Below, in pieces: positions 1 to 64,000 of a stretch of 64,000 nt of DNA (position 1 is its first letter; every line of letters starts with the position of its first letter). Below the pieces are notes generated by a model. The model ran no database searches, was not told the origin of the DNA, and was given only the letters and a program-made list of their open reading frames with translations. The position numbers were made by a program, and so were the translations under genes. The stretch is taken from contig JASTWF010000418.1 in the NCBI GenBank assembly GCA_030390025.1, forward strand, positions 1 through 64,000, in the 5' to 3' direction. Source of the DNA: Squalus acanthias (taxonomy: Eukaryota).

Positions 1-124
1 GTGAAGGAGATGTTCCTGGGGTGAAATCCGACTGCCTGACACCCCAATGTGGCCGTCCCGTTAGTGTCCATTTCATCGTAGGTGGGGGGTAGGACGTAGA
101 CGCTGGGAACCGTAGGGTATCGGG
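1..124 (-). CDS. Gene 1 C1-set exon B, copy 4 (partial, runs off window)
   Basis: Acceptor at 125-126; ARYPTVPSVYVLPP...GCQAVGFHPRNISF up to the window edge. Confidence 0.88.
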
Positions 125-189
125 CTGGAGATCCACCGGAGAGAGAACGGAATGAAGGCATTAGTGGGCGGTGAGAGATCAGGCCCACC

Positions 190-489
190 TTGGAGCCCCC
201 CAGTTAATCACCCCCCCAGACTGGGGGCAACAGCGAGATCAGCCCCTCACACAGAGTCCCCCAGTTAATCGCCCCCCAGACTGGGGGTAACAGTGAGATC
301 AGCCCCTCACTCAGAGCCCCCCAGTTAATCGCCCCCCAGACTGGGGGCAACAGTGAGATCAGCCCCTCACTCAGAGCCCCCCAGTTAATCGCCCCCCAGT
401 CTAGGGGGAACAGCGAGATCAGCCCCTCACTCAGAGCCCCCCAGTTAATCGCCCCCCAGACTGGGGGGAAGAGCGAGATCAGCCCCTCA
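190..489. repeat. 60-bp minisatellite; also at 2790-3140, 5030-5470, 6265-6490, 9105-9425, 11120-11410, 13480-13795, 15490-15790
   Basis: Unit AGCCCCTCACTCAGAGCCCCCCAGTTAATCGCCCCCCAGACTGGGGGGAACAGCGAGATC. Confidence 0.95.
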
Positions 490-2789
490 TAGAGTCAGAG
501 AGTCATAGAGTTAAACAGCCCAGAAAGAGGCCCTTCGGCCCATCGTGTCCGCGCCGGCCATCAAGCCCTGTCTATTCTAATCCCAGTTTCCAGCACTTGG
601 TCCGTAGCCTTGTATGCTATGGCGTTTCAAGTGCTCATCTAAATGCTTCTTGAATGTTGTGAGGGTTCCTGCCTCTACCACCCTTTCAGGCAGTGAGTTC
701 CTGATTCCAACCACCCTCTGGGTGAAAAAGTTTTTCCTCAAATCCCCACTAAACCTCCTGCCCCTTACCTTGAAACTATGCCCCCTGGTTATTGACCCCT
801 CTACTAAGGGCAAATGTTCCTTTCTATCTACCCTATCTATGCCCCTCATAATTTTGTTCACCTCAATCAGGTCCCCCCTCAGCCTTCTCTGCTCTAAGGA
901 AAACAACCCCAGCCTGTCCAGTCTCTCTTCATAGCTGAAGCGCTCCAGCCCAGTTAACATCCTGGTGAATCTCCTCTGCACCCTCTCCAATGCAATCACA
1001 TCCCTCCTATAGTGTGGCGAGCAGAACTGCACACAGTATTCCAGCTGTGGCCTAACTAGCGTTTTGTACAGCTCCATCATAACCTCCCTGCTCTTATATT
1101 CTATGCCTCGGCTAATGATGACAAGTATCCCATATGCCTATTTAACCACCTTATCTACCTGTCCTGCTGCCTTCAGGGATCTATGTACATGCACACCAAG
1201 GTCCCTCTGATCCTCTGTCCTTCCTAGGGTCCTACCATTCATTGTGTATTCCCTTGCCTTGTTAGTCCTCCCAAAATGCATCACCTCACACTTTTCAGGG
1301 TTAAATTCCATTTGTCACTGTTCTGCCCATCTGACCAACCCGTCTATATCGTCCTGTAGCCTGAGGCTTCCCTCCTCGATATTTACCACCCCACCAATTT
1401 TCATGTCATCTGCGAACTTACTGATCATACCTCCTACATTCATATCTAAATCATTAATGTACACTACAAACAGCAAAGGACCCAGCACCGATCCCTGCGG
1501 TACACCACTGGACACAGGCTTCCAGTCACAAAAACAACCTTCGACCATCATCCTCTGCCTCCTGCCACTAAGCCAATTTTGGATCCAATGTGCCAAGTTG
1601 CCCTGGATCCCACGGGCTCTTATCTTCTTGACCAGTCTCCCATGCGGGACCTTTTCAAAAGCCTTACTGAAGTCCATGTGGACCACATCAACTGCACTAC
1701 CCTCATCCACACACCTAGTCACCCCCTCAAAAAATTCAATCAAATTGGTCAGACATGATCTCCCCCTGACAAAGCCATGCTGACTATCCTTGATTAATCC
1801 TTGCCTCTCCAAGTGGAGACTAATTCTGTCCCTCTGAATTTTTTCCAATAATTTCCCTACCACTGATGTTAGGCTCACTGGCCTGTAATTCCCTGGTTTA
1901 TCCTTACTACCCTTCTTGAATAATGGTACTACGTTAGCTATTCTCCAGTCCTCTGGCACCTCCCCTGTGGCCAGAGAGGTTCTGAAAATTTGTGTCAGAG
2001 CCCCTGCAATCTCCTCCCTTGCCTCACACAGCAGCCTGGGATACATCTCGTCTGGGCCTGGGGATTTATCCACTTTTAAGCCCGCTAAAACCGCTAGTAG
2101 CTCCTCCCTCTCAATACTAATTTGTTCAAGTATATCACAATCCCCCTGTCTGATTTCTATGCCTACATCGTCCTTCTCCATAGTGAACACAGATGCAAAA
2201 TATTCATTTAAAACCTCATCTACATCTTCCGGCTCTACACACAGATTGCCACTTTGGTCCCTAATGGGCCCTACTCTTTCCCTGGTTATCCTCTTGCCAT
2301 TAATATACTTATAAAACACCTTGGGATTTTCCTTCATTTTGCCCGCCAGTGTTTCTTCGCTCATCTAATTTCATTTTTAAGTACCCCCCTGCACTTTCTA
2401 TACTCCTCTAGGGCTTCCACTGTTTTTAGTCCTTTGTATCTGCCAAAAGCCTCCCTTTTTTTCCTAATCCATTCTCGTATATCCCGTGACATCCAGGTTT
2501 CCCTGGGCTTGTTGGTCCCACCCTTGACCTTTACGGGAACATGTTGCCGTTGTACTCTCTCCATTTCCTTTCTGAAAGACTCTCACTGCTCTGATGTGGA
2601 TTTTCCTACAAGTAGCTGATCCCAGTCCACTTTGTCCAGATCCTGCCTTATCATATTAAAATCGGACCTTCCCCCAATTTAGAACCTTTATTTCCGGTCC
2701 ATCTTTGTCCTTTTCCATGACAACCTTAAATCTCACCGATTTATGGTCAGTGTCACCAAAATGCTCTCCTACTGACACTTCTACCACTT
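490..2789 (-). mobile_element. 5'-truncated CR1-clade LINE (ORF2 RT region with stops/frameshifts)
   Basis: ORFs with [43 protein letters not shown]; microsatellite tail near 490; possible TSD CCCCTCA (483-489 / 2790-2796). Confidence 0.92.
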
Positions 2790-3490
2790 CCCCTCACTCA
2801 GAGCCCCCCAGTTATTCGCCCCCCAGACTGGGGGAAACAGCGAGATCAGCCCCTCACTCAGAGCCCCCCAGTTAATCGCCCCCCAGACTGGGGGGAAGAG
2901 CGAGATCAGCCCTTCACTCGGAGCCCCCCAGTTAATCGCCCCCCAGACTGGGGGGAAGAGCGAGATCAGCCCCTCACTCGGAGCCCCCCAGTTAATCGCC
3001 CCCCAGACACGGGGGAAGAGCAAGATCAGCCCCTCACTCGGAGTCCCCCAGTTAATCGCCCCCCAGACTCGGGGGAAGAGCGAGATCAGCCCCTCACTCG
3101 GAGTCCCCCAGTTCACCGGCCCCCCAGACTGGGGGGAGCAGCGTTGGAGGGTTTCCGATGTCTGGGTTGTGATTCCGCGGGGGCTCATTAACGACAATCG
3201 CGGGAACCCGCTGGATTGAAATGGAAGGGGAGTGGGTGGGGGTGGGGGGGGGCCGGGGAGGAGCGCCCCTCGCGATCTGTTTCCCGGGTCACAAACCTCC
3301 CCTCCCCTCCCCCGGCGACTGGGAGCCAAGCCCAGGGGTTAACCCACTAAACCTCCAACCCCCAACTCTCAAATCCCCAGCACGAATCTCCACCTCAAAC
3401 CGCCCAGCCCAATTCAACCTCCCTAACCCCCGACCCCCTCGCTGCCCCCCCGCCCCCCCCCCAACAACCCCCAGCAGTCCAGACACTCAC

Positions 3491-3808
3491 CTCTGGTCCT
3501 GATCTCCTTGACGATGGGCTGGGTCAGTGTCTGGTGTGAGACGACACACTGGTATTTGTCCACATCCACCCAGTCTCGACCCCTGACCTCCAGCTGACTG
3601 ACGGTGGTGTACCGATCCGCGGGGTCTCGGGACAGAGGCTGCTCGGTGATTCCCGACCTCACTCGTCTTCCGTCCGAGAACCAGGAGATCCGCACACTGG
3701 GGGGGTAGAATCCGCTGACTAGGCACAGCAGGGGGGTGAAACCGTTCTCCGATATCTCCCCCGGGGGCGGGTAATGAAGCTGGACCGAGGGAGGAGAGGA
3801 TGATGGCA
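3491..3808 (-). CDS. Gene 1 C1-set exon A, copy 4
   Basis: Intact splice sites, 318 nt. Confidence 0.9.
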
Positions 3809-3814
3809 CTGGAA

Positions 3815-4110
3815 CAAGAATCAAGGGGTCAGTCACTGGCCTGAGTGTCTCTGGCCCAGAATCGAGGGGTCAATCACTGACCTCAGTGTGTCTGGCCTAG
3901 AATCGAGGGGTCAGTCACTGACCTCAGTGTGTCTGGCCCAGAATCGAGGGGTCAGTCACTGACCTCAGTGTGTCTGGCCCAGAATCGAGGGGTCATTCAC
4001 TGGCCCGAGTCTCTCTGGCCTAGAATCGAAAGGTCAACCACTGACCTCAGTGTGTCTGGCCCAGAATCGAGGGGTCAGTCACTGACCTCAGTGTCTCTGG
4101 CCCAGAATCA
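3815..4110. repeat. 41-bp minisatellite next to each exon A acceptor; also at 6965-7175, 12085-12420, 16455-16600
   Basis: Unit AATCGAGGGGTCAGTCACTGACCTCAGTGTGTCTGGCCCAG. Confidence 0.93.
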
Positions 4111-4641
4111 ACAGTGATTGGACAGTGTAGATGGAGCTTTACTCTGTATCTAACCCGTGCTGTACCTGCCCTGGGAGTGTTTGATGGGACAGTGTAGAGG
4201 GAGCTTTACTCTGTATCTAACCCGTGCTGTACCTGCCCTGGGAGTGTTTGATGGGACAGTGTAGAGGGAGCTTTACTCTGTATCTAACCCGTGCTGTACC
4301 TGCCCTGGGAGTGTCTGATGGGACAGTGTAGAGGGAGCTTTACTCTGTATCTAACCCATGCTGTACCTGCCCTGGGAGTGTTTGATGGGCCAGTGTAGAG
4401 GGAGCTTTACTCTGTATCTAACCCGTGCTGTACCTGCCCTGGGAGTGTTTGATGGGACAGTGTAGAGGGAGCTTTACTCTGTATCTAACCCGTGCTGTAC
4501 CTGCCCTGGGAGTGTTTGATGGGACAGTGTAGAGGGAGCTTTACTCTGTATCTAACCTGTGCTGTACCTGCCCTGGGAGTGTTTGATGGGACAGTGTGGA
4601 GGGAGCTGTACTCTCTATCTGAGGGATGAGGTGTATCTTAC

Positions 4642-4962
4642 CGTCATGTTTGCTGAGGGTCTGTGTCAGCGGAGTTGTTGAGGAAAGGTGTTTGACCAGA
4701 CAGGTGAAGATTGATCCTGAATCCCATTCCCGGACAGGGACCTTTAACGTGCTGCTGGAACTGTAGGTCCCATTCTCGTGTTGCGTTGTGTGGCCAGGCT
4801 CCGAGGAGAAGGATGTCTGGCGGTTATTGATGAGCCAGGTGAAGGAGATGTTCCTGGGGTGAAATCCGACTGCCTGACACCCCAATGTGGCCGTCCTGTT
4901 AGTGTCCATTTCATCGTAGGTGGGGGGTAGGACGTAGACGCTGGGAACCGTAGGGTATCGGG
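4642..4962 (-). CDS. Gene 1 C1-set exon B, copy 3
   Basis: Intact splice sites, 321 nt; NRT and RNIS variants. Confidence 0.9.
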
Positions 4963-5471
4963 CTGGAGATCCACCGGAGAGAGAACGGAATGAAGGCATT
5001 AGTGGGCGGTGAGAGATCAGGCCCACCTTGGAGCCCCCCAGTTAATCGCCCCCCAGTTAATCACCCCCCAGACTGGGGGGAACAGCGAGATGAGCCCCAC
5101 CTTGGAGCCCCCCAGTTAATCACCCCCCAGACTGGGGGGAAGAGCGAGATCACCCCCTCACTCAGAGCCCCCCAGTTAATCGCCCCCCAGACTGGGGGCA
5201 ACAGCGATATCAGCCCCTCACTTGGAGCCCTCCAGTTAATCGCCCCCCAGACTCGGGGGCAACAGCGATATCAGCCCCTCACTCAGAGCCCCCCAGTTAA
5301 TCACCCCCCAGACTGGGGGGAAGAGCGAGATCAGCCCCTCACTCTGAGCCCCCCAGTTAATCGCCCCCAGACTGGGGGGAACAGCGAGATCAGCCCCTCA
5401 CTCAGAGACCCGCAGTTAACGGCCCCCCAGTTAATCGCCCCCCAGACTGTGGGGGAAGAGCGAGAGGAGCC

Positions 5472-6259
5472 TGTAGGATAGAGTGTACCTGTAGGATTTA
5501 GGAAACATTGTTAAGATTTTGTAACCATTATTAAGTAAGTATAATATGTGAAATTGTATGTTAAAAACCTAAAACGCTTATATAAAATGCCAGGCAAGCA
5601 AAGCTTGATGGTAAAATTAAGCCAGCATTATGTTAACTGGGAGAATAGTGCTGAGGTAGTGTAGATTTTCTGTTATATTAAAAACAAGAAGCCAGTGAAG
5701 GACAAAGCATTAATTAAGTCTCAAAGTAAGACAGAGGGTTTTCAATACCGAACATCCCTTATCGCTGAAGTTTCAGACCAGTCTAGATAATGGGCTGTGG
5801 GAAAGGCAAAAGACCTCCGTCGTAATTCATGGGAAGTCCGGCTATGTGAAAGTTCTCATCCTCAAAGCTCACAGCAGAATAGGGGAGGGAATCATAGACC
5901 GTACTTGTGAAGGTCAGCATGGTGAGATAGCCCAAGCAGCTGCCAGTTGCTATGTATTTTGAAAGGGAAAAAAAAGGTATAAAGGAACAGCTATTGAACA
6001 CTGAAAGCAGTGCGAAACCAGAGGTCGAGAAGCTTCAGTCAACAGAACACAGCAAGAGAATAAAGAGACCGCGCCGCAGTCACTCGGAAGCAACGCCAGG
6101 GTTCAATGAACAGACGGCGACTATCTTCTTGTTAAGTATTACTTCTTTATACTGGATGTTTAATGTTTAATAAACCTGTTTTACTGATACACAATATACC
6201 TGGACCCAGAGTGGTTTGTGTCGTCACGGACAAATTAATTCAGAGCTTTAAAAGCTACA
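5472..6259 (+). mobile_element. Putative solo LTR
   Basis: TGTAG...CTACA termini, internal TATAAA and AATAAA, near-TSD AGCC/AGAC; absent from the equivalent A4-B4 intron. Confidence 0.7.
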
Positions 6260-6639
6260 AGACCCACCTCAGAGCCCCCCAGTTAATCGCCCCCCAGATT
6301 GGGGGGAAGTGCGAGATCAGCCCCTCACTCGGAGCCCCCCAGTTAATCAACCCCCAGATTGGGGGGGATGAGCGAGATCAGCCCCTCACTCGGAGCCCCC
6401 CAGTTAATCAACCCCCAGATTGGGGGGGAAGAGCGAGATCAGCCCCTCACTCAGAGCCCCCCAGTTAATCAGCCCCCCAGACTGGGGGTTAACCCACTAA
6501 ACCTCCAACCCCCAACTCTCAAATCCCCAGCACGAATCTCCACCTCAAACCGCCCAGCCCAATTCAAGCTCCCTAACCCCCGACCCCCTCGCTGCCCCCC
6601 TGCTCCCCCGCAACAACCCCCAGCAGTCCAGACACTCAC

Positions 6640-6957
6640 CTCTGGTCCTGATCTCCTTGACGATGGGCTGGGTCAGCGTCTGGTGTGAGACGACACACTG
6701 GTACTTGTCCACATCCACCCAGTCTCGACCCCTGACCTCCAGCTGACTGACGGTGGTGTACCGATCCGTGGGGTCTCGGGACAGAGGCTGCTCGGTGATT
6801 CCCGACCTCACTCGTCTTCCGTCCGAGAACCAGGAGATCCGCACACTGGGGGGGTAGAATCCGCTGACTAGGCAGAGCAGGGGGGTGAAACCGTTCTCCG
6901 ATATCTCCCCCGGGGGCGGGTAATGAAGCTGGACCGAGGGAGGAGAGGACGATGGCA
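6640..6957 (-). CDS. Gene 1 C1-set exon A, copy 3
   Basis: Intact splice sites, 318 nt; DPTDRY variant. Confidence 0.9.
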
Positions 6958-7184
6958 CTGGAACAAGAATCAAGGGGTCAGTCACTGGCCCGAGTGTCTC
7001 TGGCCCAGAATCGAGGGGTCAGTCACTGGCCCGAGTGTCTCTGGCCCAGAATCGAGGGGTCAATCACTGACCCGAGTGTCTCTGGCCCAGAATCGAGGGA
7101 TTAGTCACTGACCTCAGTGTGTCTGGCCCAGAATCGAGGGGTCGATCATTGACCTCAGTGTGTCTGGCCCAGATACGACAGTGA

Positions 7185-8695
7185 TTGGACAGTGTAGAGG
7201 GAGCTTTACTCTGTATCTAACCCCGTGCTGTACCTGCCCTGGGAGTGTTTCATGGGACAGTGTCGAGGGAGCTTTACTCTGTATCTAACCCGTGGTGTAC
7301 CTGCCCTGGGAGTGTTTGATGGGACAGTGTAGAGGGAGCTTTACTCTGAATCTAACCCCGTGCTGTACCTGCCCTGGGAGTGTTTGATGGGACAGTGTCG
7401 AGGGAGCTTTACTCTGTATCTAACCCATACTGTACCTGCCCTGGGAGTGTTTGATGGGACAGTGTAGAGGGACCTTTACTCCGTATCTAACCTGTGCTGT
7501 ACCTGCCATGGGAGTGTTTGATGGGACAGTGTAGAGGGAGCTTTACTCTGTATCTAACCCCGTGCTGTACCTGCCCTGGGAGTGTTTGATGGGACAGTGG
7601 AGAGGGAGCTTTACTCTGTATCTAACCCGTGCTGTACCTGCCCTGGGAGTGTTTGATGGGACAGTGTAGAGGGAGCCTTTACTCTGTATCTAACCGTGCT
7701 GTACCTGCCTTGGGAGTGTTTGATGGGACAGTGTAGAGGGTTCTTTACTCTGTGTCTAACCTGTGCTGTACCTGCCCTGGGAGTGTTTGATGAGACAGTG
7801 TAGAGGGAGCTTTACTCTGTATCTAACTCGTGCTGTACCTGCCCTGGGAGTGTTTGATGGAACAGTGTAGAGGGGGCTTTACTCTGTATCTAACCCGTGC
7901 TGTACCTGCCTTGGGAGTGTTTGATGGGACAGTGTAGAAGGAGCTTTACTCTGTATCTAACCCGTGCTGTACCTGCCCTGAGAGTGTTTGATGGGACAGT
8001 GTAGAGGGAGCTTTACTCTGTATCTAACCCGTGCTGTACCTGCCCTGGGAGTGTTTGATGGGACAGTGTAGAGGGAGCTTTACTCTGTATCTAACCCGTG
8101 CTGTACCTGCCCTGGGAGTGTTTGATGGGACAGTGTAGAGGGAGCTTTACTCTGTATCTAACCCGTGCTGTACCTGCCCTGGGAGTGTTTGATGGGACAG
8201 TGTAGAGGGAGCTTTACTCTGTATCTAACCCGTGCTGTACCTGCCCTGGGAGTGTTTGATGGGACAGTGTAGAGGGAGCTTTACTCTGTATCTAACCCGT
8301 GCTGTACCTGCCCTGGGAGTGTTTGATGGGACAGTGTAGAGGGAGCTTTACTCTGTATCTAACCCCGTGCTGTACCTGCCCTGGGAGTGTTTGATGGGAC
8401 AGTGTAGAGGGAGCTTTACTCTGTATCTAACCCGTGCTGTACCTGCCCTGGGAGTGTTTGATGGGACAGTGTAGAGGGAGCTTTACTCTGTATCTAACCC
8501 GTGCTGTACCTGCCCTGGGAGTGTTTGATGGGACAGTGTAGAGGGAGCTTTACTCTGTATCTAACCCGTGCTGTACCTGCCCTGGGAGTGTTTGATGGGA
8601 CAGTGTAGAGGGAGCTTTACTCTGTATCTAACCCGTGCTGTACCTGCCCTGGGAGTGTTTGATGGGACAGTGTGGAGGGAGCTGTACTCTCTATC
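7185..8695. repeat. 67-bp minisatellite; also at 4120-4620 and 12430-13065
   Basis: Unit GGGACAGTGTAGAGGGAGCTTTACTCTGTATCTAACCCGTGCTGTACCTGCCCTGGGAGTGTTTGAT; array length differs between cassettes. Confidence 0.95.
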
Positions 8696-8717
8696 TGAGG
8701 GATGAGGTGTATCTTAC

Positions 8718-9038
8718 CGTCATGTTTGCTGAGGGTCTGTGTCAGCGGAGTTGTTGAGGAAAGGTGTTTGACCAGACAGGTGAAGATCGATCCTGAATCC
8801 CATTCCCGGACAGGGACCTTTAACGTGCTGCTGGAACTGTAGGTCCCATTCTCGTGTTGCGTTGTGTGGCCAGGCTCCGAGGAGAAGGATGTCTGGCGGT
8901 TATTGATGAGCCAGGTGAAGGAGATCTTCCTGGGGTGAAATCCGACTGCCTGACACCCCAATGTGGCCGTCCCGTTAGTGTCCATTTCATCGTAGGTGGG
9001 GGGTAGGACGTAGACGCTGGGAACCGTAGGGTATCGGG
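8718..9038 (-). CDS. Gene 1 C1-set exon B, copy 2
   Basis: Same splice sites and 321-nt open frame as copy 1. Confidence 0.9.
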
Positions 9039-9428
9039 CTGGAGATCCACCGGAGAGACAACGGAATGAAGGCATTAGTGGGCAGTGAGAGATCAGGCCC
9101 ACCTTGGAGCCCCCCAGTTAATCGCCCCCCTGTTAATCGCCCCCAAGACTGGGGGGACAGCGAGATCAGCCCCTCACTCAGAGCCCCCCAGTTAATCACC
9201 CCCCAGACTGGGGTGAACAGCGAGATCAGCCCCTCACTCAGAGCCCCCCAGTTAATCACCCCCCAGACTGGGGGGAACAGTGAGATCAGCCCCTCACTCG
9301 GTGCCCCCCAGTTAATCGCCCCCCAGACTGGGGTGAACAGCGAGATCAGCCCCTCACTCAGAGACCCCCAGTTTACCGGCCCCCCAGTTAATCGCCCCCC
9401 AGACTGGGGGGGAAGAGCGAGAGGAGCC

Positions 9429-11116
9429 TGTAGGATATAGTGTACCTGTAGGATTTAGTAAACATTGTTAAGATTTTGTAACCATTATTAAGTAAGTATA
9501 ATATGTGAAATTGTATGTTAAAAACCTAAAACGCCTGTATAAAATGGCTGGGAAGCAAAGCATGATGGTAAAATTAAGCCAACATTATGTTAACTGGGAG
9601 AATAGTGCTGAGTTGGTGTAGATTTTCTGTTATATTAAAAACAAGAAGCCAGTGAAGGACAAAGCATTAATTAAGTCTCAAAGTAAGACAAAGGGGTAGA
9701 AATTAGTTCGCGCCCCATTTGGGGCGCAAATATCGTCTGGACGCAAATATTAGCGCCTGGCGCTAATTATCGGCACTGACTGGAAACTTCACTTTTACCG
9801 CCCCGGGAGGTGAGTGGAGCTCTAAATCAGGCGCTGCACACCTGTCTTAAGGCGCAAAGGCCAAGGAGTGAGGCGCTACCTCAGAGCGCTGGCGAAGCTC
9901 ATGTAATGTCAGTCAGCAATGGAACACACACACAATGGCACGGGCCAGTTCTTAAAAGGGATGGTTAATCTTGCTTTCCATCCACATCCTGTTCATTGCA
10001 GCCTTGAATCTCGGCCTGGAGAGACTTGCTCATCAAATGTGCTGGAAAGAACAATGGAGAGTACCAGGCAAAGAGCTCAGAGTGCAGCTCCCACAATCTC
10101 TGCTAAATCGATACAAGGAATGGCAAATCAAAATGAACCTACAAAGTGCTGCTCAGTACCCAAAACTCCTTCACACAACGTTGAATCTCTCAGAAGTCTC
10201 TCCCTCTCTCTCTCAGAATGCGTAGTTCAAAAATGCCACCAACAATAAAAGACAGGAAGAGGCCCCCTTTAAATAGCGCCCCCCCCAGCCCCACAGCGAT
10301 TGATAGCGTTCCAGTCTTCTGGTCGTTGGATGCGCCAGGCGGTAAGGCAGGGGGCGCCACTCAATTTCCGCTCCGGGGCGCCACAAGGGCGTTGCACCAT
10401 GGAATGACGTCACAATCTGCGCGCGCAGGTGGTCGCAGCGGTAAAGTTTAGCGCCGCCGCACAATCTCTAGTTAAGTTCCCGAGCGGCGCAAACATCGCT
10501 GCGCCCGGGCGTTAGCGGCTTTGCGCCCCATTAGCGCCCTCTTAAGGCGCTAACGGGAGGCGCAACCAACTGAATTTTTACCCCAAAGGGTTTTCAATAC
10601 CGAACATCCCTCATCGCTGAAGTTTCAGACCAGTCTAGATAATGGGCTGTGGGAAAGGCAAAAGACCTCCGTCTTAATTCATGGGAAGTCCGGCTATGTG
10701 CAAGATCTCAAACTCAAAGTTCACAGCAGAATAGGGGAGGGAATCATAGACCGTACTTGTGAAGGTCAGCATGGTGAGATAGCCCAAGCAGCTGCCAGTT
10801 GCTATGTATTTTGAAAGGGAAAAAAAAGGTATAAAGGAACAGCTATTGAACACTGAAAGCAGTGCGAAACCAGAGGTCGAGAAGCTTCAGTCAACAGAAC
10901 ACAGCAAGAGAATAAAGAGACCGCGCCGCAGTCACTCGGAAGGAACGCCAGGGTTCAATGAACAGACGGCGACTATCTTCTTGTTAAGTATTACTTCTTT
11001 ATACTGGATGTTTAATGTTTAATAAACCTGTTTTACTGATACACAATATACCTGGACCCAGAGTGGTTTGTGTCATAGAAACACGGACAAATTAATTCAG
11101 AGCTTTAAAAGCTACA
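9429..11116 (+). mobile_element. Same putative solo LTR, with nested MITE
   Basis: Homologous to 5472-6259 plus an 892-bp insertion. Confidence 0.7.
9693..10584. mobile_element. Non-autonomous TIR element (PIF/Harbinger-like MITE), family 1
   Basis: TIR GGGGTAGAAATT / AATTTTTACCCC, 3-bp TSD AAA; empty site visible at ~5733-5735. Confidence 0.85.
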
Positions 11117-11760
11117 AGACCCACCTCAGAGCCCCCCAGTTAATCACCCCCCAGACTGGGGGGAAGAGCGAGATCAGCCCCTCACTCAGAGCCCCCCAGT
11201 TAATCGCCCCCCAAACTGGGGGAAACAGCGAGATCAGCCCCTCACTCAGAGCCTCCCAGTTAATCACCCCCCAGACTGGGGGGAAGAGTGAGATCAACCC
11301 CTCACTCAGAGCCCCCCAGTTAATCAGACCCCAGACTGGGGGGAAGAGCGAGATCAGCCCCTCACTCGGAGCCCCCCAGTTCACCGGCCCCCCAGACTGG
11401 GGGGAGCAGCGTTGGAGGGTTTCCGATGTCTGGGTTGTGATTCCGCGGGGGCTCATTAACGACAATCGCGGGAACCCGCTGGATTGAAATGGAAGGGGAG
11501 TGGGGGGGGGGTGGGGGGGGGGCCCCGGGGAGGAGCGCCCCTCGCGATCTGTTCCCCGGGTCACAAACCTCCCCTCCCCTCCCCCGGTGACTGGGAGCCA
11601 AGCCCAGGGGTTAACCCACTAAACCTCCAACCCCCAACTCTCAAATCCCCAGCACGAATCTCCACCTCAAACCGCCCAGCCCAATTCAACCTCCCTAACC
11701 CCTGAACCCTCGCTGCCCCCCCGCCCCCCCCCAACAACCCCCAGCAGTCCAGACACTCAC

Positions 11761-12078
11761 CTCTGGTCCTGATCTCCTTGACGATGGGCTGGGTCAGCGT
11801 CTGGTGTGAGACGACACACTGGTACTTGTCCACATCCACCCAGTCTCGACCCCTGACCTCCAGCTGACTGACGGTGGTGTACCGATCCGCGGGGTCTCGG
11901 GACAGAGGCTGCTCGGTGATTCCCGACCTCACTCGTCTTCCGTCCGAGAACCAGGAGATCCGCACACTGGGGGGGTAGAATCCGCTGACTAGGCAGAGCA
12001 GGGGGGTGAAACCGTTCTCCGATATCTCCCCCGGGGGCGGGTAATGAAGCTGGACCGAGGGAGGAGAGGACGATGGCA
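11761..12078 (-). CDS. Gene 1 C1-set exon A, copy 2
   Basis: Same splice sites and 318-nt open frame as copy 1. Confidence 0.9.
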
Positions 12079-13088
12079 CTGGAACAAGAATCAAGGGGTC
12101 AGTCACTGGCCTGAGTGTCTCTGGCCCAGAATCGAGGGGTCAGTCACTGACCTTAGTGTGTCTGGCCCAGAATCGAGGGGTCAGTCACTGACCTCAGTGT
12201 GTCTGGCCCAGAATCGAGGGGTCAGTCACTGACCTCAGTGTGTCTGGCCCAGAATCGAGGGGTCATTCACTGGCCCGAGTGTCTCTGGCCCAGAATCGAG
12301 GGGTCATTCACTGGCCCGAGTGTCTCTGGCCCAGATTCGAAAGGTCAACCACTGACCTCAGTGTGTCTGGCCCAGAATCGAGGGGTCAGTCACTGACCTC
12401 AGTGTCTCTGGCCCAGAATCAACAGTGATTGGACAGTGTAGATGGAGCTTTCCTCTGTATCTAACCCGTGCTGTACCTGCCCTGGGAGTGTTTGATGGGA
12501 CAGTGTAGAGGGAGCTTTACTCAGTATCTAACCCGTGCTGTACCTGCCCTGGGAGTGTTTGATGGGGACAGTGTAGAGGGAGCTTTACTCTGTATCTAAC
12601 CCATGCTGTACCTGCCCTGGGAGTGTTTGATGGGACAGTGTAGAGGGAGCTTTACTCTGTATCTAACCCTGTGCTGTACCTGCCCTGGGAGTGTGTGATG
12701 GGACAGTGTAGAGGGAGCTTTACTCTGTATCTAACCCGTGCTGTACCTGCCTTGGGAGTGTTTGATGGGACAGTGTAGAGGGAGCTTTACTCTGTATCTA
12801 ACCCGTGCTATACCTGCCCGGGAGTGCATGATGGGACAGTGTAGAGGGAGCTTTACTCTGTATCTAACCCCATGCTGTACCTGCCCTGGGAGTGTTTGAT
12901 GGGACAGTGTAGAGGGAGCTTTACTCTGTATCTAACCCGTGCTGTACCTGCCCTGGGAGTGTTTGATGGGACAGTATAGAGGGAGCTTTACTCTGTATCT
13001 AACCCGTGCTGTACCTGCCCTGGGAGTGTTTGATGGGACAGTGTGCAGGGAGCTGTACTCTCTATCTAAGGGATGAGGTGTATCTTAC

Positions 13089-13409
13089 CATCATGTTTGC
13101 TGAGGGTCTGTGTCAGCGGAGTTGTTGAGGAAAGGTGTTTGACCAGACAGGTGAAGATCGAGCCTGAATCCCATTCCCGGACAGGGACCTTTAACGTGCT
13201 GCTGGAACTGTAGGTCCCATTCTCGTGTTGCGTTGTGTGGCCAGGCTCCGAGGAGAAGGATGTCTGGCGGTTATTGATGAGCCAGGTGAAGGAGATCTTC
13301 CTGGGGTGAAATCCGACTGCCTGACACCCCAATGTGGCCGTCCCGTTAGTGTCCATTTCATCGTAGGTGGGGGGTAGGACGTAGACGCTGGGAACCGTAG
13401 GGTATCGGG
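13089..13409 (-). CDS. Gene 1 C1-set exon B, copy 1
   Basis: CTAAT branch-like motif, then TCTCCAG| ... G|GTAAGA, 321 nt, phase 1-1; PSVYVLPP...ATLGCQAVGFHP...FTW...NGTYSSSSTLKV...W...FTCLVKH. Confidence 0.92.
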
Positions 13410-13799
13410 CTGGAGATCCACCGGAGAGACAACGGAATGAAGGCATTAGTGGGCGGTGAGAGATCAGGCCCACCTTGGAGCCCCCCAGTTAATCGCCCCC
13501 CAGTTAATCGCCCCCCAGACTGGGGGGACAGCGAGATCAGCCCCTCACTCAGAGCCCCCCAGTTAATCACCCCCCAGACTGGGGGGAACTGTGAGATCAG
13601 CCCCTCACTCAGAGCCCCCCAGTTAATCACCCCCCAGACTGGGGGGAACAGTGAGATCAGCCCCTCACTCGGAGCCCCCCAGTTAATCGCCCCCCAGACT
13701 GGGGTGAACAGTGAGATCAGCCCCTCACTCAGAGACCCCCAGTTTACCGGCCCCCCAGTTAATCGCCCCCCAGACTGGGGGGGAAGAGCGAGAGGAGCC

Positions 13800-15482
13800 T
13801 GTAGGATATAGTGTACCTGTAGGATTTAGTAAACATTGTTAAGATTTTGTAACCATTATTAAGTAAGTATAATATGTGAAATTGTATGTTAAAAACCTAA
13901 AACGCCTGTATAAAATGGCTGGGAAGCAAAGCATGATGGTAAAATTAAGCCAACATTATGTTAACTGGGAGAATAGTGCTGAGTTGGTGTAGATTTTCTG
14001 TTATATTAAAAACAAGAAGCCAGTGAAGGACAAAGCATTAATTAAGTCTCAAAGTAAGACAAAGGGGTAGAAATTAGGTCGCGCCCCATTTGGGGCGCAA
14101 ATATCGTCTGGACGCAAATATTAGCGCCTGGCGCTAATTATCGGCACTGACTGGAAACTTCACTTTTACCGCCCCGGGAGGTGAGTGGAGCGCTAAATCA
14201 GGCGCTGCACACCTGTCTTAAGGCGCAAAGGCCAAGGAGTGAGGCGCTACCTCAGAGCGCTGGCGAAGCTCATGTAATGTCAGTCAGCAATGGAACACAC
14301 ACACAATGGCACGGGCCAGTTCTTAAAGGGGATGGTTAATCTTGCTTTCCATCCACATCCTGTTCATTGCAGCCTTGAATCTCGGCCTGGAGAGACTTGC
14401 ACATCAAATGTGCTGGAAAGAACAATGGAGAGTACCAGGCAAAGAGCTCAGAGTGCAGCTCCCACAATCTCTGCTAAATCGATACAAGGAATGGCAAATC
14501 AAAATGAACCTGCAAAGTGCTGCTCAGTACCCAAAACTCCTTCACACAACGTTGAATCTCTCCAGAAGTCTCTCCCTCTCTCTCTCAGAATGCGTAGTTC
14601 AAAAATGCCACCAACAATAAAAGACAGGAAGAGGCCCCCTTTAAATAGCGCCCCCCCCCAGCCCCACAGCGATTGATAGCGTTCCAGTCTTCTGGTCGTT
14701 GGATGCGCCAGGCGGTAAGGCAGGGGGCGCCACTCAATTTCCGCTCCGGGGCGCCACAAGGGCATTGCACCATGGAATGACGTCACAATCTGCGCGCGCA
14801 GGTGGTCGCAGCGGTAAAGTTTAGCGCCGCCGCACAATCTCTAGTTAAGTTCCCGAGCGGCGCAAACATCGCTGCGCCCGGGCGTTAGCGGCTTTGCGCC
14901 CCATTAGCGCCCTCTTAAGGCGCTAACGGGAGGCGCAACCAACTGAATTTTTACCCCAAAGGGTTTTCAATACCGAACATCCCTCATCGCTGAAGTTTCA
15001 GACCAGTCTAGATAATGGGCTGTGGGAAAGGCAAAAGACCTCCGTCTTAATTCATGGGAAGTCCGGCTATGTGCAAGATCTCAAACTCAAAGTTCACAGC
15101 AGAATAGGGGAGGGAATCATAGACCGTACTTGTGAAGGTCAGCATGGTGAGATAGCCCAAGCAGCTGCCAGTTGCTATGTATTTTGAAAGGGGAAAAAAA
15201 GGTATAAAGGAACAGCTATTGAACACTGAAAGCAGTGCGAAACCAGAGGTCGAGAAGCTTCAGTCAACAGAACACAGCAAGAGAATAAAGAGACCGCGCC
15301 GCAGTCACTCGGAAGGAACGCCAGGGTTCAATGAACAGACGGCGACTATCTTCTTGTTAAGTATTACTTCTTTATACTGGATGTTTAATAAACCTGTTTT
15401 ACTGATACACAATATACCTGGACCCAGAGTGGTTTGTGTCATAGAAACACGGACAAATTAATTCAGAGCTTTAAAAGCTACA
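13800..15482 (+). mobile_element. Same putative solo LTR, with nested MITE
   Basis: Near-identical to 9429-11116. Confidence 0.7.
14064..14957. mobile_element. MITE family 1, co-duplicated copy
   Basis: Same TIRs, TSD and insertion site as 9693-10584. Confidence 0.85.
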
Positions 15483-16128
15483 AGACCCACCTCAGAGCCC
15501 CCCAGTTAATCACCCCCCAGACTGGGGGGAAGAGCGAGATCAGCCCCTCACTCAGAGCCCCCCAGTTAATCGCCCCCCAAACTGGGGGAAACAGCGAGAT
15601 CAGCCCCTCACTCAGAGCCTCCCAGTTAATCACCCCCCAGACTGGGGGGGGAAGAGTGAGATCAACCCTTCACTCAGAGCCCCCTAGTTAATCAGACCCC
15701 AGACTGGGGGGAAGAGCGAGATCAGCCCCTCACTCGGAGCCCCGCAGTTTACAGGCCCCCCAGATTGGGGGGAACAGCGTTGGGGGGGTTTCTGACGTCT
15801 GGGTTGTGATTCCGCGGGGGCTCATTGACGACAATCGCGGGAACCCGCTGGATTGAAATGGAAGGGGAGCGGGGGGGGGGTGGTGGGGGGCCCCGGGGAG
15901 GAGCGCCCCTCGCGATCTGTTCCCCGGGTCACAAACCTCCCCTCCCCTCCCCCGGTGACTGGGAGCCAAGCCCAGGGGTTAACCCACTAAACCTTCAACC
16001 CCCAACTCTCTAATCCCAGCACAAATCTCCACCTCAAACCCCCCAGCCCAATTCAACCTCCCTAACCCCCGAACCCTCGCTGCCCCCCCCGCCCCCCCCC
16101 AACAACCCCCAGCAGTCCAGACACTCAC

Positions 16129-16446
16129 CTCTGGTCCTGATCTCCTTGACGATCGGCTGGGTCAGCGTCTGGTGTGAGACGACACACTGGTACTTGTCCA
16201 CATCCACCCAGTCTCGACCCCTGACCTCCAGCTGACTGACGGTGGTGTACCGAGCAGCGGGGTCTCGGGACAGAGGCTGCTCGGTGATTCCCGACCTCAC
16301 TCGTCTTCCGTCCGAGAACCAGGAGATCCGCACACTGGGGGGGTAGAATCCGCTGACTAGGCAGAGCAGGGGGGTGAAACCGTTCTCCGATATCTCCCCC
16401 GGGGGCGGGTAATGAAGCTGGACCGAGGGAGGAGAGGACGATGGCA
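16129..16446 (-). CDS. Gene 1 C1-set exon A, copy 1
   Basis: TTCTTGTTCCAG| ... G|GTGAGT, 318 nt, phase 1-1; PPSVQLHYPP...LLCLVSGFYP...ISW...YTTVSQLEV...W...YQCVVSH. Confidence 0.92.
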
Positions 16447-16989
16447 CTGGAACAAGAATCAAGGGGTCAGTCACTGGCCCGAGTGTCTCTGGCCCAGAAT
16501 CGAGGGGTCAGTCACTGACCTCAGTGTGTCTGGCCCAGAATCGAGGGGTCAATCACTGACCTCAGTGTGTCTGGTACAGAATCGAGGGGTCATTCTCTGA
16601 CCTCTGATCTCACAATCACATATATCACAAGAACAGTGTGCGTGACTAGAGGTCTATAAAGATCGTGAGCTTTTCTTTTAGCAGAGAGGGACAAGGACGA
16701 AAGGTTCGACGATGGTTAGGTCTCTACCCAGAGGATAAACGGTGTTAATTGTGTTTACTTCTCTGCTTGGTTGAGCACATTAAAAGGTTTAAGTTGAAAC
16801 CATATTTGGCATCAGATTCGAATTCTCTGACACAGGGCAATGGGACTAAGGAGGGAGCTCGGTCAGAGAGAGGGCACGGGGGCGTTGGGCTGAATTTCCT
16901 CGTCTGCTGTAAAATTCTCTCACTTTATGATCCTTGAGTCACAGATATAAACAACAAACTCTAGGATACTTGGAATTCCCACTACAGGT

Positions 16990-17760
16990 TCTTCCCCTGT
17001 GGGACTCCTCACTCCCAAAACTGTTCGAATCTTCATCCTGAAACTGTGGGGACTCCTTGACCTCAAAACTGTAGGATTCTTCACCCCCCAAACTGTGGGA
17101 CTCCTCTTCCCCAAACTGTGGGACTCTTCATCCCCCAAACTGTGGGACTCCTCTACCATAAGACTGTAGGATTCTTCACCTCCAAATTGTGGGACTCCTC
17201 ATCTCCGAAACTCTGGTACTCCTCACCTCCCAAACTCTGAGACTCCTCACCTTCAAACCAATGGAATCCTCATCTCCAATTATTGGGACTCCTCACTCCC
17301 AAAATTATTGGTCCTCTCACCTCAAAAGTGTCGGTCTCCATGACCACCAAACTGTTCAACTCTTCACCCCCAAACTGTGAGTCTCCTCACCCCCAAAACT
17401 CTGGGACTCCTTACCCCCAAACTGTGGGACACCTTCCTTCCAAACTCTGGGACTCCTTACCCACAAACTGTGGGACTCCTCACCCCCAAACTGTGGGACT
17501 CCTCACCCCCCAAACTCTGGGACGCGGCACCCCCAAAACCCTGGGACTCCTCACCACCAAATTGTGGGACTCCTCACTTCCAAACTTTGGGACTCCTCAA
17601 CCCCGCAAACTGTGGGGACTCCTCACCACCAAACTGTAGGACTCCTCAACACCAAACTGTGGGACTGCTCACTTCCAACCTCTGGGAGTCCTCGCCCCCA
17701 AACTGTGCAACCTTTCACCCCCAAACTGTTGGACTCCTCACCCCCAAATTCTGTGACCCC
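16990..17760. repeat. Degenerate ~24-bp minisatellite
   Basis: Unit approx. CCCCAAACTGTGGGACTCCTCACC. Confidence 0.9.
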
Positions 17761-17944
17761 TCATCTCTCTAAATTGTCCCTTTGTCCTAAAATCAGCTGG
17801 TCTTGGCGTAACTCCAAACCACCGTTCCCTGAACTGCCTCATCTGATGTCCTCCACCCTCCAAGCTTGGCTGTTGGCCAGTGACTGCCCGTTCCAGTTCC
17901 ACCCCTCCCTTGCCCACAAACGGGTTTTGGACGAGCTCCCCTAC

Positions 17945-18325
17945 CGGCCTCGACCTTCAGTGTAGATCCACAGCCGCACCAATCTGTCGCATTCTTGTCT
18001 CCCAGGTGGTCAGCCATTTGGCAGAAGTACCTGGTGGAATCTTGCTGCGTGGCATTAGTGATCCGCAGAGACATCTGCTTTCGGCCAAAGTTCTTCTCGG
18101 CCACGTAACGGTGAGCTTTCCCAGCCATGAAGGTTGGGACCTGTGACTTGGGGCTCCAGTACACCAGCTGCTTCATGGCCCCAGTGCCAGGGGGGACGTA
18201 ACCCCAGATCAAGTACCGGTCGTCTGTCTTGCGGGAGAATCGGCACTCCATCGTGACCGACTCGCCCTCCCGGACGCTCATTAATGTGGACGAGAATCGG
18301 AAGTTCCCACCGCAGGAGGTGAGCC
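17945..18325 (-). CDS. Gene 1 exon 2: V-set Ig domain with germline-encoded J-like G strand
   Basis: Acceptor TCTCTATTTTCAG|, donor G|GTAGGG, 381 nt, phase 1-1. Motifs: VREGESVTMEC, YLIW, SLRITNATQQDSTRYFC, WCGCGSTLKVE. 73 residues lie between the canonical Cys. Confidence 0.92.
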
Positions 18326-18454
18326 CTGAAAATAGAGAGAGAGACACAACTCATGAATCCTCCCACCAAAGATAACTCAGGAAATGTAGGACGGTTGCAG
18401 CTAAGTCTGCACTTTGACATTGGTCAAGGTAAAGCTTGGTACAGAACGTTGGAT

Positions 18455-20840
18455 GGACCACACTTGGAGCAATGTGCACAGTCCCGGTCTCCATATACCT
18501 TGGATAGATCACACTTGGAGCACTGTGCACAGTCCTGGTCTCCACATCCCTTGGTTAGACCACACTTGGAGCACTGTGCACAGTCCCGGTCTCCATATAC
18601 CTTGGTTAGACCACACTTGGAGCACTGTGCACAGTCCTGGTCTCCATATACCTTGGATAGACCACACTTGGAGCAATGTGCCCAGTCCTGGTCTCCATAT
18701 ACCTCGGTTAGACCACACTTGGAGCACTGTGCGCAGTCCTAATCTCCATATACCTTGGTTAGACCACACTTGTAGCACTGTGCACAGTTCTGGTCTCCAC
18801 ATACCTTGGTTAGACCACTCTTGGAGCAATGTGCCCAGTCCTGGTCTCCATATACCTTGGTTAGACCACACTTGGGGCAATGTGCATAGTCCCGGTCTCC
18901 ATATACCTTGGTTAGACCACACTTGGAGCAATGTGCACAGTCCTGGTCTCCACATCCCTTAGTTAGACCACGCTTGGAGCAATGTGCACAGTTCTGGTCT
19001 CCATATACCTTAGTTAGACCACACTTGGAGCACTGTGCACAGTTCTGGTCTCCACATCCCTTAGTTAGACCACACTTGGAGCACTGTGCACAGTTCTGGT
19101 CTCCACATCCCTTACTTAGACCAAACTTGGAGCACTGTGCACAGTTCTGGTCTCCACATCCCTTAGTTAGACCACGCTTGGAGCACTGTGCACAATTCTG
19201 GTCTCCACATACCTTGGTTAGACCACGCTTGGAACTCCGTGCACAGTTCTGGTCTCCACATCCCTTAGTTAGACCACGCTTGGAGCACTGTGCACAGTTA
19301 TGCTCTCCATATACCTTGGTTAGACCACACTTGGAGCAATGTGCACAGTTCTGCTCTCCATATACCTTGGTTAGACCACACTTGGAGCGCTGTGCACAGT
19401 TCTGGCTCCATTTAAAAGAATTTTTATTTTTATTCGTTTATGGGATCTGGGCGTCGCTGGCAAGGCCAGCATTTATTGCCCATCCCTAGTTGCCCTTGAG
19501 AAGGTGGTGGTGAGTCGACTTCTTGAACCGCTGCAGTCCGTGTGGTGATGGTACTCCCACAGTGCTGTCAGGGAGGGAGTTCCAGGATTTTGACACAGCG
19601 ACGATAAAGGATCGGCCGATATACTTCTAAGTCAGGATGGTGTGTGACTTGGAGGGGAACTTGGAGGTGGTGGTGTTCCCATGCGCCTGCTGCCCTTATC
19701 CTTCTCGGTGGAAGAGGTCGCGGGTTTGGGAGGTGCTGCTGAAGAAGTCTTGGCGAGTTGCTGCAGTGCATCTTGTAGATGATACACACTGCAGCCACGG
19801 TGCGCCGGTGGTGGAGGGAGTGAATGTTTAAGGTGGTGGATGGGGTGCCAATCAAGCGGGCTGCTTTGTCTTGGATGGTGTCGAGCTTCTTGAGTGTTAT
19901 TGGAGCTGCACTCATCCAGGCAAGTGGAGAGTATTCCATCACACTCCTTACTTGTGCCTTGTAGATGGTGGAAAGGCTTTGGGGAGTCAGGAGGTGAGAC
20001 GCTCGCCGCAGAATACCTAGCCTCTGACCTGCTCTTGTTGCCACAGTATTTATGTGGCTGGTCCAGTTAAGTTTCTAGTTAATGGTGACCCCCAGGATCT
20101 TGATAGTGGGGGATTCGGCGATGGTAATACCATTGAATGTCAAGGAGAGTTGGTTAGATTCTCGCTTGTTGGCGATAATCATTGCCTGGCACTTCTGTGG
20201 CGCGAATGTTACCTGCCACTTATCAGCCCAAGCCTGAACGTCGTCCAGGTCTTGTTGCATGCGGGCATGGACTGCTTCATTATCTGTGGAGTTGTGAATG
20301 GCGCTGAACACTGTGCAGTCATCAGCGAACATCCCCATTTCTAACCTTATGTTGGAGGGAAGGTCATTGATGAAGCAGCTGAAGATGGTTGGGCCGAGGA
20401 CACTCCCCTGAGGAACTCCTGCAGTGATGTTCTGGGGCTGTGATGATTGACCTTCAACCACCACAACCATCTTCCTTTATGCTAGGTATGACTCCAGCCA
20501 GTGGGGTAGACCACACTTGGAGCTAGTTCTGGTCTCCACATCCCTTGGTTAGACCACACTTGGAGCAATGTGCACAGTTCTGCTCTCCATATAACTTGGT
20601 TAGACCACACTTGGAGCACTGTGCACAGTTCTGTTCTCCATATACCTTGGTTAGACCACACTTGGAGCACTGTGCACAGTTCTGTTCTCCATAAACCTTG
20701 GTTAGACCGCACTTGGAGCACTGTGAACAGTTCTGTTCTCCATATACCTTGGTTAGACCGCACTTGGAGCACTGTGAACAGTTCTGTTCTCCATATATCT
20801 TGGTTAGACCACACTTGGAGCAATGTGCACAGTTCTGGCC
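18455..20840 (+). repeat. 51-bp minisatellite derived from CR1 ORF2, split by a LINE at 19411-20504
   Basis: Unit translates LVRPHLEHCAQFWSPYT; the last unit reads into ordinary CR1 sequence at ~20840. Confidence 0.9.
19411..20504 (-). mobile_element. Truncated LINE of a second CR1/L2-group family
   Basis: [14 protein letters not shown] and IYKAQVRSVMEYS motifs; 3' tail with AATAAA and an A-rich end near 19411-19440. Confidence 0.85.
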
Positions 20841-21600
20841 TCCATATTACAAAAAAATACAGAAAGGCATTGAAGAAGGTGCAATAAAAATTTACAAGGA
20901 TGATGCCAGAACTGAGAGGATATACTTATCGGGAAAGACTGAACAGGCTAGGGCTCTTTTCTTTAGAAAAAGAGAAGGCTGATAGAGGTCTTTCAAATTA
21001 TGAAATGGTTTGATAGGGTAAACAGAGACAAAATGTTTCCACTTGCAGAGGAGACCAGAACTAGTTGACATAAATAAATGATAGTCACTAAGGCGATTGA
21101 CAAAAGAACTAGAGGCAACCTGAGGAAAAGCTTCAATACGCAGCGAGTGATTAGGATCGGGAATGCACTGCTTAATGGGGCGATGGATACAGACTCAATA
21201 GTGGCCTTCAAAAGGGAATTGGATAAATACTTGAAGGAGAAAACATTGCAGGGATCTGGGGAATGAGCGGGGGAGAATGGGACTAACTGGGTTGCTCTTA
21301 GAAAGAGCTGATGCAGACTCGATGGGCTGAATGGCCTCCTTCTGTGCTGTACTATTCTACGATTCTAATAAATTGAAGAAGGAATTCAGGAGAAACTTCT
21401 TTACCCAGGGAGTGCTGAGAATGTGGAACTCGTCACCACAGGGAGTGGTTGAGGCGAATATCACAGAGGTCTTTAAGGGGAGGCTAGATAAAGACATGAG
21501 GGAGAAAGGAATAGCAGCTTATGCTGGTAGGGTGAGATGAAGAGGGGAGGGAGAAGGCAGCATGGAGCAGTTGGGCTGAATGGCCTTTTCCTGCTCGATA
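20840..21600 (+). mobile_element. Degenerate CR1 3' fragments
   Basis: RRNFFTQ..V...WN motifs and CR1 3' UTR. Confidence 0.75.
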
Positions 21601-21631
21601 AACTCAATGTAATTCTCGATGTAAACCTTAC

Positions 21632-21677
21632 CAGCCAGGAGGAAGATGTGAACAGAGAGTGAAATCACCGACTTCAT
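21632..21677 (-). CDS. Gene 1 exon 1: signal peptide (split Ig-type leader) MKSVISLSVHIFLLA-G
   Basis: ATG at 21677, 15 hydrophobic-rich codons + 1 nt, then donor G|GTAAGG (phase 1). It joins in frame to the V exon, giving MKSVISLSVHIFLLAGLTSCG. Confidence 0.85.
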
Positions 21678-21777
21678 GTTGGGAGGAGAGCTGACACGAC
21701 ACATCCTTCTCAACGACTGGAGTCCGATCTTCTGGTCCTCGCACACACCCCCTTTCAGAGCGAGTCAGCCTCTGTCC

Positions 21778-21935
21778 TTCCTCTCCATTCATTGGTCACC
21801 AGTCCCGGACACAGTTTCCTGTGTGTGATTGACAGGCTGAGGGACTTCCTTCATTAGCCAGAGGTGGTGAGGCTGGAGACTGAGGCTGGGCACAGCGGAG
21901 GGCACTGGGCAACGAGAGCGGACCCTGCCCTCCCC
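21778..21935 (-). promoter_or_regulatory. Putative proximal promoter of gene 1
   Basis: 100-260 bp upstream of the ATG: CCAAT (21791-21795), Ets core CAGGAAA (21815-21821), PBX/PREP-type TGATTGACAG (21826-21835), degenerate kB GGGACTTCCT (21841-21850). Confidence 0.55.
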
Positions 21936-24900
21936 TCAGACCCTCTGATCCTCAGTCTCACTGACTCTCAGACCCTCTGACCCTGAGTCCCACTGACCCT
22001 CAGTCCCTCTGACCCTCAGTCCCACTGACCCTCAGTCCCTCTGACCCTGAGTCCCACTGACCCTCAGTCCCTCTGACCCTCAGTCCCACTGACCCTCAGT
22101 CCCACTGACACTCAGTCCCACTGACCCTCAGACACTCTGACACTCAGTCCCTCCGACCCTCAGTCTCTCTGACCCTCAGACCCTCTGACCCTCAGTCCCT
22201 CTGACCCTCAGTCCCACTGACCCTCAGTCCCTCTGACCCTCAGTCCCTCTGACCCTCAGTCCCTCTGACCCTCAGTCCCTCTGACCCCCAGTCCCACTGA
22301 CCCTCAGTCCCTCTGACCCTCAGTCCCTCTGACCCTCAGAACCTCTGATCCTCAGTCCCACTGACCCTCAGTCCCTCTGACCCTCAGTCTCTCTGACCCT
22401 CAGACCCTCTGATCCTCAGTCCCACTGACCCTCAGTCCCACTGACCCTCAGTCCCTCCGACCCTCAGACCCTCTGACCCTCAGTCCCTCTGATCATCAGT
22501 CCCTCTGACCCTCAGTCCCTCTGACCCTCAGTCCCTCTGATCCTCAGACCCTCTTACCCTCAGTCCCTCTGACCCTCAGTCCCTCTGACCCCCAGTCCCA
22601 CTGACACTCAGTCCCTCTGACCCTCAGTCCCACTGACCCTCAGTCCCTCTGACCCTCAGTCCCTCTGACCCTCAGTCCATCTGATCATCACTCCCTCTGA
22701 CCCTCAGTCCCACTGACCCTCTGACCCTCACTCCCTATGACACTCAGACCCTCTGACCCTCAGTCCCTCTGACCCTCAGTCCCTCTGATCCTCAGACACT
22801 CTGCCTCTCAGTCCCTCAGACACTCTGACCCTCAGTCCCACTGACGCTCAGTGCCACTGACCCTCAGACCCTCTGACCCTCAGTCCCTCTGACCCTCAGT
22901 CCCACTGACCCTCTGACCCTCAGTCCCTATGACACTCAGACCCTCTGACCCTCAGTCCCTCTGACCCTCAGTCCCAGTGACCCTCAATCCCTCTGACCCT
23001 CAGTCCCTCTGACCCTCAGTCCCACTGACCCTCTGACCCTCACTCCCTATGACCCTCAGTCCCACTGACCCTCAGTCCCTCTGATCCTCAGTCCCACTGA
23101 CCCTCAGTCCATCTGACCCTCAGTCCCTCTGACCCTCAGTCCCTCTGATCCTCAGTCCCTCTGGCCCTCAGTCCCACTGACCCTCAGTCCCTCTGACTCT
23201 CAGTCCCACTGACCCTCAGTCCCTCTGACCCTCAATCCCTCAGACCCTCAGTCCCACTGACACTCAGTCCCTCTGATCCTAAGTCCCTCTGAACTTCAGT
23301 CCCTCAGACCCTCAGTCCCTTTGACCCTCAGTCCCACTGACCCTCATTCCCTCTGACCCTCAGTCCCTCTGACCCTCAGTCCCTCCGTCCACCTGACCAT
23401 CACTCCCTCTGACCCTCAGTCCCGCTGACCCTCAGTCCCTCTGACCCTCAGTCCCTCTGGCCCTCAGTCCCGCTGACCCTCATTCACTCTGACCCTCAGA
23501 CCCTCTGACCCTCAGTCCCTCTGACCCTCAGTCCCTCTGGCCCTCAGTCCAGCGGACCCTCAGTCCCTCTGACCCTCAGTCCCTCTGACCATCAGTCCCT
23601 CTGACCCTCAGTCCCACTGACACTCAGTCCCTCTGATCCTAAGTCCCTCTGACCCTCAGTCCCTCTGACGCTCCGTCCCTCTGACCCTCAGTCCCTTGAC
23701 CCTCACTCCCTTGACCCTCAGTCCCACAGACCCTCAGTCCCTCTGACCCTCAGTCCCTCTGACCCTCAGTCCCTCTGACCCTCAGTCCCTCTGACCCTCA
23801 GTCCCTCTGACCCACAGTCTCACTGTTCCTCAGTCCCTCCAACCCTCAGTCCCATTGACCCTCAGTACCATTGACCCTCAGTCCCTCTAACCCTCAGTCC
23901 ATCAGACCCTCAACCCATTGACCCTCAGTCCCTCTGACCCTCACTCCCTCTGACCCCCTGTCCCTCTGACCCTCAGTCCCTCTGACAATCAGTCCATCTG
24001 ATCATCACTCCCTCTGACCCTCAGTCCCACTGACCCTCAGTCCCTCTGACCCTCAGTCCCGCTTAACCTCAGTCCCTCTGACCATCAGTCCATCTGATCA
24101 TCACTCCCTCTGACCCTCAGTCCCACTGACCCTCAGTCCCTCTGACCCTCAGTCCCTCCGACCCTCAGTCCCTCTGACCCTCAGTCCCTCTGACCCTCAG
24201 TCCCTCTGACCCTCAGTCCCACTGACCCTCAGTTCCACTGACACTCAGTCCCACTGACCCTCAGCCCCTCTGACCCTCAGCCCCTCTGACCCTCAGTCCC
24301 TCTGACCCTCTGACCCTCAGTCCCACTGACCCTCAGTCCCTCTGACCCTCAGTCCCTCTGACCCTCAGCCCCTCTGACCCTCAGTCCCTCTGACCCTCAG
24401 CCCCTCTGACCCTCAGCCCCTCTGACCCTCAGTCCCTCTGACCCTCTGACCCTCTGACCCTCAGTCCCTCTGACCCTCAGTCCCACTGACCCTCAGTCCC
24501 TCTGACCCTCAGTCCCACTGACCCTCAGTCCCACTGACCCTCAGTCCCTCTGACCCTCAGCCCCTCTGACCCTCAGTCCCACTGACCCTCAGTCCCACTG
24601 ACCCTCAGTCCCTCTGACCCTCAATCCCGCTGACCCTCAGTCCCTCTGACCCTCAGTCCCTCTGACCCTCAGCCCCTCTGACCCTCAGTCCCACTGACCC
24701 TCATTCCCTCAGTCTCTCTGACCCTCAGTCCCTCTGACCCTCAGTCCCACTGACCCTCAGTCCCACTGACCCTCAGTCCCTCTGACACTCAGTCCCTCTG
24801 ACCCTCAGTCCCACTGACCCTCAGTCCCTCTGACCCTCAGCCCCTCTGACCCTCAGTCCCACTGACCCTCAGTCCCACTGACCCTCAGTCCCTCTGACCC

Positions 24901-25240
24901 TCAGTCCCTCTGACCCTCAGTCTCTCTGACCATCAGTCCCTCTGACCCTCAGTCCCTCTGACCCTCAATCCCGCTGACCCTCAGTCCCTCTGACCCTCAG
25001 TCCCTCTGACCCTCAGTCCCTCTGACCCTCAATCCCGCTGACCCTCAGTCCCTCTGACCATCAGTCCCTCCGACCCTCAGTTCCACCGAACCTCAGACCC
25101 TCTGACCCTCAGTCCCTCTGACCCTCAGTCCCTCTGACCCTCAGACCCTCTGACCCTCAGTCCCTCTGAACCTCAGTCCCTCTGACCCTCAAACCCGCTG
25201 ACCCTCAGTCCCTCTGACCCTCAGTCCCACTGACCATCAG

Positions 25241-25665
25241 TGCCCACAGTCAGTCACTGACCAGCTCCCTGAGAGCGGCCGCAGGGTTAATCGAGACGAT
25301 GGAGGGGCTCCTCCGATCACTGTCAGTCCGTCTCACTCTCGCTCTGTTTACATCAGCTGTCCCGTGAGAGGGAAGATTCCGGCAATCACCAGATGTTTCA
25401 CTGTTGCTCAAAGAGGGAAGTGATTCACAAATAACGGAGACCAAAATAAATCGAAAGGGCATGAGATTTTTTATTGGCTGAGTGAGATAATGCTGTCCAA
25501 ACCGAAGCATTCCTCTCCATTCATTGGTCACCAGTCCCGGACACAGTTTCCTGTGTGTGATTGACAGGCTGAGGGACTTCCCTCATTAGCCAGAGGTGGT
25601 GAGGCTGGAGACTGAGGCTGGGCACAGCGGAGGGCACTGGGCAACGAGAGCGGACCCTGCCCTCC
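25241..25665. promoter_or_regulatory. Promoter-like island 1 in satellite
   Basis: Right part is near-identical to 21778-21935; GGGACTTCCC at 25573-25582, plus GGAAGTGA, GATAA, TGTTTAC and two CCAAT boxes. Confidence 0.55.
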
Positions 25666-28600
25666 GCTCAGTCCCACTGACCCTCAGTCCCTCTGACGCT
25701 CAGACCCTCTGACCCTCAGTCAGACTGACCCTCAGTCCCACTGACCCTCAGTCCCTCTGACCCTCAGTCTCTCTGACCCTCAGTCCCTCTGACCCTCACT
25801 CCCTCTGACCCTCAGTCCCTCTGACCCTCAGTCCCACTGACCCTCAGTCCCTCTGACCCTCAGTCCCTCTGACCCTCAGTCCCTCTAACCCTCACTCCCT
25901 CTGACCCTCAGTCCCTCTGACCCTCAGTCTCTCTGACCCTCAGTCCCTCTGACCCTCACTCCCTCTGACCCTCAGTCCCTCTGACCCTCAGTCCCACTGA
26001 CCCTCAGTCCCTCTGACCCTCAGCCCCTCTGACCCTCAGTCCCACTGACCCTCATTCCCTCAGTCTCTCTGACCCTCAGTCCCTCTGACCCTCAGTCCCA
26101 CTGAACCTCAGTCCCACTGACCCTCAGTCCCACTGACCCTCAGTCCCTCAGTCCCTCTGACCCTCAGTCCCTCTGACCCTCAGTCCCACTGACCCTCAGT
26201 CCCACTGACACTCAATCCCACTGACCCTCAGTCCCTCTGACCCTCAGTCCCTCTGACCCTCAGTCCCACTGACCCTCAGCCCCTCTGACCCTCAGTCCCA
26301 CTGACCCTCAGTCCCTCTGTCCCTCAGCCCCTCTGACCCTCAGTCCCACTGACCCTCATTCCCTCAGTCTCTCTGAACCTCAGTCCCTCTGACCCTCAGT
26401 CCCACTGACCCTCAGTCCCACTGACCCTCAGTCCCACTGACCCTCAGTCCCTCAGTCCCTCTGACCATCAGTCCCACTGACCCTCAGTCCCACTGACCCT
26501 CAGTCCCTCTGACACTCAGTCCCTCTGACCCTCAGTCCCACAGACCCTCAGTCCCTCTGACCCTCAGACCCTCTGACCCTCAGTCTCACTGACCCTCAGT
26601 CCCTCTGACCCTCAGTCCCACTGACCCTCAGTCCTACTGACACTCAGACCCTCCGACCCTCTGACCCTCAGTCCCACTGACCCTCAGTCCCTCAGACCCT
26701 CAGTCCCTCTGACCCTCAGTCCCTCTGACCCTCACTCACACTGATCCTCAGACCCTCTGACCCTCAGTCCCACTGACCCCCAGTCCCTCTGACCCCCAGT
26801 CCCTCTGACCCTCAGTCCCTCTGACACTCAGACCCTCTGACCCTCAGTCCCTCTGACCCTCAGTCCCACTGACCCTCAGTCCCACTGACCCTCAGTCCCT
26901 CTGACCCTCAGTCCCACTGACCCTCAGTCCCTCTGACCCTCAGTCCCTCTGACCCTCAGTCGCTCTGACCCTCAGTCCCTCTGACCCTCAGTCCCTCTGA
27001 CCCTCAGTCCCTCTGACCCTGAGTCCCACTGACCCTCAGTCCCTCTGACCCTCAGTCCCACTGACCCTCAGTCCCACTGACACTCAGTCCCACTGACCCT
27101 CAGACACTCTGACCCTCAGTCCCTCTGACCCTCAGTCTCTCTGACCCTCAGACCCTCTGACCCTCAGTCTCTCTGACCCTCAGTCCCTCTGATCCTCAGT
27201 CCCACTGACCCTCAGTCCAACTGACCCTCAGTCCCTCCGACCCTCAGACCCTCTGACCCTCATTCCCTCTGATCATCAGTCCCTCTGACCCTCAGTCCCT
27301 CTGACCCTCAGTCCCTCTGATCCTCAGACCCTCTTACCCTCAGTCCCTCTGACCCTCAGTCCCTCTGACCCCCAGTCCCACTGACACTCAGTCCCTCTGA
27401 CCCTCAGTCCCACTGACCCTCAGTCCCTCTGACCCTCAGTCCCTCTGACCCTCAGTCCATCTGATCATCACTCCCTCTGACCCTCAGTCCCACTGACCCT
27501 CTGACCCTCACTCCCTATGACACTCAGACCCTCTGACCCTCAGTCCCTCTGACCCTCAGTCCCTCTGATCCTCAGTCCCTCTGACTCTCAGTCCCTCAGA
27601 CACTCTGACCCTCAGTCCCACTGACGCTCAGTGCCACTGACCCTCAGACCCTCTGACCCTCAGTCCCTCTGACCCTCAGTCCCACTGACCCTCTGACCCT
27701 CACTCCCTATGACACTCAGACCCTCTGACCCTCAGTCCCTCTGACCCTCAGTCCCAGTGACCCTCAGTCCCTCTGACCCTCAGTCCCTCTGACCCTCAGT
27801 CCCACTGAGCATCTGACCCTCACTCCCTATGACCCTCAGTCCCACTGACCCTCAGTCCCTCTGATCCTCAGTCCCACTGACCCTCAGTCCATCTGACCCT
27901 CAGTCCCTCTGACCCTCAGTCCCTCTGATCCTCAGTCCCTCTGGCCCTCAGTCCCACTGACCCTCAGTCCCTCTGACTCTCAGTCCCACTGACCCTCAGT
28001 CCCTCTGACCCTCAGACCCTCAGTCCCACTGATACTCAGTCCCTCTGATCCTAAGTCCCTCTGAACTTCAGTCCCTCAGACCCTCAGTCCCTTTGACCCT
28101 CAGTCCCACTGACCCTCATTCCCTCTGACCCTCAGTCCCTCTGATCCTCAGTCCCACTGACCCTCAGTCCATCTGACCCTCAGTCCCTCTGACCCTCAGT
28201 CCCTCTGATCCTCAGTCCCTCTGGCCCTCAGTCCCACTGACCCTCAGTCCCTCTGACTCTCAGTCCCACTGACCCTCAGTCCCTCTGACCCTCAATCCCT
28301 CAGACCCTCAGTCCCACTGACACTCAGTCCCTCTGATCCTAAGTCCCTCTGAACTTCAGTCCCTCAGACCCTCAGTCCCTTTGACCCTCAGTCCCACTGA
28401 CCCTCATTCCCTCTGACCCTCAGTCCCTCTGACCCTCAGTCCCTCCGTCCACCTGACCATCACTCCCTCTGGCCCTCAGTCCCGCTGACCCTCAGTCCCT
28501 CTGACCCTCAGTCCCTCCGACCCTCAGTCCCACTGACCCTCAGTCCCACTGACCCTCAGTCCCTCTGACCCTCAGTCCCTCTGACCCTCAGTCCCTCTGA

Positions 28601-29542
28601 CTCTCAGTCCCTCCGACCCTCAGTCCCACTGACCCTCTGTCCCTCCGACCCACAGTACCTCTGACCCTCAGTCCCTCTGACCCTCAGTCCCTCTGACCCA
28701 CAGTCTCACTGTTCCTCAGTCCCTCCAACCCTCAGTCCCATTGACCCTCAGTACCATTGACCCTCAGTCCCTCTAACCCTCAGTCCATCAGACCCTCAAC
28801 CCATTGACCCTCAGTCCCTCTGACCCTCACTCCCTCTGACCCCCTGTCCCTCTGACCCTCAGTCCCTCTGACAATCAGTCCATCTGATCATCACTCCCTC
28901 TGACCCTCAGTCCCACTGACCCTCAGTCCCTCTGACCCTCAGTCCCGCTTAACCTCAGTCCCTCTGACCCACAGTCCCTCTGACCATCAGTCCATCTGAT
29001 CATCACTCCCTCTGACCCTCAGTCCCACTGACCCTCAGTCCCTCTGACCCTCAGTCCCACTGACCCTCAGTCCCTCTGACCCTCAGTCCCTCTGACCCTC
29101 AGCCCCTCTGACCCTCAGTCCCTCTGACCCTCAGTCCCTCCGACCCTCAGTCCCTCTGACCCTCAGTCCCACTGACCCTCTGACCCTCTGACCCTCAGTC
29201 CCACTGACCCTCAGTCCCTCTGACCCTCAGTCCCTCTGACCCTCAGCCCCTCTGACCCTCAGTCCCTCTGACCCTCAGCCCCTCTGACCCTCAGCCCCTC
29301 TGACCCTCAGTCCCTCTGACCCTCTGACCCTCTGACCCTCAGTCCCTCTGACCCTCAGTCCCACTGACCCTCAGTCCCTCCGACCCTCAATCTCACTGAC
29401 CCTCAGTCCCACTGACCCTCAGTCCCTCTGACCCTCAGCCCCTCTGACCCTCAGTCCCTCAGTCCGTCTGATCATCACTCCCTCTGACCCTCAGTCTCAC
29501 TGACCCTCAGTCCCTCTGACCCTCAGTCCCACTGACCATCAG

Positions 29543-29968
29543 TGCCCACAGTCAGTCACTGACCAGCTCCCTGAGAGCGGCCGCAGGGGTAATCGAGACG
29601 ATGGAGAGGCTCCTCCGATCACTGTCAGTCCGTCTCACTCTCGCTCTGTTTACATCAGCTGTCCCGTGAGAGGCAGATTCCGGCAATCACCAGAAGTTTC
29701 ACTGTTGCTCAAAGAGGGAAGTGATTCACAAATAACGGAGACCAAAATAAATCGAAAGGGCATGAGATTTTTTATTGGCTGAGTGAGATAATGCTGTCCA
29801 AACCGAAGCATTCCTCTCCATTCATTGGTCACCAGTCCCGGACACAGTTTCCTGTGTGTGATTGACAGGCTGAGGGACTTCCCTCATTAGCCAGAGGTGG
29901 TGAGGCTGGAGACTGAGGCTGGGCACAGCGGAGGGCACTGGGCAACGAGAGCGGACCCTGCCCTCCCC
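29543..29968. promoter_or_regulatory. Promoter-like island 2 in satellite
   Basis: Near-identical to island 1; kB motif at 29874. Confidence 0.55.
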
Positions 29969-32900
29969 TCAGACCCTCTGACCCTCAGTCCCACTGACAC
30001 TCAGTCCCTCTGACCCTCAGTCCCTCTGACCCTCAGTCCCACTGACCCTCATTCCCTCTGACCCTCAGTCTCACTGACCATCAGTCCCACTGACCCTCAG
30101 TCCCTCAGTCCCTCTGACCCTCAGTCCCACTGACCCTCAGTACCACTGACCCTCAGTCCCTCAGTCCCTCTGACACTCAGTCCCTCTGACCCTCAGTCCC
30201 ACAGACCCTCAGTCTCACTGACCCTCAGTCCCTCTGACCCTCAGTCCCACTGACCCTCAGTCTCACTGACCCTCAGTCCCTCTGACCCTCAGTCCCACTG
30301 ACCCTCAGTCCTACTGACACTCAGACCCTCCGACCCTCTGACCCTCAGTCCCACTGACCCTCAGTCCCTCAGACCCTCAGTCCCTCTGACCCTCAGTCCC
30401 TCTGACCCTCACTCACACTGATCCTCAGACCCTCTGACCCTCAGTCCCACTGACCCCCAGTCCTTCTGACCCCCAGTCCCTCTGACCCTCAGTCCCTCTG
30501 ACACTCAGACCCTCTGACCCACAGTCCCTCTGACCCTCAGTCCCACTGACCCTCAGTCCCTCTGATCCTCAGACCCTCTGAACCACAGTCCCTCTGACCC
30601 TCAGTCCCTCTGACCCTCAGTCCCTCTGATCCTCAGTCCCACTGACACTCAGTCCCTGTGACCCTCAGTCCCTCTGACCCTCAGTCCCAATGATCCTCAG
30701 TCCCTCTGACCCTCAGTCCCTCTGATCCTCAGTCCCACTGACACTCAGTCCCTGTGATCCTCAGTCCCTCTGACCCTCAGTCCCACTGACCCTCTGACCC
30801 TCACTCCCTATGACACTCAGACCCTCTGACCCTCAGTCCCTCTGACCCTCAGTCCCTCTGATCCTCAGTCCCTCTGACCCTCAGTCCCTCTGACACTCAG
30901 TCCCTCTGACCCTCAGTCCCTCTGACCCTCAGTCCCTCTGACCCTCAGTCCCTCCGTCCACCTGACCATCACTCCCTCTGGCCCTCAATCCCGCTGACCC
31001 TCAGTCCCTCTGACCCACAGTCCCACTGACCATCAGTCCCTCTGACCCTCAGTCCCTCTGACCCTCAGTCCCACTGACCCTCAGTCCCTCTGACCCTCAG
31101 TCCCACTGACCATCAGTCCCACTGACCCTCAGTCCCTCTGACCCTCATTCTCACTGACCCACAGTACTTCTGACCCTCAGTCCCTCTGACCCTCAGTCCC
31201 TCTGACCCTCAGTCCCACTGACCCTCAGTCCCTCTGACCCTCAATCCCTCTGACCCTCAATCCCTCTGACCCTCAGTCCCACTGACACTCAGTCCCTCTG
31301 ATCCTAAGTCCCTCTGACCCTCAGTCCCTCTGACGCTCAGTCCCTCTGACCCTCAGTCCATTGACCCTCACTCCCTTGACCCTCAGTCCCACTGACCCTC
31401 AGTCCCTCTGACCCTCAGTCCCTCTGACGCTCCGTCCCTCTGACCCTCAGTCCCTTGACCCTCACTCCCTTGACCCTCAGTCCCTCTGACCCTCAGTCCC
31501 TCTGACCCTCAGTCCCTCTGACGCTCAGTCCCTCTGACCCTCACTCCCTCTGACCCCCAGTCCCTCTGACCATCAGTCCATCTGATCATCACTCCCTCTG
31601 ACCCTCAGTCCCGCTTAACCTCAGTCTCTCTGACCATCAGTCCATCTGATCATCACTCCCTCTGACCCTCAGTCCCTCTGACCCTCAGTCCCTCTAACGC
31701 TCCGTCCCTCTGACCCTCAGTCCCTTGACCCTCACTCCCTTGACCCTCAGTCCCTCAGTCCCTCAGTCCCTCTGACCCTCAGTCCCACTGACCCTCAGTC
31801 CCTCTGAACCTAAGTCCCTCTGACCCTCAGTCCCTCCGACCCTCAGTCCCTCTGACCCTCAGTCCCACTGACCCTCAGTCCCTCTGACCCTCAGTCCCTC
31901 TGACCCTCAGTCCCTCTGACCCTCAGTCCATCTGATCATCACTCCCTCTGACCCTCAGTCCCACTGACCCTCAGTCCCTCTGACCCTCAGTCCCTCTGAC
32001 CCTCAGTCCCACTGACCCACAGTCCCTCTGACCCTCCGTCCCTCTGACCCTCAGTCCCACTGACCCTCAGTCCCTCTGACCCTCAATCCCTCTGACCCTC
32101 AGTCCCACTGACACTCAGTCCCTCTGATCCTAAGTCCCTCTGACCCTCAGTCCCACTGACCCTCAGTCCCTCTGACCCTCAATCCCTCTGACCCTCAGTC
32201 CCACTGACACTCAGTCCCTCTGATCCTAAATCCCTCTGACCCTCAGTCCCTCTGACGCTCAGTCCCTCTGACCCTCAGTCCCTTGACCCTCAGTCCCTCT
32301 GACCCTCAGTCCCTCTGACCCTCAGTCCCTCTGACCCTCAGTCCCGCTGATCCTCAGTCCCACTGACACTCAGTCCCTGTGATCCTCAGTCCCACTGACC
32401 CTCAGTCCCTCTGACACTCAGTCCCTCTGACCCTCAGTCCCTCTGACCCTCAGTCCCTCTGACCCTCAGTCCCTCTGACACTCAGTCCCTCTGACCCTCA
32501 GTCCCTCTGACCCTCAGTCCCTCTGACCCTCAGTCCCTCCGTCCACCTGACCATCACTCCCTCTGGCCCTCAATCCCGCTGACCCTCAGTCCCTCTGACC
32601 CTCAGTCCCACTGACCATCAGTCCCTCTGACCCTCAGTCCCTCTGACCCTCAGTCCCACTGACCCTCAGTCCCTCTGACCCTCAGTCCCTTGACCCTCAC
32701 TCCCTTGACCCTCAGTCCCACTGACCCTCAGTCCCTCTGACCCTCAGTCCCTCTGACGCTCCGTCCCTCTGACCCTCAGTCCCTTGACCCTCACTCCCTT
32801 GACCCTCAGTCCCTCTGACCCTCAGTCCCTCTGACCCTCAGTCCCTCTGACGCTCAGTCCCTCTGACCCTCACTCCCTCTGACCCCCAGTCCCTCTGACC

Positions 32901-35900
32901 CTCAGTCCCTCTGACCCTTAGTCCCTCTGACCATCAGTCCATCTGATCATCACTCCCTCTGACCCTCAGTCCCGCTTAACCTCAGTCCCTCTGACCATCA
33001 GTCCATCTGATCATCACTCACTCTGACCCTCAGTCCCTCTGACCCTCAGTCCCTCTGACGCTCCGTCCCTCTGACCCTCAGTCCCTTGACCCTCACTCCC
33101 TTGACCCTCAGTCCCTCTGACCCTCAGTCCCTCTGACCCTCAGTCCCTCTGATCCTCAGTCCCTCTGACCCTCAGTGCCTCCGACCCTCAGTCCCTCTGA
33201 CCCGCAGTCCCTCTGACCCTCAGTCCATCTGATCATCACTCCCTCTGACCCTCAGTCCCACTGACCCTCAGTCCCTCTGAACCTCAGTCCCTCTGACCCT
33301 CAGTCCCTCCGACCCTCAGTCCCTCTGACCCTCAGTCCCACTGACCCTCAGTCCCTCTGACCCTCAGTCCCTCTGACCCTCAGTCCCTCTGACCCTCAGT
33401 CCATCTGATCATCACTCCCTCTGACCCTCAGTCCCACTGACCCTCAGTCCCTCTGACCCTCAGTCCCTCTGACCCTCAGTCCCACTGACCCTCAGTCCCT
33501 CTGACCCTCAATCCCTCTGACCCTCAGTCCCACTGACACTCAGTCCCTCTGATCCTAAGTCCCTCTGACCCTCAGTCCCTCTGACGCTCAGTCCCTCTGA
33601 CCCTCAGTCCCTTGACCCTCACTCCCTTGACCCTCAGTCCCTCTGACCCTCAGTCCCTCTGACCCTCAGTCCCTCTGACGCTCAGTCCCTCTGACCCTCA
33701 CTCCCTCTGACCCCCAGTCCCTCTGACCCTCAGTCCCTCTGACCCTCAGTCCCTCTGACCATCAGTCCATCTGATCATCACTCCCTCTGACCCTCAGTCC
33801 CGCTTAACCTCAGTCCCTCTGACGATCAGTCCATCTGATCATCACTCCCTCTGACCCTCAGTCCCTCTGACCCTCAGTCCCTCTGACGCTCCGTCCCTCT
33901 GACCCTCAGTCCCTTGACCCTCAGTCCCTTGACCCTCAGTCCCTCTGACCCTCAGTCCCTCTGACCCTCAGTCCCTCTGATCCTCAGTCCCTCTGACCCT
34001 CAGTGCCTCCGACCCTCAGTCCCTCTGACCCGCAGTCCCTCTGACCCTCAGTCCATCTGATCATCACTCCCTCTGACCCTCAGTCCCACTGACCCTCAGT
34101 CCCTCTGAACCTCAGTCCCTCTGACCCTCAGTCCCTCCGACCCTCAGTCCCTCTGACCCTCAGTCCCACTGACCCTCAGTCCCTCTGACCCTCAGTCCCT
34201 CTGACCCTCAGTCCCTCTGACCCTCAGTCCCTCTGATCCTCAGTCCCACTGACACTCAGTCCCTGTGATCCTCAGTCCCTCTGACCCTCAGTCCCACTGA
34301 CCCTCTGACCCTCACTCCCTATGACACTCAGACCCTCTGACCCTCAGTCCCTCTGACCCTCAGTCCCTCTGATCCTCAGTCCCTCTGACCCTCAGTCCCT
34401 CTGACACTCAGTCCCTCTGACCCTCAGTCCCTCTGACCCTCAGCCCCTCTGACCCTCAGTCCCTCCGTCCACCTGACCATCACTCCCTCTGGCCCTCAAT
34501 CCCGCTGACCCTCAGTCCCTCTGACCCTCAGTCCCACTGACCATCAGTCCCTCTGACCCTCAGTCCCTCTGGCCCTCAGTCCCACTGACCCTCAGTCCCT
34601 CTGACCCTCAGTCCCACTGACCCTCAGTCCCACTGACCCTCAATCTCTCTGACCCTCAGTCCCACTGACACTCAGTCCCACTGATCCTAAGTCCCTCTGA
34701 CCCTCAGTCCCTCTGACGCTCAGTCCCTCTGACTCTCAGTCCCTTGACCCTCACTCCCTTGACCCTCAGTCCCACTGACCCTCACTCCCTTGACCCTCAG
34801 TCCCTCTGACCCTCTGACCCTCAGTCCCTCTGACCCTCAGTCCCTCTGACCCTCAGTCCCTCTAACTCTCAGTCCCTCCGACCCTCAGTCCCACTGACCC
34901 TCAGTCCCTCTGATCCTCAGTCCCACTGACCCTCTGTCCCTCCGACCCACAGTACCTCTGACCCTCAATCCCTCTGACCCTCAGTCCCTCTGACACACAG
35001 TCCCTCTGACCCTCACTCCCTCTGACCCCCAGTCCCTCTGACCCTCAGTCCCTCTGACCCTCAGTCCCTCTGACCCTCAGTCCCTCTGAAAATCAGTCCA
35101 GCTGATCATCACTCCCTCTGACCCTCAGTCCCGCTTAACCTCAGTCCCTCTGACCATCAGTCCATCTGATCATCACTCCCTCTGACCCTCAGTCCCACTG
35201 ACCCTCAGTCCCTCTGACCCTCAGTCCCTCTGACCCTCAGTCCCTCAGATCCTCAGACCCTCTGACCCTCAGTGCCTCCGACCCTCAGTCCCTCTGACCC
35301 GCAATCCCTCTGACCCTCAGTCCATCTGATCATCACTCCCTCTGACCCTCAGTCCCACTGACCCTCAGTCCCTCTGAACCTCAGTCCCTCTGACCCTCAG
35401 TTCCTCCGACCCTCAGTCCCTCTGACCCTCAGTCCCACTGACCCTCAGTCCTACTGACACTCAGACACTCCGACCCTCTGACCCTCAGTCCCACTGACCA
35501 TCAGTCCCTCAGACCCTCAGTCCCTCTGACCCTCAGTCCCTCTGACCCTCAGAGACTCTGACCCTCAGTCCCTCTGACCCTCAGTCCCTCTGACCCTCAC
35601 TCACACTGATCCTCAGACCCTCTAACCCTCAGTCCCACTGACCCCCAGTCCCTCTGACCCTCAGTCCCTCTGACCCACAGTCCCTCTGACCCTCAGAGAC
35701 TCTGACCCTCAGTCCCTCTGACCCTCAGTCCCTCTGACCCTCAGTCCCACTGACAGTCAGTCCCTCTGATTCTTAGACCCTCTGACCCACAGTCCCTCTG
35801 ACCCTCAGTCAGACTGACCCTCAGTCCCTCAGACCCTCTGACCCTCAGTCCCACTGACGCTCAGTGCCACTGACCCTCAGACCCTCTGACCCTCAGTCCC

Positions 35901-38708
35901 TCTGACCCTCAGTCCCTCTGACCCTCAGTCCGACTGACCCTCTGACCCTCACTCCCTATGACACTCAGACCCTCTGACCCTCAGTCCCTCTGACCCTCAG
36001 TCCCTCTGACCCTCAGTCCGACTGACCCTCTGACCCTCACTCCCTATGACACTCAGACCCTCTGACCCTCAGACCCTCTGACCCTCAGTCCCTCTGACCC
36101 TCAGTCCCTCTGACCCTCAGTCCGACTGACCCTCTGACCCTCACTCCCTATGACACTCAGTCCCTCTGACCCTCAGTCCCTCTGACACTCAGTCCCTCTG
36201 ACCCTCAGTCCCACCGACCCTCAGTCACTCTGACCCTCAGTCCCACTGACCCTCAGTCCCTCTGACCCTCAGTCCCTCTGACCCCCAGTCTCACTGACCC
36301 TCAGTCCCTCTGACCCTCAATCCCGCTGACCCTCAGCCCCTCTGACCCTCAGTCCCTCTGACCCTCAGTTCCTCCGAACCTCAGTCCCTCTGACCCTCAG
36401 TCCCTCTGACCCACAGTCCCTCTGACCCACAGTCCCTCTGACCCTCAGCCCCTCTGACCCTCAGTCCCTCAGTCCGTCTGATCATCACTCCCTCTGACCC
36501 TCAGTTCCTCCGAACCTCAGTCCCTCTGACCCTCAGTCCCTCTGACCCTCAGTCCCTCTGACCCACAGTCCCTCTGACCCTCCCTCCCACTGACCCACAG
36601 TCCCGCTGACCCTCAGTCCCACTGACTCTCAGTCCCTCTGACCCTCAGTCCCACTGACTCTCAGTCCCTCTGACCCTCAGTCCCACTGACCCTCAGTCCC
36701 ACTGACCCTCAGTCCCACTGACCCTCAGTCCCTCTGACCCTCAGTCCCTCTGACCCTCAGTCCCTCTGACCCTCAGTCCCTCTGACCCTCATTCCCACTG
36801 ACCCTCAGTCCCTCCGACCCTCAGACCCTCTGACCCTCAGTCCCTCTGACCCTCAGTCCCTCTGACCCTCAGTCCCTCTGACCCTCATTCCCACTGACCC
36901 TCAGACCCTCTGACCCTCAGTCCCTCTGACCCTCAGTCCCTCTGATCCTCAGACCCTCTGACCCTCAGTCCCTCTGACCCTCAGTCCCTCTGATCCTCAG
37001 TCCCTCTGACACTCAAACCCGCTGACCCTCACTCCCTCTGACCCTCAGTCCCTCAGATCATCACTCCCACTGACCCTCAGTCCCTCTGACCCTCAGTCCC
37101 ACTGACCCTCAGTCCCACTGACACTCAGTCCCACTGACGCTCCGTCCCTCTGACCCTCAGTCCCTCTGACCCTCAGTCCCACAGACCCTCAGTCACTCTG
37201 ACCCTCAGTCCCTCTGACCCTCAGTCCCTCTGACCCTCAGTCCCACTGACCCTCAGTCCCTCCGACCCTCAGTCCCTCTAACTCTCAGTCCCTCTGACGC
37301 TCAGTCCCTCTGACCCTCAGTCCATCAGACCCTCAACCCATTGACCCTCAGTCCCTCTGACCCTCACTCCCTCTGACCCCCTGTCCCTCTGACCCTCAGT
37401 CCCTCTGACCCTCAGCCCCTCTGACAATCAGTCCATCTGATCATCACTCCCTCTGACCCTCAGTCCCACTGACACTCAGTCCCTCTGACCCTCAGTCCCT
37501 CCGACCCTCAGTTCCACTGACACTCAGTCCCTCTGACCCTCAGTCCCTCTGACACTCAGTCCCTCTGACACTCAGTCCCTCTGACCCTCAGTCCCACCGA
37601 CCCTCAGTCCCTCTGATCCTCAGTCCCACTGACCCTCAGTCCCTCTGACCCTCAGTCCCACTGACCCTCAGTCCCTCCGACCCTCAGTCCCTCTGACCCT
37701 CAGTCCCTCTGACCCTCAGTCTCACTGACCCTCAGTCCCTCTGACCATCAGTCCCTCCGACCCTCAGTTCCTCTGACCCTCAGTCCCTCTTAAACTGAGT
37801 CCCACTGACCCTCAGTCCCTCTGACCCTCAGTCCCTCTGACCCTCACTCCCTTGACCCTCAGTCCCTCTGACCCTCAGTCCCTCTGACCCTCAGTCCCAC
37901 TGACCCTCAGTCCCTCTGACCCTCAGTCCCACTGACCCTCAGTCCCTCTGACCCTCAGTCCCACTGACCCTCAGTCCCTCTGACCCTCAGTCCCACTGAC
38001 CCTCAGTCCCACTGACCCTCAGTCCCACTGACCCTCAGTCCCTCTGACCCTCAGTCCCTCTGACCCTCAGTCCCTCTGACCCTCAGTCCCTCCGACCCTC
38101 AGTCCCTCTGACCCTCAGTCCCACTGACCCTCAGTCCCTCCGACCCTCAGTCCCTCTGACCCTCAGTCCCTCTGACCCTCATTCTCTCTGACCCTCAGTC
38201 CCTCTGACCCTCAGTCCCTCTGACCCTCAGTCCCTCTGACCCTCAGTCCCTTGACCCTCACTCCATTGACCCTCAGACCCTCTGACCCTCAGTCCCTCTG
38301 ACCCTCAGTCCCTCTGACCCTCAGACCCTCTGACCCTCAGTCCCTCTGACCCTCAGTCCCTCCGACCCTCAGTCCCTCTGACCCTCAGTCCCTCCGACCC
38401 TCAGTCCCTCTGACCCTCAGTCCCTCTGACCCTCAGTCCCTCTGACCCTCAGTCCCTCTGACCCTCAGACCCTCTGACCCTCAGTCCCTCTGACCCTCAG
38501 TCCCTCTGACCCTCAGTCCCTCTGACCCTCAGTCCCCCTGACCCTCAGTCCCTCTGACCCTCAGTCCCTCTGACCCTCAGTCCCTCTGACCCTCAGTCCC
38601 TCTGACCCTCAGTCCCTCTGACCCTCAGTCCCCCTGACCCTCAGTCCCTCTGACCCTCAGTCCCTCTGACCCTCTGTCCCTCTGACCCTCAGTCCCACTG
38701 ACCATCAG

Positions 38709-39135
38709 TGCCCACAGTCAGTCACTGACCAGCTCCCTGAGAGCGGCCGCAGGGGTAATCAAGACGATGGAGGGGCTCCTCCGATCACTGTCAGTCCGTC
38801 TCACTCTCGCTCTGTTTACATCAGCTATCCCGTGAGAGGGAAGATTCCGGAAATCACCAGAAGTTTCACTGTTGCTCAAAGAGGGAAGTGATTCACAAAT
38901 AACGGAGAGCAAAATAAATAGAAAGGGCACGAGATTTTTTATTGGCTGAGTGAGATAATGCTGTCCAAACCGAAGCATTCCTGTCCATTCATTGGTCACC
39001 AGTCCCGGACTCCGTTTCCTGTGTGTGATTGACAGGCTGAGGGACTTCCCTCATTAGCCAGAGGTGGTGAGGCTGGAGACTGAGGCTGGGCACAGCGGAG
39101 GGCACTGGGCAACGAGAGCGGACCCTGCCCTCCCC
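38709..39135. promoter_or_regulatory. Promoter-like island 3 in satellite
   Basis: Slightly more diverged copy; kB motif at 39041. Confidence 0.55.
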
Positions 39136-40698
39136 TCAGACCCTCTGACCCTCAGTCCCACTGACACTCAGTCCCTCTGACCCTCACTCCCTCTGACCCT
39201 CAGTCCCGCTGACTCTCAGTCCCTCTGACCCTCCCTCCCACTGACCCTCCCTCCCTCTGACTCTCAGTCCCACTGACCCACAGTCACTCTGACCCTCAGT
39301 CCCTCTGACCCTCAGTCCCACTGACCCTCAGTCCCTCTGACCCTCAGTCCCTCTGACCCTCAGTCCCACTGACCCTCAGTCCCACTGACCCTCAGTCCCT
39401 CTGACCCTCAGTCCCTCTGACACTCAGTCCCTCTGACCCTGAGTCCCACTGACCCTCAGACCCTCTGACCCTCAGTCCCTCTGACCCTCAGTCCCACTGA
39501 CCCTCAGTCCCACTGACCCTCAGACCCTCTGACCTTCAGTCCCTCTGACCCTCTCTCCATCTGACCCTCAGTCCCACTGACCCTCAGACCCTCTGACCCT
39601 CGGTCCCTCTGACCCTCAGTCCCTCTGACCCTCAGTCCCTCTGACCCTCAGACCCTCTGACCATCAGTCCCTCTGACCCTCAGTCCCTCTGACCCTCAGT
39701 CCCTTGACCCTCAACCATTGACCCTCAGTCCCTCTGACCCTCAGTCCCACTGACCCTCAGTCCCTCTGACCCTCAGTCCCTCTGACCATCAGTCACTCTG
39801 ACCCTCAGACCCTCTGACCCTCAGTCCCTCTGACCCTCTCTCCATCTGACCGTCAGTCCCACTGACCCTCAGTCCCACTGACACTCAGTCCCTCTGACCC
39901 TCAGTCCCTCTGACCCTCAGTCCCACTGACACTCAGTCCCTCTGACCCTCAGTCCCTCTGACCCTCAGTCCCTCTGACCCTCAGTCCCACTGACACTCAT
40001 TCCCTCTGACCCTCAGTCCCTCTGACCCTCAGTCCCACTGACCCTCAGACCCACTGACCCTCAGTCCCACTGACACTCAGTCCCACCGACCCTCAGTCCC
40101 ACTGACCATCAGTCCCTCAGACCCTCAGTCCCTCTGACCCTCAGTCCCTCTGACCCTAACTCACACTGAACCTCAGACCCTCTGACCCTCAGTCCCACTG
40201 ACACTCAGACCCTCTGACCCTCAGAGACTCTGACCCTCAGACCCTCTGACCCTCAGTCCCTCTGACCCTCAGTACCACTGACCCTCAGTCCCTCTGACCC
40301 TCAGTCCCACTGACACTCAGTCCCTCTGACCCTCAGTCCCTCTGACCCTCAGTCCCTCTGACCCTCAGTCAGACTGACCCTCAGTCCCTCTGACTCTCAG
40401 TCCCTCAGACCCTCAGTCCCTCTGACCCTCAGTCCCTCTGACCCTCAGTCCCACTGACCCTCTGACCCTCACTCCCTATGACACTCAGACCCTCTGACCC
40501 TCAGTCCCTCTGATCCTCAGTCCCTCTGACCCTCAGTCCCAGTGACCCTCAGTCCCTCTGACCCTCAGACCCTCTGACCCTCAGTCCCACTGACGCTCAA
40601 TGCCACTGACCCTCAGTCCCTCTGACCCTCAGTCTCACTGACCCTCAGTCCCTCTGACCCTCAGTTCCACTGACCCTCAGTCCCACTGACTCTCAGTC

Positions 40699-41371
40699 AT
40701 AGAACATAGATACATAGAACAGTTCAGCACAGTACAGGCCCTTCGGCCCTCGATGTTGTGCCGAGCATTGTCCGAGACCAAGATCAAGCTATCACACTCC
40801 CTATCACTCTGGTGTGCTCCATGTGCTTATCCAATAACCGCTTGAAAGTTCCTAAAGTGTCCGACTCCACTATCACAGCAGGCAGTCCATTCCACACCCC
40901 AACCACTCTCTGAGTAAAGAATCTACCTCGGACATCCCTTCTATATCTCCCCCCATGCACCTTATAGTTATGCCCCCTTGTAACAGCTGCCTCTACCCGA
41001 GGAAATAGTCTCTGAACATCCACTCTATCTATCCCCCTCATCATCTTATAAACCTCTATTAAGTCGCCTCTCATCCTCCTCCGCTCTAAAGAGAAAAGCC
41101 CCAACTCCCTCAATCTTTCCTCATAAGACCTCCCCGCCAAACCAGGCAGCATCCTGGTAAATCTCCTTTACACTCTTTCCACTGCTTCCACGTCCTTCCT
41201 ATAGTGAGGTGACCAGAACTGCACACAATATTCCAAATGTGGTCTCACCAAGGTCCTGTACAGTTGCAGCATAAACTCACGGTTCTTAAACTCAAACCCT
41301 CTGTTAATAAACGCCAACACACCATAGGCCTTCTTAACTGCTCTATCCACTTGAGTGGCAACCTTCAGAGA
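40699..41371 (-). mobile_element. Young 5'-truncated CR1 inserted in the satellite
   Basis: Near-identical to the 3' part of 47479-49050; 18-bp TSD TCCCACTGACTCTCAGTC (40681-40698 / 41372-41389). Confidence 0.92.
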
Positions 41372-43495
41372 TCCCACTGACTCTCAGTCCCACTGACCCA
41401 CAGACCCTCTGACCCCCAGTCCCTCTGACCCTCAGTCCCACTGACCCACAGACCCTCGGACCCTCAGACCCTCGGACCCTCAGTCCCACTAACACTCAGT
41501 CCCGCTGACCCTCAGTCCCTCTGACCCTCAGTCCCTCTGACCCTTAGTCCCTCTGACTCTCAGTCCCTCCGACCCTCAGTCCCACTGACCCTCAGACCCA
41601 CTGACCCTCAGTCCCTCTGACCCTCAGTCCCACTGACCCACAGACCCTCGGACCCTCAGACCCTCGGACCCTCAGTCCCACTGACACTCAGACCCACTGA
41701 CCCTCAGTCCCTCTGACCCTCAGTCCCACTGACACTCAGTCCCTCTGACCCTCAGTCCCTCTGACCCTCTGACCCTCTGACCCTCAGTCCCTCCGACCAT
41801 CAGTCCCTCTGACCCTCAGTCCCTCTGACCCTCAGTCCCTCTGACCCTCAGTCCCACTGACACTCAGTCCCTCTGACCCTTAGTCCCTCTCACCCTCAGT
41901 CCCTCTGACCCTCTGACCCTCTGACCCTCAGTCCCTCTGACCCTCAGTCCCTCTGACCCTCAGTCCCACTGACCCTCAGACCCACTGACCCACAGACCCA
42001 CTGACCCTCAGTCCCTCTGACCCTCAGACCCACTGACCCGCAGTCCCTCTGACCCTCAGTCCCACTGACCCTCATTCCCTCTGACCCTCAGTCCCACTGA
42101 CACTCAGTCCCTCTGACCCTCAGTCCCTCTGACCCTCAGTCCCTCAGTCCCTCTGACCCTCAGTCCCTCTGACCCTCAGTCCCTCAGTCTCTCTGACCCT
42201 CAGTCCCACTGATCCTCAGTCCCTCTGACCCTCAGTCCCTCTGACCCTCAGTCCCTCTGACCCTCAGTCCCACTGACCCTCAGTCCCTTGACCCTCACTC
42301 CCACTGACCCTCAGTCCCTCTGACCCTCAGTCTCTCTGACCCTCAGTCCCTCTGACCCTCAGTCCCACTGATCCTCAGTCCCACTGACCCTCAGTCCCTC
42401 TGACCCTCAGTCCCTCTGACCCTCAGTCCCACTGATCCACAGTCCCACTGACCCTCAGTCCCTCTGACCCTCAGTCCCTCTGACCCTCAGTCCCACTGAC
42501 CCTCAGTCCCTCTGACCCTCAGTCCCTCTGACCCTCAGTCCCACTGACCCTCATTCCCTCTGACCCTCAGTCTCTCTGACCCTCAGTCCCAGTGACCCTC
42601 AGTCCCACTGACCTCCCTCCCTCTGACCCTCAGTCCCTCTGACCCTCAGTCCCGCTGACCCTCAGTCCCTCTGACCCTCCCTCCTACTGACCCTCAGTCC
42701 CTCTGACCCTCAGTCCCTCTGACCATCAGTACCTCTGTCCCTCAGTCCCTCTGACCCTCAGTCCCTCTGACCCTCAGTCCCTCTGACCCTCAGTCCCTCT
42801 GATCCTCAGTCCCTCTGACCCTCAGTCCCTCTGAACCTCATTCCCTCTGACCGTCAGACCCTCGGACCCTCAGTCCCTCTGACCCTCAGTCCCTCTGACC
42901 TTCAGTCCCTCTGATCCTCAGTCCCTCTGACCCTCAGTCCCTCTGACCCTCAGTCCCTCTGACCCTCAGTCCCACTGACCCTCAGTCCCTCTGACCCTCC
43001 GTCCCACTGAACCTCAGTCCCTCGGACCCTCAGTCCCACTGACCCTCAGTCCCTCTGACCCTCAGTCCCTCTGACCCTCAGTCCCACTGACCCTCAGTCC
43101 CTCTGACCCTCCGTCCCACTGAACCTCAGTCCCTCTGACCCTCAGTCCCACTGACCCTCATTCCCACAGACCCTCCCTCCCTCTGACCCTTAGTCCCTCT
43201 GACCCTCATTCTCACTGACCCTCAGTCCCTCTGACCCTCAGTCCCTCTGACCCTCAGTCCCTCTGACCCTCAGTCCCTCAGTCCCTCTGACCCTCAGTCC
43301 CTCAGTCCCACTGTGCCTCAGTCCCTCTGACCCTCAGTCCCACTGAACCTCACTCCCTCTGAGCTCAGTCCCTCTGACCCTCACTCCCTCTGACGCTCAG
43401 TCTCTCTGACCCTCAGTCTCACTGACCCTCACTCCCTATGACCCTCACTTCCTCTGACCCTCAGTCCCTCTGACCCTCAGTCCCTCTGACCCTCA

Positions 43496-44270
43496 CAGTG
43501 CAGTGCTCCCTCAGTACTGCCCCTCCGACAGTGCAGCGCCCCCTCAGTACTGACCCTCCGACAGTGCAGTGCTCCCTCAGTACCGCCCATCCAACTGTGC
43601 AGCTCTCCCTCAGTACTTCCCCTCCGACAGTGCAGCGTTCCCTCAGTACAGACCCTCCGACAGTGCCGCGCTCCCTCAGTACTGACACTCCAACAGTGCA
43701 GCACTCCCTCAGTACTGCCCCTCCAACTGTGCAGCGCTCCCTCAGTACTGCCCCTCCAACAGTGCAGCGCTCCCAGAGTACTGCCCCTCCGACAGTGCAG
43801 TGCTCCCTCAGTACCGCCCCTCCAACTGTGCAGCGCTCCCTCAGTACTTCCCCTCCAACTGTGCAGCGCTCCCTCAGTACTGCCTCTCCGACAGTGCAGC
43901 GCTTCCTCAGTACTGCCCCTCCGACAGTGCGGCGCTCCCTCAGTACTGCCCCTCCGACAGTGCGGCGCTCCCTCAGTACTGCCTCTCCGACAGTGCGGCG
44001 CTCCCTCAGTACTGCCCCTCCGACAGTGCAGCGCTTCCTCAGTACTGCCCCTCCGACAGTGCGGCGCTCCCTCAGTACTGCCTCTCCGAGAGTGCGGCGC
44101 TCCCTCAGTACTGACCCTCCGACAGTGCAGCGCTCCCTCAGTACTGCCCCTCCGACAGTTCGGCGCTCCCTCAGTACTGCCACTGAGACAGTGCGGTGCT
44201 CCCTCAGTACTGCCACTGAGACAGTGCGGCGCCCCCTCAGTACTGACCCTCATTCCCTCTGACCCTCTCC
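43496..44270. repeat. 33-bp minisatellite
   Basis: Unit CAGTGCAGCGCTCCCTCAGTACTGCCCCTCCGA. Confidence 0.95.
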
Positions 44271-44289
44271 TCCCCTCAGTCCCGCCAAC

Positions 44290-47200
44290 CGTTTCCACAG
44301 CCCTCTGGGGCAGAGAATTCCAAAGATTCACAACCCTCTGAGTGAAGAAATTCCTCCTCATCTCAGTCTAAAATGGCCGACCCCTTATCCTGAGACTACG
44401 CCCCCTAGTTCTAGACTCTCCAGCCAGGGGAAACAACCTCTCAGCATCTACCCTGTCAATCCCCTTCAGAATCTTGTATCTTTCAATGAGATCACCTCTC
44501 ATTCTTCTAAACTCCAGAGAGTATTGGCCCATTCTACACAATCTCTCATCACAGGTCACCCCTCTCATCCCAGGAATCAATCTAGTGAACCTTCGTTGCA
44601 CCGCCTCCATGGAAAGTATATCCTTCCACAGATAAGGAGACCAAAACTGTGCACAGTACTCCAGGTGTGGTCTCACCAAGGCCCTGTACAATTGTAGTAA
44701 GACTTCCTTACTCTTATACTCCAACCCACTTGCAATAAAGGCCAACATTCCATTTGCCTTCCTAATTGCTTGATGTACCTGCATGCTAACTTTCTGTGTT
44801 TCCTGTATGAGTGAATACACCTGAATCTCTCTGAACACCAACATTTAATAGTTTCTCACCATTTAAAAATATTCTGTTTTTCTATTCTTGCGACCAAATT
44901 GAATAACCTCACCTGTCCCCTCTGGTTCTTTTGCCAAATACCTTAAACCTGTGCTCTCTGGTGTCCGACCCTCCTGCCACTGGAAACAGTTTCTCCTTAT
45001 TTCCTCCATCAAAACCCTTGTTGATTTTGAACACCTCTATCAAATCTCCCCTTAACCTTCTCTGCTCTGAGGAGAACAACCCCAGCTTCTCCAGTCTCTC
45101 CACATATCTGAAATCATTCTTCCCTGGTACGCTCCCAGTAAATTTCCACTGCACCCTCTCTGGAATTTTTTGAGGATGTAACTGGTAGAATAGATAAGGG
45201 AGAACCAGTAGATGTGGTGTATTTGGACTTTCAGAAGGCTTTCGATGAGGTCCCGCATAAGAGATTAGCGTGTAAAGCTAAGGCACATGGGATTGGGGGT
45301 AAGGTACTGACTTGGATAGAGAACTGGTTGGCAGACAGAAAGCAAAGAGTTGGAATAAACGGGTCTTTTTCCGAGTGACAGGCAGTGACTAGTGGGGTAC
45401 CGCAGGGATCGGTGCTAGGACCCCAGCTATTCACAATATATATTAATGATCTAGACGAGGGGACTAGATGTAATATCTCTAAGTTTGCAGACGACACAAT
45501 GGGTGAAACTAGAACTAGGGGGCATAGTCTTAGAATAAGGGGCTGCTCTTTCAAAACTGAGATGAGAAGGAACTACTTCACTCAGAGGGTGGTAGGTCCA
45601 TGGAATATGCTGCCCCAAAAAGCTGTAGAAGCTACATCATTACATAAATTTAAAACAGAAACAGACAGTTTCCTAGAAGTAAAGGGAATTAAGGGTTACG
45701 GGGAGCGGGCAGGAATTTGGACACGAGTCTAGGTTCGGATCGGTCATGGCCCTGTGGGTAGCGGAGCGGGCCCAGGGGCCGTGTAGCCTGATCCTGCTCC
45801 TATTTCATGTGTCCAATTCTGTTAGGTTCAGGAGATGGTTCCGTGATAGTAGATTGGCGGTTAGGATCAGATCAGCCATGATCTTATTGAATGGCGGAGC
45901 AGGCTCGAGGGGCCAATTTGCCTACTCCTGCTCCTATTTCTTATGTTCTTATGTTCTTATTAAAGCTGGGTGGGCGTGTGTGCTGTGAGGAGGATGCAGA
46001 GAAACTCCAGTATGATTTGGACAGGTTGGGTAATTGGACAGGTGCATGGCAGATGCAGTATAATGTGGATAAATGCGAGGTTATCCACTTTGGTGGCAAA
46101 AACAGGAAGACAGATTATTATCTGAATGGCAATAGATTGGGAAAAGGGGAAGTGCAACGAGACCTGGGAGTCCTTGTGCACCAGTCACTGAAGGTAAGCA
46201 TGCAGGTGCAGCAGGCGGTTAAGAAGGCAAATGGTATGTTGGCCTTCATAGTGAGAGGATTCGAGTACAGGAGCAAGGATGTCTTGCTGCAGTTGTACAA
46301 GGCCTTGGTGAGACAACACCTTGAGTATTGTGTGCAATTTTGGTCGCCTTATCTGAGGAAGGATGTTCTTGCCATGGAGGGAGTTCAGCAAAGATTCACC
46401 AGACTGATACCTGGGATGGCAGGAATGACGTATGAAGAGAGATTGGGTCGATTAGGCTTATATTCGCTAGAGTTTCGAAGAATGAGAGGGGATCTCATTG
46501 AAACTTAGAAAATTCAAACAGGACTAGACAGACCAGATGCAGGAAGGATGTTCCCGATGGTCGGGGAAGTCCAGAACCAGAGGCCACAGTCTAAGGACAA
46601 GGGGTAAGCCATTTAGAACTGAGATGAGGAGGAATTTCTTCACCCAGAGAGTGGTGAACCTGTGGAATTCTCTACCACAGAAGGCAGTTGAGGCCAATTC
46701 ATTAAATATATTCAAGAAGGAGTTAGATATATTTCTTAAGGCTAAAGGGATCAAGGGATATGGGGAGAAGGCAGGGACAGGGTACTGAATTTGGATGATC
46801 AGCCATGATCTCATCGAATGGCGGAGCAGGCTCGAGGGGCCGAATGGCCTACTCCTGCTCCTATCTTCTATGTTTCTATGTTTCTGCCCAGAATTGGACT
46901 CAGTGCTCCAGTTGGGGCCTAACCAGTGATTTGTAAAGGTTCAGCATAACTTCCTTGGTTTTGTACTCTCCGCATCTATTAATAGACCCAAGGATCCTGT
47001 ATACATTTTTAACAACCTTCTCAAATAGTCCTCCCATCTTCAAAGACTTGTGTACGTACACGCCCAAGGTCTCTCTCTTCCTGCACACTCTTTGAAATTG
47101 TATCATTTAGTTTATATTGCCTCTCAATTCTTCCGACCAAAATGTATCACTTCGCACTTCTCTGCGTTAAACTTCATCTGCCATGTGTCTGCCCATTCCA

Positions 47201-47478
47201 CCAGCCTGTCTCTGGCCCCCTGAAGTCTGCTACTATCCTCCTCACTGTTGACTACATTTCCGAGTTTTGTATCATCTACAAACTTGGAAATGATGCCCTG
47301 TAGACCCAAGTCTAGGTCATTAATATATATCAAAAAGAGCAGTGGTCCTAATACTGACCACATGGGGGACACCACTGTATACTTCCCTCCAGTCTCAAAA
47401 ACAACTGTTCACCACAACTCTCTGCTTTCTGTCTCTCAGCCAATGTTGTTATCCACGTAGACACTGTCCCTTTAATCA
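44290..47478. mobile_element. Cluster of nested CR1 fragments on both strands
   Basis: Many ORF2 C-terminal fragments: 44290-45160 minus, 45165-46885 plus with TTCTATG tails, 46900-47478 minus. Confidence 0.88.
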
Positions 47479-49050
47479 GAGAGTTAGAACATGAGGGCCG
47501 ATAAGTCCCCTGGGCCAGATGGGATATATCCTAGGATTCTTTGGGAGGCAAGGGAGGAGATTGCAGAGCCTCTGGCTTTGATCTTTGGGTCCTCACTGTC
47601 CACGGGGATGGTGCCAGAGGACTGGAGAGTGGCGAATGTTGTTCCTCTCTTCAAGAAAGGAAATAGGAATGACCCTGGTAATTATAGGCCGGTTAGTCTT
47701 ACTTCGGTGGTTGGTAAGATAATGGAAAAGGTCCTGAGGGATAGGATTTATGACCATTTGGAAAGGGGCAACTTAATCAGGGATAGTCAACACGGATTCG
47801 TGAAGGGTAAGTCTTGCCTAACAAATTTGATTGAATTCTTTGAGGAGGTAACTAAGTGTGTCGATGAAGGTAGAGCAGTTGATGTCGTATACATGGATTT
47901 TAGTAAGGCGTTTGATAAGGTTCCCCATGGTCGTCTCATGAAGAAAGTAAGGAGTTGTGGGATAGAGGGAAATTTGGCCGATTGGATAAGTAACTGGCTA
48001 TCTCATAGAAGGCAGAGGGTGGTGGTGGATGGAACATTTTCGGACTGGAGACCAGTTACCAGCGGTGTGCCACAGGGGTCGGTGCTGGGTCCTTTGCTGT
48101 TTGTGATTTTTATCAATGACTTGGAGGAGGGGACTGAAGGGTGGATCAGTAAATTTGCTGATGACACCAAGATTGGTGGAGCAGTGGATGAGGTGGAGGG
48201 CAGTTGTAGGCTGCAAAGAGACATTGATAGGATGCAGAGCTGGGCCGAAAAATGGCAGATGGAATTTAACCCTGATAAGTGCGAGGTGATTCATTTTGGT
48301 AGGGCAAATTTGAATAAGGATTACAGGGTCAACGGCAGGGTTCTGAGGAACGTGGAGGAGCAGAGGGATCTGGGGGTTCATATCCACAGATCTCTGAAGG
48401 TTGCCACTCAAGTGGATAGAGCAGTAAAGAAGGCCTATGGTGTGTTGGCGTTTATTAACAGAGCGTTTGAGTTTAAGAACCGTGAGGTTATGCTGCAACT
48501 GTACAGGACCTTGGTGAGACCACATTTGGAATATTGTGTGCAGTTCTGGTCACCTCACTATAGGAAGGACGTGGAAGCATTGGAAAGAGTGCAAAGGAGA
48601 TTTACCAGGATGCTGCCTGGTTTGGGGGGGAGGTCTTATGAGGAAAGATTGAGGGAGTTGGGGCTTTTCTCTTTAGAGCGGAGGAGGATGAGAGGCGACT
48701 TAATAGAGGTTTATAAGATGATGAGGGGGATAGATAGAGTGGATGTTCAGAGACTATTTCCTCGGGTAGAGGCAGCTGTTACAAGGGGGCATAACTATAA
48801 GGTGCATGGGGGGAGATATAGAAGGGATGTCCGAGGTAGATTCTTTACTCAGAGAGTGGTTGGGGTGTGGAATGGACTGCCTGCTGTGATAGTGGAGTCG
48901 GACACTTTAGGAACTTTCAAGCAGTTATTGGATAAGCACATGGAGCACACCAGAGTGATAGGGAGTGTGATAGCTTGATCTTGGTCTCGGACAATGCTCG
49001 GCACAACATCGAGGGCCAAAGGGCCTGTACTGTGCTGTACTGTTCTATAA
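47479..49050 (+). mobile_element. Young CR1, uninterrupted 495-aa RT/C-terminal part of ORF2
   Basis: ORF 47491-48978 has all RT motifs; no endonuclease domain, so it is 5'-truncated. Confidence 0.93.
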
Positions 49051-51150
49051 GATAAGAACGTAAGAAATAAGAGCTGGAGTCGGCCATTTGGCCCCTCGAG
49101 CCTGCTCCGCCATTCAATAAGATCATGGCTGATCTTCTACCTCAACTCCATCTTCCCGAACTAGCCCCATATCAATATTCAAAAATCTATCGATCTCTGT
49201 CTTGAATATACTCAACAACTGAGCCTCCACAGCCCTCTGGGGGAGAGAATTCCAAAGATTCACCACCCTCTGAGTGAAGAAATTTCTCCTCATCTCAGTC
49301 CTCAATGGCCGACCCCTTATTCTGAGACTGTGACCCCTGGTTCTAGACTCCCCAGCCAGGGGAAACATCCTCCCTGCATCTACCCTGTCAAGCCCTGTAA
49401 GAATGTTATATGTTTCAATGAGATCACCTCTCATTCTTCTAAACTCCAGAGAATATAAACCCAGTCTACTCAATCTCTCCTCATAGGACATTCCCCCCAT
49501 CCCAGGAATCAGTCTGGTGAACCTTCGTTGCACTCCCTCTAAGGCAAGTATATCATTCCTTAGGTAAGGAGACCAAAACTGTACACAATACTCCAGGTGT
49601 GGTCTCACCAATGCCCTGTATAATTGTGGTAAGACTTCTTTACTCTTGTACTCTAATCCTTTTGTCACAAAAGCTAACATACCATTTGCTTTCCCAATTG
49701 CTTGCTGTACCTGCATGTTAACTTTCTGTGATTCATGTACAAGGACACCCAGGTCCCTCTGAGTGCAAACATTTCCCAGTCCCTCACCATTCAAAAAATA
49801 TTCTGCTTTGTTGTTTTCCCTACCAACGTGGATAACTTCCCACTTCCCCACATTGTATTCCATTTGCCATGTTCTTGCCCACTCAGTCAACCTGTCTAAT
49901 AGGCCCAGAAATTCCGATCGCAGGCCTCCCGCGGGCGGAGGGCTGCCATCTGGAAAAATCTCTCGCCTGGACCAGAGGGCTCCCGGGAGGAGCAGAGTTC
50001 GGCTGCTGGGCCTCTCCAAACTGCCGGTGCGCGGGGCCCACGTATCCCAGAGGCACAGGCGGTTCACAGCGTCCCTGGGATCACGTGGGCCATGGGGAGC
50101 CAATCAGAGAAGGGAATCTCCCTTCATACAATTGACAGGAAGACCTGTCAAATATATGAATACCGATCACCCCCAAAACATAGTAATGTTGAGGCTGCCG
50201 CGAAACACGAATTAAGGCTGAATCCATGTGTGTTAAACAAGAGACTTTTTAATCACTGCATGGCACAAAATGGCTGCACAGAAAAGCTCCCAGAATTCTC
50301 TGGGCAAATCCTGAGGCCCCGCCCACTCCTGACTTAAAGGTAAGGTGCCTTAAAGGGAAGGTGCTGGATATTTGTCCACGGACGGAAGAGTGGACAATGC
50401 CCGTTTAGGTGGCGATCTGCCACAGTAAAACTTCAATAATTTTTTTAAAAAATCACATTTTTAAAATGACTTTAAATTACAATAAATTAAGTATTTTAAA
50501 CAAAAATTTTATTTTTTGAAAAAAATTATTAAAGTTTTTAACGGGGCTAAAAATAAACTTACCTTTCTTTAAAGTATTTTTAAATGATATATTAGTGGAA
50601 TTTTTTTTTTTACTTTTTTCAACTCTTAGGCGCAAGAATTGTAAGTGTTTTCTGCGGGCGGAAGGTCTCCAAAAAACGTAACTCTCCGCCCGCAGCGGCC
50701 CTGCTCCCGGGCAGGCGGAGGATCTGTCAAGAGCTTTCCAGATAGATGGGAAATGCCGGTTTCCAGCGCATGCGCAGTGCATGACTAAAACCGGCATTTC
50801 CGTTGGCCCTACGGGTGAGTACACAGCGCGTACACACCCGTAGGGAACGGAATTCCTGCCCCAATATCTCTCTGCAGCCTCTTTGTGTCCTCCTCACAGC
50901 TTACTTTCTCACCTAACTTTGTATCATCAGCTAACGTGGATACGTTACATTAAGTCCCTTCATCTAAGTCACTAATATAGATTGTAAATAGCTGAGGCCC
51001 CAACACTGATCCTTGCGGCACCTCACTCGTTACAGCCTGCCAACCTGAAAAAGTCCCGTTTATTCCTACTCTCTGTTTTCTGTCCGTTAACCAATCCTCT
51101 ATCCATGGTAATATAATATCCCCAATCCCATGAGCCCTAATTTTGTGCAT
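49051..51150 (-). mobile_element. CR1 fragment split by a MITE
   Basis: ORF2 motifs at 49123-49900 and 50863-51150. Confidence 0.85.
49902..50862. mobile_element. Second MITE-like element inserted in a CR1
   Basis: Imperfect TIR GGCCCAGAAATTCCG / CGGAATTCCTGCCCC; AT-rich core; CR1 resumes on both sides; TSD not clean (ATA/AAT). Confidence 0.65.
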
Positions 51151-51344
51151 AATAGATAGGCGGCAGGAGGTTTTGGTGAGGAGGATTGGGTATAAATAAA
51201 AGATCACAGGAACACGGGCAGTAGGAAGCAGTTTAATGGGTTATCAGTTGCAGGAATAGCGCACAGATTGTTAATGTTGGGAACTGGTCATAGGAGGGAG
51301 ATTAATGGAATAATATCTGGGATTGGCACTGGGTTAGGGGTGGG

Positions 51345-52368
51345 ATTGGGTGAGTGAGATGGTGGGTGGGTGAGATGGTGGGTGGGTGGGTGAGATGGTG
51401 GGTGGGTGAGATGGTGGGTGGGTGAGTTCGATGCCCGGGTGGGTGAGTTCGAGGCCGGGTGGGTGAGTTCGATGCCGGGTGGGTGAGTTCGATGCCGGGT
51501 GGGTGAGTTCGATGCCGGGTGGGTGAGTTCGATGCCGGGTGGGTGAGTTCGATGCCGGGTGGGTGAGTTCGATGCCGGGTGGGTGAGTTCGATGCCGGGT
51601 GAGTGAGTTCGATGCCGGGTGGGTCAGTTCGATGCCGGGTGGGTCAGTTCGATGCCGGGTGGGTGAGTTCGATGCCGGGTGGGTGAGTTCGATGCCGGGT
51701 GGGTCAGTTCGATGCCGGGTGGGTGAGTTCGATGCCGGGTGGGTGAGTTCGATGCCGGGTGGGTGAGTTCGATGCCGGGTGGGTGAGTTCGATGCCGGGT
51801 GGGTGAGTTCGATGCCGGGTGGGTGAGTTCGATGCCGGGTGGGTCAGTTCGATGCCGGGTGGGTGAGTTCGATGCCGGGTGGGTGAGTTCGAGGCCGGGT
51901 GGGTGAGTTCGATGCCGGGTGGGTCAGTTCGATGCCGGGTGGGTCAGTTCGATGCCGGGTGGGTGAGTTCGATGCCGGGTGGGTGAGTTCGATGCCGGTT
52001 GGGTGAGTTCGATGCCGGGTGGGTGAGTTCGATGCCGGGTGGGTTAGTTCGATGCCGGGTGGGTGAGTTCGATGCCGGGTGGGTCAGTTCGATGCCGGGT
52101 GGGTCAGTTCGAGGCCGGGTGGGTGAGTTCGGTGCCGGGTGGGTGAGTTCGATGCCGGGTTGGTGAGTTCGATGCCGGGTGGGTGAGTTCGATGCCGGGT
52201 GGGTGAGTTCGATGCCGGGTGGGTCAGTTCGATGCCGGGTGGGTCAGTTCGATGCCGGGTGGGTGAGTTTGATGCCGGGTGGGTGAGTTCGATGCCGGGT
52301 GGGTGGGTGAGATGGTGGGTGGGTGAGTTCAATGCCGGGTGGGTGAGTTCAATGCCGGGTGGGTGAGT
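51345..52368. repeat. 20-bp G-rich minisatellite
   Basis: Unit GGGTGGGTGAGTTCGATGCC. Confidence 0.97.
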
Positions 52369-52649
52369 TATGTTACAAGGATAGGTTTAATGATCCGAAC
52401 AGTCTATTGTTCAAGCAGCTTCCTACTCCATTGATCTCACAGGCAGTAATGAGCAGTGGAGGATGCTGGATCTGTCGAGAATGTTCAGCCGATGTGTATC
52501 CGGGATTTGCTGAAATCTCATCCTTAATACGTCACGTGACCTGTTCACTGAAATGAAAAGAAATGAGTTTCAAAATGAGCCGGAGACCTGAACAGGTAAA
52601 ACTGTCACTAAAACCACCAGCGATCTTCCTACTGATTGCAATTCAAGCA

Positions 52650-53320
52650 GTGTGTAGACACACCGTGCGCACACCAGGCATGTACAGGTGTGTGTTACAC
52701 ACCAACCTCACACCAGGCATGTACAGGTGTGTGTTACACACCGTGCGCACACCAGGCATGTACAGGTGTGTGTTACACACCAACCTCACACCAGGCATGT
52801 ACAGGTGTGTGTTACACACCAACCTCACACCAGGCATGTACAGGTGTGTGTTACACACCAACCTCACACCAGGCATGTACAGGTGTGTGTTACACACCAA
52901 CCTCACACCAGGCATGTACGTGTGTGTTACACACCGTGCGCACACCAGGCATGTACAGGTGTGTGTTACACACCAACCTCACACCAGGCATGTACAGGTG
53001 TGTGTTACACACCAACCTCACACCAGGCATGTACAGGTGTGTGTTACACACCAACCTCACACCAGGCATGTACAGTTGTTTGTAGACACACCAACCTCAC
53101 ACCAGGCACGTACAGGTGTGTGTTACACACCGAGCTCACACCAGGCATGTACAGGTGTGTGTTACACACCAACCTCACACCAGGCATGTACAGGTGTGTG
53201 CTGCACACCAACCTCACACCAGGCATGTACAGGTTTGTGTTACACACCAACCTCACACCAGGCATGTACAGGTGTGTATTACACACCGAGCTCGCTACAC
53301 AACGAGCTCACACCAGGCAT
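52650..53320. repeat. 39-bp minisatellite
   Basis: Unit CACACCAGGCATGTACAGGTGTGTGTTACACACCAACCT. Confidence 0.95.
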
Positions 53321-53324
53321 GCAT

Positions 53325-53785
53325 GCTCCCACAGTGCTGTTCGGGAGGGATTTCCAGGATTTTGACCCAGCGACGATGAAGGATAGGCGATATATTTCCA
53401 AGTCAGGATGGTGTGTGACTTGGAGGGGAACTTGGAGGTGGTGGTGTTCCCATGCGCCTGCTGCCCTTGTCCGTCTAGGTGGTAGTGGTCGTGGGTTTGG
53501 GAGGTGCTGCCGAAGAAGCCTTGGCGAGTTGCTGCAGTGCATCTTGTAGATGGTACACACTGCAGCCACGGTACGCCGGTGGTGGAGGGAGTGAATGTTT
53601 AAGGTGGTGGATGGGGTGCCAATCAAGCGAGTTGCTTTGTCCTGGATGGTGTCGAGCTTCTTGAGTGTTGTTGGAGCTGCAACTCATCCAGGCAAGTGGA
53701 GAGTATTCCATCACACTCCTTACTTGTGCCTTGTAGATGGTGGAAAGGTTTTGGGGAGTCAGGAGGTGAGACACTCGCCGCAGAA
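53325..53785 (-). mobile_element. Fragment of the second LINE family
   Basis: Homologous to ~19555-20013. Confidence 0.85.
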
Positions 53786-54425
53786 TGTATATTTGGATTT
53801 CCAAAAGGCATTCGATAAGGTGCCACATCAAAGGTTATTACACAAGATTGGGGCTCATGGGGTTGGGGGTAATATAGTAGCATGGATAGAGGATTGGTTA
53901 ACGGACAGAAAACAGAGAGTCGGGATAAACGGATCTTTTTCAGGTTGGCAGGCTGTAACTAGTGGGGTGCCACAAGGATCAGTGTTGGGGCCTCAGCTAT
54001 TTACAATCTATATTAATGACCTGGATGAAGGGATCGAGTTTAATGTATCCAAGTTTGCTGATGATACAAAGCTAGGTGGGACAGTAAGCTGTGAGGAGAA
54101 CACAAAGAGTCTGCAAAGGGATATAGATAGACTAAGTGAGTGGGCAGTAATGTGGCAGATGGAGTATAATGTAGGGAAATGTGAGGTTATTCACTTTGGT
54201 AGGAAGAATAGAAAAACAGAATATTTTTTAAATGGTGAGAAACTTTCAAATGTTGGTGTTCAGAGAGATTTGGGTGTCCTCGCACAAGAAACACAGAAAG
54301 CTAGCATGCAGTTACAACAAGCAATAAGGAAGGCAAATGGCATGTTGGCATTTATTGCAAGAGGGTTGGAGTACAAGAGTAAGGAAGTCTTGCTACAATT
54401 GTACAGGGCCTTGGTGAGACCACAG
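53786..54425 (+). mobile_element. CR1 ORF2 fragment
   Basis: YLDFQKAFDKVPH...KFADDTK...LYRALVRP. Confidence 0.88.
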
Positions 54426-57400
54426 CTGTGCTCCCCACTGAACATCGTACACACTAGCAGAGGGCACCCTACATCACCCAAACTGTTCACAGCAGTGTCC
54501 CCATTGAGCACTGTAGACACCAGTGGAGGGCACCCTACATCACCCAAACCATTCACAGCCGTATCCCCACTGAGCACTGTAGACACCAGTAGAGGGCACC
54601 CCACATCACCCAAACTGTTCACAGCAATGTCCCCACTGAACACTGTAGACACCAGCAGAGGGCACCCCACATCACCCTGGCTATTCACAGCAGTATCCCC
54701 ATTGAGCACTGTAGACACCAGTAGAGGGCACCCTACATCACCCAAACTATTCACAAAAGTGTCCCCACGGAACACTGTAGACACCAGCAGAGGGCAACCG
54801 ACATCACCCAAACCATTCACAGCAGTGTCCCCACTGAACACTGTAGACACCAGCAGAGGGCACCCTACATCACCCAAACTGTTCACAGCAGTGTCCCCAT
54901 TGAACACTGTAGACACCAGCAGAGGGCACCCTACATCACCCAAACTGTTCACAGCAGTGTCCCCATTGAACACTGTAGACACCAGCAGAGGGCAACCTAC
55001 ATCACCCAAACTGTTCACAGCAGTGTCCCCATTGAACACTGTACACACCAGCAGAGGGCGCCCTACATCATCCTGACTATTCACAGCAGTGTCCCCACTG
55101 AACACTGTAGACACCAGCAGAGGGCACCCTACATCACCCAAAATGTTCACAGCAGTGTCCCCTCTGAACACTGTAGACACCAGCAGAGAGCACCCTACAT
55201 CACCCAAACTGTTCACAGCAGTGTCCCCACTGAACACTGTAGACACCAGCAGAGGGCGCCCTACATCATCCTGACTATTCACAGCAGTGTCCCCACTGAA
55301 CACTGTAGACACCAGCAGAGGGCACCCCACATCACCCTGACTATTCACAGCAGTGTCCCCATTGAACACTGTAGACACCAGCAGAGGGCACCCTACATCA
55401 CCCAAAATGTTCACAGCAGTGTCCCCTCTGAACACTGTAGACACCAGCAGAGAGCACCCTACATCACCCAAACTGTTCACAGCAGTGTCCCCACTGAACA
55501 CTGTAGACACCAGCAGAGGACAACCCACGTGAACCAAACTGTTCAAAGCAGTGTTCCCACTGAACACTGTAGACACCAGCAGAGGGCACCCTACATCACC
55601 ATGACTATTCACAGCAGTGTCTCCATTGAACACTGTAGACACCAGCAGAGGGCACCCTACATCACCATGACTATTCACAGCAGTGTCCCCACTGAACACT
55701 GTAGACACCAGCAGACGGCAACCTACATCACCCAAACTATTCAGAGCAGTGTCCCCACTGAACACTGTAGACACCAGCAGAGGGCAATCTACATCGCCCA
55801 AACTATTCACAGCAGTGTCCCCACTGAACACTGTAGACACCAGCAGAGGGCAACCTACATCGCCCTGACTATTCACAGCAATGTCCCCATTGAACACTGT
55901 AGACACCAGCAGAGGGCAACCTACATCACCCTGACTATTCACAGCAGCGGCCCCATTGAACACTGTAGACACCAGCAGAGGACGCCCTACATCACTCAAA
56001 CTATTCCCAGCAGTGTCCCCATTGAACACTGTAGACACCAGCAGAGGCACTCTACATCACCCAAACTATTCACAGCAGTGTCCCCACTGAACACTGTAGA
56101 CAGCAGCAGAGGGCACCCCACATCACCCTGACTATTCCCAGCAGTGTCCCCATTGAACACTGTCGACACCAGCAGAGGGCACCCTACGTCACCCAAACTA
56201 TTCACAGCAGTGGCCCCATTGAACACTTTAGACACCAGCAGAGGGCACCCTACATCACCCAAACTATTCACAGCAGTGTCCCCACTGAACACTGTAGACA
56301 CCAGCAGAGGGCACCCCACATCACCCAAACTGTTCACAGCAGTGTCCCCATTGAACACTGTAGACACCAGCAGAGGGCCCCCTATATCACCCAAACTATT
56401 CATAAAAGTTTCCCCATGGAACACTGTAGACACCAGCAGAGGGCAACCGACATCACCCAAACCATTCACAGCAGTGTCCCCACTGAACACTGTAGACACC
56501 AGCAGAGGGCACCCTATATCACCCAAACTGTTCACAGCCGTGTCGCCACTGAACACTGTAGACACCAGCAGAGGGCACCCTACATCACCCAAACTGTTCA
56601 CAGCAGTGTCCCCACTGAACACTGTAGACACCAGCAGAGGGCAACCTACATCACCCAAACTGTTCACAGCAGTGTCCCCACTGAACACTGTAGACACCAG
56701 CAGAGGGCCCCCTACATCACCCAAACTGTTCACAGCAGTGTCCCCATTGAACACTGTAGACACCAGCAGAGGGCGCCCTACATCATCCTGACTATTCACA
56801 GCAGTGTCCCCACTGAACACTGTAGACACCAGCAGAGGGCACCCCACATCACCCTGACTATTCACAGCAGTGTCCCCATTGAACACTGTAGACACCAGCA
56901 GAGGGCACCCTACATCACCCGAAATGTTCACAGCAGTGTCCCCTCTGAACACTGTAGACACCAGCAGAGGGCCCCCTACATCACCCAAACCATTCACAGC
57001 CTTGACCCCTCTGAACACTGTAGACACCAGCAGAGGGCGCCCTACATCACCCAAACTATTCACAGCAGTGTCCCCATTGAACCCTGTAGACACCAGCAGA
57101 GGACAACCCACATGAACCAAACTGTTCAAAGCAGTGTTCCCACTGAACACTGTAGGCACCAGCAGAGGGGACCCTACATCACCATGACTATTCACAGCAG
57201 TGTCCCCATTGAACACTGTAGACACCAGCAGAGGGCAACCTACATCGCCCTGACTATTCACAGCAATGTCCCCATTGAACACTGTAGGCACCAGCAGAGG
57301 GCAACCTACATCACCCAAACTATTCACAGCAGTGGCCCCATTGAACACAGTAGACACCAGCAGAGGACGCCCTACATCACTCAAACTAATCCCAGCAGTG

Positions 57401-58500
57401 TCCCCATAGAACACTGTAGACACCAGCAGAGGCACTCTACATCACCCAAACTATTCACAGCAGTGTCCCCACTGAACACTGTAGACACCAGCAGACGGCA
57501 CCCCATATGACCCAAACTATTCACAACAGTGTCCCCACTGAACACTGTAGACACCAGCAGAGGGCACCCTACATCACATAAACTATTCACAGCAGCGTCC
57601 CCACTGAACACGGTTGGCACCAGCAGAGGGCACCCTACATCACCCAAAATGTTCACAGCAGTGTCCCCACTGAACACTGTAGACACCAGCAGAGGGCACC
57701 CTACATCACCCTGACTATTCACAGCAGCGTCCCCACTGAACACGGTTGGCACCAGCAGAGGGCACCCTACATCACCCAAACTGTTCACAGCAGTGTCCCC
57801 ACTGAAAACTGTAGACACCAGCAGAGGGCACCCTACATCACCCTGACTATTCACAGCAGTGTCCCCACTGAACACTGTAGACACCAGCAGAGGGCACCCC
57901 ATATGACCCAATTTGTTCACAGCAGTGTCCCCATTGAACACTGTAGACACCAGCAGAGGGCACCCTACATCACCCTGAGTATTCACAGCAGTGTCCCCAT
58001 TGAACACTGTAGTCACCAGCAGAGGGCACCCTACATCACCCAAACTGTTCACAGCAGTGTCCCCACTGAACACTGTAGACACCAGCAGAGGGTACACTAC
58101 ATCACCCTGACTATTCACAGCAGTGTCCCCACTGAACACTGTAGACACCAGCAGAGGCGCCCTACATCACCCTGACTATTCACAGCAGTGTCCCCATTGG
58201 ACACTGTAGACACCAGCAGAGGGCGCCCTACATCACCCAGACTATTCACAGCAGTGTCCCCATTAAACACTGCAGACACCAGCAGAGTGCACTCTACATC
58301 ACCCTGACTATTCACAGCAGTGTCCCCATTGGACACTGTAGACACCAGCAGAGGGCGCCCTACATCACCCTGACTATTCACAGCAGTGTCCCCATTGAAC
58401 ACTGTAGACACCAGCAGAGGGCGCCCTACATCACCCTGACTATTCACAGCAGTGTCCCTGCAGAGCACCATAGACACCAGCAGAGGGCACCCTCCAGCAC
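54426..58500. repeat. 66-bp minisatellite, ~4 kb
   Basis: Unit translates TSPKLFTAVSPLNTVDTSRGHP; frames are broken by stops and indels. Confidence 0.95.
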
Positions 58501-58539
58501 CCAATTCAATCTTTGCACAAAACCTGTGATGGTGCGAGA

Positions 58540-58848
58540 CTCGCCCCCTTCTGTTCTGCTGGTTAGAGAGACTCAGAGCCTCCCTTTCTCCTGGTCTGAG
58601 TCTCGGCCCCTCCCTTTCTGCTGGTCTTAGACTCGGCCCCTCCCTTTCTGCTGGTCAGTGAGACTCCGCCCCTCCCTTTCTGATGGTCAGTGAGTCTCGG
58701 CCCCTCCCTTTCTGCTGGTCTGAGACTCGGCCCCTCCCTTTCTGATGGTCAGTGAGACTCCGCCCCTCCCTTTCTGATGGTCAGTGAGTCTCGGCCCCTC
58801 CCTTTCTGCTGGTGTGAGTCTCGGCCCCTCCCTTTCTGCTGGTCTGAG
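58540..58848. repeat. ~32-35-bp minisatellite overlapping the gene 2 C-terminus / 3' UTR
   Basis: Unit approx. GAGTCTCGGCCCCTCCCTTTCTGCTGGTCAGT. Confidence 0.88.
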
Positions 58849-58954
58849 CTGGACATTGAAATCCGAACCAACCTCTTCTGATCCAGCGATGGGATGGTCT
58901 CCATTTGAAGTTCACCCTGTGGCCAGAGACTGTTTCTCTGCATTCGGTAACTGC
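58749..58954 (-). CDS. Gene 2 putative terminal cytoplasmic exon (G)SYRMQRNSLWPQGELQMETIPSLDQKRLVRISMSSS...AESH*
   Basis: Strong polypyrimidine acceptor TTCCTCTTCTCTTCCCTCACCTGCAG|, in phase with the TM exon, open to the stop at 58749-58751. Confidence 0.65.
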
Positions 58955-59029
58955 CTGCAGGTGAGGGAAGAGAAGAGGAAAAATATCGGCTTCAGTTTAT
59001 CAGGAAAATCACACTGAGATCAGTCCCAA

Positions 59030-59335
59030 TGGCCTTGATCTACCTGTCTGTGTACCTGGTGTCAGATCCACCTGTCTGTGTACCTGGGGACTGATCCACC
59101 TGTCTGTGTACCTGGGGACTGATCCACCTGTCTGTGTACCTGGGGTCAGATCTACCTGTCTGTGTACCTGGGGTCAGATCTACCTGTCTGTGTACCTGGG
59201 GTCAGATCTACCTGTCTGTGTACCTGGGGTCAGATCCACCTGTCCGTGTACCTGGGCCTTGATCCACCTGTCTGTGTACCTGGGCTCTGATCCACCTGTC
59301 TGTGTACCCGGTGTCTGATCTACCTGTCTGTCTGT
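59030..59335. repeat. 28-bp minisatellite
   Basis: Unit GATCCACCTGTCTGTGTACCTGGGGTCA. Confidence 0.93.
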
Positions 59336-59454
59336 GTGTTCTTTGTGAGATAAGACCGCTCACTGTAATTACCGGACTGTAGTCGGACTGCTAATTGCAC
59401 AGTGATTTCCTCTAGTTCGTTCCCGTTACACCCCCTCACACACTCCGAACCTAC

Positions 59455-59592
59455 CCTTTCTCTTCTGCCTGCAAGTCCTGATGCTGTGGGAAACGCTCAG
59501 GATGATGACTGTGTAGACGATCAGCCCGCAGACTGCGAGGAGAATCCAGAGCCAGGCCCAGTCCCGGAGCTCTCCTCTCAATATCGAGGGCC
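59455..59592 (-). CDS. Gene 2 transmembrane exon GPSILRGELRDWAWLWILLAVCGLIVYTVIILSVSHSIRTCRQKRK
   Basis: CTTCCCCACAG| ... G|GTAGG, 138 nt, phase 1-1; ~24 hydrophobic residues followed by a basic stop-transfer RQKRK. Not in the ORF track; read manually. Confidence 0.85.
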
Positions 59593-59914
59593 CTGTGGGG
59601 AAGCAGAGGTTGAGAGGTGAGCGTGCTCCTCATCTTGAAACCCCCTTAACATTCAGCAATCTGCTCAGGGTTATCTGGAGCGCAGAGTGGGGAGTTATTC
59701 AGCCGTGGGAGGGCGGAGATGGTTGGACACCCCCCCACCGCCCCCTCTTTTCAGAGGAGTGGGTGGGAGGAACATTCACCTCGTCAGCCCATGGCCAACA
59801 CACGGGCGAGATGTGGCTCGGGGGCCTGGGTCGGTGCTGAAAGACACTGAAAATAGCCCACCAGAAATCTTCAGGAGCCAGTAACAAGCTTGACTGTCCC
59901 AGGGATTGTGTCCT

Positions 59915-61950
59915 TACATAACAGAGAGGGTTGATGAGGGTAGTGCGGTAGATGTCATATATCTGGACTTTCAAAAGGCGTTTGATAAAGTACCACATGT
60001 TAGCAAAATTTAAGCCCGTGGGATTAAAGGGACAGTGGCAGCATGGATTTGCCGAGGGGACAGAAAGCAGAGAGTAGTGGTGAACGGTTGTATTCCAGAC
60101 TTGGGGGGAGTACACAGTGGAGTCCCCCAGGGGTCTGTATTGGGACCACTGCTCTTTTTGATATATATTAATGACCTGGACTTGGGTATACAGGGCATCA
60201 TTTCATAGTTTCTAGATGATACAAAACTCGGAAAAGTAGTAAACAGCGAGGAGGATAGTAACAGACTTCAGGAGGACACAGACAGACTGGTGGAATGGGC
60301 AGACACGTGGCAGATGAAGTTTAATGCAGAGAAGTGTCAAGAGATACATTTTGGTAGGAAGAATGAGGAGAGGCAATATAAACTAAAGGGTACAATTTGA
60401 AAGGGTGTGCAGGAACAGAGAGACCTTGGGGGTGTCCGTACACAAGTCTTTGAAGGTGGCAGGGCAGGTTGAGGAAGCAGTTAAAAAAGCATACAGGATC
60501 CTCGGGGGAGAAATTCGGTATCGCCCCGTTTGGGGCGCGATTATCGGCCGGGCGCAAAATTTAGCGCCTGCTGATAATTATCGCTTCCGACTGCAAACTT
60601 GGCTTCTATCGCCCCTGGATGTGATCGGAGCGCTAAATCAGGCGCTACACACCTCTCTTAAGGCGCTTACGCCGAGGAGCGAGGCGCTAACTCAGAGCGC
60701 TGGCGAAGCTCATGTGATGTCAGTCAGCAATGGAATACAGACACACTGGCGCCAGCCAGTTCTGAAAGGGGAGGGTCGATCTTGCTCTCCATCCACACCC
60801 TGCTCATTGCAGCCTTGAATCGCTGCCTGGAGAGACCTGTACCTCAAATCTGCTGGAAAGAACAATGGAGAGTCCCAGGGAAAGAGCTCAGAGTGCAGCC
60901 CCCACAGTCTCTTCTAAATCGATGCACGGAAGGTCAAATCAAAATGAACCTGCAAGGTGCTGCTCAGTACCCAAAACTCCTTCACACAGCATTGAATCTC
61001 TCCAGAAGTCTCTCTCTCTCAGAATGCGTGGTGCAAAAATGTCGCCGACAAAAAAAGGCAGGAAGCGGTCGCCTTTAAATAGCACTCCCCCAGTCCCTTC
61101 CCGACTGCAAAACGCTCCCCTCAACTTGTCGTTGCTAGCGGCAGGCGGAAAGGCAGGGGGCGCCACTCAATATCCGGTCCGGGGCGCTACCGGGGCGTTG
61201 CACGTTTGACTGATGTCATGATCTGCGGGCGCAGGAGATCGTGGCGGTAGTGTTTAGCGCCTCCGCAAAATGTCTGGTCAATTTCGCGAGCGGCGCAAAC
61301 ATCGCCACGCCCGGGCGCTAGTTGCTTTGCGACCCATTAGCACCCTCTTAGGTGCAAAGCAACTGAATATATCCCCCCTTGATTTTATAAATAGAGGCAC
61401 AGAGTACAAAAGCAAGGAAGTTATGCTAAACGTTTATAACACACTGGTTAGGCCTCAGCTGGAGTATTGTGTCCAATTCTGGGCACCGCACTTCAGGAAG
61501 AACATCAAGGCCTTTGAGAGGGTGCAGAGGAGATTGCCCAGAATGGTACCAGGGATGAGGGACTTCAGTTACGTGGAGAGACTGGAGAAGCTGGGATTGT
61601 TCTCCTTAGAGCAGAGAAGGTTAAGGGGAGATTGACCAGAACGGTACCGGGGATGAGGGACTTCAGTTACGTGGAGAGACTGGAGAAGCTGGGGTTGTTC
61701 TCCTTAGAGCAGAGTAAGGTTAAGAGGATATTTGATGGAGGCGTTGAAAATCATGGAGGGTTTTGATAGAGTAAATAAGGAGAAACTGTTTCCTGTGGCT
61801 GCAGAATACTTGCAGGGGAAACATTTTCAGGGCTATGGGCAAAGAGCAGGGGAGTGGGACTAATTGGAGAGCTCTTTCAAAGAGCCGGCACAGGCACGAT
61901 GGGCCGAATGGCCACCTCCTTCTGTGCAGGTACTATGACACTATGATCTC
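59915..61950 (+). mobile_element. Degenerate CR1 with nested MITE
   Basis: RT motifs either side of 60504-61377; short internal duplication at ~61540-61730. Confidence 0.82.
60504..61377. mobile_element. MITE family 1, independent diverged insertion in a CR1
   Basis: GGGGGAGAAATT...AATATATCCCCC, TSD-like CTC/CTT; the CR1 is continuous across the insertion. Confidence 0.8.
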
Positions 61951-62404
61951 TGTCAGTGCCTCCATGAAAGGCCACATCCAGACTGACCTTCGAAGACTTA
62001 AAAAGCAATTAAAGTGGAGACAAGGGTGTCTAGAATTTCAACCGCCCGTAAGAACTTTATTATCTGGGTCACATTCCAAGGTATCTTTTAATCAGCGTTC
62101 AGCAGTTTGAGTGAACGATTGAGGAGGCGGCTTACACATGTTTACCTTAGGATAGATAACCAATCAGTGAAGGTGCATGCGGGCCAAGATCCAATCAGGT
62201 TGCAGAAATAAATTTTGAATGGGCTGGACATGTGTATTGTAATGTATAAAAATGTAGTGTTTGCTGTAACAATTTGGTGAAGTCTGTCTAAAGACAGAGC
62301 AGACTGTCTCCCCACCGGTGTAATAAAGACAACCTGACTATCGATCTGAAAACCTTGTGTCGAGTGTTGGTTTAAAATACTCCACAACAGGACCTTCACC
62401 ACAA

Positions 62405-62521
62405 GGGCTGCAGCGGTTCAAGAAGGCGGCCCACCACCACCTTCTCAAGGGCAATTAGGGATGGGCAATAAATGCCGGCCTTGCCAGCGATGCCCACATT
62501 CCAGGAACGAAATAAAAAAAA
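62405..62521 (+). mobile_element. LINE/SINE 3' tail fragment
   Basis: Reverse-complement match to the tail at ~19430-19536; ends in an A-run. Confidence 0.7.
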
Positions 62522-62885
62522 GAGGAACAGAAACCTACGCTTGTCGAGCAGAAGGAATGGGGGACGGGGAGAAGGATGTTGGAGGAGTGATGGGAGGGCG
62601 CAGGGTTTTTTTAAGGAAGGAGGTCACAGACGAAAGGCACGGGGAGGATACGGAGGGAGGCGATCGCCAGGGTAAGAGTTTTGAGGTGAGTGGAGCTCGG
62701 AGCCTGGGGAGGGTTGGAGAGGACACGGGGCGGTGGGAGAGTGGGAAGACGTGGGCCGTTGGGGGTTTGGGATGAGTTGGAGTTTGCCCAGGTCGGGTTG
62801 AGGAGACAGCCCGGAGAGGACTGCGGAGTGACCGGCGAGCGAGTCACGACGCGCGAGGACCGGGGAGAAGCTCCACCCCCCTCAC

Positions 62886-63224
62886 CAGAGGCTTCTTCAC
62901 CTCGCTCCTTCCTGAGCACCCGTTCCACCAGTTCTTTCGAGGACCGGTGTCCCACCACACAGGAGTAGCTCTGGCCCCTCTCCCAGGCTTCTGACGGGAC
63001 GGAGAGCTGGCTGACCACGCCGAAGGTCCCGTTGCTGTCTGGGGTCACCGGGAAGGTGGTCCTTCCGCTTGTGACCTCGCTGCCCTGGGCTCTCCAGGTC
63101 AAGTACAGGTCTCCAGGGTAGAAACCGGACACAAAGCAGGCCAGAGTTGTCGTCCCATCGTTGAGGGAACCCTCCCGCTGTCCCACTTCCAAGGTGCGTA
63201 TTTCAGGGCTCCTCACCAGCTGGG
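62886..63224 (-). CDS. Gene 2 C1-set Ig exon
   Basis: GTGATTTCAG| ... G|GTGAGG, 339 nt, phase 1-1 (second in-frame donor after 62901); TTLACFVSGFYPGDLYLTW...NGTFGVVSQLSV...W...YSCVVGH. Confidence 0.9.
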
Positions 63225-63394
63225 CTGAAATCACAACAGGAATGGGTTTAGAAATCCCGAGAGGTGTAGAGAATTTCAGCCCCGGGTCCTGGGAGTCCCC
63301 CCATCTGGGACTGCAAACCACCAGTGAATCACATCCCTCATCAATCTCCCATCAAAGACCATCTCCTGCTAATCTATTCATCACACCAGACCCC

Positions 63395-64000
63395 CTACCT
63401 CTCCCATCGAAGCCCATCCCTCCAGTCCCCTAACTCTCCCATCGAAGCCCATCCCTCCAGTCCCCAACCTCTCCCATCGAAGCCTATCCCTCAGACTCCC
63501 TAACTCTCCCATTGAAGCCCATCCCTCTAGTCCTCTAACTCACCCATCGAAGCCCATCCCTCTAATCCTCTAACTCTCCCATCGAAGCCCATCCCTCTAA
63601 TCCCCAAACTCTCCCATCAAAGCCCATCCCTCTAGTCCCCTAACTCTCCCATCGATGCCCATCCCTCTAGTCTCCTAACTCTCCCATCGAAGCCCATCCC
63701 TCTAGTCCTCTAACTCACCCATCGAAGCCCATCCCTCTAATCCCCTAACTCACAGATCGAAGCCCTTCCCTCTAGTCCCCTAACTCTCCCATCGAAGCCC
63801 ATCCCTCTAGTCCCCTACCTCTCCTATCGAAGCCCATCCCTCCAGTCCTCTAACTCTCCCATCGAAGCCCATCCCTCTAAACCCCTAACTCACAGATCGA
63901 AGCCCATCCCTCTAGTCCTCTAACTCTCCCATCAAACCCCATCCCTCTAGTCCCCTAACTCTCCCATCGAAGCCCATTCCTCTAGTCCCCTAACTCTCCC
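63395..64000. repeat. 35-bp minisatellite
   Basis: Unit CCATCGAAGCCCATCCCTCTAGTCCCCTAACTCTC. Confidence 0.95.

Follow-up and report, generated by a model that had tools for sequence, protein, structure and literature searches.

UrIg2 of elasmobranchs is a non-rearranging receptor gene with plastic duplications of its C exons (Flajnik et al. 2025, PMC12227049). As described there and for the structure 9DMX, it possesses a split leader, a VJ domain encoded by a single exon and two extra cysteines in the G strand, together with tandem pairs of C exons and a transmembrane (TM) form; tandem paralogues are listed for a stingray too. The class is further delimited by TM and cytoplasmic exons and by linkage to IgH, TCR alpha/delta and PSMB5. 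Expression is reported as highest in gill, followed by liver, with much lower levels in spleen (PMC12227049). The words promoter, enhancer, satellite and upstream do not occur in the main text of that paper (text search), and no earlier description of the present locus was found among the literature matches listed, most subscription literature lying outside their scope.

Promoter copies situated upstream among short tandem repeats have been described in the rDNA spacers of Xenopus, Drosophila and rodents, where they serve RNA polymerase I and have demonstrated enhancer function (PMC5765358). The promoter of human TRIB3 carries a 33-bp repeat, that is, tandem copies of promoter sequence beside the gene; there the polymorphic element is the repeat unit as such (PMC7425993). 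In the horse, the copy number variant of a 4.6-kb STX17 enhancer is a tandem duplication on the kilobase scale with two to three copies containing transcription factor sites, the unit being unique, conserved DNA for which reporter, methylation and phenotype evidence exists (PMC11362437). The locus described here was found in a 64-kb window (the whole stretch of DNA analysed) of Squalus acanthias. In architecture it resembles the rDNA spacers, since copies of sequence from the promoter region of a gene lie upstream among short repeats. Unlike the rDNA spacers, it concerns polymerase II and a spliced protein-coding gene, nothing in the window matching Rfam, and the promoter copy is partial, probably permuted and perhaps lacking a start site. 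In contrast to TRIB3, the copies are islands of 430 bp lying 4-9 kb apart, and in contrast to STX17, about 90% of each duplicated unit is satellite, in a sequence that represents one haplotype.

Judged from its exons, gene 1, which runs leftward, is the shark antigen-receptor gene UrIg2 (Table 1). A PDB search with the VJ exon yielded nurse shark UrIg2 (9DMX, E=2.4e-54) as the sole match at E<=1e-12, and a search of proteins of 222-2000 aa gave three matches among 21 candidates, the best being Heptranchias perlo P0001 at 80%. The leader exon was identical to the N-terminus of P0001 at 13 of 24 positions. Two non-canonical cysteines (112 and 114) are present in the G strand of the V domain, where WCGCG aligned to FCSCG of 9DMX. 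The constant region (1-16446, minus strand) consists of four tandem C-exon pairs, the copies of which are 0.3-2.2% diverged; here the pair comprises C1 and a second domain, matched by domain 2 of H. perlo, rather than the C2/C3 of nurse shark UrIg2 (PMC12227049). In the second paralogue the last C domain and the TM segment matched P0001 at 61% and 51%, respectively. The 3' end of gene 1 lies to the left of the window, and a TM exon was seen only in the upstream paralogue.

Table 1. Positions of gene exons, part A, islands, satellite blocks and copies of the 8-bp edge repeat in the 64-kb window.
Feature	Position	Strand	Remarks
Gene 1, C1-like exon, four copies	16129-16446, 11761-12078, 6640-6957, 3491-3808	-	
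Gene 1, second C exon	13089-13409, 8718-9038, 4642-4962, 1-124 (cut)	-	Alternates with C1-like exon
Gene 1, VJ domain	17945-18325	-	Single exon, germline-joined; G-strand CxC as in UrIg2
Gene 1, leader exon, coding part	21632-21704	-	First ATG 21704; second in-frame ATG 21677
Gene 1, leader exon donor	21631	-	Phase-1 GT; split leader
Part A, gene-proximal copy	21778-21933	-	CCAAT 21791, Ets core 21815, TGATTGACAG 21826, kB-like GGGACTTCCT 21841
Satellite block S1	21934-25237		22027-24575 duplicated at 26999-29453
Island 1	25238-25665 (428 bp)		Part B 25238-25509, part A 25510-25665
Island 1, part B content	25238-25509		NotI, FOX, E-box, Ets, C/EBP-like, IRF-like, CCAAT, GATA
Satellite block S2	25666-29539		26431-26878 recurs at 30084-30555
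Island 2	29540-29966 (427 bp)		Sister of island 1: 4 substitutions and 1 gap; one Ets core lost
Satellite block S3	29967-38705		Longer through internal duplications that carry no island (1.1-1.3% diverged)
Island 3	38706-39133 (428 bp)		Older copy; 11 substitutions (2.6%) from each other island; E-box lost
Satellite block S4	39134-43494		Non-satellite insertion 40699-41371 flanked by 18-bp direct repeat
8-mer GAGAGCGG at A/satellite edges	21914-21921, 25646, 29947, 39114	+	Right end of each A
8-mer GAGAGCGG at satellite/B edges	25271, 29573, 38739	+	Left end of each B
Second UrIg2 paralogue, 3' end	58850-63224	-	Tandem with gene 1, same orientation
Second paralogue, exons (edges approximate)	C ~62900-63224; TM ~59455-59592; cytoplasmic ~58850-58954	-	

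The 16-bp satellite upstream of gene 1 contains three islands of 427-428 bp that are 97-99% identical, each made up of part B (272 bp) followed by part A (156 bp). An earlier note on this DNA had described three islands of about 425 bp sharing some 160 bp with the DNA upstream of the 5' region of the gene, which agrees with the lengths determined here. Of the islands, which it took for amplified copies of the gene 1 promoter, part A (156 of 428 bp) recurs at the gene and part B is not present there. The gene-proximal part A, the putative proximal promoter of gene 1, stops 74 bp short of the first ATG. This copy aligned to islands 1 or 2 at 155 of 156 positions, the kB site differing in its final base, and to island 3 at 152 of 156; island 3 itself has three differences from islands 1 and 2 in part A. 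The end of identity at 21778 is as abrupt as had been noted, with no remote similarity beyond it in a local alignment of part B with 21500-21777 (p=0.46), in three further alignment set-ups (p=0.31-0.62) or by anchored extension (p=0.30).

No match to part B was found elsewhere in the 64-kb window (blastn with word size 7; best Smith-Waterman score 54 against a null of 48-62). Its similarity to exon 1 and the 5' UTR, of which it might have been a diverged copy, was not above that of shuffles. A coding origin was also rejected, the 86-codon ATG frame yielding three candidates, none at E<=1 (proteins of 47-151 aa), and a plasmid or phage origin gave no match. Parts A and B did not differ in variability (p=0.27). 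On the branches leading to islands 1 and 2, part A shows no change where 2.9 were expected from part B (P=0.057), which may faintly suggest conversion or constraint.

The kB sequence GGGACTTCC occurs four times in the window, at 21841, 25573, 29874 and 39041, and the positions and motifs given in the earlier note were correct. The consensus form ending in C is confined to the three islands, the gene-proximal copy ending otherwise, as had been claimed. The PBX-PREP decamer TGATTGACAG is likewise present four times (21826, 25558, 29859 and 39026), and each of the three NotI sites in the window is inside an island. TGTTTAC, GGAAGTGA, WGATAA and two reverse CCAAT boxes were located in every island at the offsets expected. 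Most of the motifs listed previously fall within the 272-bp part B, and NotI, FOX, GGAAGTGA, GATA and the second CCAAT, all motifs of part B, are absent at the gene. With the exception of the decamer and CCAAT, the factors named here are those that we take to correspond to the motifs.

Island 1 contained 10 of 30 motif types, whereas 3000 dinucleotide shuffles gave 4.0 (p=0.001), and 9 of 29 when the decamer was omitted (p=0.004); since the panel was made up of 30 vertebrate consensus motifs chosen post hoc, these p-values are optimistic, and the three islands represent one independent sequence. The motif score of island 1 was 10.5, whereas all 38 of the other 428-bp non-tandem windows used as controls scored 6.2 or less, two listed regions being too short for a window of that length. 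Part B alone held seven motif types (p=0.007). The gene-proximal part A contained two (p=0.58), its score (p=0.02) being due to the decamer, and a kB match by itself was not rare (p~0.1).

The CCAAT box at 21791 is in gene-sense orientation; the first ATG lies approximately 90 bp downstream of it, and TGATTGACAG is 30 bp away. The B/A junction is straddled by two CCAAT boxes in the same sense at a distance of 50 bp, and no TATAWAW was found within 21600-44000. The islands look regulatory: the promoter-like character proposed in the earlier note is supported because the motif density exceeds that of shuffles and because a sense CCAAT box lies close to the ATG with TGATTGACAG nearby. The kB-ISRE-X-Y architecture is that of MHC class I promoters; this candidate was rejected, as no MHC gene was seen in the window and there was no match to the ISRE pattern in the islands. 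In a homotypic cluster, binding sites for a single factor are repeated over a short distance. The islands do not form the homotypic enhancer array that had been proposed: each is a cluster of mixed motifs with a single kB site, and these sites are separated by 4302 and 9166 bp. The FOX, C/EBP and GATA sites of part B presumably suit expression in gill and liver, and the earlier choice of spleen and epigonal organ as first tissues does not fit the order of expression, gill and then liver, given for UrIg2 (PMC12227049). The pairing of TALE (PBX-PREP) with NF-Y, in which the exact TGATTGACAG lies close to a CCAAT box as it does here, has been shown by binding in zebrafish blastula and mouse ES cells, although the average spacing is about 20 bp in zebrafish as opposed to 30 bp at this locus (PMC6023610).

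The satellite extends over about 21.5 kb (~21934-43494), its 16-bp unit consisting of two 8-bp halves, and tandem array accounts for 58% of the 64-kb window. It was cut into 2480 tokens, nearly all of them 8-bp half-units, and the blocks were aligned on rare variants. The duplicated stretch of S1 aligned to its counterpart in S2 with a score of 438 (null <=24), and both this pair and the pair shared by S2 and S3 were 0.9% diverged, matching the divergence of island 1 from island 2. As the satellite flanking the two islands aligns at island-like divergence, islands and satellite were duplicated together; island 2 is the sister of island 1, arising from a tandem duplication of about 5 kb with breakpoints in the satellite. 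Islands 1 and 2 share just a few flanking monomers. At least five island-free duplicated blocks were identified within S2 and S3, of which the three measured were 1.1-1.3% diverged, and such duplications outnumber those bearing an island. The satellite ends did not serve to give the history of the copies a direction: alignments of S4a to other blocks were weak (35 and 32 against null maxima of 18 and 22), S4b gave none above the null, and there was no part B at the far end of S4.

A divergence of 0.9% over the duplicated block could be allelic and satellites are hard to assemble, so islands 1 and 2 might represent two haplotypes misassembled in tandem. This is extremely unlikely, however, since the differences are substitutions, the flanks differ by hundreds of satellite bases, any such error would leave island 3 and the gene copy untouched and other duplications are of similar age. 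Simple tandem repeats are abundant on small shark chromosomes (PMC10620051). Duplication at this locus needs no special cause because the exon pairs, the window and small shark chromosomes are all rich in tandem duplication or repeats, and islands 1 and 2 can be explained as passengers of satellite duplication. As in an immunoglobulin switch region with its I promoter, the non-template strand is G-rich, with 350 G4-type matches on the gene sense strand and 0 on the other. The dense WGCW/AGCT hotspots for AID are absent, WGCW occurring at 0.96 per kb compared to 14 per kb in 44260-51340, and a switch-region analogue was rejected.

The 8-mer GAGAGCGG is present in the window as seven plus-strand copies, all seven of which lie where unique DNA meets degenerate satellite, and it does not occur within the satellite array. 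The chance of this placement is approximately 0.002-0.015 at an edge tolerance of 5-15 bp, for a pattern noticed post hoc. As it is absent from the array, the 8-mer is most simply read as part of the unique (host) DNA and not of the satellite. On this reading A and B originally adjoined each other at the 8-mer, and the satellite came between them later.

The 8-bp repeat flanks the island core as well as the satellite block, and may alternatively represent the target duplication of a dispersed repeat, such as a solo LTR, MITE or SINE fragment, inserted in the satellite. AATAAA is present on both strands, and LTR-like controls can be rich in motifs (nine types in window 61908; the LINE-like and LTR-like labels given to regions of the window are our own presumption). 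The target 8-mer is nevertheless not satellite sequence, terminal inverted repeats (7 of 30 positions identical) and TG...CA ends are absent, the window contains no further copy, and for the longest ATG frame of part B no relative was found among proteins of 47-151 aa. Searches for a structured RNA or tRNA-derived SINE, including Rfam, gave 0 matches, and no transposon ends were found by the hallmarks that we take as diagnostic, among them a tRNA/5S-derived head. An inserted repeat is accordingly rated very unlikely.

The best explanation, with chances put at marginally better than even, would be that the upstream region of UrIg2 was split by satellite and its halves rejoined in permuted order, with amplification of the islands as passengers. 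Parts A and B would originally have formed a single region of about 450 bp in the order exon 1 - A - B, and the 8-bp direct repeat suggests that a block of 16-bp satellite then arose between them. A tandem duplication of [A-satellite-B] would have placed the beginning of A directly behind B, producing the B+A island and also the sharp edge at 21778. The alignments show that unequal exchanges with breakpoints in the satellite subsequently copied one island (giving 1 and 2) and, in more cases, just satellite. With A and B taken as one continuous region, every motif would lie at about -88 to -450 relative to the ATG, a matter of arithmetic only. No mechanism was found for the arrival of a satellite block with an 8-bp duplication, terminal inverted repeats being absent. 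Against this origin, the terminal B predicted to the right of the array is absent in 43.5-64 kb; under this model it must have disappeared or stayed behind with the upstream paralogue.

The tree of part A points elsewhere, nesting the gene copy among the islands approximately 6-fold better than placing it as an outgroup (likelihood ratio 5.7 from 4 sites). This topology favours promoter capture or gene conversion, and under it the split and permuted origin needs gene conversion or chance. In promoter capture, B+A would be an intact unit of other origin, already resident in the satellite, and a deletion or UrIg2 gene duplication would have placed one A at gene 1 in place of the native promoter. 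Capture accounts for the gene copy as sister of islands 1 and 2 and for the same-sense CCAAT boxes across the B/A junction, does not require the loss of a terminal B, and could draw on a duplication junction that must lie somewhere in 21.8-58.8 kb given at least two tandem paralogues. However, the likelihood ratio is based on so few sites, the 8-bp repeat is unexplained unless the island was inserted in the satellite at a non-satellite 8-mer, a donor is needed, and the position of CCAAT relative to the ATG would be luck. Capture ranks second to the splitting and permutation of the upstream region and is considered unlikely. A gene-duplication junction between tandem paralogues offers a way out for either.

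Under the split and permuted origin, the gene-proximal A would serve as a TATA-less proximal promoter of the CCAAT/PBX-PREP type. The FOX, C/EBP, GATA and Ets sites of part B may be contributed by island 1, which lies 3.8 kb upstream and could work in gill and liver as an upstream enhancer of the ordinary kind. The further island copies would be by-products with little or no selected role. By analogy with the rDNA spacer promoters or the STX17 enhancer duplication the islands could also work as a dosage element, their number setting the level of UrIg2 or its NF-kB inducibility whatever their origin; a weak enhancer made strong by two to three tandem copies has precedent in the STX17 system (PMC11362437). 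A selected role of this kind would be in keeping with a motif density above shuffles and all control windows, with the retention of the kB consensus, the decamer, FOX and both CCAAT boxes in all three islands, and with a part A unchanged in islands 1 and 2. The copies are only 1-2.6% diverged, however, and too young for motif retention to count, and variable island sites fell within motifs at the chance rate (4 of 15 against 3.2 expected, at low power), with an Ets core and the E-box lost. Island-free duplications are the more numerous, and the decay of CpG in islands, taken as a proxy for germline hypomethylation (2 transitions in 36 CpG columns against 9 changes in 391 others; ratio 2.4, underpowered), equals that in pooled non-coding control duplicates (8 of 186 against 23 of 1580; ratio 2.95). 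These controls pooled three of seven alignments, the exon-containing ones and one nearly free of CpG being left out. No sign of selection on island copy number or motifs was found in the sequence, and selection for dosage is thought quite unlikely. Taken together, the earlier interpretation is partly supported, and the locus most likely represents ordinary satellite-driven duplication of promoter DNA that would not have been kept as a tuned enhancer.

A bolder reading, and a long shot, is that the locus is a polymerase II counterpart of the rDNA spacer promoters. A satellite would have split the UrIg2 promoter, and duplication would have rejoined the halves in permuted order as compact modules carrying a consensus kB site, which the gene copy lacks, beside FOX, C/EBP, GATA and Ets sites. 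Recombination in a G4-forming satellite would then vary the number of modules between individuals and so tune expression or inducibility in gill and liver, in a gene that is a candidate for the ancestor of the antigen receptors. Should the islands be passengers, the locus would just show how satellite turnover shuffles cis-regulatory DNA at repeat-rich shark loci. What is new here is a modest case of duplicated cis-regulatory DNA at UrIg2, in which the islands mark a candidate control region of about 450 bp and may provide a natural test of copy number.

The 16-bp satellite at 21935-43494 carries approximately 19-22 canonical G4-type matches per kb on the minus strand, the sense strand of gene 1 (UrIg2), and none on the plus strand. 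If transcribed, this G4-rich strand may give rise to R-loops and instability. A GGGTCA half-site also occurs on the minus strand once per 16 bp, and the nuclear-receptor DR2 pattern was matched at 23 places in the array; these matches probably just follow from the sequence of the repeat unit.

Within the satellite block to the right of island 3 (39134-43494), non-satellite DNA, presumably LINE-like, is inserted at 40699-41371 with an 18-bp direct repeat at each side. At its right edge, the 16-bp array harbours a nested 33-bp satellite (43495-44270) with which it shares an 8-bp half-unit; the array reappears briefly near 44242-44268.

In the gene-proximal copy of promoter part A, a T variant at 21841-21850 results in a poorer kB match; on the minus strand it reads AGGAAGT, a closer Ets core than the GGGAAGT of the islands. 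At the satellite edge of part B, the remainder of each island, lies a near-palindromic 14-base word (25249-25262), also seen by eye in a 41-bp intronic repeat upstream of the C1 exons, e.g. at 3817-4109. The gene 1 leader has in-frame ATGs at 21704 and 21677, spaced nine codons apart, both kept in the matching Heptranchias perlo protein P0001.

At 1-16446 (minus strand), the unit of C1 and second domain is present in at least four copies diverging by 0.3-2.2%. The second C domain is best matched by residues 259-364 of P0001. An element that we take to be LTR-like recurs here, two of its three copies with a CpG-rich insert of approximately 895 bp.

Position of the presumed LTR-like element
Feature	Coordinates	Location
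LTR-like element, three copies	5470-6267, 9425-11124, 13797-15490	inside the duplicated exon unit of gene 1

Sequence resembling the element or its insert was also noted by eye near 60505-61380. The 3' end of a second UrIg2, tandem to gene 1, lies at 58850-63224 (minus strand). Table S1 of PMC12227049 gives tandem UrIg2 copies for stingray and a single locus for each of the three sharks. The repeated exon pair of nurse shark UrIg2 is C2/C3, whereas that of S. acanthias gene 1 is C1 and the second domain, and the amplification in gene 1 is an independent exon-pair expansion within UrIg2.
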